The position numbers and the translations under genes were made by a program. The notes beneath the pieces are model-generated. The model was not told where the DNA came from. It was given only the letters and a program-made list of their open reading frames with translations, and ran no database searches. A DNA stretch of 63,997 bases, filler included, from Collodictyon triciliatum (taxonomy: Eukaryota), in NCBI GenBank assembly GCA_043381765.1. It is 6 parts of 6 records of this genome, joined end to end, with 100 filler letters (N's around TTAATTAATTAA, not from the genome) between each part and the next. Parts side by side here need not be neighbours in the genome. Positions count along the whole stretch, not along the records: positions 1 to 20,221 come from JBHJMP010001250.1; 5 more parts are not named here. One strand, written 5' to 3'. Positions 1 through 63,997 of the stretch are shown here, one piece after another; the first letter of the stretch is position 1; every line of letters starts with the position of its first letter.

Positions 1-97
1 AATACAATACAATACAATACAATACAATACAATACAATACAATACAATACAATACAATACAATACAATACAATACAATACAATACAATACAATACAA
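1..97 (+). repeat. (AATAC)n microsatellite at window start
   Basis: Perfect pentamer tandem repeat. Confidence 0.95.
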
Positions 98-623
98 TAA
101 AAATAAATGACTAAGTAATGAAACACGGTGAATAATAAATATATTAATAATTAAAAAAAATCAAGTCAACATAAAATAATAAATAAGGCGACGAAAGGGC
201 GAATGAAAATAATAACAAATAGAACCATTCATATGCGTATAGATGCACATCCACAACAAACTCATGGAAAGAAGCAAAACCTGGCACGATTGCTGGCTGT
301 ATATGTAAATATTCCACCCCACAAAGCAGATAAGGAAGAAGAGAAAATAAAGTTGCGACCTCCGCGTCCGGATGACAGCCATTCACGGCACACTGCACAG
401 ATCACATAAAGCATAATGATCAATCCTTTTCCCTTCAAAGTCTTTTCTATCCACACTCTCCTTCTCTTCATCTTTGAGCCAAACATCGACAGTCCTTGTC
501 CCAACATAGCTTTCGTGACTGTGCGCCCAAACACTTTCTTGCACACTCCAGCTCGGGGCGATGACAGCAAACAAACGATATTCATTGGCCTTTGTTTTCA
601 GCTTATTTTTTTTTTATCGCATA

Positions 624-745
624 CTAGAAAAGGTATACCAACTTTTCGACTGGTAAACCTGGTTCGCTAGTATCCAAGGTCTCACCATTTTTTTCACATA
701 GGTCGTTTAGTGGCGAACGCTGCCAGGAAAGACCCAACAGCCCGT
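624..745 (-). ncRNA. Putative Fanzor omega-RNA scaffold / element right end
   Basis: Immediately 3' of the Fanzor RuvC-III motif on the same strand. Contains hairpin GCTGTTGGG-TCTTT-CCTGGCAGC (741-719; pairs by G-U only on the minus strand), stem CCTTGG-ATACTAGCGAA-CCAGG whose loop ATACTAG is complementary to the terminal CTAGTAT, and hairpin AGGTTTACCA...TGGTATACCT. The last 69 nt recur at 34392-34460. Confidence 0.6.
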
Positions 746-2639
746 TTTTTAAAGAAAGATGTAGGCATATTTTGAAGGATTAAAAGAACTTGCTTGAGTA
801 TATCTTTTTAGCGCTATTCAAGTCCCTTGTCAAGAGTACAGTTTCTTTGCTTTCTGAGCGATTGTATTCTTTAAATACGAGGCATCTATACACCTTTTTT
901 TATATTTCCTATCAGTGTCATGTATTCCAGTTCTTTTTCGCAGTTGCATCACATCTTGGAGGTTCTAAATTCATTTACAATAAATGTTTCAAAACGTTTG
1001 GATAGTATTTTTCGTAATCCTCTTCCGATTGTTGGCATAAATACTTCATTGGAGATTTTCTACTCCTGCCTCCATACACCAGTACAACATCCTTGCCAAA
1101 TGTCTTTTCGATTCGGTCCATAAACAATTCTTCACTTCTTTTTGTATTAACATACTGTCTCCATCCCATCTTTCGAAAAGTTACTTGTTCATAAAATGTG
1201 GATAATTCTATCTGGCATCTTGATTTCATATGTACATATTTTCGAATTTTTTCATAATCGACCGTGCATGAATTATATTTACTCAGGTCTATGTCTAAAT
1301 CGATTAAAGATACTCTTGATGTCTCAAACAGCTTATTCTCTTAAATAGTCATTTGACCAAAAGAAATAGCTCTTTGTAAACGTGTTGCCATGCTTATCGC
1401 TGAAGAATTGTACTTTTCTTTATTCTTGCACAAGAGTATTTTGCGATTATTTATAGATTTGGTATCATGTCTTCATTAGTGTGCCGTGCAACGTAATTTC
1501 TTACCTTTCTCATCCACCATGTAAACCAAATTAAACTTGCCTGCGTCCACCCCAACTGTTTTTTTTTCTCGCTAATGAAGATATCTGCTCTTCGGAAAGG
1601 TCATCTGTATAAACATATTCTTGGATTTTTTTAATTATATTTGGATTTTGAATTTGAAATATCTTTCTTTCCAAACAATAATGACACCGCCAAGCCGTCT
1701 GATTGTATCATATATTTAAAATTATAGTCTCTTTGATGAAACCCCTTTTCTTCATTTCAAAGAACTCATCCCATAGGGTCTCTTTGCATCCTGATATGTT
1801 CTTCAGTAATTACGTTTTTCAAATAATACTAATAGACCCATCAAACATGCAGTATCTAGATTAATATGACATGGTATATTGTTAGTTCTTGTAGAGATTG
1901 GTTGAAACAGTTTGACTCCAATGTCCTCAAAAATGCGATTCATGTAAATCAGACACGGAATGTACTTATTTGGATTGACTTTGGCATCATATTTGATACC
2001 ATTTACAATATCGCTGGGAATGATACGATTCAAATGTATTTTAGCCCATTCTTTACATTGTTCCGGGTTTTCGAGTTTCACGAAGATGGTTTTTTAAACT
2101 TTCGTAACTCTGCCTTTTTAATAGCTTCCGTCATATTCTTCATCTTTAGGAACTGTTTGATTTATAAAGCGCAGTAGCCTTTTTACAAAATGTTCCTTAA
2201 TGTTATTATGATAAGCTGTTAACACTTGCTTCGCCAAGTACGGTAATACACGAGACAGTCCAACCAACAGAAAGCGTTCTTCTTGGGACAAAAGGAATAG
2301 AAAATCATTGAGATAAAAAGCCATCATGTCATCTCTCAAACCTGGTTTTTTTTTTAAAAAAAAATCATGCGGGTCTATCTTGTGAAACTATTCCGACTGT
2401 CTTTAAAGCGTACAAAAAAACTTTCCATCGATTGTTGAGAGTTATTGTGATTTCAATATGCAACATCTTGCAAACAGATAAGTGTCGGTAACCAAATTAT
2501 GACACAATAAAACCATATCGTTGATTTTGTAATAGTCATCCGCATTCTTTACAATCGACTTTAGAGATGTTTTCACATTTTGATAGCATAGCTTTACAGA
2601 CTTTTGATTATCAGACTCGAGTCATTATCTTTTCCTCAT
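740..2639 (-). pseudogene. Fanzor1 (TnpB/Cas12-like RNA-guided endonuclease), frameshifted and with premature stops
   Basis: Manual translation across frameshifts gives: N-terminal YQNVKTSLKSIVR..KINDMVLLCHNLVTDTYLF; YHNNIKEHFVKRLLRFIN; LFQPISTRTNNIPCHINLDT; YNFKYMIQSDGLAVSLLF; RuvC-I VGVDAGKFNLVYM (D 1545-1547); FRKMGWRQYVNTKRSEELFMDRIEKTFGKDVVLVYG; MPTIGRGLRKILSKRFETFIVNEFRTSK (RuvC-II E 970-972); Zn finger *CNC...VYRCLVFKEY; RuvC-III TRDLNSA (D 822-824). About 630 codons, no introns evident. Confidence 0.9.
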
Positions 2640-3364
2640 CTAAAAGTCTTTGTTTTGCTTTTTCCTACAGGAAACTACCGAGTTTTCAATTTTAGTAAAA
2701 CTTTAGTCAAGCAGTCAATTTAAAAATAAAATAAAAAACAACTGCATAAAATCAGTTTATGTAAAATTAAGCATCTACTGAGACTCTCAAAATATGTGCT
2801 TTGTGACAAACAAACACATCAAGTTTTTTTATAAGTGATTTGAGACAAAACCCTGAGAGCCGATTCGGCGAGTTCGAAAGGACGGCCGTATAGCCATTGC
2901 AACTGAAAGTCAACATATCGGCCCCAAACAACATAATTACCACCGTAAGTGTGGATAGCATGCTTTTTTGGAATGCACGTTTGGTGGCAGGTTTATAGGG
3001 TGGGTTCTGTCCAGGCCAAGACAAGAACTTGTTTGTCATTTTTGAATTCTAATGCAATAATATTACACCATGGAAAATAAAATATAAATTGATTACATGA
3101 ATAGAATGAGATTATTAAGTATTTTTTAACCTTATTATATGCTAATTATATTATTCAGGTTGTTTCTTAGATTCATCAAAGCTCCTGCTTTTGTCGATCC
3201 AGACTTAATTCGGTGATTGTCTGTGCAATAAACTGCTATATCTATGGGTACACATTCGTTGTATAAAAAGTGTTGTGCCTTGGAAGGGATAAAACCACGT
3301 TCGTCACAACCTTTGTAATGAAGTTTATCCATTTACAGGCTGAATGAAACTGAAGAGAATGGAA

Positions 3365-3555
3365 AGAAAAAAGAGAAGAAAAAAGAGAAGAAAAAAGAGA
3401 AGAAAAAAGAGAAGAAAAAAGAGAAGAAAAAAGAGAAGAAAAAAGAGAAGAAAAAAGAGAAGAAAAAAGAAAAAGAAAAAGAAAAAGAAAAAGAAAAAGA
3501 AAAAGAAAAAGAAAAAGAAAAAGAAAAAGAAAAAGAAAAAGAAAAAAGAGAAAAA
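3365..3555 (+). repeat. Purine-rich tandem repeat (AAAAAGAGAAGA)n / (GAAAAA)n
   Basis: Direct reading; source of the spurious poly-K/F ORFs. Confidence 0.9.
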
Positions 3556-4175
3556 GATACGGATGATTGAATCATAGTAACTAACACTGAGCACTATATT
3601 CATACTGACCTTGCTGCCCGTGGGTAGATGGCTAGATCTTGAGGCCTTTTTTTATTCTCCTTCATTATCATTATCATTATCATTATTACTCGTTTCAAAG
3701 AGCTCACTACGTCTTATTCATAGGTTGTTGTACTCACGGCTCGGTGGCAGCCGGCGTCCTGATCGTCGGTGTGTCTCGGGGCATAACCTGTGTGGTAAGG
3801 GATGTGGTAAAGTGACCTTTTCGCTCTCTGCGTTGACTGCGTCAGCCTTCTCGGTTTGCGTGCGATCAGTAGGCATTCATTGGCGCAGGGTTGTGGCACT
3901 GGTCTCCTGGTAGGCGGTCTCGTCCTACTCGGGATCGCTCTTTCCGATCACTTGCTTCCTTGCTTACTTTTTTTTTTCGGCTTTAGAATGTAGTGGGTTG
4001 GGAGAAGAAGGAAAGAATGCCAATGTTATAATATTACTTTTTAGAAAATGTCCTTTCTCTCTCAGTGTTTATTATTTCTCAGTAAAACAGATAGTTTTTT
4101 TTTTTTTTTTTAATGATTGTGTTCTTTTTCATTGTTCCTCTCAAATCTCTCAGTGCGATCACCACATTTATTCAC

Positions 4176-4290
4176 ACAAACAAACAAACAAACAAACAAA
4201 CAAACAAACAAACAAACAAACATACAAACAAACAAACAAACAAACAAACAAACAAACAAACAAACAAACAAACAAACAAACAAACAAACA
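4176..4290 (+). repeat. (AAAC)n microsatellite
   Basis: Direct reading. Confidence 0.95.
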
Positions 4291-4404
4291 GTTCAATTTT
4301 TTTTTTATATTCGCTTTATTGTGGAACGGTATATCGACAAGAGCGACGCCGCTGGATGCGCTGGGGCGATGACGTGTGCCCATCACATGCTGCATTCCTG
4401 GCCC

Positions 4405-7400
4405 TCACAAATCCAAGACTTCATCTGTGAATGTACGCGAGAGTTGGTCCAGCATCTCTGTGTTTGGTGATAAGAGGAGATATGCAAAATTTGAGTTCCT
4501 TTAGAAATGTGGATAAATGGTGGATACAACCGATGCAAGCTTGATACTAATGCAGACAAATTATCGAGGCATACCAAGCTCTCCAGGTTGCGTTGTCTCG
4601 TAAACCTGGCTCAGCTATTGGAAGGAATCAGGTGCTGTTAAACACACGCTGATTTGTGCGTCCATGTGTAATTAATTAATCATGAGCATCAGTCGCCACA
4701 GCGAATTACCTGCCAGATTCGAATGACACCTTTTGCATCGCCGGTTGCCAAAAGGTCCTTCTGTTTCGGATTAAAACAAACACTGTAGACCGGCGCAGAG
4801 TTTTGATAGGTTTTCAATACTGCTGCAGGTTCATATTTGCTTTTCTGCGAGTAGATATTCAAATTAGTTTTCATGAGGCCGCCCAGGGTGCGCGCCGAGC
4901 AGAGGTGTCAAAGTGATAATATATCGCACTTACTTTCAATTACATATGCAATTTGTCAGATAGAATATATATAGGGATTATAATCACACCATCAAATCGT
5001 ATATGTAACATGCACCATCGCCGCATGCCACAGCAAATACAAGCGGCCGAAATCCAGAAAACGAAACGTCATAAGGATAGCTCGACGATGGCATAAATGT
5101 CAGGACGGGCCTTTTCTACAAGTCAAGCAATAGAGCAAAATGATAATCAATTAGTCGAGAGGGTTGTTCAAATTCTTTGTGAGATGTTCGAGACTATGGA
5201 AGTAGGGAAAGTGGTTATGTTGATAATTAGTATCTGCCATTCCTGCAGAAATGGCCAATCCCTAAGTGGCCACAGCATTACATACCACGAATAAAGACGA
5301 CAAACGGATAGTGGAGTCAGCACTGCAACTGAGAAAGATGTTTCGATGAAAAGGTGAGCACATAACCCCGTGAATCGGCCCAGTGTGTTGTTCGTACGAC
5401 ATCTCAATTTGACAGGCTGCATCTATTTTGGTATTGGCACAATCGAAATTAGAGGAGACCAAAAAATCAGACCAATATACAATAAAGGGAAAAATCATTT
5501 TAGTTTCGGATTATTCGATTAGCATTATCATTATCATGATTTTTATTAAAAAGAGGCATTTTACAGCTATGTAGAGATGATAGAAAATTGATACCTTTGG
5601 TTTTTCCTGTAAATAAGGAGCATCGAAATATATTTCCTCCCTCAGTCCCAACTAGGAATTTGTTTCGGTCTTCTGCAGAGAAAGCCAAAGATGTCGCTGG
5701 AAAAGAAAAAGCAGTTCATGAAAGGCTTTCGTTTCCTTTTCCTTTTCCTTTTCTTTTTTGTTTTGCCGAATTAATCGTAAACCTGAGACATTACCATTTT
5801 ATGTTGCTTGTGTACATAATGAAACTGTATTCTTGATATATGTAGCGAAGATAACCTCCTTGGACAACGTCTTGCATTACCCGACCAGCGTTCTTGCTAT
5901 TGGAGGCAGCAGACACACTCGACACAACACGACAACTACCACAATTATAGATTATGTTGCCAAATATTTCTAACCCTTTGTGTTTAATGTAGCTGTGTGT
6001 TCTTACACAGAATTTTTTTTATTTAGATATATTGATTGAAGGAAACTGTGCGATGGATTCGATGGCAGTAGTATAGATAAATCAGAAACTGAATGGCTAA
6101 CCCTTGTAGAGGTTCCTTTAGATTATTGTTCTTGGCCCAAGTCAAAAGCTTTCCATCAGTCCCTGCACTGATAATCTAGTGAAGATTGATTAGTTTCACA
6201 AGCCTAAAATAAGGGTTAAGGAAAAACTGGCTTAAGAGAGCTGATACTGAGCGCTAATCTAACCACCTGACAATATTTTGCATTTGATCAAAAAGGAAAT
6301 AAAAAAAAAAGAAAGAAGAAGCTACTATCGCATTCACATCTCAGCCCACCTGATAACCTTTTCCGTTGGGAAGTGGATGCCAAACGAGCTTTTCACAATC
6401 GAATGGATAGAAGGTGATTAATTTGAAAGAATGTTTCATACAACATTCAAGGACAAGATAGTAATCAATAACCGTGCAATCCTATCCACAATGCTTGAAT
6501 CATAAGATGACACATAAATTCAGAAACCTTGGATATGGGTTCTTTGTGAGATGTTTCTGATAGAGGAGATGATGCCAACAAAGGTTCGGCTATATTTCCG
6601 ATATTCCACAGGTATATTTCACCTAATAGATTAAAATAAATTAAAGAGCGTGTAAATGCTTCTGATTAATAACAAACTGGCGTTTTTGATATCAATATAA
6701 ATGAATCGTAGAATTTCCCAACCATTGAACGTCCCTCCAGCAATAATTGCAGGATGCTCAGGATGAAAGGTAATACACATCAGACAATGCTGATAAAACC
6801 AAGTAAATGAAGTTATTAAAAAAATCGAGGGGTCCTAATTTCATGTACATATTTATCATCGAACGTTTTATTTTCTTCTGAGCGGTCGAATTTAAAAGTA
6901 ACTCGGTTACATCAAGTTCGATAACAACTTCAGGTTTGTTCCCTTCAAGTCCCCGTCGAAATATGTTCCAAACACATAGGTATGAACGATGCTGGCACCA
7001 GTTTTCGTGGTCATACCGCCCGTATCTAGAGCGGACAATGACAGGAGCTTATTCTTTGCAAATGAGATATTTTTGAATTCTCAATCCGCATATGTGAAAA
7101 AAAAAACCAATAGTCAAATAAATTGAAAGAGAAAAGAAAATGATTGAACCGAAAAGAAAAATATGCCAATCATTGGGATAAATAATGTTAATTTGTAGTG
7201 TCCATTTTCACAGATTATTAAATCTTACGCTGCAGCAACCAAAGAGCCAGTGGAGTTCCACGCGATTTCTGTGCATTGCAGATCTTCGAATTCACTTTTG
7301 TATTGGAGTTCATACAACATATTTACTTGGTTACGCTCGTCGTCCCATGAGACATACCAATCTATTAATATTTTGAGGCGTGTATGAAGAGATCTTTTAT

Positions 7401-8498
7401 TTGAGTCATTATGGGATTCATAAATTTTTTTTATTTAAACAATATCTAGATGCAATACAAGATATCAAACCGAGACTCACCTTGAAAAAGCAAAATTTGT
7501 GAAATGACAAAATAAATGGAATAATGATGAGAAATTGGTCACGTGCATCCACAAGAAAACTCATATGACCCACTCCAAAAATCATATGTTCATTTAATTA
7601 GAAAGAAAATGTAGACTGACCATCAAGTGCACGGCTATTAAGGTTGGAATTGAGTGTCTTCATTACATCAGGAACCGCACGGTTGAGAAATTCCTTCAAT
7701 CCAGGAAACTCTTGGTCTTTAACACTGGCAACTTTTGTGGCGATGTTGTCTGTTTGAACCTTTGATAGAATTGAATCTCAGCAGATTGTCCAACTAAGGG
7801 AACACGAAAGTTGATGTCTTTTATCTTCCAAAAGGTGTAAGGTATCTCCATTTGTTGGGGATTTATTCCCTTTTATCATAATGATGGCATATTATTATTA
7901 TTATTATTATTAAGAAATCAGGGTTGAGAAATTATAAAAAAAAGAAATAATCAAGTGATTGGAATGAACGAAATGAAAATTAAGCTAAAAATTGAATAAA
8001 ATAAAAGATAAAAACAAATAAAAACAAATAAAAACAAATAAAAGCAAATAAAAACAAATAAAAAATAAAACAAAATAAATAAAATAAAAAATAAAAAATA
8101 AAAACAAAAGATGAAAACAAAAGATAAAATAAAAAGAAATAAAAGGAAATAAAAACAAAAGATAAAAACAAAAGATAAAAACAAAAGATAAAAACAAAAG
8201 ATAAAAACAAAAGATCAAAACTAGAGATAAAAACAAAAGATAAAATAAAAAGAAATAAAAAGAAAAATAAAGATAAAAAAGGATGAAATAGTAATAATAC
8301 TTAATTTTGGATATTTACTTGAATTTCTCGCTTTTCATGAGTCTGGCACTCGGACTGGGCGGTGGACACAACCTCTGTCTGCATGCTTTGGCTTCTCGGG
8401 GCGCGCTGCTGACGCCAAGAAGACGGGAAGTGGCTCTGAGTACAGTCGCTGTCGCCCAAAGACGCAGCCGGTACGGAATTCGCTGCTTGTACTGACAT
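4405..8498 (-). CDS. WDR34: Dynein-2 intermediate chain WDR34 (WD40, retrograde IFT), multi-exon
   Basis: Spliced exons read SSWRQQR..MQTE; LKEFLNRAVPDVMKTLNSNLNSRALDG; CTEIAWNSTGSLVAAA|YGRYDHENWCQHRSYLCVWNI; FHPEHPAIIAGGTFNGEIYLWNI; FSAEDRNKFLVGTEGG; HTGPIHGVMCSPFHRNIFLSCSAD; FNPKQKDLLATGDAKGVIRIWQ|LSQVYETTQPGEL|EMLDQLSRTFTDEVLDL*. Motif order matches WDR34; introns are GT-AG. Confidence 0.88.
7995..8280 (+). repeat. A-rich degenerate minisatellite (GATAAAAACAAAA-like) in WDR34 intron 1
   Basis: Direct reading. Confidence 0.8.
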
Positions 8499-8891
8499 AG
8501 TGCGCCCTGGACCGAAGCGCCTGAGTACTTGAGTAAGTTCCATAACACCAATATACCTTCGAACAAAAGGCCTGCCCGAAAGGACTTTCACATGTTCCGA
8601 TTGAAAATGGATCAGCCAAGTTCGCCTCGATGCTGTATTTTCCACATTTTGTTGGCGTTAATGCCCTTTTTCGTCAGATGCAGGTTGGCCAGAGGGAAGA
8701 AGCGACCATCACGCAACAAAGGCACAGATTTTGTGTCCACCCCCCTCACGAAATAAAAAAAAACCACTCGCTCGTGTGATGCAGCAAAGTATCTAGTTTG
8801 CTAGAGCCAGAAAGAATGGACAACAACTGGAAGTTACTTTATGATTTCGATTGAGCAGAGATTTTTTTTGCTGTAAATCAGCAAATAGCAA

Positions 8892-11047
8892 TCAAATAAA
8901 CACCAAGTTGTCATCATCGCCAGGCCCAAGCAGATCAACAAGCCCATCCAACATCTTATGCTGATTTTCGTAGTTGTCGGTATTATTCTCGAGAGAAGCA
9001 AGGAGCATCAGGTACTGTCCCATTAGTTGCTTTTGTCTATTCAATGGAAATAGTATCAATTCAAACCCCCTGATATAAAATATTAACTCATCAGAATGAG
9101 AAAGGATTTACAAGCATTTGATTACTTGTGGGGAATGTAATCCTCAGGGTAGTGGTCATCAACGTTCTTGGGCTCTCCCTTTTCATTCAACATGTTTTTT
9201 CGGGTGTTTCCTCGGGCCGCTGCTGCTTTTTCTTCCTCCACCTAGGCAATCCATCCAAAAAGTTTATTAAATTAAACATGTGAGTTATGCCAATCCATCA
9301 AAAGGGGGTTTACATATTCCAAAGATTCTGGCCACTTACTTGAAGAGCCCTTTCTTTCTTATCCCTCTTTTTCATATGTGATTGCGATGCTTGCAAATTG
9401 TTTACAATCACAGCAATGAACAGATTGATAAAGATGAACGTCTCCATAACAATAAAGGTAATCAAGTACACAATCTACATCGTTTGTTTCATCAACATCA
9501 TTATTCTCAGATTATTTCACAATGATTGGGAGGCGGTTAATTGAAAGAATTACTATGGTTGGGTCATTTTCGCTCGTGTCTCGGTAGATCTATATCAAGA
9601 TATTGTCAACAGTCGCACTAACCTGTTTACAAAAACAAGTAGAATAAATTATCCTACATAAAACCATACCTTGAACCAATCGTCTAGTGAAACGACAGTA
9701 AACAAAGTGAAAATTGATATCCACATGGAGCCGAACTTCTCCGGGTCTATTTCTCCGTAAAGAGTTTTTCCAATAATTGCAAAAACAACTGTTTTTTTTA
9801 TTTCTTAAGAGTCAAGGGAATACTTACATCATGTACCAACCGAATAACGAGCAACAAAATACGAACTATGTATTCATAGATGTCTTTGGATACACAACAC
9901 CAGAAATAGGAGCATGACGATGCTCCCAAGAGCTGGTATGGACTTCAATAATGTGCTCACGATGATTTGAAGATTCTTCAAGAAGCTTACAGCTCGAAGT
10001 GCTCTTAAACCTCTAATTGCACGCACAGCACGAAAAACTCTCAGCAATCGGAAGATTTTTGGGTTGAAAGTGGCTGCAGAAGCGATAGCGAATTTAATCC
10101 AATCGATGAAACTGGTGCACACGATGAAAAAATCTGCATTTAAGATTATCTTGTAAAGAGTCGCAAAATGGTATTATCATCAAGTCATAGTTCCTTTTCA
10201 ATATTACAGGGAATACAGCTGCGTAGATTGGTTCTTTACCAAATGTATTCCATCCGCTGTGGAAGTAATTCGATCGAAAAACAAATGCCTTCATCAAAAA
10301 TTCGCTCACATAAATACCCAAGAATACATTGTCGATGAGCGACAGATACCATCCTGTGGAGGAGTGGAAATTTTTTAGATTATAATTTTTGAGATGTAAA
10401 GACAGATAGCATAAACTGAATTGAATTAAATGAACAAATCTAAATTCATAATATTATCCTAATATATATATTTCGCCAATAAATCTCCATTTCCATCGTA
10501 CAAATTATACCAGCTTTCATAGATATTGATTTATCGGATTGAACAGCAACGATAATCGTATTCAAGAAAATAACAAATAGAATACTATTTCCGAAAAACT
10601 TGGACTCTACCACCTTTGAAAAAGATTCCTTTTGATAGATCTTCAAATACAGTTTAACATAAAATGATGGCCATGAAATATAAACATTCTAATCAAGCGT
10701 TGATATTCCATACTTTGAGCATGTACTGCCTGATCGGTGACCATTGCATCAGCATGCGTTTCTTTCGAGCGGCGGCCAAACTTCTGTGATGAGTCATTCA
10801 TATAATCTTACATCCAGTTTGATAACAACAACGCAGTACTGAATCGCTATGATCTTTAAAAAAGAAAATCTAAAGAAAAACAAACCCGTGCGTCTGCGAC
10901 TTTAATGCGCTTGGCAGAGAATCGGAAGTTGTCGTCATCGAAGTAGGGTAGGAAGAGGATGACTTCGAAACGCTTTCTGAATCAGTGATGGAGCGTGATT
11001 CAGTGTCGCTCTCAGAGACAATCGAATGACTATCATCCTCGGCGGAG
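8892..11047 (-). CDS. CatSper1-like single-domain 6TM Ca2+ channel subunit (5' end unresolved, possibly in the N-gap)
   Basis: S1 FFGNSILFVIFLNTIIVAV; S2-S3 IDNVFLGIYVSEFLMK..YFHSGWNTFDFFIV; S4 FRLLRVFRAVRAIRGLRALR; pore SIFTLFTVVSLDDWF; S6 FIFINLFIAVIVNNLQ; C-terminal QKQLMGQYLMLLASLENNTDNYENQHKMLDGLVD. The (T/S)LDDW filter and this tail resemble CatSper1. Confidence 0.8.
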
Positions 11048-11355
11048 CTGTAGGGAATGAATAGAGGTAATTGTAATAGAAAGCAGATGAGTTGTTTTCA
11101 TTTACGTATTGATTGATATATTTTTTTTATTTATGCGAAATAATCGGTGTTTGTCGATTGATATTCCTCATATTAGAGGTCATATAATTAATTATTTTTT
11201 TTGGAAGTTTACGATGCCATTTTAAATATTCGATATTAAGAGGCAGAGCCTGAATATGCTTGATGGAAAACAAGCAAGTATTATTTACTCCGGCCTCCTT
11301 TATTTACTATTGCCTTCTCCTTTTATTTTAGGAGCTTCTAACAGACGGATAAAGG

Positions 11356-11931
11356 NNNNNNNNNNNNNNNNNNNNNNNNNNNNNNNNNNNNNNNNNNNNN
11401 NNNNNNNNNNNNNNNNNNNNNNNNNNNNNNNNNNNNNNNNNNNNNNNNNNNNNNNNNNNNNNNNNNNNNNNNNNNNNNNNNNNNNNNNNNNNNNNNNNNN
11501 NNNNNNNNNNNNNNNNNNNNNNNNNNNNNNNNNNNNNNNNNNNNNNNNNNNNNNNNNNNNNNNNNNNNNNNNNNNNNNNNNNNNNNNNNNNNNNNNNNNN
11601 NNNNNNNNNNNNNNNNNNNNNNNNNNNNNNNNNNNNNNNNNNNNNNNNNNNNNNNNNNNNNNNNNNNNNNNNNNNNNNNNNNNNNNNNNNNNNNNNNNNN
11701 NNNNNNNNNNNNNNNNNNNNNNNNNNNNNNNNNNNNNNNNNNNNNNNNNNNNNNNNNNNNNNNNNNNNNNNNNNNNNNNNNNNNNNNNNNNNNNNNNNNN
11801 NNNNNNNNNNNNNNNNNNNNNNNNNNNNNNNNNNNNNNNNNNNNNNNNNNNNNNNNNNNNNNNNNNNNNNNNNNNNNNNNNNNNNNNNNNNNNNNNNNNN
11901 NNNNNNNNNNNNNNNNNNNNNNNNNNNNNNN
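11356..11931. other. Assembly gap (N run)
   Basis: Run of N without a linker. Confidence 0.99.
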
Positions 11932-12244
11932 TGGAGTTGTGACGTGAACACAAAGCGATTCGACAGAAGTAACGGAATCGTGGAAACAAGAAAAGAAACA
12001 TAAATCCCCGAAATGTCCAAAGATATGTGTCCCTTGTGAAATCGCAGCTAACATCTTCGGCAATAAACTGCTATCCCATATTAATAATCCGGCACATATA
12101 AATTCTTTGATAAAAGAAGCGTTGAACTCTTTGATTTTTTTATTCCATTCTTTTCGGTAAAGTCGGGCGTGTTTTCGTTGGGGCAAGCGCGCAGAATATC
12201 CCGGTTGTGCAACTGGATGTATAATCATGAATACCGTGCAGCGT

Positions 12245-13830
12245 TCAACAGAGATTGGACAGTGTGTTTCGAGAAATATCCAGGGACTCAATCCATGTCA
12301 CCAGCAGCAGACAAAGAGGAAACTCACGAAACTTTATATAATTGTATGCAATTTTAATGGTGGAAAAAATAAAGAAATCTATGGCCATCGCGTTATAATA
12401 GAATCAAAACTTTGTTATCGCTTAGGTTGATAATCTTCAGGTTTGTTAACTGGCCGACAGATTCTGGCACGCTCGATAACTTAAAGGGTAAAAACGATAT
12501 TTTAAAATAAAATAAAATAAAGTAGTTACTGCAAATATTTAGAATCCAAAATGGTGTTCTTGGTGGAATCAAAGTCATAACGTGACTTAAAGCCTACCGA
12601 GTTTCCTGATAAATCAAGAAATTCCAACCAAGGCATTTGCAGCAGAGCAGAAGGGATGATGTCGAACTGCAATTTTATCATTTACGAGAAATTAAGGTCC
12701 CGATGTGGTTAAACAAACCAGTCTGTTCGATTATAATAAGTGAGTAGTAAAAGGCATTGTCGACCCACTTTATTGTGACTTAAATTCAGTGTTCTAAGAT
12801 GTACCAAGGTAGCGAATGCTTCTGGCATAAAAGCAATCTAAACAGATGTAATTATCATCACCAAAACACCACAACAATGGAGGAGCTGGTGAATTTCTAT
12901 CATGATTCAATTACAAGTAGTGAATTGCGCATTAGATTAAGTAAACGACTTGGTTGAAAGACATGTCCAAGGACTCCAGCCTATCCCACATCCCGATGAA
13001 TGGTGTAATGTCTGCGGTAAAGTTAGCTATAGAAACATGGTCGTAGAGTTGAAGTGTATGCAAAGCATCCGAAACGCTACATTCTGACCATTCAGACTCT
13101 CCCGAGTTGGACCAACACGGCAGAGTTGTTATATCTTTCGGAGCCCGCCTAACGCTGATAAGACCATCACATTCGATGTACATATCTTGTAACTTGTGCA
13201 TGTGGGCGATTTCTGCAGGAAGTGCTTCAATCTATGTTTTATTCGGAAATACGAGAACAGATTAGAAAGAAAATGTATCTTATTCTTATATGCACGGTGC
13301 GTTACAGTCGAGTTCTCGTTTAAAGTTTAATACGATATCATAGCATCATATTCAAAGTCTACCATATTGAAGCAAATGTTCAGAGTCTCTAGATTACTGA
13401 GAAATGATATTGCAGGAGGTAAAAAGCTGAGTCGGTTGCCGTGGAGGTCGAGAACCGATAGTTTGACCAGCGATGACACCCCATCATCCAATATCGTCAG
13501 AGCGTTTTTTTGGAGCTGCAGTTCTGTGAGTGAGGTCAACAGGAAAACATCTTTTGGCAGGCGATCAAAGTTATTTCGTGATAAGGATAACGCTTTCAAC
13601 GAGGTTAAGAGCGAAAATCCAAAGGGCAAGTGAGTCAGCAAGTTTTTGCTTAGATACAAGACTCTGAGATTGGTCAAAAACGAGACGCAATGGGGCAAGC
13701 TTTTCATCGGCTCACGGTGTTGTGAAAGGTCCATATGGGTGCACTCCATTAGAGGAACCTTGGCAGGAAGTATCCATGGTTGACGCTCCTCTATTTCCTT
13801 GAGAGCGTTCGCTCCTTGGGGTGTTTCCAT
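12245..13830 (-). CDS. Leucine-rich repeat protein, multi-exon
   Basis: LxxLxLxxNxL repeats (LRVLYLSKNLLTHLP, LSVLDLHGNRLSFLP, LRTLNLSHNK, LKIINLSDNK|FREFP..LDISRNTLSNLC*). Phase-0 GT-AG introns follow the N-x position. Confidence 0.82.
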
Positions 13831-13909
13831 TGATGGCCGTTCAGCTCAACCTTATTGTAATGCGTTTCTCGTATTATGTCCAATAAAGAAAAACAAGGGC
13901 CTGTAGTAT

Positions 13910-14528
13910 TAAAAAAAAAAAAAGAGAGAGAGAGAGAAAGAAGAGAGAAAAGAAGAGGAAAAAGAAGAGGAAAAAGAAGAGGAAAAAGAAGAGGATAGAA
14001 ATAGAAAGAAAGAAAAAGAAAGAAAAGAAAGAAAAAGAAGAAAAAGAAAGAAAAAGAAAGAAAAAGAAAGAAAAGAAAGAAAAAGAAAGAAAAAGAAAGA
14101 AAAAGAAAAAGAAAGAAAAAGAAGAGGAAAAGAAGAGGAAAAGAAAGAAAAAGAAAGAAAAAGAAAGAAAAGAAGAGGATAGAAATAGAAAGAAAGAAAA
14201 GAAAGAAAAAGAAAAAGAAAAAGAAAGAAAAAGAAGAGGAAAAGAAAGAAAAAGAAAGAAAAGAAAGAAAAAGAAGAGGAAAAGAAAGAAAAAGAAAGAA
14301 AAGAAAGAAAAAGAAAGAAAAAGAAAGAAAAGAAAGAAAAAGAAAAAGAAAGAAAAAGAAAGAAAAAGAAAGAAAAAGGAAGAAAAAGAAAAAGAAAGAG
14401 ACAAAAAGGAAGTGGACATTGACCAGTCATATAACTACACACAACCTAGAGTTTTGCTGCAGGTGCTTGTCAGAACTTATTTATTTTTGTTCCGGCTGTC
14501 AAATCAAAACAAGACAAAACAACAACAA

Positions 14529-14602
<74 letters not shown>
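13910..14602 (+). repeat. Long A/G low-complexity tract plus poly(A) run (14531-14602)
   Basis: Direct reading. Confidence 0.9.
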
Positions 14603-14604
<2 letters not shown>

Positions 14605-14791
14605 GTTTTAGAGGGAGCCGTGTGTGAGTGGAATTTGAACAAAAAAGAAAAAGAAGCAATGAACAATGAAGTAAAACGGGCTGCTTGGTGTTTTAATGTT
14701 GGAATGGCTAATCCGATGATTGAGTCAAAAAGAAAGAGGTTGCGTTTCTTATCCTGGCCGAAAAGGAGCTCTACGAGACATCACTTGGGGC

Positions 14792-15613
14792 TCAAGTCGA
14801 GGCTTCTGTGCGGTCGATTGGGACGCTGCGAATGGTGGGGTCATTGTTGCGCTTTTCTGCAGAGGCGGCCAAATCCAAAGTTACCGGTGTCTGCAGATAT
14901 CGGGTCTCGATGGCAAAGACAGACTGGAAGGCATTTACAAAGGCATTTCCCACACCCGCCTCGGCCCACGGAGCCTCAGATGAAGTCTCTGACTCACGGG
15001 TGCAGCTTTTGGAGAGTTCTTGCTCCACAGACGTGACTGGGCAGCCGTGAATCCCACAAGGGACGATGGCTTGAAAGTGAGAGACGGGCTCGATGGTGCG
15101 GTTGAGGGAGATGCCTTGCGATGTGACCCAGGAGGACACGTGAATGCCAACGAACCCGATTTTACGCATGTGCCCCTCGCCAGAAGGACGGCTTGCTTGC
15201 AGGTTAATCCACACTCCCGTGTGCTTGGGATGTCTCGTGGCCTGCGGCAATCCCAGTGCATCGCATGTGCGAATCAGAGTCTCTTCCAGGTCGTTCACGT
15301 ACCGCCGAAGATCGGCTCGCTTGAGCGCTTTCAGGTCAAGCAAAGGGTATGCCACGAGTTGGCCCGGGCCGTGATAAGTTACGTCTCCGCCTCGTGGGGC
15401 TGCCACAATCGGGATGCTGTGTCCATGAAGCGGATTCGTTTGCGTCTGTGCTCCTCGGCGCTGACCGTATGTGTACACCGGGTCGTGCTCCAGAAGCAGG
15501 AGGAGCGAGTGCCTTAATCCCCGCCTGAGTTGCTCCGTGTAGATTTTTTGCATCTGCTGAACCTGGTCGAAGCCGATGCGGCCCAGCCTCGCAACATAAA
15601 CTACCTCGCTCAT
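14792..15613 (-). CDS. LIPT2: Lipoyl(octanoyl) transferase LipB/LIPT2, intronless
   Basis: LLLEHDPVYTYG, RGGDVTYHGPGQLVAYP, TGVW, RKIGFVG and IVPCGI motifs; ATG at 15613. Confidence 0.92.
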   Translation of the reverse strand: MSEVVYVARLGRIGFDQVQQMQKIYTEQLRRGLRHSLLLLLEHDPVYTYGQRRGAQTQTNPLHGHSIPIVAAPRGGDVTYHGPGQLVAYPLLDLKALKRADLRRYVNDLEETLIRTCDALGLPQATRHPKHTGVWINLQASRPSGEGHMRKIGFVGIHVSSWVTSQGISLNRTIEPVSHFQAIVPCGIHGCPVTSVEQELSKSCTRESETSSEAPWAEAGVGNAFVNAFQSVFAIETRYLQTPVTLDLAASAEKRNNDPTIRSVPIDRTEAST

Positions 15614-16004
15614 GCTTGCGTCTGCCTGCAGGTGGGATGAAACTTTTACTGTGTGATCTGATCCTGTGCAGCTTTTTTTTTCTTTCCCTTTCTTTCCTTC
15701 CTTTCCTTTGGTCTTGTCTGGTCTCGTCTGCTTTCCCATCACACGCGCCCTGCAGATTCAGGCTTCTGTTTGCGGAACGTGGAGGATTGACTCCGCCCTT
15801 TTCCAGAATTGTAATTATTTCATTCATACCAAATCAATGACCAGACAACGGACTGTATCACAACCGAAATCACAAGAGAATCCCTTTTCGCCATTGATCA
15901 GAGTGCGGGCAAAGATCATGGCGGATGTTTCAAGTTTGCGGCTGCCTGCTGGTGAGTCTGAGAGGCAACAACGAAAAACCTGACACATAACTCTATCCAC
16001 TAGA

Positions 16005-16226
16005 ATGAACCGCTACAAGCTCGTCAAGCAGCTTGGTGATGGAACGTACGGCTCCGTCTCGAAAGCAACTAACAAGCAAACGGGCGAAGTGGTTTGAGCT
16101 TCTTTTTTTTTTTTTTTACTTGTCGTTCCTAGACCTATTGTTGCTACTTCTCTTGTCTGGTATGCACGGTAGTACACAGCCTATTTTATGTGTGATTACC
16201 CTGTGAAGTTGTACTTCAGTTTAGCA

Positions 16227-16325
<99 letters not shown>

Positions 16326-18447
16326 CGAAAAAACAAAAAACAAACATAGGTGGCTATCAAGAAAATGAAGAGGAAGTTTTATAACTGGCAAGAATGTATG
16401 GATCTTCGAGAAGTGAAGGTTTTCATTTCTATTACAAAGCGACTAAATGATGATTCATGTAACCCTCTCGACTTAGTGCCTCTGGTTTTGTTGTTTTCTA
16501 ACGTCGCCTTATCTTATCCCCTACTTATGATCCTTCGTCAGTCTCTGCGAAAGATGAATCATCCAAATATCATCAAACTCAAGGAGGTGATTCGAGAGAA
16601 CGATGAGTTATTCTTTGTCTTTGAGTATATGGAGAATAACCTATACCAGTTGATGAAAAGCCAGGACCGCCTTATATCAGAGGCTACGATCAAGAGCCTA
16701 ATGTATGTCCTCCTGTGGTTTAATGCCTGCAGAATCTTTTCATCATGATATATATATATACGTTTATATACCACGTGCAGCACTGATTTCCACATCACAA
16801 AAAACGAACAAGAAAACAAAAACTAAAAAAGGCCCGATTTGGACGCCAAATTAGACATCTTATAATGAAATACTGTATCAGTCGAATACCTTATTGCGTA
16901 ATTCTGTTAATTGATTTATTATTACGTCCACAAAATAAATGAGTAGGCGCCTTTACCATTTGAATTGATTACAGGTACCAGCAGATCAATGGCGTGGCAT
17001 ATATGCATAAGCACGGTTTCTTCCACCGAGATATTAAGCCTGAAAATATGCTTATGATCAAAGATGTAGTCAAAGTTGCTGACTTTGGGCTTGCCAGAGA
17101 GATTCGCTCTCGTCCGCCATACACCGATTACGTCTCCACGCGATGGTTGTCACATTGCATCAGAATATTTGAACATATCTAGCATATTCTTTATTTGGGG
17201 CGCATAATAAGCTCATTCGCCTAATCCTTCCTTCCTTCCCTCCCTCCTTCCTTTATTTCATTTTCTATTTTAAAAAACTACCAGAATCTACCAGCAGACC
17301 AGTCTGAATGCCATTTCTGTAGGTATCGAGCACCCGAAGTTCTGTTGCGTTCACCCAGCTACAACAGCCCCATGGACATTTGGGCCTTGGGTGCAATCAT
17401 GGCCGAGCTGTACACTCTGCGCCCACTATTCCCAGGAAACAGCGAAAGCGATCAGATTTACAAGATTTGCATAGTATTAGGCCCGCCTACAACACAAAGC
17501 TGGCCTGACGGACTTCGCCTAGCATCGGCCATGAACTTTAAATTTCCCCAAGTAAAAGCTTTTTTTTTTTAAAAAAAAAAAAGAATAGAAAAGAAGCTGT
17601 GGATATATTCATTTTATTTGAAATGTCCTATGTCAAAACTCTCATCATGCTATAGTGTGCGCCAGTTCCGTTATCCACGTTGATACCAAACGCATCTCCA
17701 GAGGCCATCCAAATCATAACAGAAATGCTGAGATACGACCCAAACAGAAGACCCACAGCCGTCCAACTATTGCAGCATCCTTATTTCACAAACGTACAGC
17801 TTCCAATTACACTTCAAGAGCCCGAATACAAGCCATCTGGCGCAGCAGCTCCGTATGAGCCAGAGACCAGCCATTTTCTTGCCCCTCCCAAGAAGGAAGA
17901 GCAAAATGCAAAGCCCAATCCGCCCAGCTCGCATTATAATCCAATAGCGAAAGGCTCCAAGTTCTTTCCTGACATCGCTCCGGCGGCTGCAGCTGCGAAC
18001 CACAGGTATATTTTTTTAATACATATGTCGTATCTTTATCATTGTTATTTCCCGTTTTATACAGAACAATACCACGAAATAAAATGGTTCACTCGTAAGT
18101 ATTCCATACTCACACCGCCACATAAGTTTTGGTCAGAAATATCATAGCAATCAAACTGATGTCTTCAACTATGATTGCAGTTCCCCAGACGGCGCAGCCC
18201 CCACCAAACAGTATGCCTCTAAAGGTATTTTCAGTACGCCTCTTCCTGCCATACAACGCGGTTCTAGCATCGCCGCTGGGGCACTCGCCGGTGTCCAGTA
18301 TCAATTCATTCCTTGCCATATCATCCTGGATGTCATAAGTGATATAGATAAAAAGAAAAGAAAAAGACGCATTATTATGTGCAATAATCTCCCAGTCCTG
18401 ATTATTTCTCTCGTAGGTACGACGCTTTTGGGCGACGTAAATACTGA
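16005..18447 (+). CDS. MAK/ICK (RCK family) Ser/Thr kinase, multi-exon
   Basis: [18 protein letters not shown]..|[42 protein letters not shown]..; [35 protein letters not shown] (TDY activation loop); low-complexity tail ending YDAFGRRKY*. Confidence 0.92.
16228..16324 (+). repeat. (AAT)n microsatellite in kinase intron
   Basis: Direct reading. Confidence 0.95.
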
Positions 18448-19173
18448 TCAGTTTGGATGCTGTTGTCGCTGGCATTTCAGAAAAAAAAACCTTCTCTTCC
18501 CCTTTCAACTTTCCTTGTCCTTGTCCTTGTCCTTCTCCAATTCCATTTCGATTATGCAGCTATTCTTTTCCCACATATGCCTTTACCTTTGACATTCCCC
18601 GGTGGATGGCTCTTTCATTCTTTTCTCTTTCTCTCTTTTCTCTTTCGTGTCTATCTTCATCAGATTGTTTCCCGAAAAATGACAAACGACGAGATCGCTC
18701 ACGAGGGGTTTCAAAATTGATGAAACCTTTGAATTTCGTAGTGTAGAGTACATCGCCTGCTTCCCTGAGTGGTTCTGCCTCATCTCAGCCCAAAAAAAAC
18801 AAACAAAATTAAAGTATCCTTAATTGAAATATATTCATGAGGAGGACTGGGCCCCAACAGTAGTTTGTCGCGGTGGCTTGCTTACTTTTGCTGTGTCGAA
18901 TACTCAATTTATTGGCGAGTAGAGAAACAATGAAGGACAAAATAAAAAAAAACTGTAAGAACGAAACAAGGCTAGTTGGCATGGTTGTTGCGGTTGCATA
19001 GACACTTCGAAGGAAAGCATCTGCTCTTTTTTTTCTTCTAGTTGTTGTTTCTTTTTACCGGCTACGTCTGACCATAATGTGATAATTGCCATCAGACGTG
19101 CGTAATGACATAAGAGAGGGAAGATTATATCAGCTGTCCAAAGCGCGGATAATGCGACCGAGTCATTTGCTAT

Positions 19174-20040
19174 CTACAGAAACTCTGCTCCGCCTTGCCT
19201 AATTCTTCCAAGTGCCCTCTCCGCATGAACTATCAAAAACCCAGCAGTCATCTTTTGTTCATCCAATGACTACAGCACAAGGCAGTATAGTTAGCATGGT
19301 GGTATATTAATCGGAGGGGAACTCAAACCAAAGTGAAAGAGGCTTCAAAAAACAACCCCGCCAAGGTGGAAATATCTCGCCCGTGTGATTATTCTCCTCA
19401 TTCGTCTTTCTTCCTTTAATTATAACTGATATGGAAGGGGATTTACCTTAAGAAGGCCTCTTAAAACATCAGCATCGAGCTCAATCTTTCCGTCTTGAGA
19501 GGTTCCTTGTTGTAGAATGACCAGGCATTCCTCACATCTGCTCATGAGATATTGAGCTCGTTCTAGAGCAACCTCCCAATTACCTAAAACAATGGAAGAC
19601 ATTAGTCATCCCATTAGGATATATGAACTAAATGGCGAGGGGATGGAAATGAGCATAAGTAATTTTGTGGAAAGATTGAAGATTCCCCTTTATACGATTC
19701 AAAGTAGGAAAGTTCCAAGAATTGTTTTGCCCAAACCTTGTGTGCCGCTGGAGGATAGATTACCACTGCTTTGCTGCATGTGATTGTAAATGATAGAGTA
19801 AGCTATGTTATTCCATTGTGTATTTTTAAGATAGGAAAGCTGCATATTCATATTCTGGGGAGTTTCTTTTTCTTCCATCGCTCATCTTTGAAAGGATATG
19901 ACAGAATTGTGTGAAAATCAATAGGAAGAAGGCAACTACGGCCAAGCTTCGGAGAAATAGCATGCTTTGTCCGGGGAATGTAAGCTTACCTCAAAAATAG
20001 GATTTCGAAAAGACCGAATCTCGTGTTGAGGTCTGAAAGC
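19174..20040 (-). CDS. 3' exons of a hypothetical protein (5' part cut by a contig join)
   Basis: Four phase-compatible GT-AG exons: FQTSTRDSVFSKSYFE|QSSGNLSSSGTQ|GNWEVALERAQYLMSRCEECLVILQQG..LRGLLK|SLDEQKMTAGFLIVHAERALGRIRQGGAEFL*. No family recognised. Confidence 0.5.
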
Positions 20041-20108
20041 TGAAAATGATGAGAATTAAGCAGGGCACCAGAATGTGGAGTTAAATTTGGCGATACTGTT
20101 ATTGTTTT

Positions 20109-20220
<112 letters not shown>

Positions 20221-20221
20221 T

Positions 20222-20321
20222 NNNNNNNNNNNNNNNNNNNNNNNNNNNNNNNNNNNNNNNNNNNNTTAATTAATTAANNNNNNNNNNNNNNNNNNNNNNN
20301 NNNNNNNNNNNNNNNNNNNNN
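20222..20321. other. Artificial contig linker (44N-TTAATTAATTAA-44N); also at 29049-29148, 49340-49439, 60908-61007, 62380-62479
   Basis: The same 100-nt construct occurs five times, has stops in all six frames, and is mostly flanked by simple repeats where assemblies break. Confidence 0.97.
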
Positions 20322-20370
20322 AAAATAAAAATAAAAAATAAAACAAAATAAAAATAAAAAATAAAACAAA

Positions 20371-20411
<41 letters not shown>

Positions 20412-23400
20412 GAAAAATCACGATACTATTTGCGAATTTTTGTCATCGAAAGTCAAGATGTATCCTTTTTCCGATAAGGAAGCTTTATCTCATGAAAATA
20501 TGCCCCATTTACAAAAGAAGACGAAAAAATTATAAATTTGAATTTAATAATTAAATATAGTTCACTTGCAAAAAATCCTAACGATAATAGTATAAAATCT
20601 CTAATATTAAGCATCATCAGATTTTGGCCATGCTAGATATATTAACTTTGTAAAATTGATTCTTACATATATTGTATCAATATTATAATATTTATAATGA
20701 ATTTAATTGTCTCAGCTATATAATCAATATTTAAGATTAACAAGATGAATTATCTACCTACATCATCTGCATTCACAAGTCGTTCATCTTTCAATAATCT
20801 TATTATGTATCACCTTATGTGTACTTAATTTACAAAAACTCTTTAAATTACGTATCTATTAGAAATGCTTTGTTATCTTCAGAAACTTGGTATCTATTTT
20901 TCTTTTTATTTTATTATTATTTAATCGATAGACTTTTATAAAGTGTGATTTAAAAACCCATCTTATCAACATATGAACCATTATGTCAACCAAATTGGAA
21001 AAAAAAATCCATAGCCCCGCTCAAAACTAGTTTGCCACTGAATGATACACCAACCCTTGAATGGCATGCAATATTTGCACCGCAGATTAACAACCCCCCT
21101 CCCCTACTCCCAACTTCCACCTATCTAGACCTTGTTCGTTTCTCCAAGTGAAAATGATTTTTAGGTTTCCGCCTAATAAAGAAATTCAATTGACAATTGA
21201 CCATTACTAATTTTTTCTAAATTAGTTTTAATTTTCTCCCTTAATTATTCAGCTATCGATTCATCAAATCCAACAAACCCATTCCTCCCCTACCGAATCC
21301 AAATTAATACGAGGTAATGAAAAACCATATCTGACATTTAATTTTATGTGTAGATTCGACTAACCAAGGATTTGCTATATGGTTCGCGCCCATTTATTTT
21401 TTTACAATTAACATCATTCACACATACAAATGAACTCTTTTTTATGCATGCAAAATATTTTCGTATATTTTGGTTGATTTTCAGAGTGGTTGATTCATAT
21501 TATTTATTATACATATGCACAAAGGATGCCCCTATCACTATTTCATATTTGATGATTCTGGCATTTTATTCAAATTATTTATATTATATGTTTCATTCTT
21601 CCTATCTGGTCAAAATATAGCTGAGTACGATTATTAAATATGTCTACATATTGATTCAGATATCTATCATATTCATCAATATTCCTAATATTCTATTATG
21701 GAATTCGTTCTGTCTATGTCAGTAGAAATGTAATATCTTTTAATAACTAAATTTTGAACTTTAAATTATTTCTTCAAATGAATGTGATTATAAATTAGAT
21801 GATATCGATAAGATTTATTTCTAAACGAAATATTTTATTTTACACCATAGTTTTAATTTTAGCTTTGTAGAAAAACTGATTTATCTGAGTTCCAAGGAAA
21901 CTGAAAAATTACACAGTTTAGAAATTCTCAATCAAATATAGGATTCATATATGATACATAAAGATTTATGGTCAAAAGAGTATAAAATCATTGTATCGAT
22001 TAAACTGATTATCAGTATGTTTGGTTATTATTAGCATGATTTATTTTGATTTAATGAATAGTATTAATATGATTGCTGACACGAATATCTCTTAAAGAGA
22101 TTTTTTTATGAATCCACAATTTAGAGCCTCCTGATAGAGAAAATGATATAATCATAATGAAACAGATGAATAAATGAAGACTAATACTGGTACTGATTAC
22201 GAATTATTGAACCTCTTATATATAATATGCAACACTCACACAAAATCTTTTAGTATTTCAATCAGCATTTTATGAAACTCAGCCGAATATTAGGATATGA
22301 TTTATCTTTTGGGCCCCATTTTCTACACAGTGATGGTTCTACATCAAGAGTAAGCATATTTAACTACATTAAATGATCCAGTGAACAGAAAGAAATCCTC
22401 ATTCAATCAATTTAATCATAATTTTAAAATCAAACAGATTTTATTGAGATTCTTTTTTCTAGAGCAATATTATTTCGCTTTTTTTTCTATTATTATCATT
22501 TAGTAAAGTCAAGCTTAAAGGTTTCTTTAATAATCGAATCAGTATGAATTGTGTAATTATATGAAATTTTTAATAGCTGATTATTTGAATAATTGTAACG
22601 TGTAATTATATTGTAAACAATAAAATGATTCGAATTCATGTATTCAGGACAATTAATTACAATTAATACGAATGCAACAAGATGAACAATTTTATTGCAT
22701 AGGACTGACATTAATTATTTTAGGAACGACCAAAGTTCTAGTCGTCACTATGATGTCTTCCAAATATTCTTTTCATTCTCCTTTGACTAATTTTAGTCAA
22801 GAAACAATCATATATAGAGCACAGGAATTATAATATATTTGAATAACAAAAATTCATTTGAATTTGCAATCAATCAATTGTAGACTTTCGGTGAATATCC
22901 AGGGATGTTGAATAATAGAATTATTTGTCTAGTTTATTATGAAATGCAAGATATGAGAGGATTATTGATACTGAATCTTGATATATGAGTTATCGAAAAG
23001 ACAAGTATTTTATCAATCTGAGTTGATTTATTACAAGGAAAGTTGAAAAAAATAATACAATAAATGTAAAAAAAAAAAATTTGAAATTAAAATTATACAC
23101 CAAGAAATTTTCATTTATCTTTCAGTGTGTATATGCCTTGATTCATTTTTATAAAGAACAAATTTCCTTCATTCTATCAAATTTATATTACATGAAAAAA
23201 TAATGAAATTTTTATATTGGTACATAATTTAAGCTTCGATTTGAGGACTCTTTTTTGGACATTCAACGTTCTTGAATTTAAGTTTGCTGAATATTCCTAT
23301 GTTTTGTGAAAAATATGTAAGCAGAACAAACAATACTCAAGTTTATTCTGAGAAATTAATTGCAATAGGATAGAAATGTACTCGCCAGATGAAAAAAGAA

Positions 23401-23542
23401 CAGTTTCTCTCCGCGATAACATCTTCGAATCGAGAATAATATATCCCAAAAAACCTGCTACGTGTGTTTCATATTTCAATATTTAAGAAAATATATGGTG
23501 AATAAGTCTCAATTTAAATATATATATACATCTAGATATTCG

Positions 23543-26500
23543 ATGCTGTTGGTCGCGTTTGCCATCGTTTTTATTGTTTCATCGGCATCATCAATCCATC
23601 TACGTCAAAGGTACATTTTGATTTATGAAGATTTATGAAAAAAAAAAAAACACTTTCAACTCAAATAACGAAAACAGATGCCAGTATTCAAGAGATGAGC
23701 TGCTTTCCATGAAAGTCGAAGACGCATTCCAAATTCTGTTGAGCCACTACGATGAGACATGCCCTTTGTTAAAAAAGAGCAGAGAGAATTTTTCAGAATT
23801 GATGAATGACTGCAAAGATAGGGAATACTCGCTAGAAAATGGACACAGTACTGAATTGAATTATCGAAGAAAATTAACGTATGGTGAGTTCGATTTCTAT
23901 GAAGAAATGTATTCGTCAAAACGAATTGAAAACAGAGAAAGGGAGTTGGGAAATGAAGAGAACCATAGTGTGGCTGATGGAAATACTGGGACCCAATACG
24001 AACTCCTTGTCCAACTTTACGATTTACTTGGCGGCGATAATTGGTTTCTGAATACTGGATGGAAGAATGAAAATATTCCGATTTGTGATTGGTATGGAAT
24101 ATTCTGCTATCAGAGTTGTTCTGATGAGGATTATAAGGTGATATTTTGAAATAAATCATCTCTCATGGTTTCATATTAACAGTTTTTTCTTTATGTTTAT
24201 AGGGCAACACATGCCCCATAGATGAAATCTACTTAATTAGAAACAACCTTTACGGTAACATTGAAGCTGCTTCTGCGATTCTTGAGAAGTTCCAATTATT
24301 GGTTAATTTGCTCATGAGCTTCAACTCCATTTACGGAAATCTTCCAGACTTTAAACTTCCAAGTATTATGTATTTGAGCCTAAATGGAAATCGAATTACT
24401 GGGACGATTCCAGACTTTAAAGGAATGCCGAACATTCAAAATATTGATATTGATGGGAATAAATTGGAAGGAACAATACCAGATTTTTCCGGAATTCAAT
24501 CACTGTCATATTTAACTATTGGTGAAAATGAAAAAATTACAGGTAGTAAGTAATTTTATTCTTATTTAATTTCAATTATAATGATATTTTCCATTTCAGG
24601 AACTCTGCCTGATTTCTCGGCGTTGCCAAATGTTCAGATTCTTATGATTTATAGCTGCAATCTTTATGGTTTGTTTTTTTATTTAATTACATGTGATACT
24701 AGTATTTAAGCCAAACTTATATTTATTTCAGGCACGGTTCCTAATTTCAGCGGTATTCCCAGTGTTGAAATGCTTTCATTTTACAACAACCAATTAACTG
24801 GTAATTTTATATTATTATTTCATATAATATTGATAATGAAAAACTGACTTTATTATTCAGGAAATGTTCCAAACTTCAGTGGCATCCCAAGGGTTGAAAC
24901 AATTTTGCTTTACAACAACCAATTAAATGGTAATTTCATCATTTTTTTTAATATATTGTTGATATTAACTAACATGATATTACAGGTACTGTTCCAAACT
25001 TCATTGGAATTCCTGCTGTTTTAAGTATTTCTATCTACAACAACCGGTTGACTGGTAAGTTTTATATGATTATTTCATATTTTTGATATTAACTAACTTA
25101 ATATCACAGGAACAATTCCAAACTTCAATAGAATTTCTAGTCTTTTAAGGATTTCTCTCTACAACAACCATCTCAATGGTAAGTTTTATTATTTTTTATG
25201 TGTTATTGATACAAAACTAACTTCATATCATAGGCACAATTCCAAACTTCGATGGATTTATGTATGTTTCAGTTATTGATTTTGGCAATAATCAATTGAC
25301 TGGTAATTTTCTAATATTACCTAATGTGTTATTGATGAATAACTGACTCAATATTTAATATTACAGGAACCGTTCCAAACTTCAATGGAACTTCAAGTAT
25401 TGAAACAATTTCTCTTTACAGAAACCAATTGATCGGTAAGTTTTATTATTATTTCAGTTTTTTTTTAATTCCGCATTTCCTCTAACGTTAATGAGTAATT
25501 TTAGGCACAATCCCAAAACTCTCCAATTTTAAAAAACTGGAGATTTTTTCTGTTTATGAGAATAATTTGGAGGCGGGGGTTCCAGATTTCAAAGATTGCA
25601 AAAACATCAAGGAGATATTGCTATTCCGAAACAAGTTGTCAGGAACGTTACCGATGTTCAATATGAAGAATCTGATAAGACTGGATGTGAGCGAAAACCA
25701 AATCAGTGGCTCTATCCCAGAAAATTGGATATTGCCATCAATTAAATACATCGACTTGTCTTGGAACAAAATGAACGGCACAGTCCCAAGCTATTTCCAG
25801 GCATTACCAGGGCTCAAATCAATCGTTTTATCTCACAATCAATTCTCTGGAAGCATACCTGATTCAGTCTGGAATATGCCGAATATAGTCACCATTGACT
25901 TAAGAAACAACTCGTTTTCAGGTGATATTGGTTTTTTTGTTGTTCCAAATCTGATTTATACGGTTTTCTACTACGAAAGCCTTTTTATTGATGATAACCA
26001 ATTGTACGGAGAATTGAACTCTAGGATATTCGACAATCTTAGTAATGTAAAAATCTTAAGTCTTAAAAACAACAACATCACCAAGCTTGATGACCTTACA
26101 AATCCTTTGAAGTGGAATTCCCTTGACCTCACTGGAAATCCGATTGTTGGGAGCATTCCTGAATCATACATCGGATTTTCAAAGCTTGAGTATTTGGGAT
26201 TGAATACAAAATCGATGAATCATGGAACAGCTAATTTTCTTCCTGAATTTATGAATTTCACAACATCTTTCAATCTCCAAGATGAAATGAAACGCTACCT
26301 ATGTCCTTCAATTATTTCGAAATCTGGTCTGATTGAGTTAGAGGTTGACTTGAATCCAGAATACTATGATTTTGAATTATGTAAATGCTTGCCTGGATAT
26401 TTCGGTTTTGGAAATAATTGTGTTGAATGCCCAAGAGGATGTGATTGCCTTGATGGAACGACCTTGAAATTCTGCCATGCCTCCCCAAGCATTACCTATG

Positions 26501-28053
26501 TGAAATCAATACTGCCGTGTCCACATCGAGATTCGTGTTATGTATCGATTCCAGAGAAAATTTCAAATTCAAGTACCACGGTTGAAATCATAGACCTGTG
26601 CCAAGAGGGTTATGAAGGTAATGCCTGCTCAAAATGCCAGAATGGATACGGAAATCAAGGAAGGTCGTGTGTGAAATGTGATAAAGGAACGATTTATTCT
26701 ACCCTGATTCTTGGTTCGATTGGGTTCTTCATTTTCATTTGCTATCTGTATTTCACAGAGACATCAAAATCAGGTAAATGTTACTAATATTTTACTTTAT
26801 GAATCTTCCTATACTAATCAGAATATTTATGTAGCGAAACTCAGAATAGTCATGTTTCACATGCAAACACTGTCGATTGTGTCTAGTGGAATCGTTCTTT
26901 CAGAAGATGCAAACAGCTTTATTGATGTCTCATCGTCCATCGGCTCAATACAATTCCCCAACCTTTCATGTGTCCTTGGAATAGATGATGTATTTGTTTC
27001 TCTGATGTTCAGTTTTTCAAGAATACCAATCTTTATAATTTTTGGCTCAGCCACGTACTATTTCGGATATGGACACAAACAGAACAAAGTAAGGATGAAA
27101 ATCATCTTCAATTGTAAATTCTTTATATTATTTCAGTTTCGTCTTAATGAGTACTAAATTAATAACTTATTGCAGGCTGTTTTCATCACATTGAATCTTC
27201 TGTTTTTTATATACTACTCAGTCGCAAGAGAGGTTTTTGGTGTTTTTGGATGTACCGTTTATGATGAAGGTGTGAATAAATGGTATCTGAATTTCAAGCC
27301 CTGGATTCAATGCAGCCCAGCCTCAGATGAATATCAAAGACTGCTTGCAATATCTGTCCCGGTTTTCGTTCTTTTCTTGATTGGTCTGCCTGCTTTTGTA
27401 TTGTGGAAAGTGAAAATCATGGCAGAAAGACCTGGATACGAACCAGTAGCACGATATGGATTCCTTTACCTGCCATACAAAGTGGTAATTGGTTCAATTT
27501 CTTTAATTTTTAATCATCAATTGTGAATTTTTTATGAGAATAACATTATTTAGACCTTCAAGTATTGGGAGTTTGTCATAATCGCACGCCGCATCGCTTT
27601 TTCGTTTGTGCTCAGTGTCATTCCATACACAAGTCCAGCAGTTTTCTTTCTGCTCCTCATCATCATTATTCAGGTTGATTAAAAAAATTTTATATGGGGC
27701 AAAATATGATTATTTTTTTTGAAAATTAATATTAAATCAAGCAAAATTATTAGAGCTCAATTTGGATGCAAAAAGAGTACAAGCCTTACAACTCGAAAAT
27801 TGAAAATCAAATGGAGTTGTCCAGTCTCTACATCATTTTGTTATCCTTCTTCCTTTCGCTTATGTCGGCTCTTTTTGACTCGCAATCCTGGATTACAGCT
27901 CTGCTTATTGGAATGAACTCAATCTGGTTGCTTTATTTTACGTCAATCGCTTTTGTGATTCCTTTATTCAAAAGTGGCAAAATCAAGAAAACATTGGTCA
28001 AGATGAAAAATCTGGAGAATGGAAAACGATTATCTGACCCATTGTTGGATTAA
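23543..28053 (+). CDS. Cell-surface receptor-like protein: signal peptide, LRR N-cap, LRR array, Cys-rich region, ~7-8 TM domain; multi-exon
   Basis: Signal MLLVAFAIVFIVSSASS; cap LYDLLGGDNWFLNTGW..ICDWYGIFC; GTIPxF..LxxNxL repeats; CKCLPGYFG..CVECPRGCDC..CQEGYEGNACSKCQNGY..CVKC; TM region with KLRIVMFHMQ, FGCT..WYL..PWIQC, RYGFLYLPYK, YWEFVIIARR, KPYNSKIENQME. Confidence 0.85.
24600..25435 (+). repeat. Tandem array of seven 69-nt one-LRR exons with mutually similar introns
   Basis: Exons 24600-24668, 24732-24800, 24861-24929, 24986-25054, 25110-25178, 25234-25302, 25367-25435; all 69 nt, all phase 1/1. Confidence 0.9.
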
Positions 28054-29148
28054 TCAATATAAGGATGAAAAAAACATGAAATAAACCATAATACTGCTTT
28101 CTTAAAAAAAAAAAACTTACAATATTGGAATGTGTATTTAAATTTCTTTATTTTCTACGATTTTCAATTCATTAATTTTTTCAGTTTTTATACTTTGTTT
28201 ATAATAGATGTTCCAATCATGTCATTCATTCCAAGGCATGTTAGTATATTCTCGCTTATTTAAAACGTCATTCTGCTCAAAGCTGATAAGTGACCACTGT
28301 ATCAAGACCATCATTCATACTTCAAAATATTTATATTTGCATTTCATCGTTTACAATCATATTCGTTTCTTCGATCTCGTCGGGAACAACATATGGGGCC
28401 CGACTCGAGTGTGGAAGTCGAAAGTGACAGCTTGAGACAAACACACTCGAACGCACGAGAATCGAGTACACAACTCGACCAAGGCCCCTCGGCCACACCG
28501 ATCCGCCGGTCAAAGAGAGCCCAGGAGCTGAACCTGTATGGAGCCGGCTGCTACGTCCACCTTTGAGGTAAGCACATACTGCCCCAGAACCACGAAGCCT
28601 GCAACCAAGCGAAGAAAGAACTCGCCCAAGTCCTTAAAAAACTCAAGTGCTACGAGGAGAACGTGATCGTGCAACTGTACGTTCAACCCCAAGCCCTTTG
28701 GTTTTGCACAAAAACCATACGAATGGCAACCAAGCCGAGCTCAGGTGCGGTGAGCGCAAGCGAAACGCACAAGAGTGAGGTGCCTCAACTTGACGACGAG
28801 AATGTGGTCTACGAGCATTACCGGACGCGACCGGTGGAGCGAGCAGCGGGGCTGCAGGAGAAGGGACTCTACCCGGCCGGCTGCGTGGTGCGCCTCGTGG
28901 GCGAGTACACTGAGACGCTGACACACGCCACACGCCTGCGTCTGCTGGAGCAGCTGTGCGAAGTCCACCGCACCCGCGAGTGCGCCACGGAGGGCGTTGT
29001 GCTGCTGGCATCCGACCTGTCGAGCGGCCTGGGCCTTGCGTACCCCCGNNNNNNNNNNNNNNNNNNNNNNNNNNNNNNNNNNNNNNNNNNNNTTAATTAA
29101 TTAANNNNNNNNNNNNNNNNNNNNNNNNNNNNNNNNNNNNNNNNNNNN

Positions 29149-29262
29149 CTCTTCTCTTCTCTTCTCTTCTCTTCTCTTCTCTTCTCTTCTCTTCTCTTCT
29201 CTTCTCTTCTCTTCTCTTCTCTTCTCTTCTCTTCTCTTCTCTCCTCTTCTCTCCTCTTCTCT
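29149..29262 (+). repeat. (CTCTT)n microsatellite
   Basis: Direct reading at contig start. Confidence 0.95.
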
Positions 29263-29350
29263 TCCTGAAACACATGCCTCCCCTTCTCCACAGAGCGCCG
29301 ATCAAGCAAACGCCCAGCAGCTGCTGCCCAGCCACCGAATCCCAGCCAGC

Positions 29351-32300
29351 ATGAGCGCACCCGGCATGAAGCCGATTGTCCCGCTGCTGCCTTTGGACCG
29401 CCTTCCCCCACCCGTCGAGTCCAACCCGCCCCCAAACACCGCCTCCCGAGACGATTCGGACGTCGAGACCGAAGCCGATGTCTCCATCTCCACCGACATC
29501 GATGCTGCGGCCGCTGCAGACGTTGCCCCGGCCTCTCCCATGCCCGAGCCGCCCGTCTCCAATGCAAACCTGCCCAGATACGCCCAAGAGAAGCATCCAA
29601 ACCCGACACAGACGCCCACTCGCACAACCCCGCAAAAGGCAGTGGCCCGCCCAACTCCGATTTCCGAGACGCACGTCGCAAAGACTCCGCCCTATCGCCC
29701 AATCCTCACAGGCCCAAACGCCTCAACCACAAGCACAACGCCAAACTCCACTCCAAACCCCACTCCAAATGCCGCTGCAGCCTCGGTCAGTGCACCCCGG
29801 CCCCAAAAACCCTTCATACACGTCGCCCATTCATACGAAGACAAACGCGTTGATGTTGCTGCTGTTGCTGCTGCTGCTCTTCTGCGCCAACAACAAGCTC
29901 CTGCTGCCTCCACACCCGAAAAGACCTGGTTTCCTGATCAACATCATCCCCATGACACCCACTCAGGCCCGACATCGGCTATTCCCTTCAATCACCAAAG
30001 GAACTCCTCTCCCAACACAAAGTTCCCGCCACAGAGACAGTCTCACTCGTCTCCCTCTGTCTCGGCCCCAAAACCCTCGGGCCCGCTTGATCTCCATTAT
30101 CGCCATCAGGTCCCTCCCCAAACAGAGGATTTTATCTCCCGGAATATGCTCTACACCACCCAACCTCCTCAAAATGCCCCTCAGTACCAACAAACTCAGA
30201 TGCCTAGACACGAGTCCCCTCAACAACGCTACGAGGCATGGGCTGTGAAAACTCCTGATCAGCGCGTAGCTCATGGTAGAACTTCACCTTATCCTGACCC
30301 CCTCCCTTCAGACGTTTCCAATCAGGCTTCCTTTGCAAATACATCTCAGCTATACTCAAACAGCTCATATTATACTTCCCAAAGTCGCTCAAACTCCCCG
30401 AATGCTCCTACCCGCCCTAAACCGACGTCTACACCCCAGTCTTTTTTTAATGCTTCGTCTCAGAATCAAGAGATAATTGAGATGAGATTGCGACTGAAAG
30501 AGCTCGAGCAGTATCGAGAAAAGTACAGGGATATTGTTGATCACGTTCGTTTTCTAGAGTCCAAGATTGTAGCACTAAATTCTACTGTGGAATCTTTGGA
30601 GACAGAAGTTCGGCTAAGAGGAGATACAATTGAACAACTTAACCAGCGCTTGAGAGATTCTTCAAAAACCATTCAAAAGCCAAACATCATCGTCAAGGAA
30701 ACCATACATCCCGCTTTGCGCTCTTCCTTAAATGCTGTGGACTTGAATTCTGGCATCCCTGAATCAAATGCGACTATTTCCCCTGAGGCGTATGGTGCCC
30801 TGTTTAACAAAGTTCAATCTTTAGAAGCTGCTCTTATTCAGGCTCAAGCAGGGATTCCATCAAAAGATCAATATGTATTAGAGCTGGAAAAAAAATCAAG
30901 AATCTTGGAGAAAGAACTCAAAGTATTTATTTTTCATTTATTCGATCAAATAACTCGGATTACATCTGCATTTTTCAATAAATTTTCAGTGCTTGTTATA
31001 TTGATTTTTCCTTTTATCATTCTTTAATTCAACTGGTTTGATATTGCCTTCTTATGAGGATTCCTGTCACAGTTTTTTTTTTTAAAAAAAAAATAAACAT
31101 TTTATTTTCATATCCTCATTTATATCATATGATCTTTATACTTTTACATGTTTAATCCTGACCTAGCTTCGAATTGTTTGTCGTCTTAAAATATAATTTT
31201 TTTTTAAAAAAAAAATTATATAGGAGATAGCCGCACAATTAGCAACATCCACTGACGAGAATCAAAGGCAGCAATCTCTAGCTATTCAGAAAGTATACGA
31301 ATCCCGCGAAATTGCTGAAGCTACACATAAGGAACTACAACTTAAGGTTCTGAATATTTGTCACTTTTATTCTTAAAGTCTATATAATGGATACGAGTAA
31401 AACATCCATGAATTTAGCTGTAATTATTTTTTGAATCATTATATATTCCTTTATCTCCAACACGAAAAAAAAAAATCATTTATTCGATTAAGGGAAGGAA
31501 GGGTTTTTAGATTTTTCTACAGTCCGACGTAATTGAACACAAACATTTTTGAAATAATCATAACAATACTGCAGATAAAGGAAGTGAATGCCCTTCAGCA
31601 CAAAGTTGAAGAAATGAAACCATATATTTACTATTCCGAAGAATCCAGCAAGCATATTCGAAAGCTTGAAGAGCAAATTCGGCATTACCAGTCAGAAAGG
31701 AAGTACTGGGTGAAATATCAATTCAAGAGTGATGCTAATCCCAGCCAAGGGGACGATATATCTTCCCATCTGTCACAACTTACACTGAGGTTGGTTGAGT
31801 GTGAAGCACAGTTAGAGGCAAAAGAAAGCAAGATTTTAAAGTTGCAGGAAAATTTATCGAAACTAGAAGTCCAATTGGAAGAAAAAGATACACAATCTCG
31901 ACAACTTTCTGTTCAATTGCAGCTGCTGGATTCAAAAACAAAGATGCAGGCATATTCACTGGAACTTGCCAACAAAGATGAACACATCCACCTGTTGGAG
32001 AAACGCATCCGGGTGATTGGAGAGGAAATGAGCCTCCGCGAAAAAGACTGGAAACATACTTTCTCAGAATTGAAACGAAAGCTTGATGACACCCAACAGC
32101 TCATGAAACTCAAGGATTCAAAGTATCAGCTACTGCAGTACGAACTGGACCACAGAATCGTCAACCATCGCAAAGAGTTGGAGACCGACCAAGCACAGAT
32201 TTCTGTCCTGGTAAACGAGCTTGCATCAAGGAATGCTGTTCTGCTCCACAACCAGGCCATCGTCTCGAGGGCCAGAGACGGACTCGACCACTCCTCTGTC

Positions 32301-32651
32301 ATAGTCGACCTTGTAGAAAGATTTGAGAAAGTGGAACGAGAACGCATTAACCAAACGATTCTCATAGAACGGCTCCAGAATGAGATTGCAGCAAACTCTA
32401 TCGGGGTGCAACCTTCCTCTGTGTCGAACGGGCTTGCATCTCTCGATACCGAGGAAGGTGCTGACGACCTTTCAAGCTTTGTTGGAGACATTGCGAAGGA
32501 ACTTACTGCCCGGCTTCGGAATAAATCAGTGGAATTGAACAGAATGAAGGCCCGCACTGCTGTTTTGACTAAAGAACTTTTACGATACCGCACTTCAACT
32601 TCTCAGCTCGAACATCAAATCGTCGAATCTGTTCAAAGACCCCAGGCCTAA
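29351..32651 (+). CDS. Large protein with Pro/Ser/Thr-rich N-terminus and long coiled coil; 3 exons (~29351-30921, 31224-31346, 31575-32651)
   Basis: Long ORFs joined by GT-AG introns; heptad-rich E/K/L/Q sequence. No specific family recognised. Confidence 0.75.
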
Positions 32652-33003
32652 CCAATATGCCTCCAGTGGCGATGTCTTCTTCCTTCTTTTTTTTTCTCAT
32701 ATCCACCTTTCCTTGGCTAATTTTTTTTGCAAATGTCTTCCATCGATTCCTCCTCTCTGCCCACGCTAAACCGCTTTTGCACTCCCAAACACAAGGCATT
32801 GATAAAAACACAAAACGGCCAAACGCGGTAGGGTAGCGGAGCCGAAAAAAATTAGAGAGCCATTTTTAAATCTGGAAATTTTGTATATATATTAATTTTT
32901 CACTATGAACGTGTTTTTACTCATGTTACACGGATCAGTAAAATTGATTATACATATCTTAAGTACAAAGTGATGCTTTTACTACAGAATCAGGTTCTAG
33001 TAC

Positions 33004-33115
33004 AAGTTTTCGATGCCATCGTGCCATATAAACTGAAATAACTCAACAGCTAAGACTTTTAGAATAAAAAAAAAATATAAACTGAAATAAAACCGAAAAA
33101 AAGTTTTCGATGCCA
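33004..33115 (+). mobile_element. Two nested ultra-short A-tailed retro-insertions with target-site duplications
   Basis: Outer TSD AAGTTTTCGATGCCA (33004-33018 / 33101-33115). Inner TSD ATATAAACTGAAATAA (33026-33041 / 33075-33090) flanks CTCAACAGCTAAGACTTTTAGAATAAAAAAAAA. Confidence 0.7.
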
Positions 33116-33377
33116 AAAATGAAATGGATTCGAATTAATTAATAGAAGTCATAAAAATGGAAATAATCGAATTCAATATCGATAAATTTGGAAGAGAATC
33201 CAAACTCGCATAAACACTTAAAAACACTCACAACCTGTCTGGAATTCCATGTTTGACACCATGGTATTCTACCCAGTCCAACCACTTTGAATCCAGTATC
33301 ATCATCAACTGCACACAGCTTCTACAGCACAATCGGCGCCACCAGAACCGAAACAAACACACATTACAACAATTGCA

Positions 33378-33856
33378 ATGCCACCCGCGCCTGGAGCTGG
33401 AAAGAAGCCTCCAAAGTCCCCTGCCACAACTGCCGCTAAGGAGGCATCCTTAGCCCCAGAAAAAGTCGCTTCCTAGACGGTCAAGGAGTCGAGCACAGAT
33501 TCGTCCGAAGTGAAGAGGCGTGCCAAGCGTGCAGAGACATACTTGTCATACATTTACAAAGTCCTCCAGCAAGTTCACCCAAAGACTGGTATCTCACAGC
33601 GTGCGATGGCAATCATGAACTCATTCATCAACGATACATTCGACCACATTGTCTCAGAGACTGGTCGTCTTGCTCGCATCAAAAATGGCGGGACTCTGTC
33701 CTCACGCGAGTTGCAAACATCCGTTCGTCTGATTCTTCCTGGAGAACTTGCTAAGCACACTGTCTTGGAAGGGACCAAAGCTATAAGCAAGTACAACAGC
33801 TCAGGAACGCCCGCCTCAGCCTTAACCAGTGATGGAGTTTATCTCATCCTTCACAG
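33378..33856 (+). pseudogene. H2B: Histone H2B pseudogene
   Basis: ATG 33378 (MPPAPGAGKKPPK) is in frame with the histone fold [52 protein letters not shown]. In-frame TAG at 33474-33476, several non-conservative core changes, no normal stop, LINE insertion at the 3' side. Confidence 0.82.
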
Positions 33857-34143
33857 TGAAACACGCCCGCATTCTTCGCTACTCTGACCGCAAGCGAAGA
33901 GAGATGTGGGAATGTGTCGTGCGATATCTCCCACAGCATATCCAATCCCTGCCACCCACGCAGCCAATCAACCAGTTGGGTCGCCCACCTGACCAACTCG
34001 CCATCACTGACATCTTTCCAGTGCTAGCCTCTCCATAGTTGCGTCTTCTCCTTACTCGCGTTTGCTCTCTCCCATGCGCTCCCATCCCGCCCCTTTGTAT
34101 GGCATAACCTCGCTACACTTTGAATCGAATAAAGGGAAAAAAA
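33857..34143 (+). mobile_element. 5'-truncated non-LTR retrotransposon (ORF2 C-terminus + 3'UTR + poly(A))
   Basis: TSD ATCCTTCACAG (33846-33856 / 34144-34154); ends CACTTTGAATCGAATAAAGGG-A(n). The first 33 nt are identical to the reverse complement of 63053-63085. Confidence 0.85.
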
Positions 34144-34292
34144 ATCCTTCACAGAATCCTCACAAATTTCATCTGTATCATCCCTTCGCGTACTCGACGA
34201 GCCGTCAAGAGAACGCAACAAAATCTATACAACAAATATTGGCAGGCTTTGTTTGTTTCTTTGTTTGTGTGAGACAAAATTTCCAAGATTGA

Positions 34293-34459
34293 TCTATCCT
34301 ATACCACGCGCTGTGAATAAATATGGTGAGACCTTGGAACCCCCCCTCGGTCCTGCACAAAAGTTGAAAGGAAGAATAAAAAAAATAAAATAAAATGGTG
34401 AGACCTTGGATACTGGCGGACCAGGTTTACCAATCTTTCGATTGATATACCCCTTCTAG
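34293..34459 (+). mobile_element. Miniature non-autonomous Helitron-like element carrying the Fanzor right end ('ghost' copy), interrupted by a retro-stub
   Basis: 34392-34460 aligns ungapped with 691-623 (-) at 57/69 nt. Ends in hairpin + CTAG followed by T; candidate 5' end A|TCTATCCTATA at 34293. Confidence 0.65.
34339..34388 (+). mobile_element. Short A-tailed retro-insertion (family B) inside the ghost element
   Basis: TSD AATAAA(T)ATGGTGAGACCTTGGA (34316-34338 / 34389-34410); body TCCTGCACAAAAGTTGAAAGGAAGAATAAAA. Confidence 0.75.
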
Positions 34460-34652
34460 TCTAGAATAAACAGAAAAAAAGAAAAAGGATCAAAACTAAT
34501 TTCCTTGACGCCCAGAAGTTATCGCAAAATCACATACCTTCTTCCCTAAGCCCCACTCAGTTAATACTCAACATCGGATGGTCTCTAATCTATGCCGATC
34601 AGCACAACCTCGAAGCATTCATATGTACGACTAACCTTTGCTCGATTGTATC

Positions 34653-34693
34653 TTCACCATCCTGCACAAAATCGAAAGGAAGAATAAAAAAAA
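34653..34693 (+). mobile_element. Short A-tailed retro-insertion (family B)
   Basis: TSD AACCTTTGCTCGATT(G/C)TATC (34633-34652 / 34694-34713); body TCCTGCACAAAATCGAAAGGAAGAATAAAA. Confidence 0.8.
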
Positions 34694-35244
34694 AACCTTT
34701 GCTCGATTCTATCCGTCCCGTTGTCCTTCTCGACAGCCAGATTGAGGCTGGACAAACCAGAAAGACCTATGCTTTTTATCTTAAGGGACTCGAATAAATC
34801 TTGCTTTACTACTTGCCCTGTCACACTCAATGCCCAGAAAGAAAAAAACGAAAGGGTGCAGATGTCCTGATTCAAGCCCATCGCCGCACCTGGGGCTTCA
34901 GCCCTATTTTGAGGTATTCTTGTCGGGTGTGTACATATTGGGGAAAAAAAATTATCTTTTCCAAATAAAATTGTATTCATTGAATGGGAAAGTGTGTCTT
35001 CGAATTTGTCACCCTTTCAGCAAGACTAACAAAATCATCGAGCGCGTCCTCGTCCTGTTGTTGTTTGCTGTCATAATCCCCATGTCCGAAGGAAAGTAAT
35101 TCCTCGGGATGGTTTTGATCAATACTCCCATGAAGCTGAGAGCGCTTCAAGTCCTCTTCAATGAAGAAACATCAATTTTCATCACCAATCAATGTAACAC
35201 TAGAGCGACCATCTGCACCGAAGTAGCAAGATTATTACCTTGTG

Positions 35245-36807
35245 ATGGATAGCCGCGAGATGCATAGGTGTGTGAGTCAGCCCGCTGAGATGGATGAATC
35301 GCCAAGCTCTCAACAAAATGGAGCCTTCCATCCGTTCACTTCATTTCCTCGAGACGGAAACAGTTGCGGTGTGTGCCCTTCATCACAGAGCAGTAAGTTT
35401 CACCGTGGGCTATATTCACTCAGACAAGAGCGAGACCGACAGCCTAGTTGGGGCGAATCGTTCAGGCAAGCGACCGTGATATGGTGGAGAGTAATTTGGA
35501 GAAGTTTGCCAGTTTTGTATGCAACAACCTTGACCATGTGGGTATACTATTCACCAGCGATATTTCTTTCCTCCGAGTTGTTGTGTGATGTCAAGAAGGT
35601 TGTTTTTGAACACTTGTTACGGGCAATACGACTGATGCTGTTCTGGGGCTCTATGGGCCTTACTGCTGTAGAAATATTTAGTTTTCAGTTTGCATCCAAA
35701 TCTTTGTTATTTGCCCTCGCGCCGGGATATGTATTAGAAAATATTATTGCTTTCGTAACAGAGTTGCAGTCTCCAATCTACCTGAATGTAGGGTATTTAT
35801 CTTCCTTGGCATTCCTTGGTCTTGCATTTTACTTGATTTACAAACAAGAGAAACCAGTGAATAGCAGCCCAGAGCAGGAGTCGCATTATAACATGACAAA
35901 GGACGGTTCTGTCTCGGCATTATTCAAAGGGTTGTTGTGCACTTTTGTTTTGTTAATTTTTGTTTTCATCAATATATTAACAATGTATTTAGGGTCGGAG
36001 TTTCATATCCAGATTCTATTTAGAGTTGTACTATTTCCTGTCAGCTTCGGTTTGTCCAAATGGATGCACACCATGCTAATATTCGATCTCCCACCAGAAA
36101 ATGCGGAAAGGAGACTATTGCTATATAAGTTGACCAATCATTATATCCAATTCATTGGGAGAATCCTCTTATCAAATATTGTTGTTGACAGCGTTGTATC
36201 TGTCGAATTCATAACGATTAGTTTCATCGTTTCTTTCTTCGAAATGGTTTACTCAATTACTTTACCTTATCGTGCTGCTGTCTCTTACAAAGCCCAGAAT
36301 ATTCTGGCGTATTTCTCAGTAGTTGTAAAATCTGTATTCATCATGAAAAATCAAGTGGAACACATTCCTGCCTTCTCTAATGCACAACTAGATCCTAATG
36401 TAAACGAAGACCGTATATCCTTCCCGGGGAACGAAACGAATAGCAAAGAAAAGTATATACAGGCAGCTGTTTCATTCCGATACAAACACATATGTGATGA
36501 CATAACATCGGAAATACATGGAATAGTAATAGCTCCTTTACTAATGTACTTTATTCATCGACTTGTTGTGGATGAATCACTCCAGCCAATACAAAAATTT
36601 CAGGATGTTTTGTGGTATGTACTAATACAGTTGTTCTTTGAGTCTTTGCAGGGCATTGTATCTCTTGGATATGGAGTTCGGAGAAAAAATATCACGCAAA
36701 TGAATTTCAGCGATTGGAAGCCATCTTCTGGAAAAACAATATATGCATGGTCTCTATTGTGTGCCTTCTCTATTCATGTACTTTTGCTCGATAATTTGAA
36801 TAGCTAA
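35245..36807 (+). CDS. Intronless multi-pass membrane protein of unknown family (520 aa)
   Basis: Uninterrupted ORF with roughly 9-11 hydrophobic segments; AATAAA follows the stop. Confidence 0.75.
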   Translation: MDSREMHRCVSQPAEMDESPSSQQNGAFHPFTSFPRDGNSCGVCPSSQSSKFHRGLYSLRQERDRQPSWGESFRQATVIWWRVIWRSLPVLYATTLTMWVYYSPAIFLSSELLCDVKKVVFEHLLRAIRLMLFWGSMGLTAVEIFSFQFASKSLLFALAPGYVLENIIAFVTELQSPIYLNVGYLSSLAFLGLAFYLIYKQEKPVNSSPEQESHYNMTKDGSVSALFKGLLCTFVLLIFVFINILTMYLGSEFHIQILFRVVLFPVSFGLSKWMHTMLIFDLPPENAERRLLLYKLTNHYIQFIGRILLSNIVVDSVVSVEFITISFIVSFFEMVYSITLPYRAAVSYKAQNILAYFSVVVKSVFIMKNQVEHIPAFSNAQLDPNVNEDRISFPGNETNSKEKYIQAAVSFRYKHICDDITSEIHGIVIAPLLMYFIHRLVVDESLQPIQKFQDVLWYVLIQLFFESLQGIVSLGYGVRRKNITQMNFSDWKPSSGKTIYAWSLLCAFSIHVLLLDNLNS

Positions 36808-36888
36808 TGGAATAAATAAAACAGTCTGTTACCAAGCTAATGAAAACAACTTGCCTCTTTTAAATCATTGAAAATTTCGTTTAATAAT

Positions 36889-36907
36889 TTTTTTCCCTTT
36901 ATTCGAT
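36889..36907 (-). mobile_element. Ultra-short LINE 3' stub (family A)
   Basis: ATCGAATAAAGGG-A(n) on the minus strand between AAAATTTC(G/A)TTTAATAAT repeats (36871-36888 / 36908-36925). Confidence 0.75.
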
Positions 36908-37736
36908 AAAATTTCATTTAATAATGAGATGCAAACTACTAATTCCAAACTCTTTTTTCAAATCTACTGAGCTATTTTTATTCTCTACTGAATATCTTTT
37001 GGCCTATTTTTCTTTCTGGGTCGACCTTCAATTATAGTTAGAGGCTCCATAGTTGAGTCGGCCAGACCCAATCCTTGAGGCTCATTAAGAAAAAAGAAAA
37101 AAAGAAAAAAAGAAAAAAAGAAAAGAAAAGAAAGAAAAAAGAAAAAGAAAAAAGAAAAAGAAAAAAGAAAAAGAAAAAAGAAAAAAAAAGAAAAAATTAG
37201 ACTTTTTTAGATGCTTAGGTTTACTATTTTGCTCCTCTCCTTCCCCTTTTTCTTTCCCTCTTTTTCTAATAAACGAGCCATGCGATACGAGATGGTCTCC
37301 CGAGCACATGAACTTATCATAAATCTACTAAATGGAAAGGTGGCTTTAGTGACAAACTCTATACTAGCACACTCACCCAGCTTGTTCATCTTGTATTAAA
37401 AGTATATTTATCTTTCATATACTATCGAAATAAAAAGATATCCGCGAATGATAGGCATAGCTTAGGTGGTCTTGGGACCCATGAGATTTCAACACGTTAA
37501 TTCTGCCCCACAGTGACTTGGATGTAACCTCAATCGATACTTTTATTCCAATCACTTCGAGAAGTCTCTTGAGTTTTTTTTTTTTTAGCACCGCATGGTT
37601 CCTTCATTTTGCATGGAATATCATTTATTGGAAAGGTCGCATCGTAGTTGATGAGGGATTTATGTTTATTATTGCGTTTGATAGTGAAGTAGAGCATGCT
37701 TTGCCTTTGCTTTTGAGTGTCACTGATGATAGGAAG

Positions 37737-40189
37737 CTATTTCTGATCGCGATTGGGGGTTAATAGTAAAGTGAAGCGTTCACAATCGATATGATGAAGA
37801 CACCAATTCCAAAAGCCAGGAGTAAGGACGGGTAAAGCTTTTCTCGTAGAAGTGTCTTGGGTATGAATGATAGTCAATGTCAACAAATACAAAAGTTTAA
37901 CAAATGGACCTGGTGGTTAGTAACAAATATTGATAAATAGAAAACCCCCACTTACATGCTGAAACGAGCACATGAAAAGATATGGCGGAACTATAAAGCT
38001 CAGAAAGATTGTAATTATAATGCCAATAAGTCCTAGCGCCTATTCATTAAGCAAAGAAAGTTAAAGGATACCACTAGTATTCACGCGGATATCTGTATTT
38101 TTATTTATTTATGTATTGAATATACTGGGATGAATTCATTACATTGTCAACTCTCTCCGAGATACTGACAAGAGTTGTTCCCAGGGCAAGAATACTTGCA
38201 CTTGATATAGCCAAGAGAAACCTCGAAGGGGGAGAGGCGTTGATTATGACAGATTCTGAATTTTGAAGATCCTAATAAAATTGAGGTATTTTTTTTTTTA
38301 AAAAAACCCCAGGTAATGGTAGGTGGGAATTGAAGTTTTGAGTAATAGGAAAATCACAGCAGGATGTGTTAGTCATGAAACGGTTTATGATAAAATGCTA
38401 GGTATACCGTCAGATATGATATTGGCTTTTCTGTCTGAAAGATACGGACGAGAAATTGAATTGATTTAAACCCAGCGTTCGTCATGATAGGGAACTTAAC
38501 AAGTAAAGCAATAGCAAGGGCAACTTTTCCTGCAGGAGGGTATGGTAAGATTTCTGTAGACAACAGTTTAGTCATTTCATGTTTATTAGGCAGTGCCTGA
38601 TAATTCCTTACACATGTAAGTTTGAACAATACCTGGCGTAGTTGAATCGATATTTTGGTCCTCTTTAATATGTTTTTAAAGTAAAGAAAGTGCAAATTTA
38701 TCAAGGAGGTTAGGATAACATATACCGACGTTGAACAAAGAGTCGTGTGTATAATTAAAATAGTTTTTTTTTTGTGCGGGAAAAAAAAATGAACATAGAC
38801 TTTGTAAAATCATACCAGATGATAGGACACAACCTAGGGTACCAAGGAAAACATATAGCACTAAAAAAAAAATATAGACGATTAGACAAATACATCTTGA
38901 AGATTTTCGGACAGTTGGTCATTATAAGTAATTTTCTAGGACCAGGGATTGAAGAATGGTCGTTTTGAAAATGAATGCAAAGAGGATGTGACAAAGATGA
39001 TAGAAAAATCATTACAATAATTTTTAACTTTATTCTATTGCACACTGAATCCAAAAGATACCATGAGAAATAGCAACCGGAACGTATGTGAGACTTTCTG
39101 CTGCTACATCGGGGACGGGCTGGGGAAGTTCATTGTATATTGGCATAAACTAAAGGTTTGATGATATTGCACTGGTGAGAGAAGGGGAGAGAGAGTAACT
39201 ATTATACCATTTGAATGCATTTCAGTGAATCAAATAATTGGAATGCCATAGTAATAGAAGAGTGTGACCTGTAAGTTACAATTCAAGGCGAAAATGATCA
39301 TGGGTATGGCATTTATTGTTCTGGTTGTTGGTGATTGCTGGGAATAAGATAGTGAATAGGTAGAAAGTTTTGCTTCATATAGCATAGAAGCACAAATTAC
39401 TGACATAGAACACTTTCATTTCAGAATTTTGATAGTGTTCTTGAATAAATTAAATAGCTACAGTGAACACGGAAATAATAAAAATAAAATCAAGCACTTG
39501 TGTAAGGTTAGGGTAATGTTGACATTCTAAAATATGAACATACCTTGGTATACGATTTGAGGCTTTCTTTTGATACATATGATATTTTGATCATTGTGAG
39601 AGAGATTAGAATCACGATGTAGATGATTGCTGCTACTGCAGAAATCTTGAGATTATCAACTTTGTTGATATTGCATAGGATAAATGAGGCGACCTAGAAT
39701 TAAATTACCCCGGTTGAACATCCACTACTATACAATAAATCAAGAGAAAAATAACGGGAATAAATATATTTCTTTGAGAAAACTCACAGCGACTATAAAA
39801 ACAATAAAAGGAAATCCTTTTCCTTGAAAAATCGCCTTTGAAATGTTCTCCTCTGTGTTTTCAAGATCAGCCAGGAGCAGGTCTCGGACCACTGTAGTGT
39901 CATTTATATTAGACACAATCCAGAATATCAGTGTCATTATGGTACATATTATTAGGACTATAAAGGAATGATCAAAACACATACACAGCAGGAATGAAGT
40001 AACGAAAGTAAACATCTCTGTAGCAATCAAGATGTCGATTGCAATACAAAAATAGGGCCCACCGATTTTCAATGCTATCTAATCATGCGAATAAAATTTT
40101 TAATGGTGGCTCGGAGTTATCCATGTATTTCATAATTGAATTTCATATGGGTTGGTGATTGATTGAACAGAAAGGGAAAAAAAAAAAAA

Positions 40190-40239
<50 letters not shown>

Positions 40240-41326
40240 GGAATTATATCTAAGAGAGTAGAAAACTAATTGCGAATAGTATCATAAGAAAAACCTGTCC
40301 ATAAGACAACTGCCTTGTAATGACACTCAATTTGTGCATTAGATACAATGAGTAGCGAGTTGTCAGAGCAGATATGGTCAGAATCAATATTCCAAGAGGT
40401 ACCCCAGTCGACTGCAGCAAATAAATGATCCCATTAATAAAAAAAAAAAAGATAAATTAATTCACGTGTAAAAGTGAATTATCCCATAGTAAGTTTTAAA
40501 TTTTTGTTCTGCAAATAAGGATATTAATGAGATTTGGAGAGTAAATCAGGCTTTGATTCATCTAAATTATGAATAGCAATACCGATAAGAAATAAAGGCG
40601 ATAATAGTCAATGAATCAAATAGATAAAGAATGGACAAAGCCCCTATTTGGCGCAAATCGAAAGAAGAAGAAAGAAGAAAGAAGAAAGAAGAAAGAAGAA
40701 AGAAGAAAGAAGAAAGAAGAAAGAAGAAAGAAGAAAGAAGAAAGAAGAAAGAAGAAGAAAAAAGAAGAAAAAAGAAGAAAAAAGAAGAAAAAAGAAGAAG
40801 AAAAGAAGAAGAAAAGAAGAAGAAAAGAAGAAGAAAAGAAGAAGAAAAGAAAAGAAGAAAAAAAAAGAACCTGAAATGAGTCTGCAAGATCAAAAAGACC
40901 AACACCGATAATTATGTTTATCAAGTTCAGTTGAGCCATCGGCAAAGTTGTGGTTCCGACAGCCCAATCAGGGCCATAGTGATAGAACCGGAAGCCAGTG
41001 CTGACCGGATTTGCATTCGAGTCACCGTTTTCATCAAAGACAGTGGAGGCCTTCGCTATTCGGCGCGTGTAGCCATCGGGATTTGATCCGAGGACGGGAC
41101 TCTCTGGTCGGTTGTGAGTGTTTCGGCGCGGAATGAAAATGCCAAAGGCTTCGGGCGCATCGACCCAGGAGTCTGAATGGTCGTTCCTTGAGGGTTGTTT
41201 GCCCTCCGAGTCGCTGACTCCGTCCCGATCGATGTAAAAGTCGAAAGGAGAGGCAGTGTACTCGGTATTGTAGCTCTCAAAGGAGGTCCCTGGCATCCCG
41301 CGGTGAGGAGAAAGAAACTGCGACAT
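37737..41326 (-). CDS. Amino-acid transporter-like protein (AAAP/SLC38 family), multi-exon
   Basis: Hydrophilic N-tail, then AQLNLINIIIGVGLFDLADSFQ|STGWVPLGILIL..YSLYLM..LSYG (TM1-2 pattern N.IIG.G...L...F...GW); later KVALAIALLVKFPI, LGLIGII..FIVPPYLF, LLLAFGIGVFIISIV. Middle exons not fully resolved. Confidence 0.65.
40660..40868 (+). repeat. GAA-rich intronic repeat
   Basis: Direct reading. Confidence 0.9.
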
Positions 41327-41435
41327 GTCTGTTTGGATCGAGCCAGGAAAGAGGGGGTCGTGTGCGGAGGAGGGAAAAATCTTAGCATTAAGGTTGGAGT
41401 CTTTTTTTTCCTTGGTTTTCTTGTTCAGAGGAGAA

Positions 41436-41822
41436 GAAATAGAAATAGAAATAGAAATAGAAATAGAAATAGAAATAGAAATAGAAATAGAAATAGAAAT
41501 AGAAATAGAAATAGAAATAGAAATAGAAATAGAAAAGAAAAAGAAAAGAAAAAGAAAAGAAAAAGAAAAGAAAAAGAAAAGAAAAAGAAAAGAAAAAGAA
41601 AAGAAAAAGAAAAGAAAAAGAAAAAAGGAAAAAGGACTTCCAGGAGGAGTGGAGTGTCAAGTACACAAAGAAAGAGACAAAGACAAAGACAAAGACAAAG
41701 ACAAAGACAAAGACAAAGACAAAGACAAAGACAAAGACAAAGACAAAGACAAAGAAAGAGAAAGAAAGAGAAAGAAAGAGAAAGAAAGAGAAAGAAAGAG
41801 AAAGAAAGAGAAAGAGAAAGAG
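41436..41822 (+). repeat. Compound microsatellite (AGAAAT)n, (GAAAA)n, (GACAAA)n, (GAAA/GA)n
   Basis: Direct reading. Confidence 0.92.
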
Positions 41823-42603
41823 GTTACGGCTCCTCACAGTTTATGTTGTTTCTCATTTTGTTATCTTTCCTTTCGTTTTCGAATAAAGGGCAGAGGGGAA
41901 AAAAAAAAAACATCTTTTCGTTCTGTTTTCTCTCTCGAACGTAGTTTACAGCAAAAATATCAGGCGGGGTTGACGGTTTGGGCAGAGGCTGTTCGTTTCG
42001 ATCGCCATTTCCTGCCTCATGCGCGGTGCCAGCGGCTGGGTTTTTGATAGGCGCGGATGCCACCGCAACGAGAATGGCGTAACTAGTTCTGGAAATTATA
42101 CTTTTATGAACATTTAAGTATATCCCATGCTCTTGTGCGCCTCATATTATATTATTTGCTTGATGCGATGTTAGGATCTCTCCAGCAAGTAGAGACCAGG
42201 GCCGACGCATTAGGGTTCGCTTGAGGCTCGGGTGACTGCTTCACAGGAAGACCTCTTTGTTGCCATTCTCGCTCGCTTTGATACATATTGTGTAACTTGC
42301 GCAAAGAAAGGAAAGGAAAAATGAATTAGAAATTGAAAGACAGAGTATGGTCACAACTAATCACTCATCGGGATCAAAGGGAATGCCAATTAGCTCACTG
42401 ATTACTGCATGCTGTGGAGCTTGAGACATCTTTCCAATTTATTTCGTTGGGGCGTGTAAAAATACAGGTTTCTTCTTGGTAAATCTATAACGAAAGGTAA
42501 TCCTAGAGAGGGTTTACAATTTGGATGGGAAGGCCTCCTCATGCTATTTTCAACTTTTTTTTTCTTCTTCTTTCCGTCCCTTCATCCTTCTGAAGAGAAA
42601 TCA

Positions 42604-44276
42604 TCATTTCTCATCCAACGGAGATACTCCAGTGTAGGACTGATCAGAGATTATTTCAAGCAATCGAATTGCAGTCGGGTCGTGGTAGTCTAGGATGTAT
42701 TCTCGAAGAATATCGAGGTCTCGCTCTCTTTCCAGGCTGTTTTTCTCCGAAAAGTCTTGGACAGCCTCAAACACACTTCGCTGGTGCTCATGTTTTCGTA
42801 GGATGAGTTCGTTGATATTTCCTGTGCTGGGCCCAAGGACTTCGTATATTTTGACTGGTTTGGTTCTAGTTGGGTTGATTCATAATTATCAAAAGATACA
42901 TAGAATACGTGATTCCCTCGATGAAAGATAATGACAAACTAACATACAAACTAACATATCAGATATATTGGATTAAAATAAAGAGAAAAGACACGAAAAA
43001 CAAAGGAAAAAAAAAAAGATGATATATATCAGAAATATGCGTTATGACACCAGATAATACTTAATAATAGGTACATATTGATTAGAAAAAAAATTCGTTT
43101 AATTTGAGCAGAAATGGAAAATACAAAAGTTTTCTACACATACCTTCCTTTGACAATCACATATTCTAGCGGACGGCAAATGAATGAATGTTTTACTGCC
43201 TCATAGGTAGTATCACTGATTATCAGACTAGTATCGTACCTTTTATTCAGTCCTTCGAGCCTGGAATGTGTGACAACTTTCTTTTTAGAAATACAAATAA
43301 AAGAAAATAAGCTTTAAAATTCAATTGCATGGAAGCAGCCATAATAAACCCAACGATTGCATATGCTCAATAACTTATATGCTATATTTTACCTAGAACT
43401 AAGATTGACCGCATCGCCAACAGCACCATATTTCATCCTGCTATTAGACCCGATATTTCCCACTAATACATCACCCGTATGTATTCCAATTCTCATCGAC
43501 AAGGGTTCTTGTATATAACCTTGAGATATCCAATACCGATTCAACTCCTTCAATGATGCCTACTCAAAAAAATACAGAATATACTTGAGTAAATTATGTG
43601 GTTATATACCATTTAATGCATGATGTTAACAAGATAGAGAGCTAAACATACTTGCTGAAGTAAGGCAGTGTTAACTGCGACGACTTCATGATTCTTAAGA
43701 GATATAGGAGCGTTCCAAAAAGACTGCAAATATGGTTTAAATTATGAAAACTATGAAAATTTATCTCCATTGTATGAATGGAATTAGAAACTCAATTTAG
43801 AAGAGAGTTATTTCTATATGTATGTGTGTGATGGAGAGTGAGAACAAACCATGGTTCCGTCTCCAATAAAATCACATAGGACACCATCGGAATTAGATAT
43901 ATGGGATGTCATCTCCTCCAAGTAATCTGCCAGCAACAAAAGGAGAGTATCGATGGGCAAGGACTCAGCCAGCTTTGTAAAATTCTTTAGATCTGCGAAC
44001 GTCGATTGTTTTTATTTACCTTAGAGAAAGTTCAGAAAAAAATGAAAGGCTATTTTCAATTATACGTCCAGTATTACCCGTAAACATGATCGTCAACTTT
44101 TTCCTTTCAACATAAAGGTCATTGGCAATCGCTGCATTAGCCATTATTCTTTTTACTACAGACATTGGAACAAATTTTCCAAAAGTTCTTAGAGCAGTAT
44201 CCATTTTCTAGTTAGGTTTTTTGTTTATATAAGAATTAGTAAGAATTATTGTGCAAATTAAATAGAACAATTAAAA

Positions 44277-44343
<67 letters not shown>

Positions 44344-47300
44344 CAAGAAAAAGCAAGAAAAAGCAAGAAAAAGCAAGAAAAAGCAAGAAAAAGCAAGAAA
44401 AAAGAAGAAAGAGAGGGGTTATTTTGATCACCAGTTTTATGCAATATTCGATTTGATAAGTTACATGAAACGATTTCTGTATCCGAGATACTTCATTAAT
44501 CGGCGAGTTGCCCAATCCCTACGTTTAGACATTAAAGTTTTATTTACGTGATGCAGTTCAGTTTCTCATTTTGCGTGAATCAAAAGGAGTTTTCTTAAAA
44601 AAAAAAAAAAAGCAAAACAGCGAAATGCAGAGTAAAATAGAATAATATCAAAGAGTCATCAAAGTATATATATCTTTTGATTCATATAGTAATATTACGG
44701 ATGTTTTCTTGTGGTTAAACTTGAGCTGAGAAATCTCATACATAGCGTCAGCAATATCTTTTAATGGCCTGTTTTTGAAAAATGATACATTAATAACCAT
44801 TGTTATACTCCCAAAGAGGTGACGCGTGCTCCACATGCGAGCGCTGCTCAGTTCAGCCAAAATAAAAACAAAATAAAAACAAAATAAAAACAAAATAAAA
44901 ACAAAATAAAAACAAAATAAAAACAAAATAAAAACAAAATAAAAACAAAATAAAAACAAAAATTAAAGCAAACAAACAGATGAACTAGAAGCACGCATAA
45001 ATCAACGAAGGAACCTTTCGACTAACCTTGTCACAAACATGGAGAATCCGAGTAAGAGGATCTCAAAACCACCGATTAATGTAAATACATATGTCATAGT
45101 AATCCATGCATTCTTGTTAATCTCTGACATATACACTGATTTTGACACCAAACTTGTTATAGTCCATTCCAATCCATCTCGACGAAGTGCGGATGAGCTG
45201 ATGAAATAGTCTTCACCGCTTATCTAAAATTGGGATGCAAATCATAAGCGGTTACGTGACTCTCCCCAAATATAGATACACTGTTTTCCTCGGTAGAAAA
45301 TATTTCTTTTATGATTTACGTACACGTATCGTATCTGTTTTCAGTTGAGGCCCGTCCTCTTTAAGTCCAATTAGGATAAAAAATTACATTTTTAAATCAG
45401 GGAATTTTGAATCGAATAAATGAAAAAAAAAAGGGGGGACTATGTTTTTTTTTAAATTATGTTATCACATTTTATCATATAAATACTACAAAAGCGCACA
45501 GTGTTAAAATTACCCCTAATAGGATTTTCCTTCATATATTTTGACACAGCCCTGGTAATAGGATTATCGAAATCGTCAATAACTCTCGCGATGCGAGTCC
45601 CTTCACAGCTATTACTTTTTTCCTGGCACCCAACCAGCTCGAGACTCAATGAGCTTCCAATCAAATGCCTTTTATGGTCAGTCACAAATATTGATATGTC
45701 TTGCTCCGCCTATCAAACATATGTAAGGTCTGGTGAGGAAACCGTACGCGAATAATCAAACAATAATTTATTTTATATATAAATATAAGAGCATTTGTTG
45801 ATACATATTTGAGAGCTATTGTGAGTATATGAAGGTTACCTTAACGTTTGCTATTATGGAGTCGACAAAGCCCAATTCTAAATCGGAACAGAGGACACCG
45901 ACGAATTCGCCATCCCTAGTATAGGCACCGGATGACCTAAAAACGACCAAACCCATAACGAAAATTAATTGAGAGTAAAAAATGAACTTTGACACCATTA
46001 AGTCAATGAAGAGTTATTTTACTCAGTAAAAGCACAACTTTGCTTCTTGAAAAATCGAAATGAAGGACTAAATAGTCATCAAAATACAGCACCTTATAGT
46101 ATAAAAGCATACCGAGTTATCCAATAACGGTCCTCCCAAATGTAAAGATCTGTCCATGTAGACTGACTTTTATTCTCAGGATCGATAATTGAATACCAAA
46201 GTCCTGCAAAATTGTTGATTTATACAAACGTGATTGAGCATCTCATAAAATCATAGAATTCAGCAAGGGAGTCTCAATTATTTTTTTTCTGTTAACGTCA
46301 TTAATATGGATAATATGCTTATATCAGTGTGAAAATGTATATGACCACCAATCTATTTCGACTGACCTTGGAGATTTTGGGGGTCTAGATTCGACCAAGA
46401 GACGTTTCCTTTATTCCCTGTATAATCAGAAAAGTACTCTGTGGTCGTGCCATTCACAGTTTCCCATAAGCCATAATTCATAGTCTAGGTTGGGGTGGAT
46501 AAAAGTATAACTCAAAGAGAAAAAAATGTATATGATCATCTGAGCGAAGATGAATGTATTTTCTATATATAAAAAAACAAAAAAAAACAGTAAATTATTT
46601 CACTAATTAACATATACTATATCTTACACCAGGATAAATAAAATGGCCCCATAGCTCTCCTTTTTTTGTGGTTATGGTGGCCGTGGATGAGTCTCTATCA
46701 TATTTATACAAAGTTTTAATATCAAATATATATGTATGTATACAATTTATACAGAAGAGTTTTGCGCAAATGAAAAGTACAGAATTTGCAGATACGTTAA
46801 CACGTATGTAGCCAACCATTTACTTATAGCATCTTTACGTAGTGATCTTTATACCAAGGAGAAAAAGAAAGAATTGATTAAAACATATAGCACACCTGAA
46901 AGTTCGAACTTCACTCCAAAATATCTTCATGAGTGAACGGAGATCCTTCACATATATACATATTTGTAAGAATATAGTTGAAAACTAAAAGTACCATATA
47001 GCTTAGTATTAAAGTAGCTGATAAAAAAATTAGGGCATGATCATACGTCGTCGTGCAAGGGATTGAAAAGTCCAGATTCGATGATTTTCTTATTTGTAGC
47101 AACAATATCCTCAGCATGTAAAAGGCTCTCGTTGAAAGATGTGGAAAGTCTGATTTGAACCTTATAATTAAGATGCCATATTTCACCTTAGTCTCATCGT
47201 GACATTATAATGAAACTATTCAATTTTCGTATGATTTTTCATCATACCTCTTTCTGTAAACTACGCGTCACTTTTGAAATACTGTCTTGTGACGATCGGT

Positions 47301-47848
47301 AGGTCAAATACCTTTATTTATTTAGTAAATAAATTATGTATGTGTTACACATAAGTTAAAATAGATGAGTTTACAGGCAGAAAACTATATTAACTCTCGT
47401 ATGGATAAGCTTAATATTACCAAGAAAGCGTGCCAGCGGTGACAGTTGCGACCAAGAGCGATACAACGATAATGCCACGTAGAGAAAGATACCTAGATAT
47501 GTTCTTTGATCTGACTGTAAAGCAGGACTTCTCCTTCATGTCCTCTAAGCGAGGAGGCTCAGTCCAAGCCTGTATAGTTTAGGTATAACTAGCAACTAAA
47601 GCAACTTTGAATCGAATAAAGGAAAAAAAAACTAGCAACTAAAGCACAAACAAAAGAAGCTTACAATTATCCTTGGGAAAAGGAAGAAACGATCACAAGA
47701 AATGTTCGACATATAATACTTGATAATGATAAAAACTATTTTGTACCGGAGCATTGCGAGTGACTGTGTTTCTTCTCTTCGCCAGGTCATTTTCTCCATA
47801 AAGTTCAGAGGAAGAGACAACTCGAATACTCGCTCGACCACCGTGCAT
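42604..47848 (-). CDS. Receptor-type class III nucleotidyl cyclase (TM, Cache-like sensor, TM, HAMP, cyclase), multi-exon
   Basis: Catalytic domain LRTFGKFVP..LTIMFT|DLKNFTKLAE..VLCDFIGDGTM|SFWNAP..MRIGIHTGDVLVGNIGSNSRMKYGAVGDAVNLSSR|LEGLNKRYDTSLIISDTTY..IVKG|RTKPVKIYEV. Sensor motifs LWY..STWTDLY..GEFVGVLCSDLEL; HAMP RPLKDIADAMYEI. Start codon tentative. Confidence 0.88.
47604..47630 (+). mobile_element. Ultra-short LINE 3' stub (family A) in a cyclase intron
   Basis: ACTTTGAATCGAATAAAGG-A(n) between perfect 16-bp ACTAGCAACTAAAGCA repeats (47588-47603 / 47631-47646). Confidence 0.85.
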
Positions 47849-49240
47849 AGCGCAGGACTTGTGAAGGTCACTTAACTATCCAACAAGCGATCGAAAAAAA
47901 GACAAAAAGAAAAAGAAAAAGAAAAAGAAAAAGAAAAAGAAAAAGAAAAGAAAAAGAAAAGAAAAAGAAATTGAAAAAGAAATTGAAAAAGAAAAAGAAA
48001 AAATAAAGCATTAATAGGATCATAGCAACCAAGTAACCGGCCGACTCAAGCAAGGAACACTTTCACTGGCGACTATTCCACCACCACTTTTCTCTTGGCC
48101 TCTAGTTCTACATCTACCCTCCCACAGGTTCAGCAAGCAAAAGCCGGACGCCTATCTCGACCAACCCTCCTTTGGGCCGAGGGAATGCGGGGCGATTTGG
48201 ACCGCCCACAGAGCCACATAAGCAAGAGCCGCTTCTCTGATGCCCTGCGGACTTGTCTCCACACACTTTTCCGCCTGCCTTGCTACTCGCAAGCGCCCAC
48301 CCGCATCCGTCGGCGCGCTATGTGTGATCATCTCGCCCTCGCCGCAAGCATTCGCTGGCTACTTTTCTCTTTTCTCAATCCTTTTTTTTTCTTTTCTTCT
48401 TTTGCCACGGGCATTGCAGTGGGCGAGAAAACAGACGCGTGTTTGCCTCGGGCGCGTGGGTTTGAATGGTGGGCTAAATATGGATATTACCATACAGAGA
48501 TTTATTTGTGCCTAATTTGGTGGACGTTGGCAGGAAAAATCACCCGAATAAGGGTTTCACAGGCCGTTATATTGAGGGATATGCACGGATAGGGAAAGTT
48601 TTTCTGGGATTGTTGGGCCAATTGTGGAATAATCGATATTGCCTTGCTTAACTAGGCGAACAGCTAAATGATGACGTAAGATGTTCCGGTTTATTTCTTG
48701 GCTGTGCGCCAATGTGTGATGTGATTGCGGCTGCGTATCGGTATCGCATCAGTGAGGTGTGAGCGAAGGCAAAGCATGGCATCGAGATTACAGCCCCCTG
48801 AAACGAGCGGTGTGATGGCTTGTAATTAATTATTTTTATTTTTTGTTCAACCAGCTGCAGTTATTAAGCCTAATATAAAGTTAAAGAAAAGGCATCAGAG
48901 CCGTAGCTACGATTCTTTTTTTAATTAGTATTATTATTTCTCAGTCACATATTCTCTCTTTACATTTGCACGAGATGTGAGGTTTCAATCGGCCTACTGG
49001 CCTTCATTTGCTGGTCATTACTTCGGATGGGTGGCTGGGAGAAAGTTGGCTGTTGGGAATCGCACTATATCTACTATTTTTAATTCACATCATTTTGGAA
49101 AACTCCTGTAAAATCTGATGTTCTTTAACTTAAGGGCTGTGTTTTCCATGCACTTGCGCACTCATATTATGTCTCGTCTATGTCTTTTCTTTTCATTATC
49201 TAAGCGCCCTTTTTATTTTTATATCGAGCGTCTGAGTTTT

Positions 49241-49339
<99 letters not shown>

Positions 49340-49570
49340 NNNNNNNNNNNNNNNNNNNNNNNNNNNNNNNNNNNNNNNNNNNNTTAATTAATTAANNNNN
49401 NNNNNNNNNNNNNNNNNNNNNNNNNNNNNNNNNNNNNNNAAACAAACAAACAAACAAACAAACAAACAAACAAACAAACAAACAAACAAACAAACAAACA
49501 AACAAACAAACAAACAAACAAACAAACAAACAAACAAACACAACTCAACCTTATATTTGACAGAAATACT

Positions 49571-52500
49571 ATGGTCGAAGTCCCGAGAGCACCCCTTTCA
49601 AGCAAGGATCAAGTCGGAGTGATTCGACGCGGCTCACAACGCCAGCTCCGATCTGCTGCAAACAACCCGTATGCCCGCACGCCAATTACGGCAGCCACGG
49701 CAAAAGCAAAGCCTTCAACATCCAACCGCACTGGCATCCTCAGTGCACTCTCCAACGTCACAACTTCCGTCGTCTCGGCTGTCTGGAGGTTTTGGGCGAG
49801 TCCAGAAGATCAGAAGGGGTCTCTGGATGGCACGGAATCAAGCCAACGAGACCGGGCAGATCAACCCTACCCTGGGGCTGACCATGACTCTGGAAATATT
49901 GATTCCTACCCAAGGTTCCTGCAAACTCCAAGCGCACTCTCTAATGAAAGGCCTGCTGCCAATGCCCAAGGGCCTCTTCGTACCAACGCCCAGCCCATCG
50001 TAAGTTGCTGCCATAGAGGCATACTCAAAGCACTCTCTTCGATGCACATGTATATGGTCGTCCAATACTTGGGTGCCTCGTTTCAATAAATAGTTTCTAA
50101 AATCCACTTTGCAAATTATACACATCAACTTTTTACGTATTTATTGTGCGCTAAATTATTTTTTTTTTCACATTTCCGTTGTCTTTGAAGGCCATGAGCA
50201 CTCCAGCTTCACTGCTAAGCCCTTCTAAGGATGGCACCTTCATTCCTTCATTGCAAAACTGTGTTGAAGAAGCCAAAACGCTCCGATATGGGACAGATAA
50301 GCAACCCGCAAAACCGGGTTCCTTGCCGAATCGAGTATCCCAGAACACTGTCGCTTCACATTCCAATACCCAGTATATGTTATCCGGGGACATCGTGCAA
50401 GATATTCAAACGATGTTGAAGAAACGCAAACGAGACTTGTCTACTGAAGAAAAAATGAAGATTGCTGAGCTACTTGGACTCAGTGCTTCACTGGACTCTT
50501 CCCCTAGCTCCAATTTTCACGACTCCGTATCCAATGTGAATTTCTTTTTGTAAATCCACTCAACGACTCTCTAATGTTGCTATGTAGTTTGCTCCGTTTT
50601 GCCTACGACCTTTAAATCGTGCATTCAACATGTTGTTTTCAATTTTTGACTTGCTTAGTCGAGCCATATATGATGTTAAGATACTTCAGGCTTTTAAAAT
50701 TTCTTCTATTACTTGTTCTCTTGCAGACTGCAAGGTCAAACTCCAGCCACTTGATAACACCGCATCATCGGTCTGGGTCTAGCCAGATTGAGTCCAGCTC
50801 GCTTGCCTCGAGGGTATACTATTCACAATAATATATCCTAGGCACTATGCTCGTCGATACCTTCCCTTTATCCATCAGAAGAAAAATTGCCCTTATAAGT
50901 GCGTTCTATTTCGGGTATATACAGGAGCAAAGTAGCCCACGATCAAAACGAATCCATATGCCTACACCCTCATCATCTGGGTTTTCTGTGGGAACAAGCA
51001 AAACATCAATGAAGGTAATGCAACTCATTGGTTTATGTTTAGTAATCTATATGATGTTATGAATTAATCACCCAACTTTGCTTCGTTCAGTCTCAAGTCG
51101 GAAGCGTCAGCCGTAAATTTAAGGTTACCTACTAGACAACATTGGTCAACATACACATGAGCACTGCTTCATCTAAACTTGTATCTCGTATTGGTACTGA
51201 AAGAAAATGGAGTGAAAAGGGACCGTTAAATAAAACATATACTCATTCTAGGTCATCACGAGTACCCCGAAACCAATACCACCCATTAAAAGTGAAGTGG
51301 GGCCAGCGAGCACTTTATCTACTAATGAAAGTGCAAAAGCACCAACAACCTTTTCTATTCCCACCGTTTTTGGAACAAAAAAAGTGGATCAATCGTCACA
51401 TGTAAAAGGAGAAGGCCCTACTGAATCTTCTGATTTCAAAAGTCCACTGCCTGGTTCACGTATGTACAAATGCAAAATTTTATGTGGTTGATACAATTGA
51501 ACCATCCCACATGAAATACTTTGGTGATATTTTTCTTTGCCAGCTTTTTTCAGATTAATTAAGGTATTTATCGTGTTGTATTTGATTTTCAAAGTCTTTG
51601 CTAATGTATCCACCTTATCTGTTGATACTGATATGTACTACATATATGCAGAATTAAGCTCTTTTACAACAAACAGCAATCTAAAAGGTCAGAGTGCTTA
51701 AATATGATATTATATCCTTTTTTTTTTGAATCATTTTGATGATTATAATTTGTTGAAAATTTGATATCTAATGTTATTTATTTGATAAAGACTCGGTAGC
51801 ATCCAACTCGCCTTCATCCATCGCCAAGTAATACTCTGATACACACACATATCCTTTATATCAACTTCTTACACACAACCATTATTATCCCTTTTCTTCG
51901 TATCGAACCATTTGCACCTTCGTTTGTCCCCACTAAAAGACTTTTCACAGGGACGATGTGTCGCCACCCACTACTGCAATCAATACTGCGCCGTTTTCTA
52001 CGCAATCGAAGACCCTTCCCAAACTTCCAGGTTTTGTAGCTGATATACTTGTTTCTGCTTTTTGATGACGAGAAATATCATATACACATTTATCATAATT
52101 GAAGACCCACCAAGGAAAAGAATCCAAAAATCCAAAACATATTATACCAAATCTGCTTGGAACGACATCATACCATAACACTCCTTTTATTATTTTATTT
52201 TATTTTATTTTATTTTATTTTATTTTATTTTATTTTATTTTATTTTATTTTATTTTATTTTATTTTATTTTATTTTATTTTATTTTATTTTATTTTACGA
52301 ATGGTTTGCGTCTCCTGATAAAAGTCCCTCTCCTTCTTCCCTTTTGCAGCATTCACTAGCTCCGCCTTTGGATCGAAGGAGACCAGCCTCCCAGCCTCCG
52401 AGAACCATTCCATTCCAAAACATCATGACGAAACACAAGCCACCGCCGCACACACAACCACGCCGTCTCTGTTTCCATCGACCGTAGGCTCTGCGGAATC

Positions 52501-54418
52501 CGCCGCACCCAAAGCCGGACCACAGGTACCCCTTTTGTTTGGAGCACTTTCTGCGGCACCCGCTCTCGCCTCCGCTGCACCCGGGGATGAGAACCCGAGC
52601 CACGCTCGCCCTGCCGTGGAATTCAACCCAGCAGAGGCAACGTCAACGGTAGAAAAGTCGGCAGAGGGCGGCGCCAAGAGTCACCCGACCTTCCCCTCCG
52701 CCTCCTTCTCCTTCTCCTTCTCGACTAACCCGGCGCCCCTCTCGTCCACGCAGCTGTCACTATTTTCCTTTGGATCGACCACCACGCCGACCCTCTCCAA
52801 AGCAGCAGACATACCCGAGACGACCGCAACCGCAACCGCAACCGCCCCGGCCGCCCCGACAACGCTGCCGTTGTTTGCCTTCGGCTCTTCATCAAGCACC
52901 CAGGCCACGCCCGCAGCGTCCGCTCCTGCCTCAGAGGACAAGTCCAAGACAGGCAGTCTCTTTGGGCTTCCTTCCAGTGCCGCCACCGCCACTAACGCAC
53001 AGCCGGTCGCACTCTCATTTGTATCCCCAACAGACTCTCTTGGTACCATCGCTGCCGCATCCGCTGCCACACAGCCTCCTGCTTTCCCATCAATCGGCGG
53101 TGCGTTATCCGGCATTGGTACGCCCTTCTCTCTTCCATCCACGACCGCGCCGTCCTCTGCATCGGCACAAATAACCCCGCTTTCCATCGCGCCTGCTGCT
53201 GCTGCTGCTGCAATGACAGAGCCATCTGCACCAACCACATTCTCATTTGGTGGCTCCACAACAACAGCCCCTGCACCAACCGCAGCAACAACGTCACCGT
53301 TCACTTTTGGTGCATCCACGGCAACAACGGCAGCCCCGCTACCAACCACAATAGCAGCGACAACAGCCCCAACATCCACATTCCCATCATTGACAGCGCA
53401 AGCACCGACATCGCAATTCTCGTTTGGTGGCTCCACAACAACAGCCCCTGCACTAACCGCAGCAACAACGTCACCGTTCGCTTTTGGTGCATCCACAGCA
53501 ACACCAGCAGCCCCGAGTGCATTCACATTTGGCGGGTCCACAACAACGCCTGCGCCGACTTCACAGGCAGCGGCACCAGTCTCAACCCCATCAACTTTTG
53601 GTGGAGCCCCGTCGGCAACCGCAGCCCCGACCGCATTCTCATTTGGCGGGTCCACAACAACGCCTGCACCAACTTCACAGGCAGCGGCACCAGCCTCAGC
53701 CCCATTAACTTTTGGTGGAGCCCCATCAACAACCGCAGCCCCGACCGCATTCTCATTTGGTGGGACCACAGCAACGACCCAGGCAGCCATGCCCGCTGCG
53801 CAATCCTCACCATTCACATTTGGTGGGTCGTCATCGGCAACGACACCAGCGCAGGGAGCCATGCCTGCTACACAATCATCGCCTTTCGTATTTGGTGGCA
53901 CCACAACAACGACCCAGGCAGCTATGCCCGCTGCACAATCATCGCCTTTCGTATTTGGTGGCACCACAACAACGACCCAGGCAGCCATGCCCGCTACGCA
54001 ATCCTCGCCTTTCGTATTTGGTGGCACCACAACAACGACCCAGGCAGCCATGCCTGCTACACAATCATCGCCTTTCGTATTTGGTGGGTCCACTGGAAAC
54101 ACTAGCGCCACCACAACGGCGGCTTTTCCTGCCTTCCAACCCTCAGGCACAACGGCAAATCTGCAGATGAACCCAGGCACACCCACGCCTGGTGCATCAC
54201 AAGGGTTTCCCGGCTCTTTCAACCAGCAGATGACCACGAGCGCAATGGCCTTCCCAGGCAGTGCAAACTCATCGTTCTCGCTCTCAAACGTCCCCAACAG
54301 TCCAGGTTCGCCTTCCTTTACTGTTGGCTCCTCCGCTGGGCAGAAAAAGTCCTTCCGTGTGAACCGTTCGAAGCACACAAAGCCATCCGCATCAGGGTCA
54401 TCAAACTCTGTGTTTTAG
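49571..54418 (+). CDS. FxFG-repeat nucleoporin (Nup1/Nup153/POM121-like), multi-exon
   Basis: The last exon has many FSFG/FTFG/FVFGG repeats in Thr/Ala/Pro spacers and a basic tail KKSFRVNRSKHTK. The N-terminus has NPYAR and an amphipathic segment GILSALSNVTTSVVSAVWRFW. Confidence 0.75.
53520..54090 (+). repeat. Coding tandem repeats in the FG domain (114-bp and 63-bp units)
   Basis: A 38-aa unit occurs twice, then the 21-aa unit TTTTTQAAMPATQSSPFVFGG with a 63-nt period (53891, 53954, 54017, 54080). Confidence 0.85.
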
Positions 54419-54932
54419 TCTTTGTGTTGGCCAGGGCACTTGTGTCGTTTCTTGTGAGCAGTCACCATGCATTTTACTCGTCCACAGAGAAAGGAAGTGC
54501 GAGGTGCCAAGCAAAAGCATATGTTTCATCTCTCAGCGCATCCATTGTGATAGCGAATGACGCTTGTAGATGATTCCACAGCAACCCAGAACGGAATCCA
54601 CCCCATTATTGCACTCTGGTTGGCTGACGATGCTGGTGCTACCAATCCATCGGTCTCTGCTCATCTTTTTATTCTTTGTTTTCTCTTCTTCTCTTCGTCA
54701 CCTATTATGCTCGAACCCCCCTTTGTCAGCCAACACGGAGAATACAAATGAGGCTTTGATAAATAAATGATTGATAGAAAACAAATCTTCAATAATAGTA
54801 GACCCCTTGGCTGATAGTTTTTTAACCTACTTGTTCACAAGGTTATAAATAACTCATATACGGCCATGTCAAGTATGATATGAAAGTATGTGTTTGTAAA
54901 TCACCAATCTACAGAATATGACAACGTGTCCA

Positions 54933-55822
54933 GATGATATCGCCGACAGGCTCATATCAAAGGATCAAATAGGATTCATGCGTGGCAGGAACATCGACAC
55001 AAACATATGGCTCGTAAACAAGGAATACATGGAATATCAAGTCTCCAAAGACCCACTTTGAATCGAATAAAGGGAAAAAAAGTCTCCAAAGACCCACGCG
55101 TCATGATATTCTACGACCTTGAGAAAGCATATGACTATGTGAACCATGAAGTCCTAGAAATCATCCTAAAAAAGCGAGGATTCTGCTCAAAGTTCACACT
55201 CATCAAGAAGCTACACGACAACGCCGCAACTAGGGTTCTGACTGCGCACGGCCTTACCGACATAATCCAGAGACAAAGCGGCGTCTACCAAGGATGCCCT
55301 CTGGCGCTGCTTCTCTTTAACTTTGTAGCCGACTGTCTTGCAATCCACTTCAGAAACAACAACAAAATCCGCAACCAGTTCCTCCTGCAATATGCCGATG
55401 ATACAGCCTTCATTCTTCGCTCCCCTGAAGGCGCCATCCTGGCAAATAAGTGCATGCAAGAATACACACTTGCAGTTGGAGGTAAAATCAACTTCAACAA
55501 AACAGATGGTATCCTATTCGGCCTACAGGATGGTGGAATCCTACCAGAAAACATCGATTGGAAATACCCAAACCACGCACTCAGATACCTGGGTGTAATG
55601 TTTGGGAGCGGCTGCGCAGAAAAGCGGGACAAGCTGGTCAACAATATCAAGTCCATAATCGCCTCTTGGAAAAGATTCCATCTTTCAGACATCGGAAAAG
55701 CGAGGCTATGGAACCAACTCATGCTATCGACCCTCATCCACAACATCAAGGGCTCTCACCTACCTCAAAAGCATCTCGACACACTGGAGAGCATATGCCG
55801 CACCTTTGAAATGCGTACCTAA
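54933..55822 (+). mobile_element. Non-LTR retrotransposon reverse transcriptase fragment (L1/Tx1-like), disrupted
   Basis: LISKDQIGFMRGRNIDTNI; DLEKAYDYVNH; GVYQGCPLALLLF; QYADD; GGKINFNKT; RYLGV. Confidence 0.92.
55057..55080 (+). mobile_element. Ultra-short LINE 3' stub (family A) inserted in the RT
   Basis: TTTGAATCGAATAAAGGGAAAAAA between perfect 17-bp AGTCTCCAAAGACCCAC repeats (55040-55056 / 55081-55097). Confidence 0.9.
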
Positions 55823-55889
55823 AACAAAATATTGGTCTTATTTCCTTTATTGAACAAAATTACACAGCCTTGCTTTTTTGCCCTTTTGC

Positions 55890-56329
55890 CCTTTTCTCTT
55901 TTCTCTTTTTTCTTTTTTTCTTTTTTTCTTTTTTCTTTTTTCTTTTTTTCTTTTTTTCTTTTTTCTTTTTTCTTTTTTCTTTTTTTCTTTTTCTTTTTTC
56001 TTTTTTCTTTTTTCTTTTTTCTTTTTTTCTTTTTTCTTTTTTTCTTTTTTCTTTTTTCTTTTTTCTTTTTTTCTTTTTTTTTTTCTTTTTTCTTTTTTCT
56101 TTTTTCTTTTTTCTTTTTTCTTTTTTTCTTTTTTTCTTTTCTTTTTTTCTTTTTCTTTTTTTCTTTTTTCTTTTCTTTTCTTTTTTCTTTTCTTTTTCTT
56201 TTTCTTTTTTCTTTTTTCTTTTTTCTTTTTTCTTTTTTTCTTTTTTTCTTTTTTCTTTTTTCTTTTTTCTTTTTTTTTTTCTTTTTTCTTTTTTCTTTTT
56301 TCTTTTTTCTTTTTTCTTTTTTCTTTTTC
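55890..56329 (+). repeat. T/C low-complexity tract
   Basis: Direct reading. Confidence 0.9.
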
Positions 56330-56454
56330 ACCCACGAATATTCTAGATTACGTCAGGTCTCAATATGTATAGATGAAAAATGTTCGAAAGGGTAAGCATA
56401 ATAGGCCACTATAGTGCAGGTAAACCTTCAAACGATCCTCCTCTCTGGCCTGTT

Positions 56455-59400
56455 ATGATGATGCGCTCGCTAAGGACCTGGAGTCGACACACGGCTGCGG
56501 TAAATTTATAGTCTTATTCTTCCTTAATTGTTTGACTATTATATTGTTTTAATTTATTCTATTGTTATTCTATTGTTATTCTATTGTTATTCTATTGTTA
56601 TTCTATTGTTATTCTATTGTTATTCTATTGTTATTCTATTGTTATTCTATTGTTATTCTATTGTTATTCTATTGTTATTCTATTGTTATTCTATTGTTAT
56701 TCTATTGTTATTCTATTGTTATTCTATTGTTATTCTATTGTTATTCTATTGTTATTATATTGTTATTATATTGTTATTATATTGTTATTATATTGTTATT
56801 ATATTGTTATTATATTGTTATTATATTGTTATTATATTGTTATTATATTGTTATTATATTGTTATTATATTGTTATTATATTGTTATTATATTGTTATTA
56901 TATTGTTATTATATTGTTATTATATTGTTATTATATTGTTATTCTATTAAATACATTCCGCTTTAATATCAATATACCCCATTTATTGTCTGATTGAGAT
57001 AACTGACATATATATCACCAGTTTATTCGTCATAATTCTACTTTGGAGGACATTGTCAACGCAGCAAAGCAGAGGAGAGCAGATCCCCAGCCGAAATCAA
57101 TAGTGGTATGAATTAGATATAGTTAAAAAATGAAATTATGTATTTATGTATTTATGTATTTATGTATTTATGTATTTATGTATTTATGTATTTATGTATT
57201 TATGTATTTATGTATTTATGTATTTATGTATTTATGTATTTACACATAAGTATCGCAATATGTTGTGACAGTATTATATTTGAGCATGCATAATGTATAG
57301 AGGACACTTGCAGACCACTTGAAACCGTCTGAAACCCAAAAAAACGTGACCCGAGAGGGCTATATTTCAGCACCGGTCGAGAGAGTGAACTATTCACCTT
57401 CCCAACCAAACCTTACAAATCCTATTCAAGGTGATATTCTTACACTTCACCAAGTGAAAATATTATGGTTTTGGTTTTGCAAAATAATAATAATAAGATT
57501 ATAAAGATAACTCTGCTGTGTGCGCAGCGACAAATTATATGAAAAGCATGTTTAAGGTATTCTTCTTTCGAGGCACAGGCCATCAAACATACGTAGTAAT
57601 TCTTTCTTTCGTCCTATCAACATTCCTCTATGTTTCAGACTCGAACGTAATAGCTTCATCCGAACCAGACCTTTCAAACATCTCGTACAATACGAAAACC
57701 ACAACACTTCCAAATGGCGTCAGGGTCATTACAAAGGTGAGAAGCTGGGAAATAAAATAAAAACATAGTATTTTTGAACCACTTATTTATCCCAAGAATT
57801 GATCGCCTTAGAATCTTAATCAAATGGCCTCAAAAATCGGTATTTCTCTGCAATCTGGACCATCGACCGAGCCAAGCAATATGTTTGGGGTTTCGCAGAT
57901 ATACGACAGAATGATTCTGAAGGTATTTATATACATATATATGCATTTCCCTCTTGTTTGAGTATATATCAAATTTACTCAGTCTTTTGTCCTTTTATTG
58001 AAACGTCTTTTATATTTTTTTCCCTTTATTCAACTCAAGGGAAAGATTTCTTAATATATTTTTTATTTCATTATGAATATTCCGAGCATTCTGGGCATTT
58101 AGCAATGAGGATTAATAATTTGACAGGGTACTAAAAACAGAACCGAGGAAAACATCCTTCACTCAATCGAAGCACTGGGTGGTGTCGTATCCACAGTCAC
58201 TGAAAAGGACCATGTATGATATACCTGGCTTAGCTTTAAGACAGTTTGCAATCTCAATGTTAATTCTTTGGTGACTTAATACTATCTCACTAAAGTATAT
58301 ACATACCGGGTTTAAAATGTAATCGATTCCTTTTGGCCGATTCCAGTTTGGCTTCACCATAGAAACCACACCAGATCACATCAACGAGGCTTTTGATATT
58401 ACATGGGAATGTTTTTCTGAGCCCCGTTACACAGACGAGGGAATCAATGAGGCTTTGGAAAGCGTTCTTGCTGACATTGAGAGATTTCATGCAAGTCCAG
58501 GCGACCTCACTGTCGAGGTGAGATACTGAAAGAACTATAGTCCATCTTGATTTGTAGCGCCTCAAGATGAGAAATAACTACCTTATCATTTTTTTTGTTT
58601 CTGTTTCTGTTTCTGTTTCTGTTTCTGTTTCTGTTTCTGTTTCTGTTTCTGTTTCTGTTTCTGTTTCTGTTTCTGTTTCTGTTTCTGTNTCTGTTTCTGT
58701 TTCTGTTTCTGTTTCTGTTTCTGTTTCTGTTTCTGTTTCTGTTTCTGTTTCTGTTTCTGTTTCTGTTTCTGTTTCTGTTTCTGTTTCTGTTTCTGTTTCT
58801 GTTTCTGTTTTGAGCACGGTTAGGTCTTGTTTTTTGCATTACCTCTCTTTATTTTGATCGAGAAACACTAGATGTAACGAATATTACATGATTGATAACC
58901 AACCAGGCTGCTCATGAAGCTGCCTATGGAGGGACGGGGCTGGGTTCATCTCCATATCTCAAGCCTGATAAACTAGCTGCGTTGACTGTTACAGTTCGTT
59001 GTACTCTTTGTTAAGCACAGATTGTTTGATGTTCTCATAATTTTTCCTTTTTTCTTTTTTTTTGTTTAGAATTCATGTTTTCAATCCTTCTCTCCTCGAA
59101 ATCCTTAGATTAAACATTATCCACATGTAAATTCACTCGTAGGAACTAGAAGAGTATCGTCGACTCTCGTTGGTCGGCTCAAACGTAATTGTTGCTGGAC
59201 TATCTGTAGACCATGATTATTTGGTGGAAAAGACGAGAAAGACATACGGAACACTCCCACCAACGACAAATCCGCCAACAACTATGTATTCTTTTTTTTT
59301 TTTTATTTAATAGTAAAACAAAAAATGTATTAATATTTGGTCGATTTGTAAATCTACGATTAAATTTTTTCGTGTCGTTTGCACCGATGTGTCCTTGCGC

Positions 59401-60787
59401 GACTTGATTATTCAAAAAAAGCTTATCTTTACCAAGGACAAAGCAGGTTTATATTGGAGGAGACGCCGTACATTCCTTCCCTGAGTTAGACAGCCACTTT
59501 GTCTCAATTAGTTATCCGTGTCCATCATGGGAGGACAAGGAGATATACGCAGCAGTCATTTGGCAGATGCTTCTTGGCGGTGGAAACTCTTTTTCGTCTG
59601 GCGGGCCGGGGAAGGTTCTCTCCTTATTGTGCATATTTTATTATTCATCTTCAATTATTCACCTGTTGTGACAATAGATGCATACACATAGTAGCACTTG
59701 ACAGGCTTGAATATAGGGATACAAAACCAAATAACGATATTATATTTCATGGTGCTAGAGACAAAGCAACAATAATAAAACTTGTAATTTTCTTCTCTCC
59801 TTTTTGTTTGGATGATATTTTATTCTATTTTTTACATAATACTATTTCAATACAGGGAATGCTATCGCGCTTGTATCGCCGTGTGCTCAATCAGCATTAC
59901 TTTGTGGATAGCATATTTGCGCGGGTCTCTGCTTACAAGAATACTGGGATATTCACTCTATATGGTTCAGTTAAAGAGGCGCAGTATGTGAGTCATCTGG
60001 CGGGCATTATCATCGAGCAGCTTGTGGAGATGGTCACTACTGTGAATGATGAGGTTTATTTACATATGAATACCGGAAACCTGATACATGGTTTTTTTTT
60101 ATTACTTCCATAAAGAGAGAAAAACATCAAACTTACTCTGAGACGCTTCTACTAGGAGATTCAACGAGCCAAAGCTCAATTGGCATCAACGCTCTTTATC
60201 AATTTGGAGCACCGCAACATTTTGATGGAGGATTTGGGGAAGCAGGTTTCGTTTGCCACCGCTTTATTCTTTTGATTTTTTTTATTGGTGTCAATTCATT
60301 CATCTAAGAGGAAATATATTCTAACACCCAGAACACAATCCCGCTTTTTTTTTTCAACCTAATAATTATTATAAAAAAATTAACAAAACAATACTTTATA
60401 ATACTGAATTTAGATTGAGATTCGCCTACTATAATATTTACATTTAAAAAGTCACATATGCTTATTCCCCCGATTTAGTATTTTAATTAGCATGTTGAAA
60501 AGGTAGCATGCCTAACAAAATATGTATATATATATATGTATGTATATATGTGTGTGTGTCATTAGCTGATGTACTTCGGGAGATACATCGAGCCCAAAGA
60601 GCTGCTTGACAACCTTGCTCTGGTCTCCAAGAAGGACATCATCGACCTCGCTCGGAAGCTCGTGCGCATGAGACCATCCATCGTCCTCCTGGGCAACATT
60701 GAATACGCCCCGACTCCGGAACAGATTCGCCAGGAGCTCACCAGCCTCGCCCACCAGACGGCTCTTTTGAAGACATTCAGCAAATAA
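56455..60787 (+). CDS. PMPCA: Mitochondrial processing peptidase alpha subunit, multi-exon
   Basis: Presequence-like MMMRSLRTWSRHTAA (start tentative); TKTTTLPNGVRVIT; GTKNRT..IEALGG; AAHEAAYGGTGLG; diagnostic Gly loop QMLLGGGNSFSSGGPGK|GMLSRLYRRVLNQHY; EIQRAKAQL..NLE..MEDLGKQ; no HxxEH. Confidence 0.92.
56557..56942 (+). repeat. 11-bp minisatellite (TTCTATTGTTA)n then (TTATATTGTTA)n
   Basis: Direct reading; the unit variant switches at about 56757. Confidence 0.95.
58596..58810 (+). repeat. (GTTTCT)n intronic microsatellite
   Basis: Direct reading. Other simple repeats: (TTTC)n 20107-20221 and 49240-49339, (AAAG)n ~44277-44342, (AAAATAAAAAC)n ~44859-44962, (AAAC)n 49440-49538, (TTTTA)n ~52185-52297, (TATTTATG)n ~57137-57241, (TTTTG)n ~62743-62832. 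Confidence 0.92.
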
Positions 60788-60827
60788 ACCCTGAAGTCAC
60801 AATTAAGCTGCACTCCTTGAGAAAATC

Positions 60828-60907
<80 letters not shown>

Positions 60908-61007
60908 NNNNNNNNNNNNNNNNNNNNNNNNNNNNNNNNNNNNNNNNNNNNTTAATTAATTAANNNNNNNNNNNNNNNNNNNNNNNNNNNNNNNNNNNNN
61001 NNNNNNN

Positions 61008-61073
<66 letters not shown>

Positions 61074-61265
61074 TTTTTTTTTTTAAAAAAAGAAGTTCCC
61101 CCCCCCCCCCCCCCCCCAAATAGTATTCTTTGTCTATGATACCTACATCCTTCAGATATTTACGATGAAATTGTTGACCATACAATACCATACCATACAA
61201 TACAACACAATATGATACGATACGATACGACACGATACGATACGACATGATACGATGCAATGTAG

Positions 61266-61962
61266 TAATAAAAGAATTCAAACAGAATCTAGCAATCAGA
61301 GCTCTCCCGATGGAAATGCACAAAGCATATATGCATCCTACATGTCACCCGAGTTCCGTTCATCATTAGCTGAAGATGATGATGACGGACCGGAAATGGA
61401 GACTGACACGAGTTCACCCTCTCGTTTTCCTGGGGAGCACATCCCTGAGATGGAGCAGCCTAGCCTCGCAGACAGAGATTCATTGAAGAAGGAACTTGCC
61501 GCAGATGGAATCGAGTTGTTGACCAGACTTGTCGATCGAGTCCTTTTACAAAGTACTATTGATATATACATACATATACTGCAGGCTGTGCTGTAAACTA
61601 TCTTTATATATCTTTGGCGATTATTTTGTGCAAATTTTAAGAAGGAATACTTCGGCTATCCATGAAGTATTCCGACTGATAAGAGATTCACAGCTTTTAT
61701 TGTACTTTATATTTTAAAATAGTGAAATGCACAATAAGAAATATCCAAGTGTTCATACATGCAGACTCAAAACTCAGTGACCAGAACTTGGTAAATTGCA
61801 CTTGATATGTTCCCAAAGAGAAGCATCAAATTCACACATCAAATGTTGAACTAATTCATATTTTCTCGTGATACTGAGCTCCATTTTCTCTTCAGCATCT
61901 AATACTCACTATGAATGAAGTGGAGTATCAAGATGAAGGTGCGTCAGATGGAGATATTCCAG
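61266..61962 (+). CDS. Internal exons of a hypothetical acidic protein (fragmented contig)
   Basis: Open exon ..SSLAEDDDDGPEMETD..LKKELAADGIELLTRLVDRVLLQ followed by GT, plus small downstream exons (NEVEYQDEGASDGDIP). No family recognised. Confidence 0.4.
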
Positions 61963-62278
61963 GTGATGATCTCTTTATGTACGATATTAGTCATATACTT
62001 TAGATTCCCTGACCTTTGTTGCTTCAGTTATTAATCAAAATAATTTTACCTATAGCTGCTTAAGTGATAATATTATTCAAATCATTATTATATTTTTTGA
62101 AATACTTTTGTATTGGAGATTAGTTTTATTGATTTGGAGAACCTTTTGTGCATTATCGTGGTCATTTTAGAGACTGTTGGCCCGACTTTACCTAGGACTA
62201 AGGCACTAAAAATAAAAGGCCTAAAAATCCGGGTTTTTATTAAATTTTAAATACGCTTTGACCACGTGGATTCTGCTA

Positions 62279-62379
<101 letters not shown>

Positions 62380-63052
62380 NNNNNNNNNNNNNNNNNNNNN
62401 NNNNNNNNNNNNNNNNNNNNNNNTTAATTAATTAANNNNNNNNNNNNNNNNNNNNNNNNNNNNNNNNNNNNNNNNNNNNTTTTTATTTTTTAATAATAAT
62501 AATAATAAAAAAAAAAAAAAAAGAGAGAGAGAGATTATATTTAGCTTGTTGATCAGCTCGTCGACCAGGTGGTCGATCAATTGAGAGTAAAACAAGTCAC
62601 GCAGCCTCATAGAAAGAAAAATTATGTATTCGTCGATCCGCCTCTTGTTTTTTTTATTTTATAATTTGTTAGACTCTTCAAGGTGGTGTCCAGGTGAGTT
62701 GTGTTTTTTGTCACTTCACCCAAACTCACGTTTTTTCTTGACTTGTTTTGTTTTGTTTTGTTTTGTTTTGTTTTGTTTTGTTTTGTTTTGTTTTGTTTTG
62801 TTTTGTTTTGTTTTGTTTTGTTTTGTTTTGTTAATTGTCTGGCAGCAGGTACTTGTGCTATGACACAGGAGCAGAGCCCCCAGCACAAACACCAGTCCGC
62901 CAGGTGATTGCGAACGTCAGGTGCTTTCTCGGAAAAATGCCGGATTGCCATGAAGTGGCCGGTGCAACGTCATCATTAATATTAACTTGTGGGTGTTGTT
63001 AACAACACATTCCTGGAATATCATGTGTGGAATATACAACAATCTCCGCTGT

Positions 63053-63590
63053 GGTCAGAGTAGCGAAGAATGCGGGCGTGTTTCAGCAGGCTGTTCAGGA
63101 AGCTGTATTGCACGAAGCTCTCAAGCCTCGTTTCATTGATTTCTCGTTTGGGTGAATCATTAGAGCGAGAGAATGCACGCACACTCCATAAGAACCACAC
63201 CATATGTCCCTTCGTGACTGTCCAGAGTATTCTAGAGTCGTGAGTCAATTGGTATTGTGCGCCAAACAGGATGTCTGACGCGCTGAGTCGGTTGGGAGCA
63301 TAATCAAGCTCAGAGAGCATCTTGTGGGTCGATTCTGTCACTTTTGAGAAAGAGAGTACTTCGCAAATGTGTGTTCGATAGAGTCATCTCCACTCTGGTG
63401 CATGGTGCATTCGAGGAGATGGAATATCGATGCATTTTTCGGCGGTGCGAAGCTCCCATCCTTTTGAAAAGCGACTTGTTGAAAGACGAGATAGCTGTTT
63501 CATTCTCTCAACTTAATGGCACAAAAGCCTTTTGCTCTATCCCAGCAAAGTTGGCCCGTAACAACCGGTGGTTGGGTAGACTCACATTTC
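63053..63590 (-). mobile_element. Decayed LINE ORF2 C-terminal fragment (zf-RVT-like)
   Basis: LCWDRAKGFCAIKLRE*..ECTMHQSGDDSIEHTFAKY (degenerate CxxH..H.F..C knuckle), a frameshift, then [33 protein letters not shown], which overlaps the TSD-flanked element at 33857. Confidence 0.75.
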
Positions 63591-63997
63591 ACAAAGTGAT
63601 TGCGTTTGTTTTGTTTTATTGTTCTTGTATTCTGGGTGGATGCTGTTGGGGGAGTCACTCAGGTCTCTGTGTGTCAGCAACAAAAAGGACGAACAGGAGG
63701 GTGGGAGCGAGCAGAAAGCCAGCATCGAAAGAAAGGTGTTCCGCAAGGCCATGGACAACCAAAGCGCAGGACGAGGAGAAAAAAAAATTAATTGGAAGAG
63801 ATGGCAGCAACGCTGAACAGACAGGAAGACAAAGAAACAGCAGGACGAAGCAAGTGCTGCCCCACCCCATGCAATCAAGTGGATGCAAACTCTCCCCGTT
63901 CTCCCTGTTGCACTGCAGCCCGCCTGCTTAGCGGCGCCAGTTGTCCGAGTTATCTGTCTCGCGGGATGACGACGGGTAGGAGCGGCCACTCGCGCCA

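Follow-up and report, generated by a model that had tools for sequence, protein, structure and literature searches.

The last 120 nucleotides or so of the Fanzor1 element at positions 623–742 (minus strand) of the window – the whole 63,997-nucleotide stretch of Collodictyon triciliatum DNA analysed here – are best read as the right terminus of an element, now dead, that derives from a Helitron, was non-autonomous and has Fanzor1 as its sole gene. With moderate confidence, we assign this tail two jobs, as a transposon terminus and as the scaffold of a guide RNA. A sequence-only reading had presented the same region as a candidate omega-RNA with a pseudoknot; a scaffold at the 3′ end of the Fanzor1 gene appears probable from the modelled folds, but the pseudoknot is not supported. 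As a relic of an omega-RNA the tail is what would be expected and adds little, the copies seen being all dead. Its value lies in the element itself, in which a Fanzor1 cassette is joined to the 5′ half of a Helitron and which has Fanzor-less sisters in the same genome.

The features on which the analysis draws are listed below (window coordinates).

623–742, minus: right end of the element, comprising H1, H2 and a terminal arm; probable scaffold of an omega-RNA, assigned from its folds, its conserved end and the known Fanzor1 layout
718–742, minus: H1, 10-bp hairpin within the last codons of the Fanzor gene (p > 0.5 in 78/94 copies)
681–717, minus: H2, hairpin of 9+5 bp (p about 1.0 in the majority fold, p > 0.5 in 69/94 copies) whose lopsided internal loop is A-rich; contains the family stop codon at 696–694
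658–678, minus: H3, weak 5-bp stem that a pseudoknot would require, competing with the base of H4
667–671, minus: ACUAG, 5′ partner of the terminal CUAGU and part of a nested closing helix in the best fold
634–657, minus: H4, subterminal hairpin separated from CTAG by 6 nt; candidate terminator hairpin of the Helitron (two inverted forms of the loop at 647–644)
624–627, minus: CTAG, the final bases of the element
623, minus: target-derived T just past the end (from a Helitron target cut between A and T; first base of the duplication)
608–622, minus: flank that would supply a guide of about 15 nt
694–2639, minus: broken Fanzor1 gene with many stops and frameshifts
1702–1694, minus: TDG, family-level Fanzor1 motif
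1547–1545, minus: RuvC-I D, family-level (in DAG, not DPG)
972–970, minus: RuvC-II E, family-level, with the zinc finger from 954
824–822, minus: RuvC-III D, family-level
3361–3649, minus: segment common to Fanzor-less Helitrons, directly 3′ of the RepHel 5′ remnant in longer copies
3650–4296, minus: 5′ part of the element, beginning near 4296 with the family motif TTTGCA and continuing with (TTTG)n at 4290–4175 and a conserved non-coding block
34239–34459, plus: second, short copy, internally deleted, in which the 5′ end is joined to the last ~65 nt; without H1 and most of H2

The element and its copies

The element is about 3.7 kb long and runs from about 4296 to 624, with a TTTGCA-like start followed by the (TTTG)n tract, a non-coding 5′ half and one gene. 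An 18-nt tail pattern finds at least 247 right ends in the 75-Mb genome (reversed control: 0), and a pattern for the 5′ end has 75 matches genome-wide. Among the 89 distinct right ends fetched, 66 carry CTAG exactly; the base that follows is T in 63 of these 66, and information drops beyond it. The sharp stop of conservation at CTAG described in the sequence-only reading is therefore real and extends one base further, to the T. Sequence conserved up to the element end and a variable flank beyond it are also what is seen at Fanzor1 omega-RNAs.

At the other end, the element starts with TT in most of the 38 called ends, three having C as the second base. No terminal inverted repeat reaching 8 nt was found; the longest inverted match between the ends is 7 nt, in a comparison limited by the variable 5′ tract. 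The short copy carries an unrelated 57-bp insertion and lies within a decayed 13-bp duplication (34226–34238 and 34460–34472, 9 of 13 positions agreeing).

All copies examined are broken, with no intact Fanzor gene among the 150 and the 76 candidates scored in the genome, and the system is a fossil here. Gene identity to the column majority is 90.7–94.0% over 66 copies, a divergence that fits one old burst.

The Fanzor1 gene

That the gene upstream of the tail is a Fanzor had been recognised from the start, and PDB profile matches identify it as a Fanzor1. A profile of 12 fragments matches only PpFz1 (2e-11), SpuFz1 and GtFz1 among PDB entries, and the closest intact relative, P0001 (648 aa, 64% identical), returns the same three. 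The commonest states across the copies are TDG (25/54), DEFRT (28/61), and CCNC and RDFN (32/63), which give the TDG motif and the RuvC D–E–D set of a Fanzor1 gene, the E standing just before the zinc finger; the tail lies at the 3′ end of this gene. At RuvC-I, VDAG is found in 38 of 59 copies and VDPG in P0001; as read from the copies, the DAG for DPG at 1547–1539 (minus) is family-wide and so predates the spread. No intron was seen in the gene, and Pfam gave no informative match for the longest Fanzor piece in the window.

The tail does, as first described, overlap Fanzor's last codons and run on to the sharp element end. With the family stop codon located in H2, the gene extends through H1 and halfway into H2.

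Relationship to Helitrons

A RepHel frame of 1194 aa is found on contig C6377 (L194, G000:C6377:627-4208) and matches Helraiser at 3.5e-42. It has no stop in its readable parts but is cut by the contig end, and the element ends are absent; from its sequence, the element that carries it is a candidate autonomous partner of the Fanzor1 element. This contig and the window copy share no DNA because the window copy lacks the piece concerned; the link is present in other copies. In the C53 copy, 745 additional bases separate window-equivalents 3695 and 3649, and part of this DNA is 79% identical to the RepHel start. On C53, C337 and C3696, RepHel 5′ DNA (74–80% identical to the C6377 frame) lies upstream of Fanzor on the same strand, and on C2309, C5523, C2700, C6270 and C5490 RepHel lies 1.6–3 kb upstream of Fanzor matches, again on the same strand, as judged from coordinates alone with 40 of 133 candidates scored.

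The segment at 3361–3649 ends in a pyrimidine tract at the point where the sister elements have their terminator. Its 70 distinct matches continue into the Fanzor cassette in 47 cases, into a short hairpin with CTAG and T in 3, and into neither in 20, of which 10 lie near a contig end; one more terminator of the hairpin-CTAG-T type can be seen on C1887. Fanzor-less sisters that end in a hairpin, CTAG and T – three on C1887 and one on C7635 – share the 5′ half and the CTAG-T end with the element, and differ from it in the hairpin. The C7635 sister (L011, G000:C7635:1160-2042, minus) is inserted in a Fanzor gene of the composite family, and its CTAG is followed by that gene's own T.

On C1887 (L405, G000:C1887:2830-9100, minus), the three Fanzor-less Helitron remnants lie close together, one of them followed by a decayed helicase piece that is 92% identical to C6377.

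Canonical Helitrons start with TC and make no target duplications, and by its TT start and its duplications (see below) the element is not a canonical Helitron1. Nor does it have the asymmetric or subterminal inverted repeats of 8–15 bp that mark Helitron2 and Helentrons, given the 7-nt maximum noted above. It does have a 3′ subterminal hairpin followed by a CTRR end inserted before T, sequence in common with a RepHel-coding element, and ends without terminal inverted repeats, all of which are Helitron features. The tail is thus probably a Helitron terminus as well as a guide-RNA scaffold. Two other origins were rejected: a non-LTR retrotransposon of reversed orientation, whose tail would be (CAAA)n, is at odds with CTAG as the fixed end and with the Helitron-derived 5′ half, and a Mariner-like cut-and-paste origin, as in viral relatives ending in GGTGTA, is at odds with the different ends and the absent inverted repeats.

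Target duplications and the probable flank-derived guide

The right flanks contain ATAA at +4 to +15 in 41 of 66 copies, against 10 of 66 at +21 to +32, and the left flanks end in ATAAA adjoining the element. When left and right flanks are matched and compared with permuted pairs, full-length copies prove to be flanked by decayed target duplications of 9–15 bp. The test gives p = 0.018 on the 15 of 34 pairs with a called start and p = 0.0025 on 23 of the 34, the 11 others having been dropped for want of a tract, flank or end; a first test on 10 pairs had given p = 0.04–0.07. Clear duplications agree at 13/14, 12/13, 11/13 and 11/13 positions. Many pairs show no duplication above chance, including that of the window copy, whose best match (10/15, in an A-run) is unconvincing. 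No duplications were found at apparent 5′ truncations (19 copies, p = 0.34), and most of these breaks are later insertions or repeat tracts.

The scaffold had been proposed to end at about 624. The sharp end stands and a flank-derived guide is probable, but the boundary moves by one base: if ACUAG:CUAGU forms, T623 belongs to the scaffold and the guide begins at 622. The duplication would then cover most of the guide region. With 9–15 bp of a guide of about 15 nt duplicated at the filled site, the element must avoid self-cutting; the SpuFz1 guide is reported to be minimally active at 10 nt and to reach a plateau near 13 nt (PMC10432273).

Predicted fold of the tail

All the letters quoted in the sequence-only reading are found on the minus strand. 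Two of its hairpins, GCUGUUGGG/CCUGGCAGC (H1, 742–718) and the last one (H4, 657–634), each form in the window copy with p 0.99, H1 favouring the Fanzor-sense strand because of its two to three G-U pairs. Its stem CCUUGG/CCAGG (H3), by contrast, is virtually absent from the window-copy fold (p 0.009), and the 14-pair hairpin H2 (717–681) had escaped it. In the best fold of the window copy, H1 and H2 are followed by a long terminal arm in which ACUAG (671–667) pairs with CUAGU (627–623) around H4. The fold thus agrees with the proposed pairing of these five bases (p 0.97 in the window copy), but in it they close a nested arm and make no pseudoknot.

Taken alone, the window copy folds no better than chance would allow (z −1.42, matched by 18 of 200 shuffles; z −0.61 on the plus strand), and the same is true of window 605–800 (z −1.23). 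The column-majority sequence reaches z −5.2 (0/500 shuffles), with H1, H2 and H4 at p near 1; its opposite strand also folds (z −3.3, 2/500). Over 25 copies the mean z is −1.83, against −0.41 to +0.45 in four control segments. A stable multi-stem fold on the gene's strand is thus found in the majority sequence, single copies being weaker.

The genomic copies, to which the sequence-only reading had looked for covariation, show none: pair counts in a 92-copy alignment do not exceed those of shuffles, and RNAalifold on the 92 copies returns zero pairs and no consensus structure. This weakens the case for a scaffold without refuting it, since covariation is not to be expected among dead copies of a single parent. 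The tail is preserved no better than the gene (divergence 0.10 versus 0.065–0.09), the bias of G-U over A-C is not significant by pair (20 versus 11, p = 0.15), the alternative stem GGUCU:AGACC has p 0, and an Rfam scan of 400–1200 gave nothing near gathering score.

The tail differs from that of the second copy (window 34396–34460) at 12 positions, seven of them in the hairpin tip, just as first counted. Four of the seven amount to a single event, an inversion of the H4 loop (GAAA-like in 68 and TTTC-like in 26 of 94 copies), which shows no linkage (at p < 0.05) with 21 of the 22 other variant sites. Other shared variants among the copies are also mosaic, and together these patterns suggest frequent template switching or recombination among copies.

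Intact relatives and transcript data

Intact relatives were found at 160 metagenome and viral loci (L198–L357), with 103 distinct tails, 89 of them aligned. These relatives have a covarying stem-loop, described by model R1, in which 9 of 13 pairs change on both sides (0/500 shuffles). It lies inside the last codons, has a GAAAAAGU-like A-rich internal loop and stands at about the same distance from RuvC-III as the tail structure here; a nested terminal stem then extends to the element end. H2 resembles this stem-loop by eye only: a covariance model built from 28 of the relatives' stem-loops left H2 unmatched in the window (with 32 weak matches elsewhere) and in 29 copies. Viral scans with a family fragment, P0001 and the H1 pattern gave no match. 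In the tail peptide of P0001 two codons differ in the 3′ arm of H1, and all 10 pairs are still allowed as far as can be judged from the peptide alone, which holds for 12 of 361 double replacements.

Contigs from runs X1 and X4, whose type is guessed, cover 603–3300 evenly, come from numerous diverged copies and do not continue past the element end, a pattern that fits DNA as well as RNA. The polyA metatranscriptome X2 yielded six contigs, none over 603–1006, and X3 yielded none; being assembled contigs only, these are uninformative.

Proposed mechanism and alternative explanations

The proposed history begins with a Fanzor cassette that would have replaced the terminator of a non-autonomous Helitron just past its pyrimidine tract, where the sequence shared with the sisters stops. 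The cassette would have brought a new hairpin-CTAG end with it, and the composite would then have spread to hundreds of sites. As DNA, H4, CTAG and the target T seen at the ends of the copies would be a terminus read by a RepHel transposase, presumably supplied in trans. As RNA, a transcript through the end would give a scaffold of about 120 nt, predicted to fold into H1, H2 and an arm closed by ACUAG:CUAGU with the fixed T included, and to be followed from 622 by a flank-derived guide of about 15 nt; here expression, binding to the protein and the start of the guide are modelled on known Fanzor1 systems. By the same analogy, the RNP would cut the empty allele and so favour copy-back of the element, a form of homing. 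A pseudoknot is not needed at any step.

A pseudoknotted scaffold like that of TnpB and Fanzor2 RNAs would require H3 to form and ACUAG, in the loop of H3, to bind the terminal CUAGU, with the protein stabilising the whole; on the present models this is rather unlikely. The geometry is feasible (5 bp plus 5 bp, with H4 in a long loop), and with no penalty applied the helices of the pseudoknot together are 6.8 kcal/mol more stable than the nested fold, which makes this figure the break-even penalty. Folding programs usually set pseudoknot penalties at 7–10 kcal/mol, so that the pseudoknot would win only below a value that is itself near the usual ones. Position 659 can pair with U677 of H3 whichever of its two alleles is present (paired in 88/94 copies), the competing pair 659–632 being kept in 75/94, and in GtFz1 a stem loop is described as making tertiary contacts with the last stem (PMC11423790). 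Against this, H3 reaches only p 0.12 in the majority fold and exceeds 0.5 in just 18 of 94 copies, the same five terminal pairs form nested at 0.81, and neither pseudoknot helix covaries among the copies. A perfect 5-nt complement of the terminus turns up in 10% of shuffled scaffolds (59% with G-U), the intact relatives' tails terminate in nested stems, and the protein, matched in the PDB by Fanzor1 chains only, is not a TnpB or Fanzor2. Fanzor1 RNAs, moreover, are reported without this pseudoknot, their terminal bases being described as an ordinary stem that takes in target-derived bases (PMC10711439, PMC11832414, PMC13565253).

The tail might instead be a DNA signal and nothing more, with H4-CTAG as the Helitron terminator, H1 and H2 as single-stranded DNA structures or by-products, and no guide RNA ever made by the family. 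The flipping of the H4 loop between inverted forms, unlinked to most variants, is a DNA-level event, both strands fold, and the family has DAG at the RuvC-I position where intact relatives have DPG; yet the sister Helitrons terminate in a single short hairpin where this element has about 120 structured nucleotides, H1 is retained in an intact relative, and the characterised Fanzors in the papers cited all have RNA at the corresponding place, which leaves this explanation distinctly unlikely. A further reading, which we judge highly improbable, has the guide start only after the duplicated 9–15 nt, and the nuclease recognise ATAA(A), at the outer edge of the duplication, as its target motif. 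Duplications have been reported within Fanzor1 scaffolds (PMC10711439), ATAAA closes the left flanks, and AT-rich motifs are usual for Fanzor1, but the duplication varies in sequence and length and so offers no fixed stem, and both motif and full target would be rebuilt at each filled right junction, inviting self-cutting. A more elaborate proposal, improbable as a whole, is that a Fanzor1 cassette took over a Helitron1-like terminator, so that the 120 nt serve as terminus and scaffold with the target T as last base and possibly with a retained or re-evolved pseudoknot, and that nuclease and Rep together make the 9–15-bp duplications, which would form most of the guide while being just short enough to spare the filled site. 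If true, it would add a second example, independent of the first, of non-canonical duplications in Helitrons that carry Fanzor, an idea put forward for Chlamydomonas (PMC10288648).

Comparison with known systems

The reading of the tail as terminus and scaffold together, which we favour, can be set against several described systems. Fanzor1 in Helitrons is already known: CRe-1, CRe-2 and CRe-3 (CrFNuc) of Chlamydomonas reinhardtii (Bao and Jurka 2013, PMC3627910; Jiang 2023, PMC10530073) are likewise described as non-autonomous Helitrons with Fanzor1. These Helitron2-borne elements are reported to make duplications of variable length, 7–19 bp (PMC3627910), compared with 9–15 bp here, and share with the present element a surplus of 3′ ends and a structured RNA, here predicted, at the 3′ end. 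They are described as containing introns, inverted repeats of asymmetric type and, beyond the duplication, a TTTT motif; the present element, unlike them, has a single 3′ hairpin with CTAG and T, a motif T..ATAA(A) inside the duplication, and RepHel matches to Helraiser. Proto-Helentron-Pi is reported to start with TT, as here, and its ends and those of canonical Helitron1 share the 3′ hairpin, CTAG and insertion before T, but are described without duplications or a Fanzor (PMC4067079, PMC3627910). MCi-2A and MCi-2D of Mucor circinelloides are Fanzor1 elements reported to have no inverted repeats, duplications of 11–12 bp and a fixed AT-rich part; they are given as unclassified, with a partial Crypton transposase, whereas the Helitron origin is traceable here (PMC3627910).

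For the RNA, the scaffold layout is that described for SpuFz1, GtFz1 and PpFz1 (Saito 2023, PMC10432273; Xu 2024, PMC11423790) and for the SfAV Fanzor1 (Yoon 2023, PMC10711439): overlap with the 3′ end of the gene, reach to the element end, stem-loops, a terminal stem and a guide from the flank. Those RNAs were established by sequencing and structure, the present one being likened to them by layout alone. The terminal stem of known Fanzor1 RNAs is described as double-stranded and as including target-derived bases, as proposed here; the SpuFz1 and SfAV elements, unlike this one, are reported with terminal inverted repeats and short duplications. In the TnpB and Fanzor2 RNAs of ISXfa1 and ApmFz2, five terminal bases pair upstream, as here (PMC10711439, PMC11832414), and, as reported for IS607, the scaffold takes in a fixed base from the flank; the differences are that the protein here is a Fanzor1 and that the pairing is nested in the best fold.

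In the literature covered, largely open-access papers, no Fanzor1 Helitron is described that ends in CTAG, makes duplications and has Fanzor-less sisters. The presence of such sisters in the same genome allows one to ask whether duplications come with Fanzor; joint action of an HUH enzyme and Fanzor has been suggested for the Chlamydomonas elements (PMC10288648). An intact natural relative, the 64%-identical P0001, exists.

Other repeats in the window

An interspersed repeat at 33900–34140 (plus) is also found inserted in or beside several Fanzor copies. The 57-bp insertion in the short copy (34338–34394, plus) is a poly(A)-tailed mini-repeat flanked by a 15-bp duplication, with at least 40 copies at 92–100% identity among 334 candidates; several copies start at the same C-run and have their own duplications of 11–16 bp. 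Judged by these copies, it is a young, very short SINE-like retroposon. At 54938–55822 (plus) lies an open frame that resembles, by eye, a fragment of a non-LTR reverse transcriptase.

What the first reader, a model, noticed from the sequence alone, without database searches (positions are those of the whole stretch)
740..2639. Hidden, nearly full-length Fanzor1 RNA-guided nuclease gene
Seen: joining minus-strand frames gives a colinear ~630-aa protein with VGVDAGK (RuvC-I D, 1545-1547), VLVYG...MPTIGRGLRKIL...IVNEFRTSK (E, 970-972), a Zn finger (*CNC ... FKEY, each changed codon one base from Cys) and TRDLNSA (D, 822-824), plus IQSDGLAVSLLF and the N-terminal VKTSLKSIV..INDMV block. The ORF track shows only three short pieces. 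Established: this D-E-ZnF-D layout, with the glutamate just before the Zn finger, characterises Fanzor1, the eukaryotic TnpB relatives that act as programmable RNA-guided DNA endonucleases. Inference: this copy is dead (several frameshifts and stops), but it documents a Fanzor family in this lineage, and an ancestral ORF could be reconstructed.
Basis: partly seen in the sequence, partly recalled or inferred. Interest (0 to 1): 0.88.

Follow-up and report, generated by a model that had tools for sequence, protein, structure and literature searches.

The report
Dead Fanzor1 nuclease gene copy
This is a real but thoroughly broken copy of a Fanzor1 RNA-guided DNA-cutting gene, one decayed member of a repeated mobile-element family already well known in eukaryotes and giant viruses, so it is ordinary.

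Summary
Minus strand 2639..694 is a full-length, intron-free, colinear pseudogene of a ~648-aa protein. A frameshift-aware alignment to the intact database protein P0003 gives 381 identical of 653 columns, with 7 in-frame stops and 11 frameshifts.

P0003 matches only the solved Fanzor1 proteins by sequence (E 2e-28 to 4e-23). Its AlphaFold model (pLDDT 88.3) has all seven top PDB fold matches in Fanzor1 (TM 0.61-0.80). Fanzor2, TnpB and Cas12 reach TM 0.34 or less.

The copy is dead beyond its frame breaks. It has lost three of four zinc-ligand cysteines and family-conserved residues.

Contigs of four public runs carry many 80-99%-alike relatives. They read Gln, Cys, Thr and Asp where this copy has a stop, Tyr, Ser and Gly. 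Several lesions are therefore private to this copy.

One part of the interpretation needs correcting: the Glu-before-zinc-finger layout is shared by Fanzor1, Fanzor2 and some TnpBs. It is homology and fold that assign Fanzor1.

A ~90-nt conserved element right after the stop, with a second copy at 34.4 kb, is a candidate ωRNA scaffold or transposon end. This is unproven.

Interest is low: a new member of a known kind.

The parts
694..2639 (-). Full-length, intron-free Fanzor1 pseudogene (ATG 2639-2637; terminal TGA 696-694). It has 7 in-frame stops and 11 frameshifts.
   Evidence: tblastn; frameshift-aware alignment to P0003, 381 identical of 653 columns; the N-terminal piece read with X at stops hits GtFz1 at E 5.6e-8.
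1545..1547 (-). RuvC-I Asp (GAC) in VGVDAGK. The family-invariant Pro of the DPG motif is Ala here (GCA 1544-1542).
   Evidence: P0003 D364 aligns with SpuFz1 chain residue 777, which is D383 after a 394-residue tag offset. D364 and P365 are invariant in 77 sequences.
970..972 (-). Alternative RuvC-II Glu (GAA) in NEFRTSK, six residues before the first CxxC.
   Evidence: P0003 E555 aligns with SpuFz1 chain residue 935, which is E541. E555 is invariant.
822..824 (-). RuvC-III Asp (GAC) in TRDLNSA.
   Evidence: R603 and D604 are nearly invariant in the family alignment. The equivalence to SpuFz1 D606 is inferred, because it is not covered by the HMMER alignment.
864..951 (-). Degenerate zinc finger. 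Cys562 is TGA (951), Cys587 is TTT Phe (875) and Cys590 is TAC Tyr (866). One frameshift lies inside it (899).
   Evidence: C562 and C565 are invariant in A4. Other copies read TGC at 866.
1694..1702 (-). SDG, the decayed form of the Fanzor1 WED-domain TDG motif (TCA GAC GGC).
   Evidence: T312 is invariant, and D313 and G314 are nearly invariant. TDG is described as characteristic of Fanzor1 (PMC10711439 passage). Other copies read ACA (Thr) at 1702.
602..694 (-). Conserved ~90-nt non-coding element starting right after the stop codon. It is a candidate ωRNA scaffold or right end of the element.
   Evidence: 78% identical to 34389-34481. The 15-mer TGGTGAGACCTTGGA occurs 3 times, and 0 of 100 shuffles reach 3. 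It folds as a long hairpin, z -2.97, with 1 of 200 shuffles as good. Contigs of other runs cover it.
34389..34481 (+). Second, ORF-less copy of the 3' element, with a partial extra copy of its first 15 nt at 34324-34338. It may be a solo end or 'ghost' remnant.
   Evidence: It shows no significant fold on its own (z -0.11).

Best explanation
Window 694-2639 (minus strand) is a decayed, non-functional copy of a Fanzor1 gene, the eukaryotic and giant-virus relative of TnpB. In its intact form the protein is a roughly 650-aa ωRNA-guided double-strand DNA endonuclease. It has a RuvC active site built from Asp (DPG motif), an alternative Glu placed six residues before a CxxC...CxxC zinc finger, and a C-terminal Asp (RDxN). 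The gene belongs to a repeated family whose other members, seen as many short contigs in four public runs, are closer to the intact state. By analogy with SpuFz1 elements, the ancestral unit was probably a small Fanzor-only mobile element. [quoted passage not shown] Shown here: homology, Fanzor1 fold of the nearest intact relative, the positions of the catalytic residues, the lesions, and the existence of less-damaged relatives. Inferred: the nuclease mechanism (from characterised Fanzor1s), the ωRNA role of the 3' element, the unit size and the mode of mobility. This copy itself does nothing beyond being a fossil.
For: Full-length colinearity with the intact 648-aa P0003: E 5.5e-56 for the central piece, E 4.2e-80 for the N-terminal piece, and 381 identical of 653 columns.

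By sequence, P0003 matches only Fanzor1 chains at significant level: GtFz1 2.1e-28, PpFz1 2.7e-24, SpuFz1 3.7e-23. The only other rows at E<=1 are two myoglobins at 0.38 and 0.62. The window's own N-terminal read-through hits GtFz1 at 5.6e-8.

The AlphaFold2 model of P0003 has pLDDT 88.3 and pTM 0.87. In Foldseek against the PDB, ranks 1-7 are all Fanzor1 (E 1.4e-26 to 1.2e-23; TM 0.61-0.80). The next hit is Cas12X at 1e-6, TM 0.32. Fanzor2 9b0l scores 6.9e-5, TMq 0.21, and TnpB 8h1j scores 7.6e-4.

P0003 D364 and E555 align to SpuFz1 D383 and E541. The family is large: 3147 representatives at E<=1e-3 and 537 at E<=1e-30.

Decay: 7 stops and 11 frameshifts. Family-invariant T312 and P365 and family-consensus D522 are replaced by S, A and G, and 3 of 4 zinc-ligand Cys are lost.

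Other copies: 361, 166, 21 and 75 contigs were laid from runs X1-X4 at >=80% likeness. All covering contigs read CAA instead of TAA at 1478 (8, 4, 3, 2 contigs) and at 2444 (11, 1, 1, 1). Of the 40 best-supported differences shown, 35 lie in aligned codons: 14 change the residue to that of P0003, 1 moves away, 7 are silent and 13 do neither. Opposite indels matching 4 of the 11 frameshifts occur in part of the other contigs: 1038 +A, 2139 -1, 1632 -1, 1819 +C.

The 3' element is described. The SpuFz1 precedent comes from section 7 of PMC10432273: a 2.1-kb single-ORF locus, a 75-nt scaffold between the stop and the 3' IR, and 134 ORF-less ghost elements.
Against: No terminal inverted repeats or target-site duplication could be found around the copy. 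The best end-to-end match is A/T low complexity, score 26 against a shuffle maximum of 27. The transposon superfamily and the 5' boundary are therefore unknown.

The ωRNA reading of the 3' element rests on two window copies only. Those copies show no compensatory pair changes (0 of 12 pairs), the second copy does not fold significantly (z -0.11), and there is no Rfam match.

The local Pfam copy gives no hit to P0003. The family label PF26935/DUF8286 comes from precomputed tables and the Atlas.

The central window piece alone is only marginal against the PDB (E 0.19). The structure was predicted for the relative P0003, not for the window's own broken protein. Convergence of the three acidic residues in space could not be measured, because no coordinates were available.

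Contigs laid at 80-95% likeness in metagenomes may come from related organisms, not from the same genome.
Confidence: 0.93

Rival explanations
1. The gene is alive and is read by an unusual genetic code (stop codons reassigned) and/or programmed frameshifting, as in some ciliates.
For: Five of the seven in-frame stops are TAA or TGA at positions where P0003 has Gln or Arg. That is what a TAA=Gln code would also produce.
Against: Eleven frameshifts of both signs cannot be recoded. Other genes in the same window are long open frames under the standard code: 430-aa LRR, 321-aa LplA-like, and 625-aa and 526-aa ORFs. Related contigs carry CAA where the window has TAA, which indicates mutation and not recoding. 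Family-conserved residues and Zn ligands are also lost.
Confidence: 0.01
2. The frameshifts are assembly or sequencing errors (for example homopolymer miscalls) in an otherwise intact gene.
For: Several frame changes lie at or near A/T homopolymers (1568, 1632, 899, 2366).
Against: Base-substitution lesions cannot come from indel errors: 7 stops, Cys to Phe/Tyr, Thr to Ser, Pro to Ala, Asp to Gly. Neighbouring long ORFs are intact. Some contigs in the runs match the window at >=99% (26, 6, 3 and 3 contigs in X1-X4; two 151-nt X3 records have 0 differences), so the sequence is reproduced independently at least in parts.
Confidence: 0.03
3. The copy is a remnant of integrated giant-virus DNA and not a cellular transposon copy. 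The family was delivered by Nucleocytoviricota.
For: The nearest Atlas clusters are 92-100% viral, commonest Nucleocytoviricota. Of 247 pattern matches in IMG/VR, 169 encode relatives, best 44-47% identical to P0003, many on GVMAG contigs. In a FastTree of 98 rows the window+P0003 pair lies nearest a clade that contains viral contigs.
Against: No viral genes flank the copy. The neighbouring 2.6-11.2 kb has no long ORF and is microsatellite-rich, and the rest of the window has intron-split cellular genes such as a protein kinase, a histone and an M16 peptidase. There is no DNA-level similarity of the element's ends to the 79 viral loci. The join to the viral-containing clade is unsupported (open fork), and most database proteins carry no taxon. 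The relatives laid from the runs look like a dispersed repeat.
Confidence: 0.12
4. It is a Fanzor2 or TnpB pseudogene and not Fanzor1.
For: The DPG / alternative-Glu / ZnF / D layout is shared with Fanzor2 and pro-Fanzor TnpBs.
Against: By sequence, only Fanzor1 chains are hit. In the fold search Fanzor1 reaches TM 0.61-0.80, against Fanzor2 at 0.21/0.28 and TnpB at 0.21/0.33. The 648-aa length with a long N-terminal half and a TDG motif also fits Fanzor1.
Confidence: 0.01

Closest known systems
Spizellomyces punctatus Fanzor1 (SpuFz1, Spu-1 elements; PDB 8gkh, 9ceu-9cez)
   Same: Best fold match of the nearest intact relative: TMq 0.75, TMt 0.80, E 1.4e-26. The catalytic Asp and alternative Glu align. 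[quoted passage not shown] The window shows a ~90-nt post-stop element with an ORF-less second copy.
   Different: Only about 20% sequence identity. No 30-nt inverted repeats are detectable here. This copy is dead. The ωRNA is not demonstrated.
Guillardia theta Fanzor1 (GtFz1; PDB 9cer-9cet)
   Same: Best sequence match among solved structures: E 2.1e-28 for P0003, and 5.6e-8 for the window's own N-terminal piece. The TDG, DPG, GNW/GDW and E..TS..C motifs are shared (alignment).
   Different: Distant; the alignment is in two stretches. In GtFz1 the ωRNA overlaps the last 17 codons. Here the conserved element starts after the stop.
Giant-virus (Nucleocytoviricota) Fanzor1-like 'transposases', Pfam DUF8286 (PF26935)
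   Same: Same Pfam family by precomputed annotation. There are 169 relatives in IMG/VR, at 33-47% identity to P0003 among the 80 kept, of full length ~600-650 aa.
   Different: The window/P0003 pair is a separate, long-stemmed lineage (stem 0.68, support 100). The non-coding ends are not shared. The window is cellular nuclear DNA.
Fanzor2 / IS607-type TnpB with rearranged RuvC
   Same: DPG motif, alternative Glu before the zinc finger, and an RNA-guided RuvC nuclease (passages).
   Different: Much shorter proteins without the Fanzor1 REC/WED insertions. Fold similarity is only TM 0.2-0.3, and there is no sequence hit at E<=1.

Membership tests
Fanzor1 | Significant sequence similarity to experimentally characterised Fanzor1 proteins, and not to Fanzor2 or TnpB | tested here: met
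   P0003, 58% identical to the window read-through, hits GtFz1, PpFz1 and SpuFz1 at E 2e-28 to 4e-23, with no Fanzor2 or TnpB chain at E<=1. The window N-terminal piece hits GtFz1 at 5.6e-8. The central piece alone is marginal (0.19).
Fanzor1 | Fanzor1 fold (WED, enlarged REC, RuvC, ZnF) over the full length | tested here: met
   Tested on the intact relative P0003, not on the broken window protein. The model has pLDDT 88.3. The top 7 PDB matches are all Fanzor1, TM 0.61-0.80.
Fanzor1 | RuvC-I Asp in a DPG motif | tested here: inconclusive
   The Asp is present (GAC 1547-1545), but the invariant Pro is Ala in the window (DAG). P0003 has DPG, and its Asp aligns with SpuFz1 D383.
Fanzor1 | Alternative RuvC-II Glu six residues before the first CxxC | tested here: met
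   NEFRTSKM-[TGA]-CNC: the Glu at 972-970 has the right spacing. It aligns with SpuFz1 E541 via P0003 E555. The feature is shared with Fanzor2 and some TnpBs, so it is not discriminating.
Fanzor1 | CxxC...CxxC zinc finger | tested here: not met
   In this copy 3 of the 4 conserved Cys are lost: TGA 951, TTT 875, TAC 866. The finger is intact in P0003, and Cys is present at 866 in the other copies. This is a pseudogene lesion and not a family difference.
Fanzor1 | RuvC-III Asp (RDxN) | tested here: met
   TRDLNSA, with GAC at 824-822. R603 and D604 are nearly invariant.
Fanzor1 | TDG motif in the WED domain (described as characteristic of Fanzor1) | tested here: inconclusive
   The window has SDG (TCA 1702-1700). 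T312 is invariant in 77 relatives. Other copies read ACA (Thr): 9, 3, 1 and 1 contigs in X1-X4. The motif definition comes from a passage in PMC10711439.
Fanzor1 | Cognate ωRNA/fRNA encoded at the 3' end and extending into the flank | tested here: inconclusive
   A conserved ~90-nt element follows the stop directly. It has a second copy at 34.4 kb and a hairpin with z -2.97. There is no covariation, no RNA data, and no Rfam family.
Fanzor1 | Residence in a eukaryotic transposon with recognisable ends (TIR/TSD) | tested here: not met
   No credible TIR or TSD was found around 600-2860. The ends may be decayed, or the element type may lack long TIRs.
Fanzor1 | RNA-guided DNA cleavage activity | not testable with these tools
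   This copy cannot encode an active protein. Activity would have to be tested on an intact family member.

The most novel reading that the evidence does not exclude
The organism or organisms behind the related contigs may still carry intact, mobile members of this compact Fanzor1-only element. Such members would have an unusually short (~90-nt) post-stop ωRNA and ORF-less 'ghost' ends, like the one at 34.4 kb next to a histone gene. That would be a distinct, long-branched Fanzor1 lineage shared between a freshwater protist and giant viruses, and it could yield a new small programmable nuclease.
Probability: 0.25. Interest if true: 0.45.

Novelty: new member of a known kind. Interest (0 to 1): 0.24.

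Why it matters
It matters little on its own. Fanzor1 nucleases are already characterised biochemically and structurally, and are catalogued in thousands across eukaryotes and giant viruses (3,655 unique sequences and up to 122 copies per genome according to PMC10530073). A dead copy adds one more host lineage.

Three modest points of value remain:
- It flags a repeated Fanzor1 family whose other copies are less damaged, so an intact member with its guide RNA might be recoverable from the source organism.
- The window+P0003 lineage is a distinct branch of the DUF8286 group that is otherwise abundant in giant-virus contigs, which bears on virus-host exchange of these elements.
- It is a useful annotation: the locus should be masked as a transposon relic and not called as three short ORFs.

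Tried and rejected
- Whole genome of the window: none is held, so copy number and intact copies could not be searched directly.
- Local Pfam-A gives nothing significant, either for the eight window pieces (best OrfB_IS605 at E 0.14 on the 31-aa VGVDAGK piece) or for P0003-P0006.
- Terminal inverted repeats and TSD: inverted-repeat scan of 1-8000 and local alignment of the two ends (score 26; shuffles mean 17.5, max 27; the match is A/T low complexity). Nothing credible came out.
- RNA: no Rfam match at E<=1 in 1-5000 or at gathering thresholds in the whole window. No tRNA or SINE-like tRNA head was found. The 241-nt 3' region as a whole does not fold better than shuffles (z -0.69). The two-copy alignment gives no compensatory changes.
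- Related DNA elsewhere: the metagenome-contig scan with P0003 found one distant locus (21% identity, L001). The viral-contig scan with P0003 alone found none. The 77-sequence alignment was too diverse to scan with, so a 9-sequence alignment was used instead. The viral loci share no similarity with the element's non-coding ends.
- Sequencing runs: no RNA holder is listed, so nothing can be said on expression. All 14 holders have small word shares (<=0.14).
- Parts of the stretch without cover (500-576 in X1, X3 and X4; 2733-2800 in all four, where repeats were skipped) are not used as evidence of element boundaries. The 5' boundary stays undetermined. The 3' side has only a hint: contigs in X2 and X4 (2 each) run on unlike the window below 644.
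- Alternative genetic code and assembly-error readings were considered and rejected (see rivals).
- The Atlas search of the neighbouring 625-aa ORF (29150-31024) gave only weak coiled-coil-like leads.
- Spatial convergence of the three acidic residues could not be measured, because model coordinates are not exposed.
- Supplementary tables of the Fanzor survey papers were not opened. They may already list this family or host.
Full report
**1. The observation**

The window is eukaryote-like DNA: 37% G+C, rich in microsatellites, with 1017 N. No whole genome is held for it.

Searching the central single-frame piece (975-1571, read with X at its stops; P0001) against 5.8 billion proteins returned an intact 648-aa protein, P0003, at E 5.5e-56 and 60% identity. 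The N-terminal piece (P0002) returned the same protein at E 4.2e-80. It was the best of 22 hits, and all 22 carry the precomputed family PF26935.

tblastn of P0003 against the whole window finds only this locus (E 3e-150 and 8e-17).

I wrote a protein-to-DNA alignment that allows frame changes. The window is colinear with P0003 from the ATG at 2639 to the last codon at 699-697, followed by TGA at 696-694.
- Identity is 381 of 653 columns.
- There is no intron-sized gap.
- There are 7 in-frame stops: 2627, 2624, 2444, 1478, 1475, 1343, 951.
- There are 11 frame changes: 2418, 2366, 2137, 2093, 1809, 1744, 1632, 1568, 1041, 899, 807.

So is the remark that each altered zinc-finger codon is one base from Cys: TGA 951, TTT 875, TAC 866.

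**2. What it is**

By sequence, P0003 hits only the three solved Fanzor1 proteins at significant level: GtFz1 at 2.1e-28, PpFz1 at 2.7e-24 and SpuFz1 at 3.7e-23. No Fanzor2, TnpB or Cas12 chain appears at E<=1. The window's own N-terminal read-through hits GtFz1 at 5.6e-8. The central piece alone is marginal (0.19).

A full HMMER scan of 1.84 billion cluster representatives with P0003 finds 3147 relatives at E<=1e-3 and 537 at E<=1e-30. All 154 proteins fetched up to that point hit the window region by tblastn.

An alignment of 77 full-length members has these invariant positions, in P0003 numbering:
- T312 (TDG motif)
- D364 and P365 (DPG motif)
- Y481
- G521
- E555 and S559 (E..TS)

D313, G314, R603 and D604 are nearly invariant.

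AlphaFold2 on this alignment gives a confident model of P0003 (pLDDT 88.3, pTM 0.87). In Foldseek against the PDB, ranks 1-7 are all Fanzor1 structures (SpuFz, PpFz, GtFz; E 1.4e-26 to 1.2e-23; TM 0.61-0.80 over about 650 columns). The next tier begins at E 1e-6 with TM 0.34 or less. It includes Cas12 variants, mimivirus Fanzor2 (6.9e-5, TMq 0.21) and TnpB (7.6e-4).

In the HMMER alignment to the SpuFz1 chain, P0003 D364 and E555 fall on chain residues 777 and 935. With one and the same 394-residue tag offset these are D383 and E541. Together with D606, those are the magnesium-coordinating residues reported for SpuFz1 (passage in PMC10432273).

I could not measure the spatial convergence of the three residues, because model coordinates are not exposed. 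The equivalence of D604 to D606 is inferred from the conserved RDxN motif.

**3. Correcting the interpretation**

The passages I read say otherwise. The DPG motif and the alternative Glu six residues before the first CxxC are common to Fanzor1, Fanzor2 and a narrow TnpB clade (PMC10711439). 'All Fanzor proteins' and a TnpB subset carry the relocated Glu (PMC10530073).

The same NAR paper names different features as typical of Fanzor1: the TDG motif in the WED domain, the REC insertions, and residence in eukaryotic transposons. The Fanzor1 call is right, but it rests on homology and fold and not on the D-E-ZnF-D order.

**4. The copy is dead and has less-damaged relatives**

Besides its 18 frame-breaking lesions, the copy has replaced family-conserved residues:
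- T312 is Ser.
- P365 is Ala.
- D522 of the YGDWS motif is Gly.
- Three of the four conserved zinc ligands are lost.

In a FastTree of 98 rows the window and P0003 are sisters (support 100). The window's end branch is 0.50 against 0.28 for P0003, as expected for relaxed constraint.

Fourteen public runs hold small shares of the stretch's words. They are freshwater, lake and subsurface metagenomes plus coded organisms. I laid four of them at >=80% likeness, which placed 361, 166, 21 and 75 short contigs on 577-2732. In X1, 26 were >=99% alike, 98 were 95-99%, 132 were 90-95% and 105 were under 90%. Up to 16 distinct X1 contigs cover one place.

Every covering contig reads G at 1478 (8, 4, 3 and 2 contigs) and at 2444 (11, 1, 1 and 1). 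Both changes turn the window's TAA into CAA.

I translated the 40 best-supported differences that the tool listed (698 more were not shown). Thirty-five lie in aligned codons:
- 14 change the residue to that of P0003
- 1 moves away from it
- 7 are silent
- 13 do neither

The 14 include Ser to Thr in TDG (1702), Tyr to Cys in the zinc finger (865), Gly to Asp in YGDWS (1069) and stop to Gln (1478).

Among the 12 listed indels (100 more were not shown), four are the opposite of window frameshifts and occur in part of the contigs: +A at 1038, -1 at 2139, -1 at 1632, +C at 1819.

Many of this copy's lesions are therefore private, and the family's common sequence is nearer to an intact gene. Two caveats apply. 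Contigs at 80-95% likeness in metagenomes can come from related organisms. The other five stops were not among the rows shown.

P0003 remains the closest intact full-length protein in the databases.

**5. Surroundings and the non-coding ends**

The window is cellular nuclear DNA. It contains:
- a protein-kinase gene split into at least two exons (16350-16745, 17656-18144)
- a histone-fold ORF
- an LRR protein
- an LplA-like ORF
- an M16 peptidase fragment
- a reverse-transcriptase ORF

The 8.5 kb upstream of the pseudogene (2.6-11.2 kb) has no long ORF and is full of simple repeats. No partner transposase is visible, and the window ends 690 nt downstream. I found no credible terminal inverted repeats or target duplication.

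The ~90 nt that follow the stop codon directly (694 to 602, minus strand) recur at 34389-34481 on the plus strand at 78% identity, without any Fanzor ORF. Their first 15 nt occur a third time at 34324 (3 matches; 0 of 100 shuffles reach 3).

The copy next to the pseudogene folds into a long hairpin (-22.3 kcal/mol, z -2.97, 1 of 200 shuffles as good). The distant copy does not (z -0.11). The two-sequence consensus shows no compensatory change. By eye, the inner stem differs only by wobble-to-Watson-Crick changes.

Related contigs cover this element. In X2 and X4, two contigs each run on unlike the window below 644.

This anatomy resembles SpuFz1 as described in section 7 of PMC10432273: a 2.1-kb single-ORF locus, a 75-nt ωRNA scaffold between the stop and the 3' IR with a 14-15-nt guide beyond it, and 134 ORF-less ghost elements sharing that region. 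I therefore read 602-694 as a candidate ωRNA scaffold or right end, and 34389-34481 as a possible solo remnant, at roughly 40% confidence.

There is no Rfam family, no RNA evidence, and no similarity to the flanks of 79 viral loci.

**6. Relatives in giant viruses**

The Atlas names PF26935 as DUF8286. Its nearest clusters are 92-100% viral, commonest Nucleocytoviricota. A scan of IMG/VR with a 9-sequence alignment found 169 encoding stretches among 247 pattern matches. The best are 44-47% identical to P0003, and many lie on giant-virus MAG contigs.

In the tree the window+P0003 pair sits on a long stem (0.68). It lies next to, but is not supported as sister of, a clade containing five viral contigs. 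The direction of any virus-host transfer cannot be told, because most database rows have no taxon and the tree is unrooted.

**7. Rivals**

- Recoding is excluded by the 11 frameshifts, by the normal long ORFs nearby, and by CAA in the relatives.
- Assembly error cannot create stops and missense changes at conserved residues.
- Fanzor2 or TnpB is excluded.
- A giant-virus insertion remnant cannot be fully excluded (about 0.12) and is not exclusive of the main reading.

**8. Verdict**

This is a correct and careful first-stage observation of an ordinary object: a fossil Fanzor1 gene from a repeated family. It is a new member of a known kind.

Its only forward value is as a pointer to possibly intact family members and their short guide RNA in the source lineage. 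Supplementary tables of the Fanzor surveys, which I did not open, may already list the family.

Noticed in passing
window 34324-34481 (+), between a histone-fold ORF (33477-33884) and ORF 35227-36804: An ORF-less second copy of the Fanzor 3' element, plus a partial repeat of its first 15 nt. Nearby there is a short local repeat (34351-34385 is about 94% identical to 34660-34693).
   Followed up: partly
window 20222-20321, 29049-29148, 49340-49439, 60908-61007, 62380-62479; also 11356-11931: Five identical masking patterns (44 N, 12 bases, 44 N) and one 576-N run. They look like a masked dispersed repeat, or withheld stretches, and not like assembly gaps.
   Followed up: no
window 54938-55819 (+) and 52322-54418: A reverse-transcriptase (RVT_1, E 1.2e-16) ORF lies next to a 2-kb internally repetitive ORF with tandem repeats at 53228-54093. 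This is probably a retroelement.
   Followed up: no
window 16350-16745 and 17656-18144 (+): Two ORF pieces match the middle and the end of the protein-kinase domain. The gene is therefore split by an intron of roughly 0.9 kb, evidence that the window is nuclear eukaryotic DNA.
   Followed up: no
window 29150-31024, 35227-36804, 31533-32648 (+), 40619-41656 (-): Long open frames (346-625 aa) have no Pfam family. The 625-aa one has only weak coiled-coil-like Atlas leads.
   Followed up: partly
window 1-114 and 52186-52297; 3250-4300; 24675-25463: There are simple and tandem repeats: (ATACA)n-like runs at both places, (CTTTT)n/(CAAA)n microsatellites upstream of the pseudogene, and a ~130-bp tandem array at 24.7-25.5 kb.
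   Followed up: no
proteins P0157-P0177 and P0003: Many intact family members sit on very short contigs of 2.0-3.9 kb (for example 2610, 2679, 2010, 2577, 2518, 2403 bp). This is what a dispersed ~2-kb repeat unit that breaks assemblies would give.
   Followed up: no

Follow-up and report, generated by a model that had tools for sequence, protein, structure and literature searches.

A short stretch at 34293–34480 of the DNA analysed here (a window of 63,997 nucleotides from Collodictyon triciliatum, made of several contigs joined end to end) resembles the right end of a Fanzor element and carries no Fanzor ORF, which raises the question of whether it is a minimal mobile guide-RNA cassette or the remnant of a longer element. 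The resemblance itself was confirmed: 34392–34460 aligns with 623–691 (minus strand) at 57/69 positions without gaps, against 12–22 matches at 16 other offsets tried. As the earlier note had stated, similarity ends right after CTAG and the following T. Across the genome, the sequences 3′ of 123 distinct right ends are unrelated, except at one duplicated site. Also as stated, the two copies lie on separate contigs, the short one (hereafter a mini-element, or mini) on C1253 and the parent Fanzor copy on C1250, in a 75-Mb eukaryotic assembly of 14,576 contigs with some stretches masked. The retro-stub said to interrupt the short copy is present: 56 bp long (34339–34394), it is bracketed by identical 16-bp repeats that start at 34323 and 34395.

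The mini-element proved to have a left end of its own. Full-length copies match positions 34247–34328 with their left ends (L074, for instance, at 77% over 83 nt with E = 3e-11); 34239–34329 is a left end from the Fanzor1 family that also supplied the right end. The element therefore runs from 34239 to 34459 on the plus strand, its left end fused to its right end, and maps to positions 9–98 and 3485–3556 of a 3.5-kb reference copy. A 5′ boundary at 34293 and a size of about 95 bp had been proposed; the true start is 34239, and the element measures 221 bp, or 149 bp without the 72-bp insertion. The left end was missed because the parent copy in the window has lost that part, its left-end profile match beginning only at model position 52.

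All features of the mini-element are on the plus strand. It opens with the left terminus (TTGGCAGG, with A before it) and a TTTG microsatellite (34239–34269), as in full-length copies, and continues with conserved left-end sequence (34270–34311) that contains CAAGATTGA. This motif had been taken for 5′ flank carrying a target-adjacent motif (TAM), a reading that falls because 34239–34329 is the family's left end and CAAGATTGA lies inside it. The true 5′ flank (34226–34238) may hold a decayed target-site duplication, agreeing with 34460–34472 at 9/13 positions (p = 0.21 against mismatched pairings). The deletion junction, a 17–18-bp microhomology of the left and right subterminal regions with left-type letters, occupies 34312–34329 and is overlapped by 34323–34338, one of the two 16-bp target-site duplicates that flank the stub; the other (34395–34410) lies just after the stub. 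To its right come the third stem-loop of the predicted omegaRNA (34403–34426), with a loop able to base-pair with the CTAG(T) at the end, the fourth, subterminal hairpin (34428–34447; one broken pair, TTTC loop orientation) and the right terminus, CTAG then T (34456–34460). The copy-specific 3′ flank (34460–34480), the would-be guide, is single-copy, and no empty or full-length allele of the site was found in the assembly; a variable 3′ flank at right ends is as expected for a guide position. Rfam and tRNA scans of 33500–35300 gave no matches.

The stub in the mini-element, inserted after the deletion, belongs to a young, A-tailed retroposon family with 221 matches at ≤2 mismatches, at least 100 of them exact. 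Flanking duplications were seen by eye in 10 of the 11 members inspected, the remaining one having a masked flank. All of the readable stub copies (10/10; L283–L294, G000) start at nearly the same place, a short C-run, which looks less like random 5′ truncation than like a strong stop or a very small, fixed template. A second, older stub copy with a 15-bp duplication lies at 34633–34708; in a contig of run X1 it is absent, 34632 being joined directly to 34694, so an empty allele exists. Coverage by the single DNA run does not include the deletion junction of the mini-element. Further upstream, 33857–34145 is a 290-bp SINE-like repeat with an A-rich tail (92–95% alike, 1288 genome candidates), an apparent 11-bp duplication (ATCCTTCACAG, by eye) and no tRNA or Rfam match. 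Just before it, 33603–33803 holds the terminal part of a reading frame that resembles histone H2B (Pfam Histone, with E = 1e-4, short of the cut-off).

The family to which the mini-element belongs is large and decayed. Its full-length, decayed member in the window occupies 624–4296 (minus strand) and contains a broken Fanzor1 coding region, the aligned part of which spans 801–2585 (minus strand; 32% to the intact relative P0002, E = 4e-74). Genome-wide, the right-end core has 249–302 candidates and a 121-aa protein piece has 641 candidate Fanzor ORF pieces, in keeping with the high copy number suspected for the family. At 26 of 29 other loci the core continues into Fanzor coding DNA, which speaks against the chance association of core and Fanzor in the window that would have been implied had the core never adjoined Fanzor ORFs elsewhere. 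With both ends and no Fanzor ORF, the mini-element is an ORF-less member of a Fanzor family, as had been claimed. The parent protein is a Fanzor1, judging from a 243-aa piece of another copy (SpuFz1, E = 1e-10; PpFz1, 1e-8; GtFz1, 7e-4); Pfam returned no family for six Fanzor fragments, and phage records gave no match. No intact Fanzor ORF was found among the 150 scored of 641 candidates (491 unscored). The longest listed frame, inflated by N runs, has 318 aa against 634 aa in an intact relative, and the longest N-free frame among the fetched loci has 243 aa.

Full copies measure 3.3–3.7 kb (one of them 4.2 kb), are ~85% alike and form a star-like tree. Their left ends have a TTTGCAGG-like start, mostly after A, followed by a TTTG microsatellite and a conserved block with CAAGATTGA. 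True 5′ flanks are A-rich: of 24 automatic calls of 5′ termini, 11 were dropped as internal and 13 kept by eye, and 11 of these 13 have A at −1, with no sharper 5′ motif among them. The right end is followed by T in 55/56 cases under a strict filter and in 105/123 under a looser one. The loop of the fourth hairpin among long copies reads either GAAA (67) or its reverse complement TTTC (33), a micro-inversion polymorphism. Copies L115, L128, L133, L062 and L077 cease to be similar immediately 5′ of the left-end microhomology, as though 5′-truncated at that point.

Comparison of the mini-element with full copies suggests how its two ends came together. A near-repeat of 17–18 bp lies ~75 bp inside the left end of the full element, where full copies read TGTGAATAAATGTGGTGA, and ~70 bp inside the right end, where they read TGTGAAAAAAGTGGTGA (4159–4176 and 682–698, respectively, in the parent copy of the window, minus strand), and the mini-element joins the ends within this microhomology. 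All seven minis detected (7/7) join reference positions ~90–98 to ~3483–3487; in three of the seven, BLAST shows the right-hand side only, and the left side was placed by profile. Among the 123 distinct right ends, 114 have the upstream hairpin, seven are minis (at six sites) and two are cut otherwise. This mini share is if anything high, the searches having been aimed at minis, and six sites, from DNA and pattern searches, is a lower bound. The high copy number proposed for the ghost form itself is thus not borne out (7/123). Taken one at a time, decayed copies show the near-repeat only weakly: it outscored internal control windows in just 1/24. Among the papers listed by literature searches, none dealt with microhomology-fused Fanzor minis, which does not prove that none exists.

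We conclude that the mini-element probably derives, by internal deletion, from a high-copy Fanzor1 element that lacks a transposase and has decayed, and that today it is most likely inert. Such a deletion would have come about through template slippage or microhomology-mediated repair and, if the two junction types are taken at face value, on at least two occasions in this genome; it would have removed hairpin 1 together with the 5′ strand of the second stem-loop. Both termini having been kept, minis could plausibly have been copied in trans by whichever transposase mobilised the family. The present copy would then have decayed neutrally and later been struck by the younger retroposon.

The number of deletion events bears on this reading. 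Junction letters are left-type in two minis and right-type in five, the two types differing at two diagnostic places, an A/T difference and an indel; because both types occur, there were at least two deletion events or later conversion. Loop orientations of the minis are divided as well (three TTTC, three GAAA and one unclear). Trees and identities had no power to count origins: identity over the end blocks is 0.70 between minis and 0.70 between long copies, and three copies with a common breakpoint also fail to group, so the junction letters are what separates single from multiple origin.

Related observations concern ancestry and movement. An exact 18-mer (34300–34317) adjoining the junction occurs only here and at one other mini site (C1085/C13813), which has a differing junction, loop type and terminus; it hints at shared ancestry of these two sites despite their different junction and loop types. 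A 1.4-kb deletion derivative (L009, L017 and L225) occupies three sites with one breakpoint and only 3–4 bp of microhomology, and judged from this derivative, deleted copies of the parent family evidently moved in trans. One of its three copies has a different left-end subtype, ends apparently having been swapped between copies. Past mobility of the mini-element, which had been proposed, is accordingly plausible, since both of its termini survive.

These observations can also be read as a single deletion that was amplified in trans as a MITE-like subfamily devoid of any guide role, with junction differences introduced later by gene conversion or template switching. The breakpoint common to all minis, the like amplification of the 1.4-kb derivative, the private 18-mer at two mini sites and the clear target-site duplications at two mini sites (14/16 and 10/11) would all fit, and the differing left-end subtypes among the three 1.4-kb copies point to the end-swapping that such a history would need. 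It has to contend, however, with two junction types that differ by both a substitution (A/T) and an indel, with minis that are no closer to each other than to long copies (a comparison of low power), and with a total of only six mini sites found; MITE numbers are usually far higher. We regard a single origin as unlikely, though it is the strongest of the competing explanations.

Whether the mini-element could serve as a guide depends on what it retains of the predicted omegaRNA. Long copies end in four predicted stem-loops, the third of which may pair through its loop with CTAG(T), a pairing possible in ~91–93% of cells; it is unproven because Fanzor1 RNAs appear to have lost the pseudoknot, according to the accessible part of Yoon et al. 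(PMC10711439). Covariation of the predicted omegaRNA within the genome is not above shuffles (81/500), as expected of copies that decayed neutrally. Hairpin 1 and the second stem-loop, which occupy 682–742 (minus strand) in the parent copy of the window, are lacking or remodelled in the mini-element: hairpin 1 is absent in 7/7 minis, and in all of them the second stem-loop is reduced to a shrunken mimic supplied by the left end. With an omegaRNA model whose training set includes the window's parent copy, this mini scores 71 bits and minis in general 55–75 bits, compared with 125–163 bits for seven long copies. The statement that the element keeps the omegaRNA is not supported, since the deletion took hairpin 1 as well as the 5′ strand of the second stem-loop; the 5′ limit of the scaffold used here is inferred. 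The retained 73 nt of the mini folds no better than shuffles (z = −0.31). Three 120-nt minis give z of −0.7 to −1.3 and the best-kept long end gives −5.5, with two other long copies folding weakly (−1.05 and −1.89), so fold z alone separates minis poorly.

The nearest intact relatives of the parent family indicate which parts of this RNA are conserved. These relatives (the P0002 group, a Tc1/mariner-type giant-virus Fanzor1) are 3.3-kb inverted-repeat elements from giant-virus and metagenome contigs; their inverted ends measure 33 bp, and they carry a 346-aa ORF that, from its motif, we take to be DDE-type. Their 634-aa protein is the closest intact one found (53% over the best stretch). They have the same hairpin 1 (three pairs changed on both sides) and, directly after it, the same bulged second stem-loop overlapping the ORF end. 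The outer stem of the latter is TGACC:GGTCA in the relatives and TCACC:GGTGA here, by eye a compensatory swap. One relative, L240, has no clear hairpin 1. Loci L234–L239 and L244–L247 combine an intact 634-aa Fanzor1, a 3.3-kb inverted-repeat element, a divergent DDE-type ORF and a well-covarying RNA. Similarity to the family here stops after the second stem-loop, and the right ends are unrelated; the parent family has no match to the relatives' upstream ORFs.

Available sections of Xu et al. (PMC11423790) describe SL1 as a conserved protein-contacting stem and the remainder as less constrained. Mapped onto this architecture, the mini-element would retain the dispensable part of the RNA and would have lost the needed part. 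To judge by conservation in the relatives and by published Fanzor1 structures, a scaffold deprived of hairpin 1 and of the second stem-loop's 5′ strand, like this one, is probably not loadable. The mini-element might nonetheless be a minimal mobile guide cassette, in which the second stem-loop gets a substitute 5′ strand from the left end and the RNA loads a Fanzor encoded elsewhere. The right 70 nt are retained with two stem-loops and a possible pseudoknot, a reduced second stem-loop can fold from the left-end repeat (with 7 bp paired in one other mini), and ghost omegaRNAs function in Spizellomyces punctatus, as the accessible part of PMC10432273 reports. Against these points stand the loss of hairpin 1 from every mini, the split of this copy by the stub, the internal position of the proposed TAM, the lack of any intact ORF among 150 scored Fanzor copies, and a divergence equal to that of dead long copies (0.70 vs. 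0.70), with no sign of selection. Loading of a Fanzor in trans, as had been envisaged, is thus not supported, with 0/150 scored ORFs intact and the locus split by the stub. We consider a guide function of the mini-element highly improbable, and a guide cassette of the kind outlined equally so.

The means by which the parent family moved has features of more than one class. Its right end resembles that of Helitron1, with a 3′ subterminal hairpin and a CTRR end followed by T, and its 5′ terminus is mostly TT after A and sometimes TC after A, the latter being the Helitron1 form. Duplications of 11–16 bp, starting at the T after CTAG, flank ~4–6 of 27 paired copies (permutation p = 0.02), in conflict with the Helitron1 rule of no target-site duplication. 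A canonical Helitron1 is weakened by these duplications and by the absence of a partner with matching ends. A Helitron2 of the CRe type does not fit, the 9-bp inverted repeat lying ~40 bp inside and the 5′ flank being A-rich rather than placing the element after TTTT, and neither does a Tc1/mariner element or MITE, since the paired ends show, by eye, no terminal inverted repeats or TA duplication. A search of the genome for a Replitron HUH transposase gave no match; the controls likewise gave none. RepHel genes do exist in the genome, and the three RepHel loci found contain no end-profile hits, the best locus lacking its ends at contig ends. One locus (L151, G000 C6377:627–4208) holds a stop-free, partly masked 1194-aa RepHel Helitron transposase frame that runs off the contig, a candidate for a recently active Helitron. 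We file the parent as an unclassified Fanzor1 element without terminal inverted repeats (TIRs), working somewhat like a Helitron derivative, and not as a Helitron.

The RepHel genes, together with relatives that have 33-bp inverted ends, a DDE transposase and similarity ceasing after the second stem-loop, so that the family's present ends would stem from elsewhere, could be taken to mean that the mini is the ancestral form. A small Helitron-like element would then have captured the Fanzor gene and the first two RNA stem-loops from a mariner-type element, the microhomology flanking the insert because the capture recombined there. Such an ancestor would have to be reconciled with minis that are rare and have the same end variants as long copies, with mixed junction letters of the sort that deletion products would show, and with three RepHel loci (the best cut by contig ends) among which no transposase-bearing element has these ends; we give it very little weight. 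Craig speculates, in the part of PMC10288648 available, that Fanzor cutting causes duplications such as those seen here. A bolder scenario, which strikes us as a long shot, would have the left end carry a relic copy of the second stem-loop, so that deletion of the gene gives a 150-bp unit able to move in trans and to produce a compact RNA, guide or decoy, that binds Fanzor though the first stem is missing. No smaller mobile ghost would then be known; its Fanzor1 family would have exchanged mariner ends for rolling-circle-like ones, and Fanzor cutting where the element inserts would account for the variable duplications. An internal deletion of the parent element remains our preferred account.

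Known Fanzor systems, as far as the accessible portions of the publications describe them, offer several comparisons. The Spu-1 ghosts of S. punctatus (Saito et al. 2023, PMC10432273) are, like the mini-element, ORF-less Fanzor1-family members with both ends, and they too retain right-end RNA sequence and have a copy-specific 3′ flank. The 134 ghosts are ~550 nt long and strongly conserved, with 30-nt inverted repeats and a CA motif upstream; they carry the whole 75-nt scaffold, work in cells and occur beside 19 full-length genes (PMC10432273). The minis, in contrast, occupy six sites, are ~150 bp long and decayed, and lack inverted ends and the first hairpin, which is deleted; there is also no intact gene among the 150 scored copies here.

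The Helitron2-borne Fanzor1 elements CRe-1/2/3 of Chlamydomonas reinhardtii, in the sections of Bao and Jurka (2013, PMC3627910) at hand, lack an internal transposase, as here, keep 3′ ends intact and with a hairpin, often suffer internal deletions and show variable-length target-site duplications in only part of the copies, and extra ORF-less RNA copies exist there too (PMC3627910; Jiang et al. 2023, PMC10530073, also in part). Only the CRe elements have asymmetric inverted repeats 0–2 bp from the 5′ end, insertion after TTTT and ends in common with verified Helitrons (PMC3627910), whereas the parent family has its 9-bp inverted repeat ~40 bp inside, an A-rich 5′ flank and a CTAG end followed by T as in Helitron1. 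An autonomous partner with the parent family's ends was not found. The unclassified Fanzor1 MCi-2 of Mucor circinelloides (PMC3627910), like the family here, is without TIRs, and is given as having 11–12-bp AT-patterned target-site duplications, which the duplications here bring to mind, and an unknown mechanism. It is 7–9 kb long, with 99% identity in the 3′ part and variable 5′ regions, and no miniature forms are described in the portion of that paper available. The P0002 group consists of 3.3-kb elements that differ from the family here in their inverted ends, DDE-type ORF and unrelated right ends. The omegaRNA of GtFz1 has, as here, four stem-loops and overlaps the end of the ORF (Xu et al. 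2024, PMC11423790, in part), and the GtFz1 scaffold drawn in the consulted part of the PMC10432273 supplement shows by eye the same order of a simple hairpin and then a bulged stem-loop, a likeness of architecture seen by eye, with no sequence identity claimed.

Internally deleted, ORF-less Fanzor copies are already known and this one is decayed, so the mini-element has little significance by itself. Its value is as a correction: the paired ends set the true left boundary of the family, and the mini-element illustrates that a right-end match without an ORF is not necessarily a guide locus. Were it true that an RNA without hairpin 1 loads a Fanzor, the minimal Fanzor1 scaffold would shrink. The point of interest is the parent family, whose nearest intact Fanzor1 relatives ride on mariner-type elements, yet which here is without inverted ends and has a hairpin followed by a CTAG end and T, with duplications in a minority of copies.
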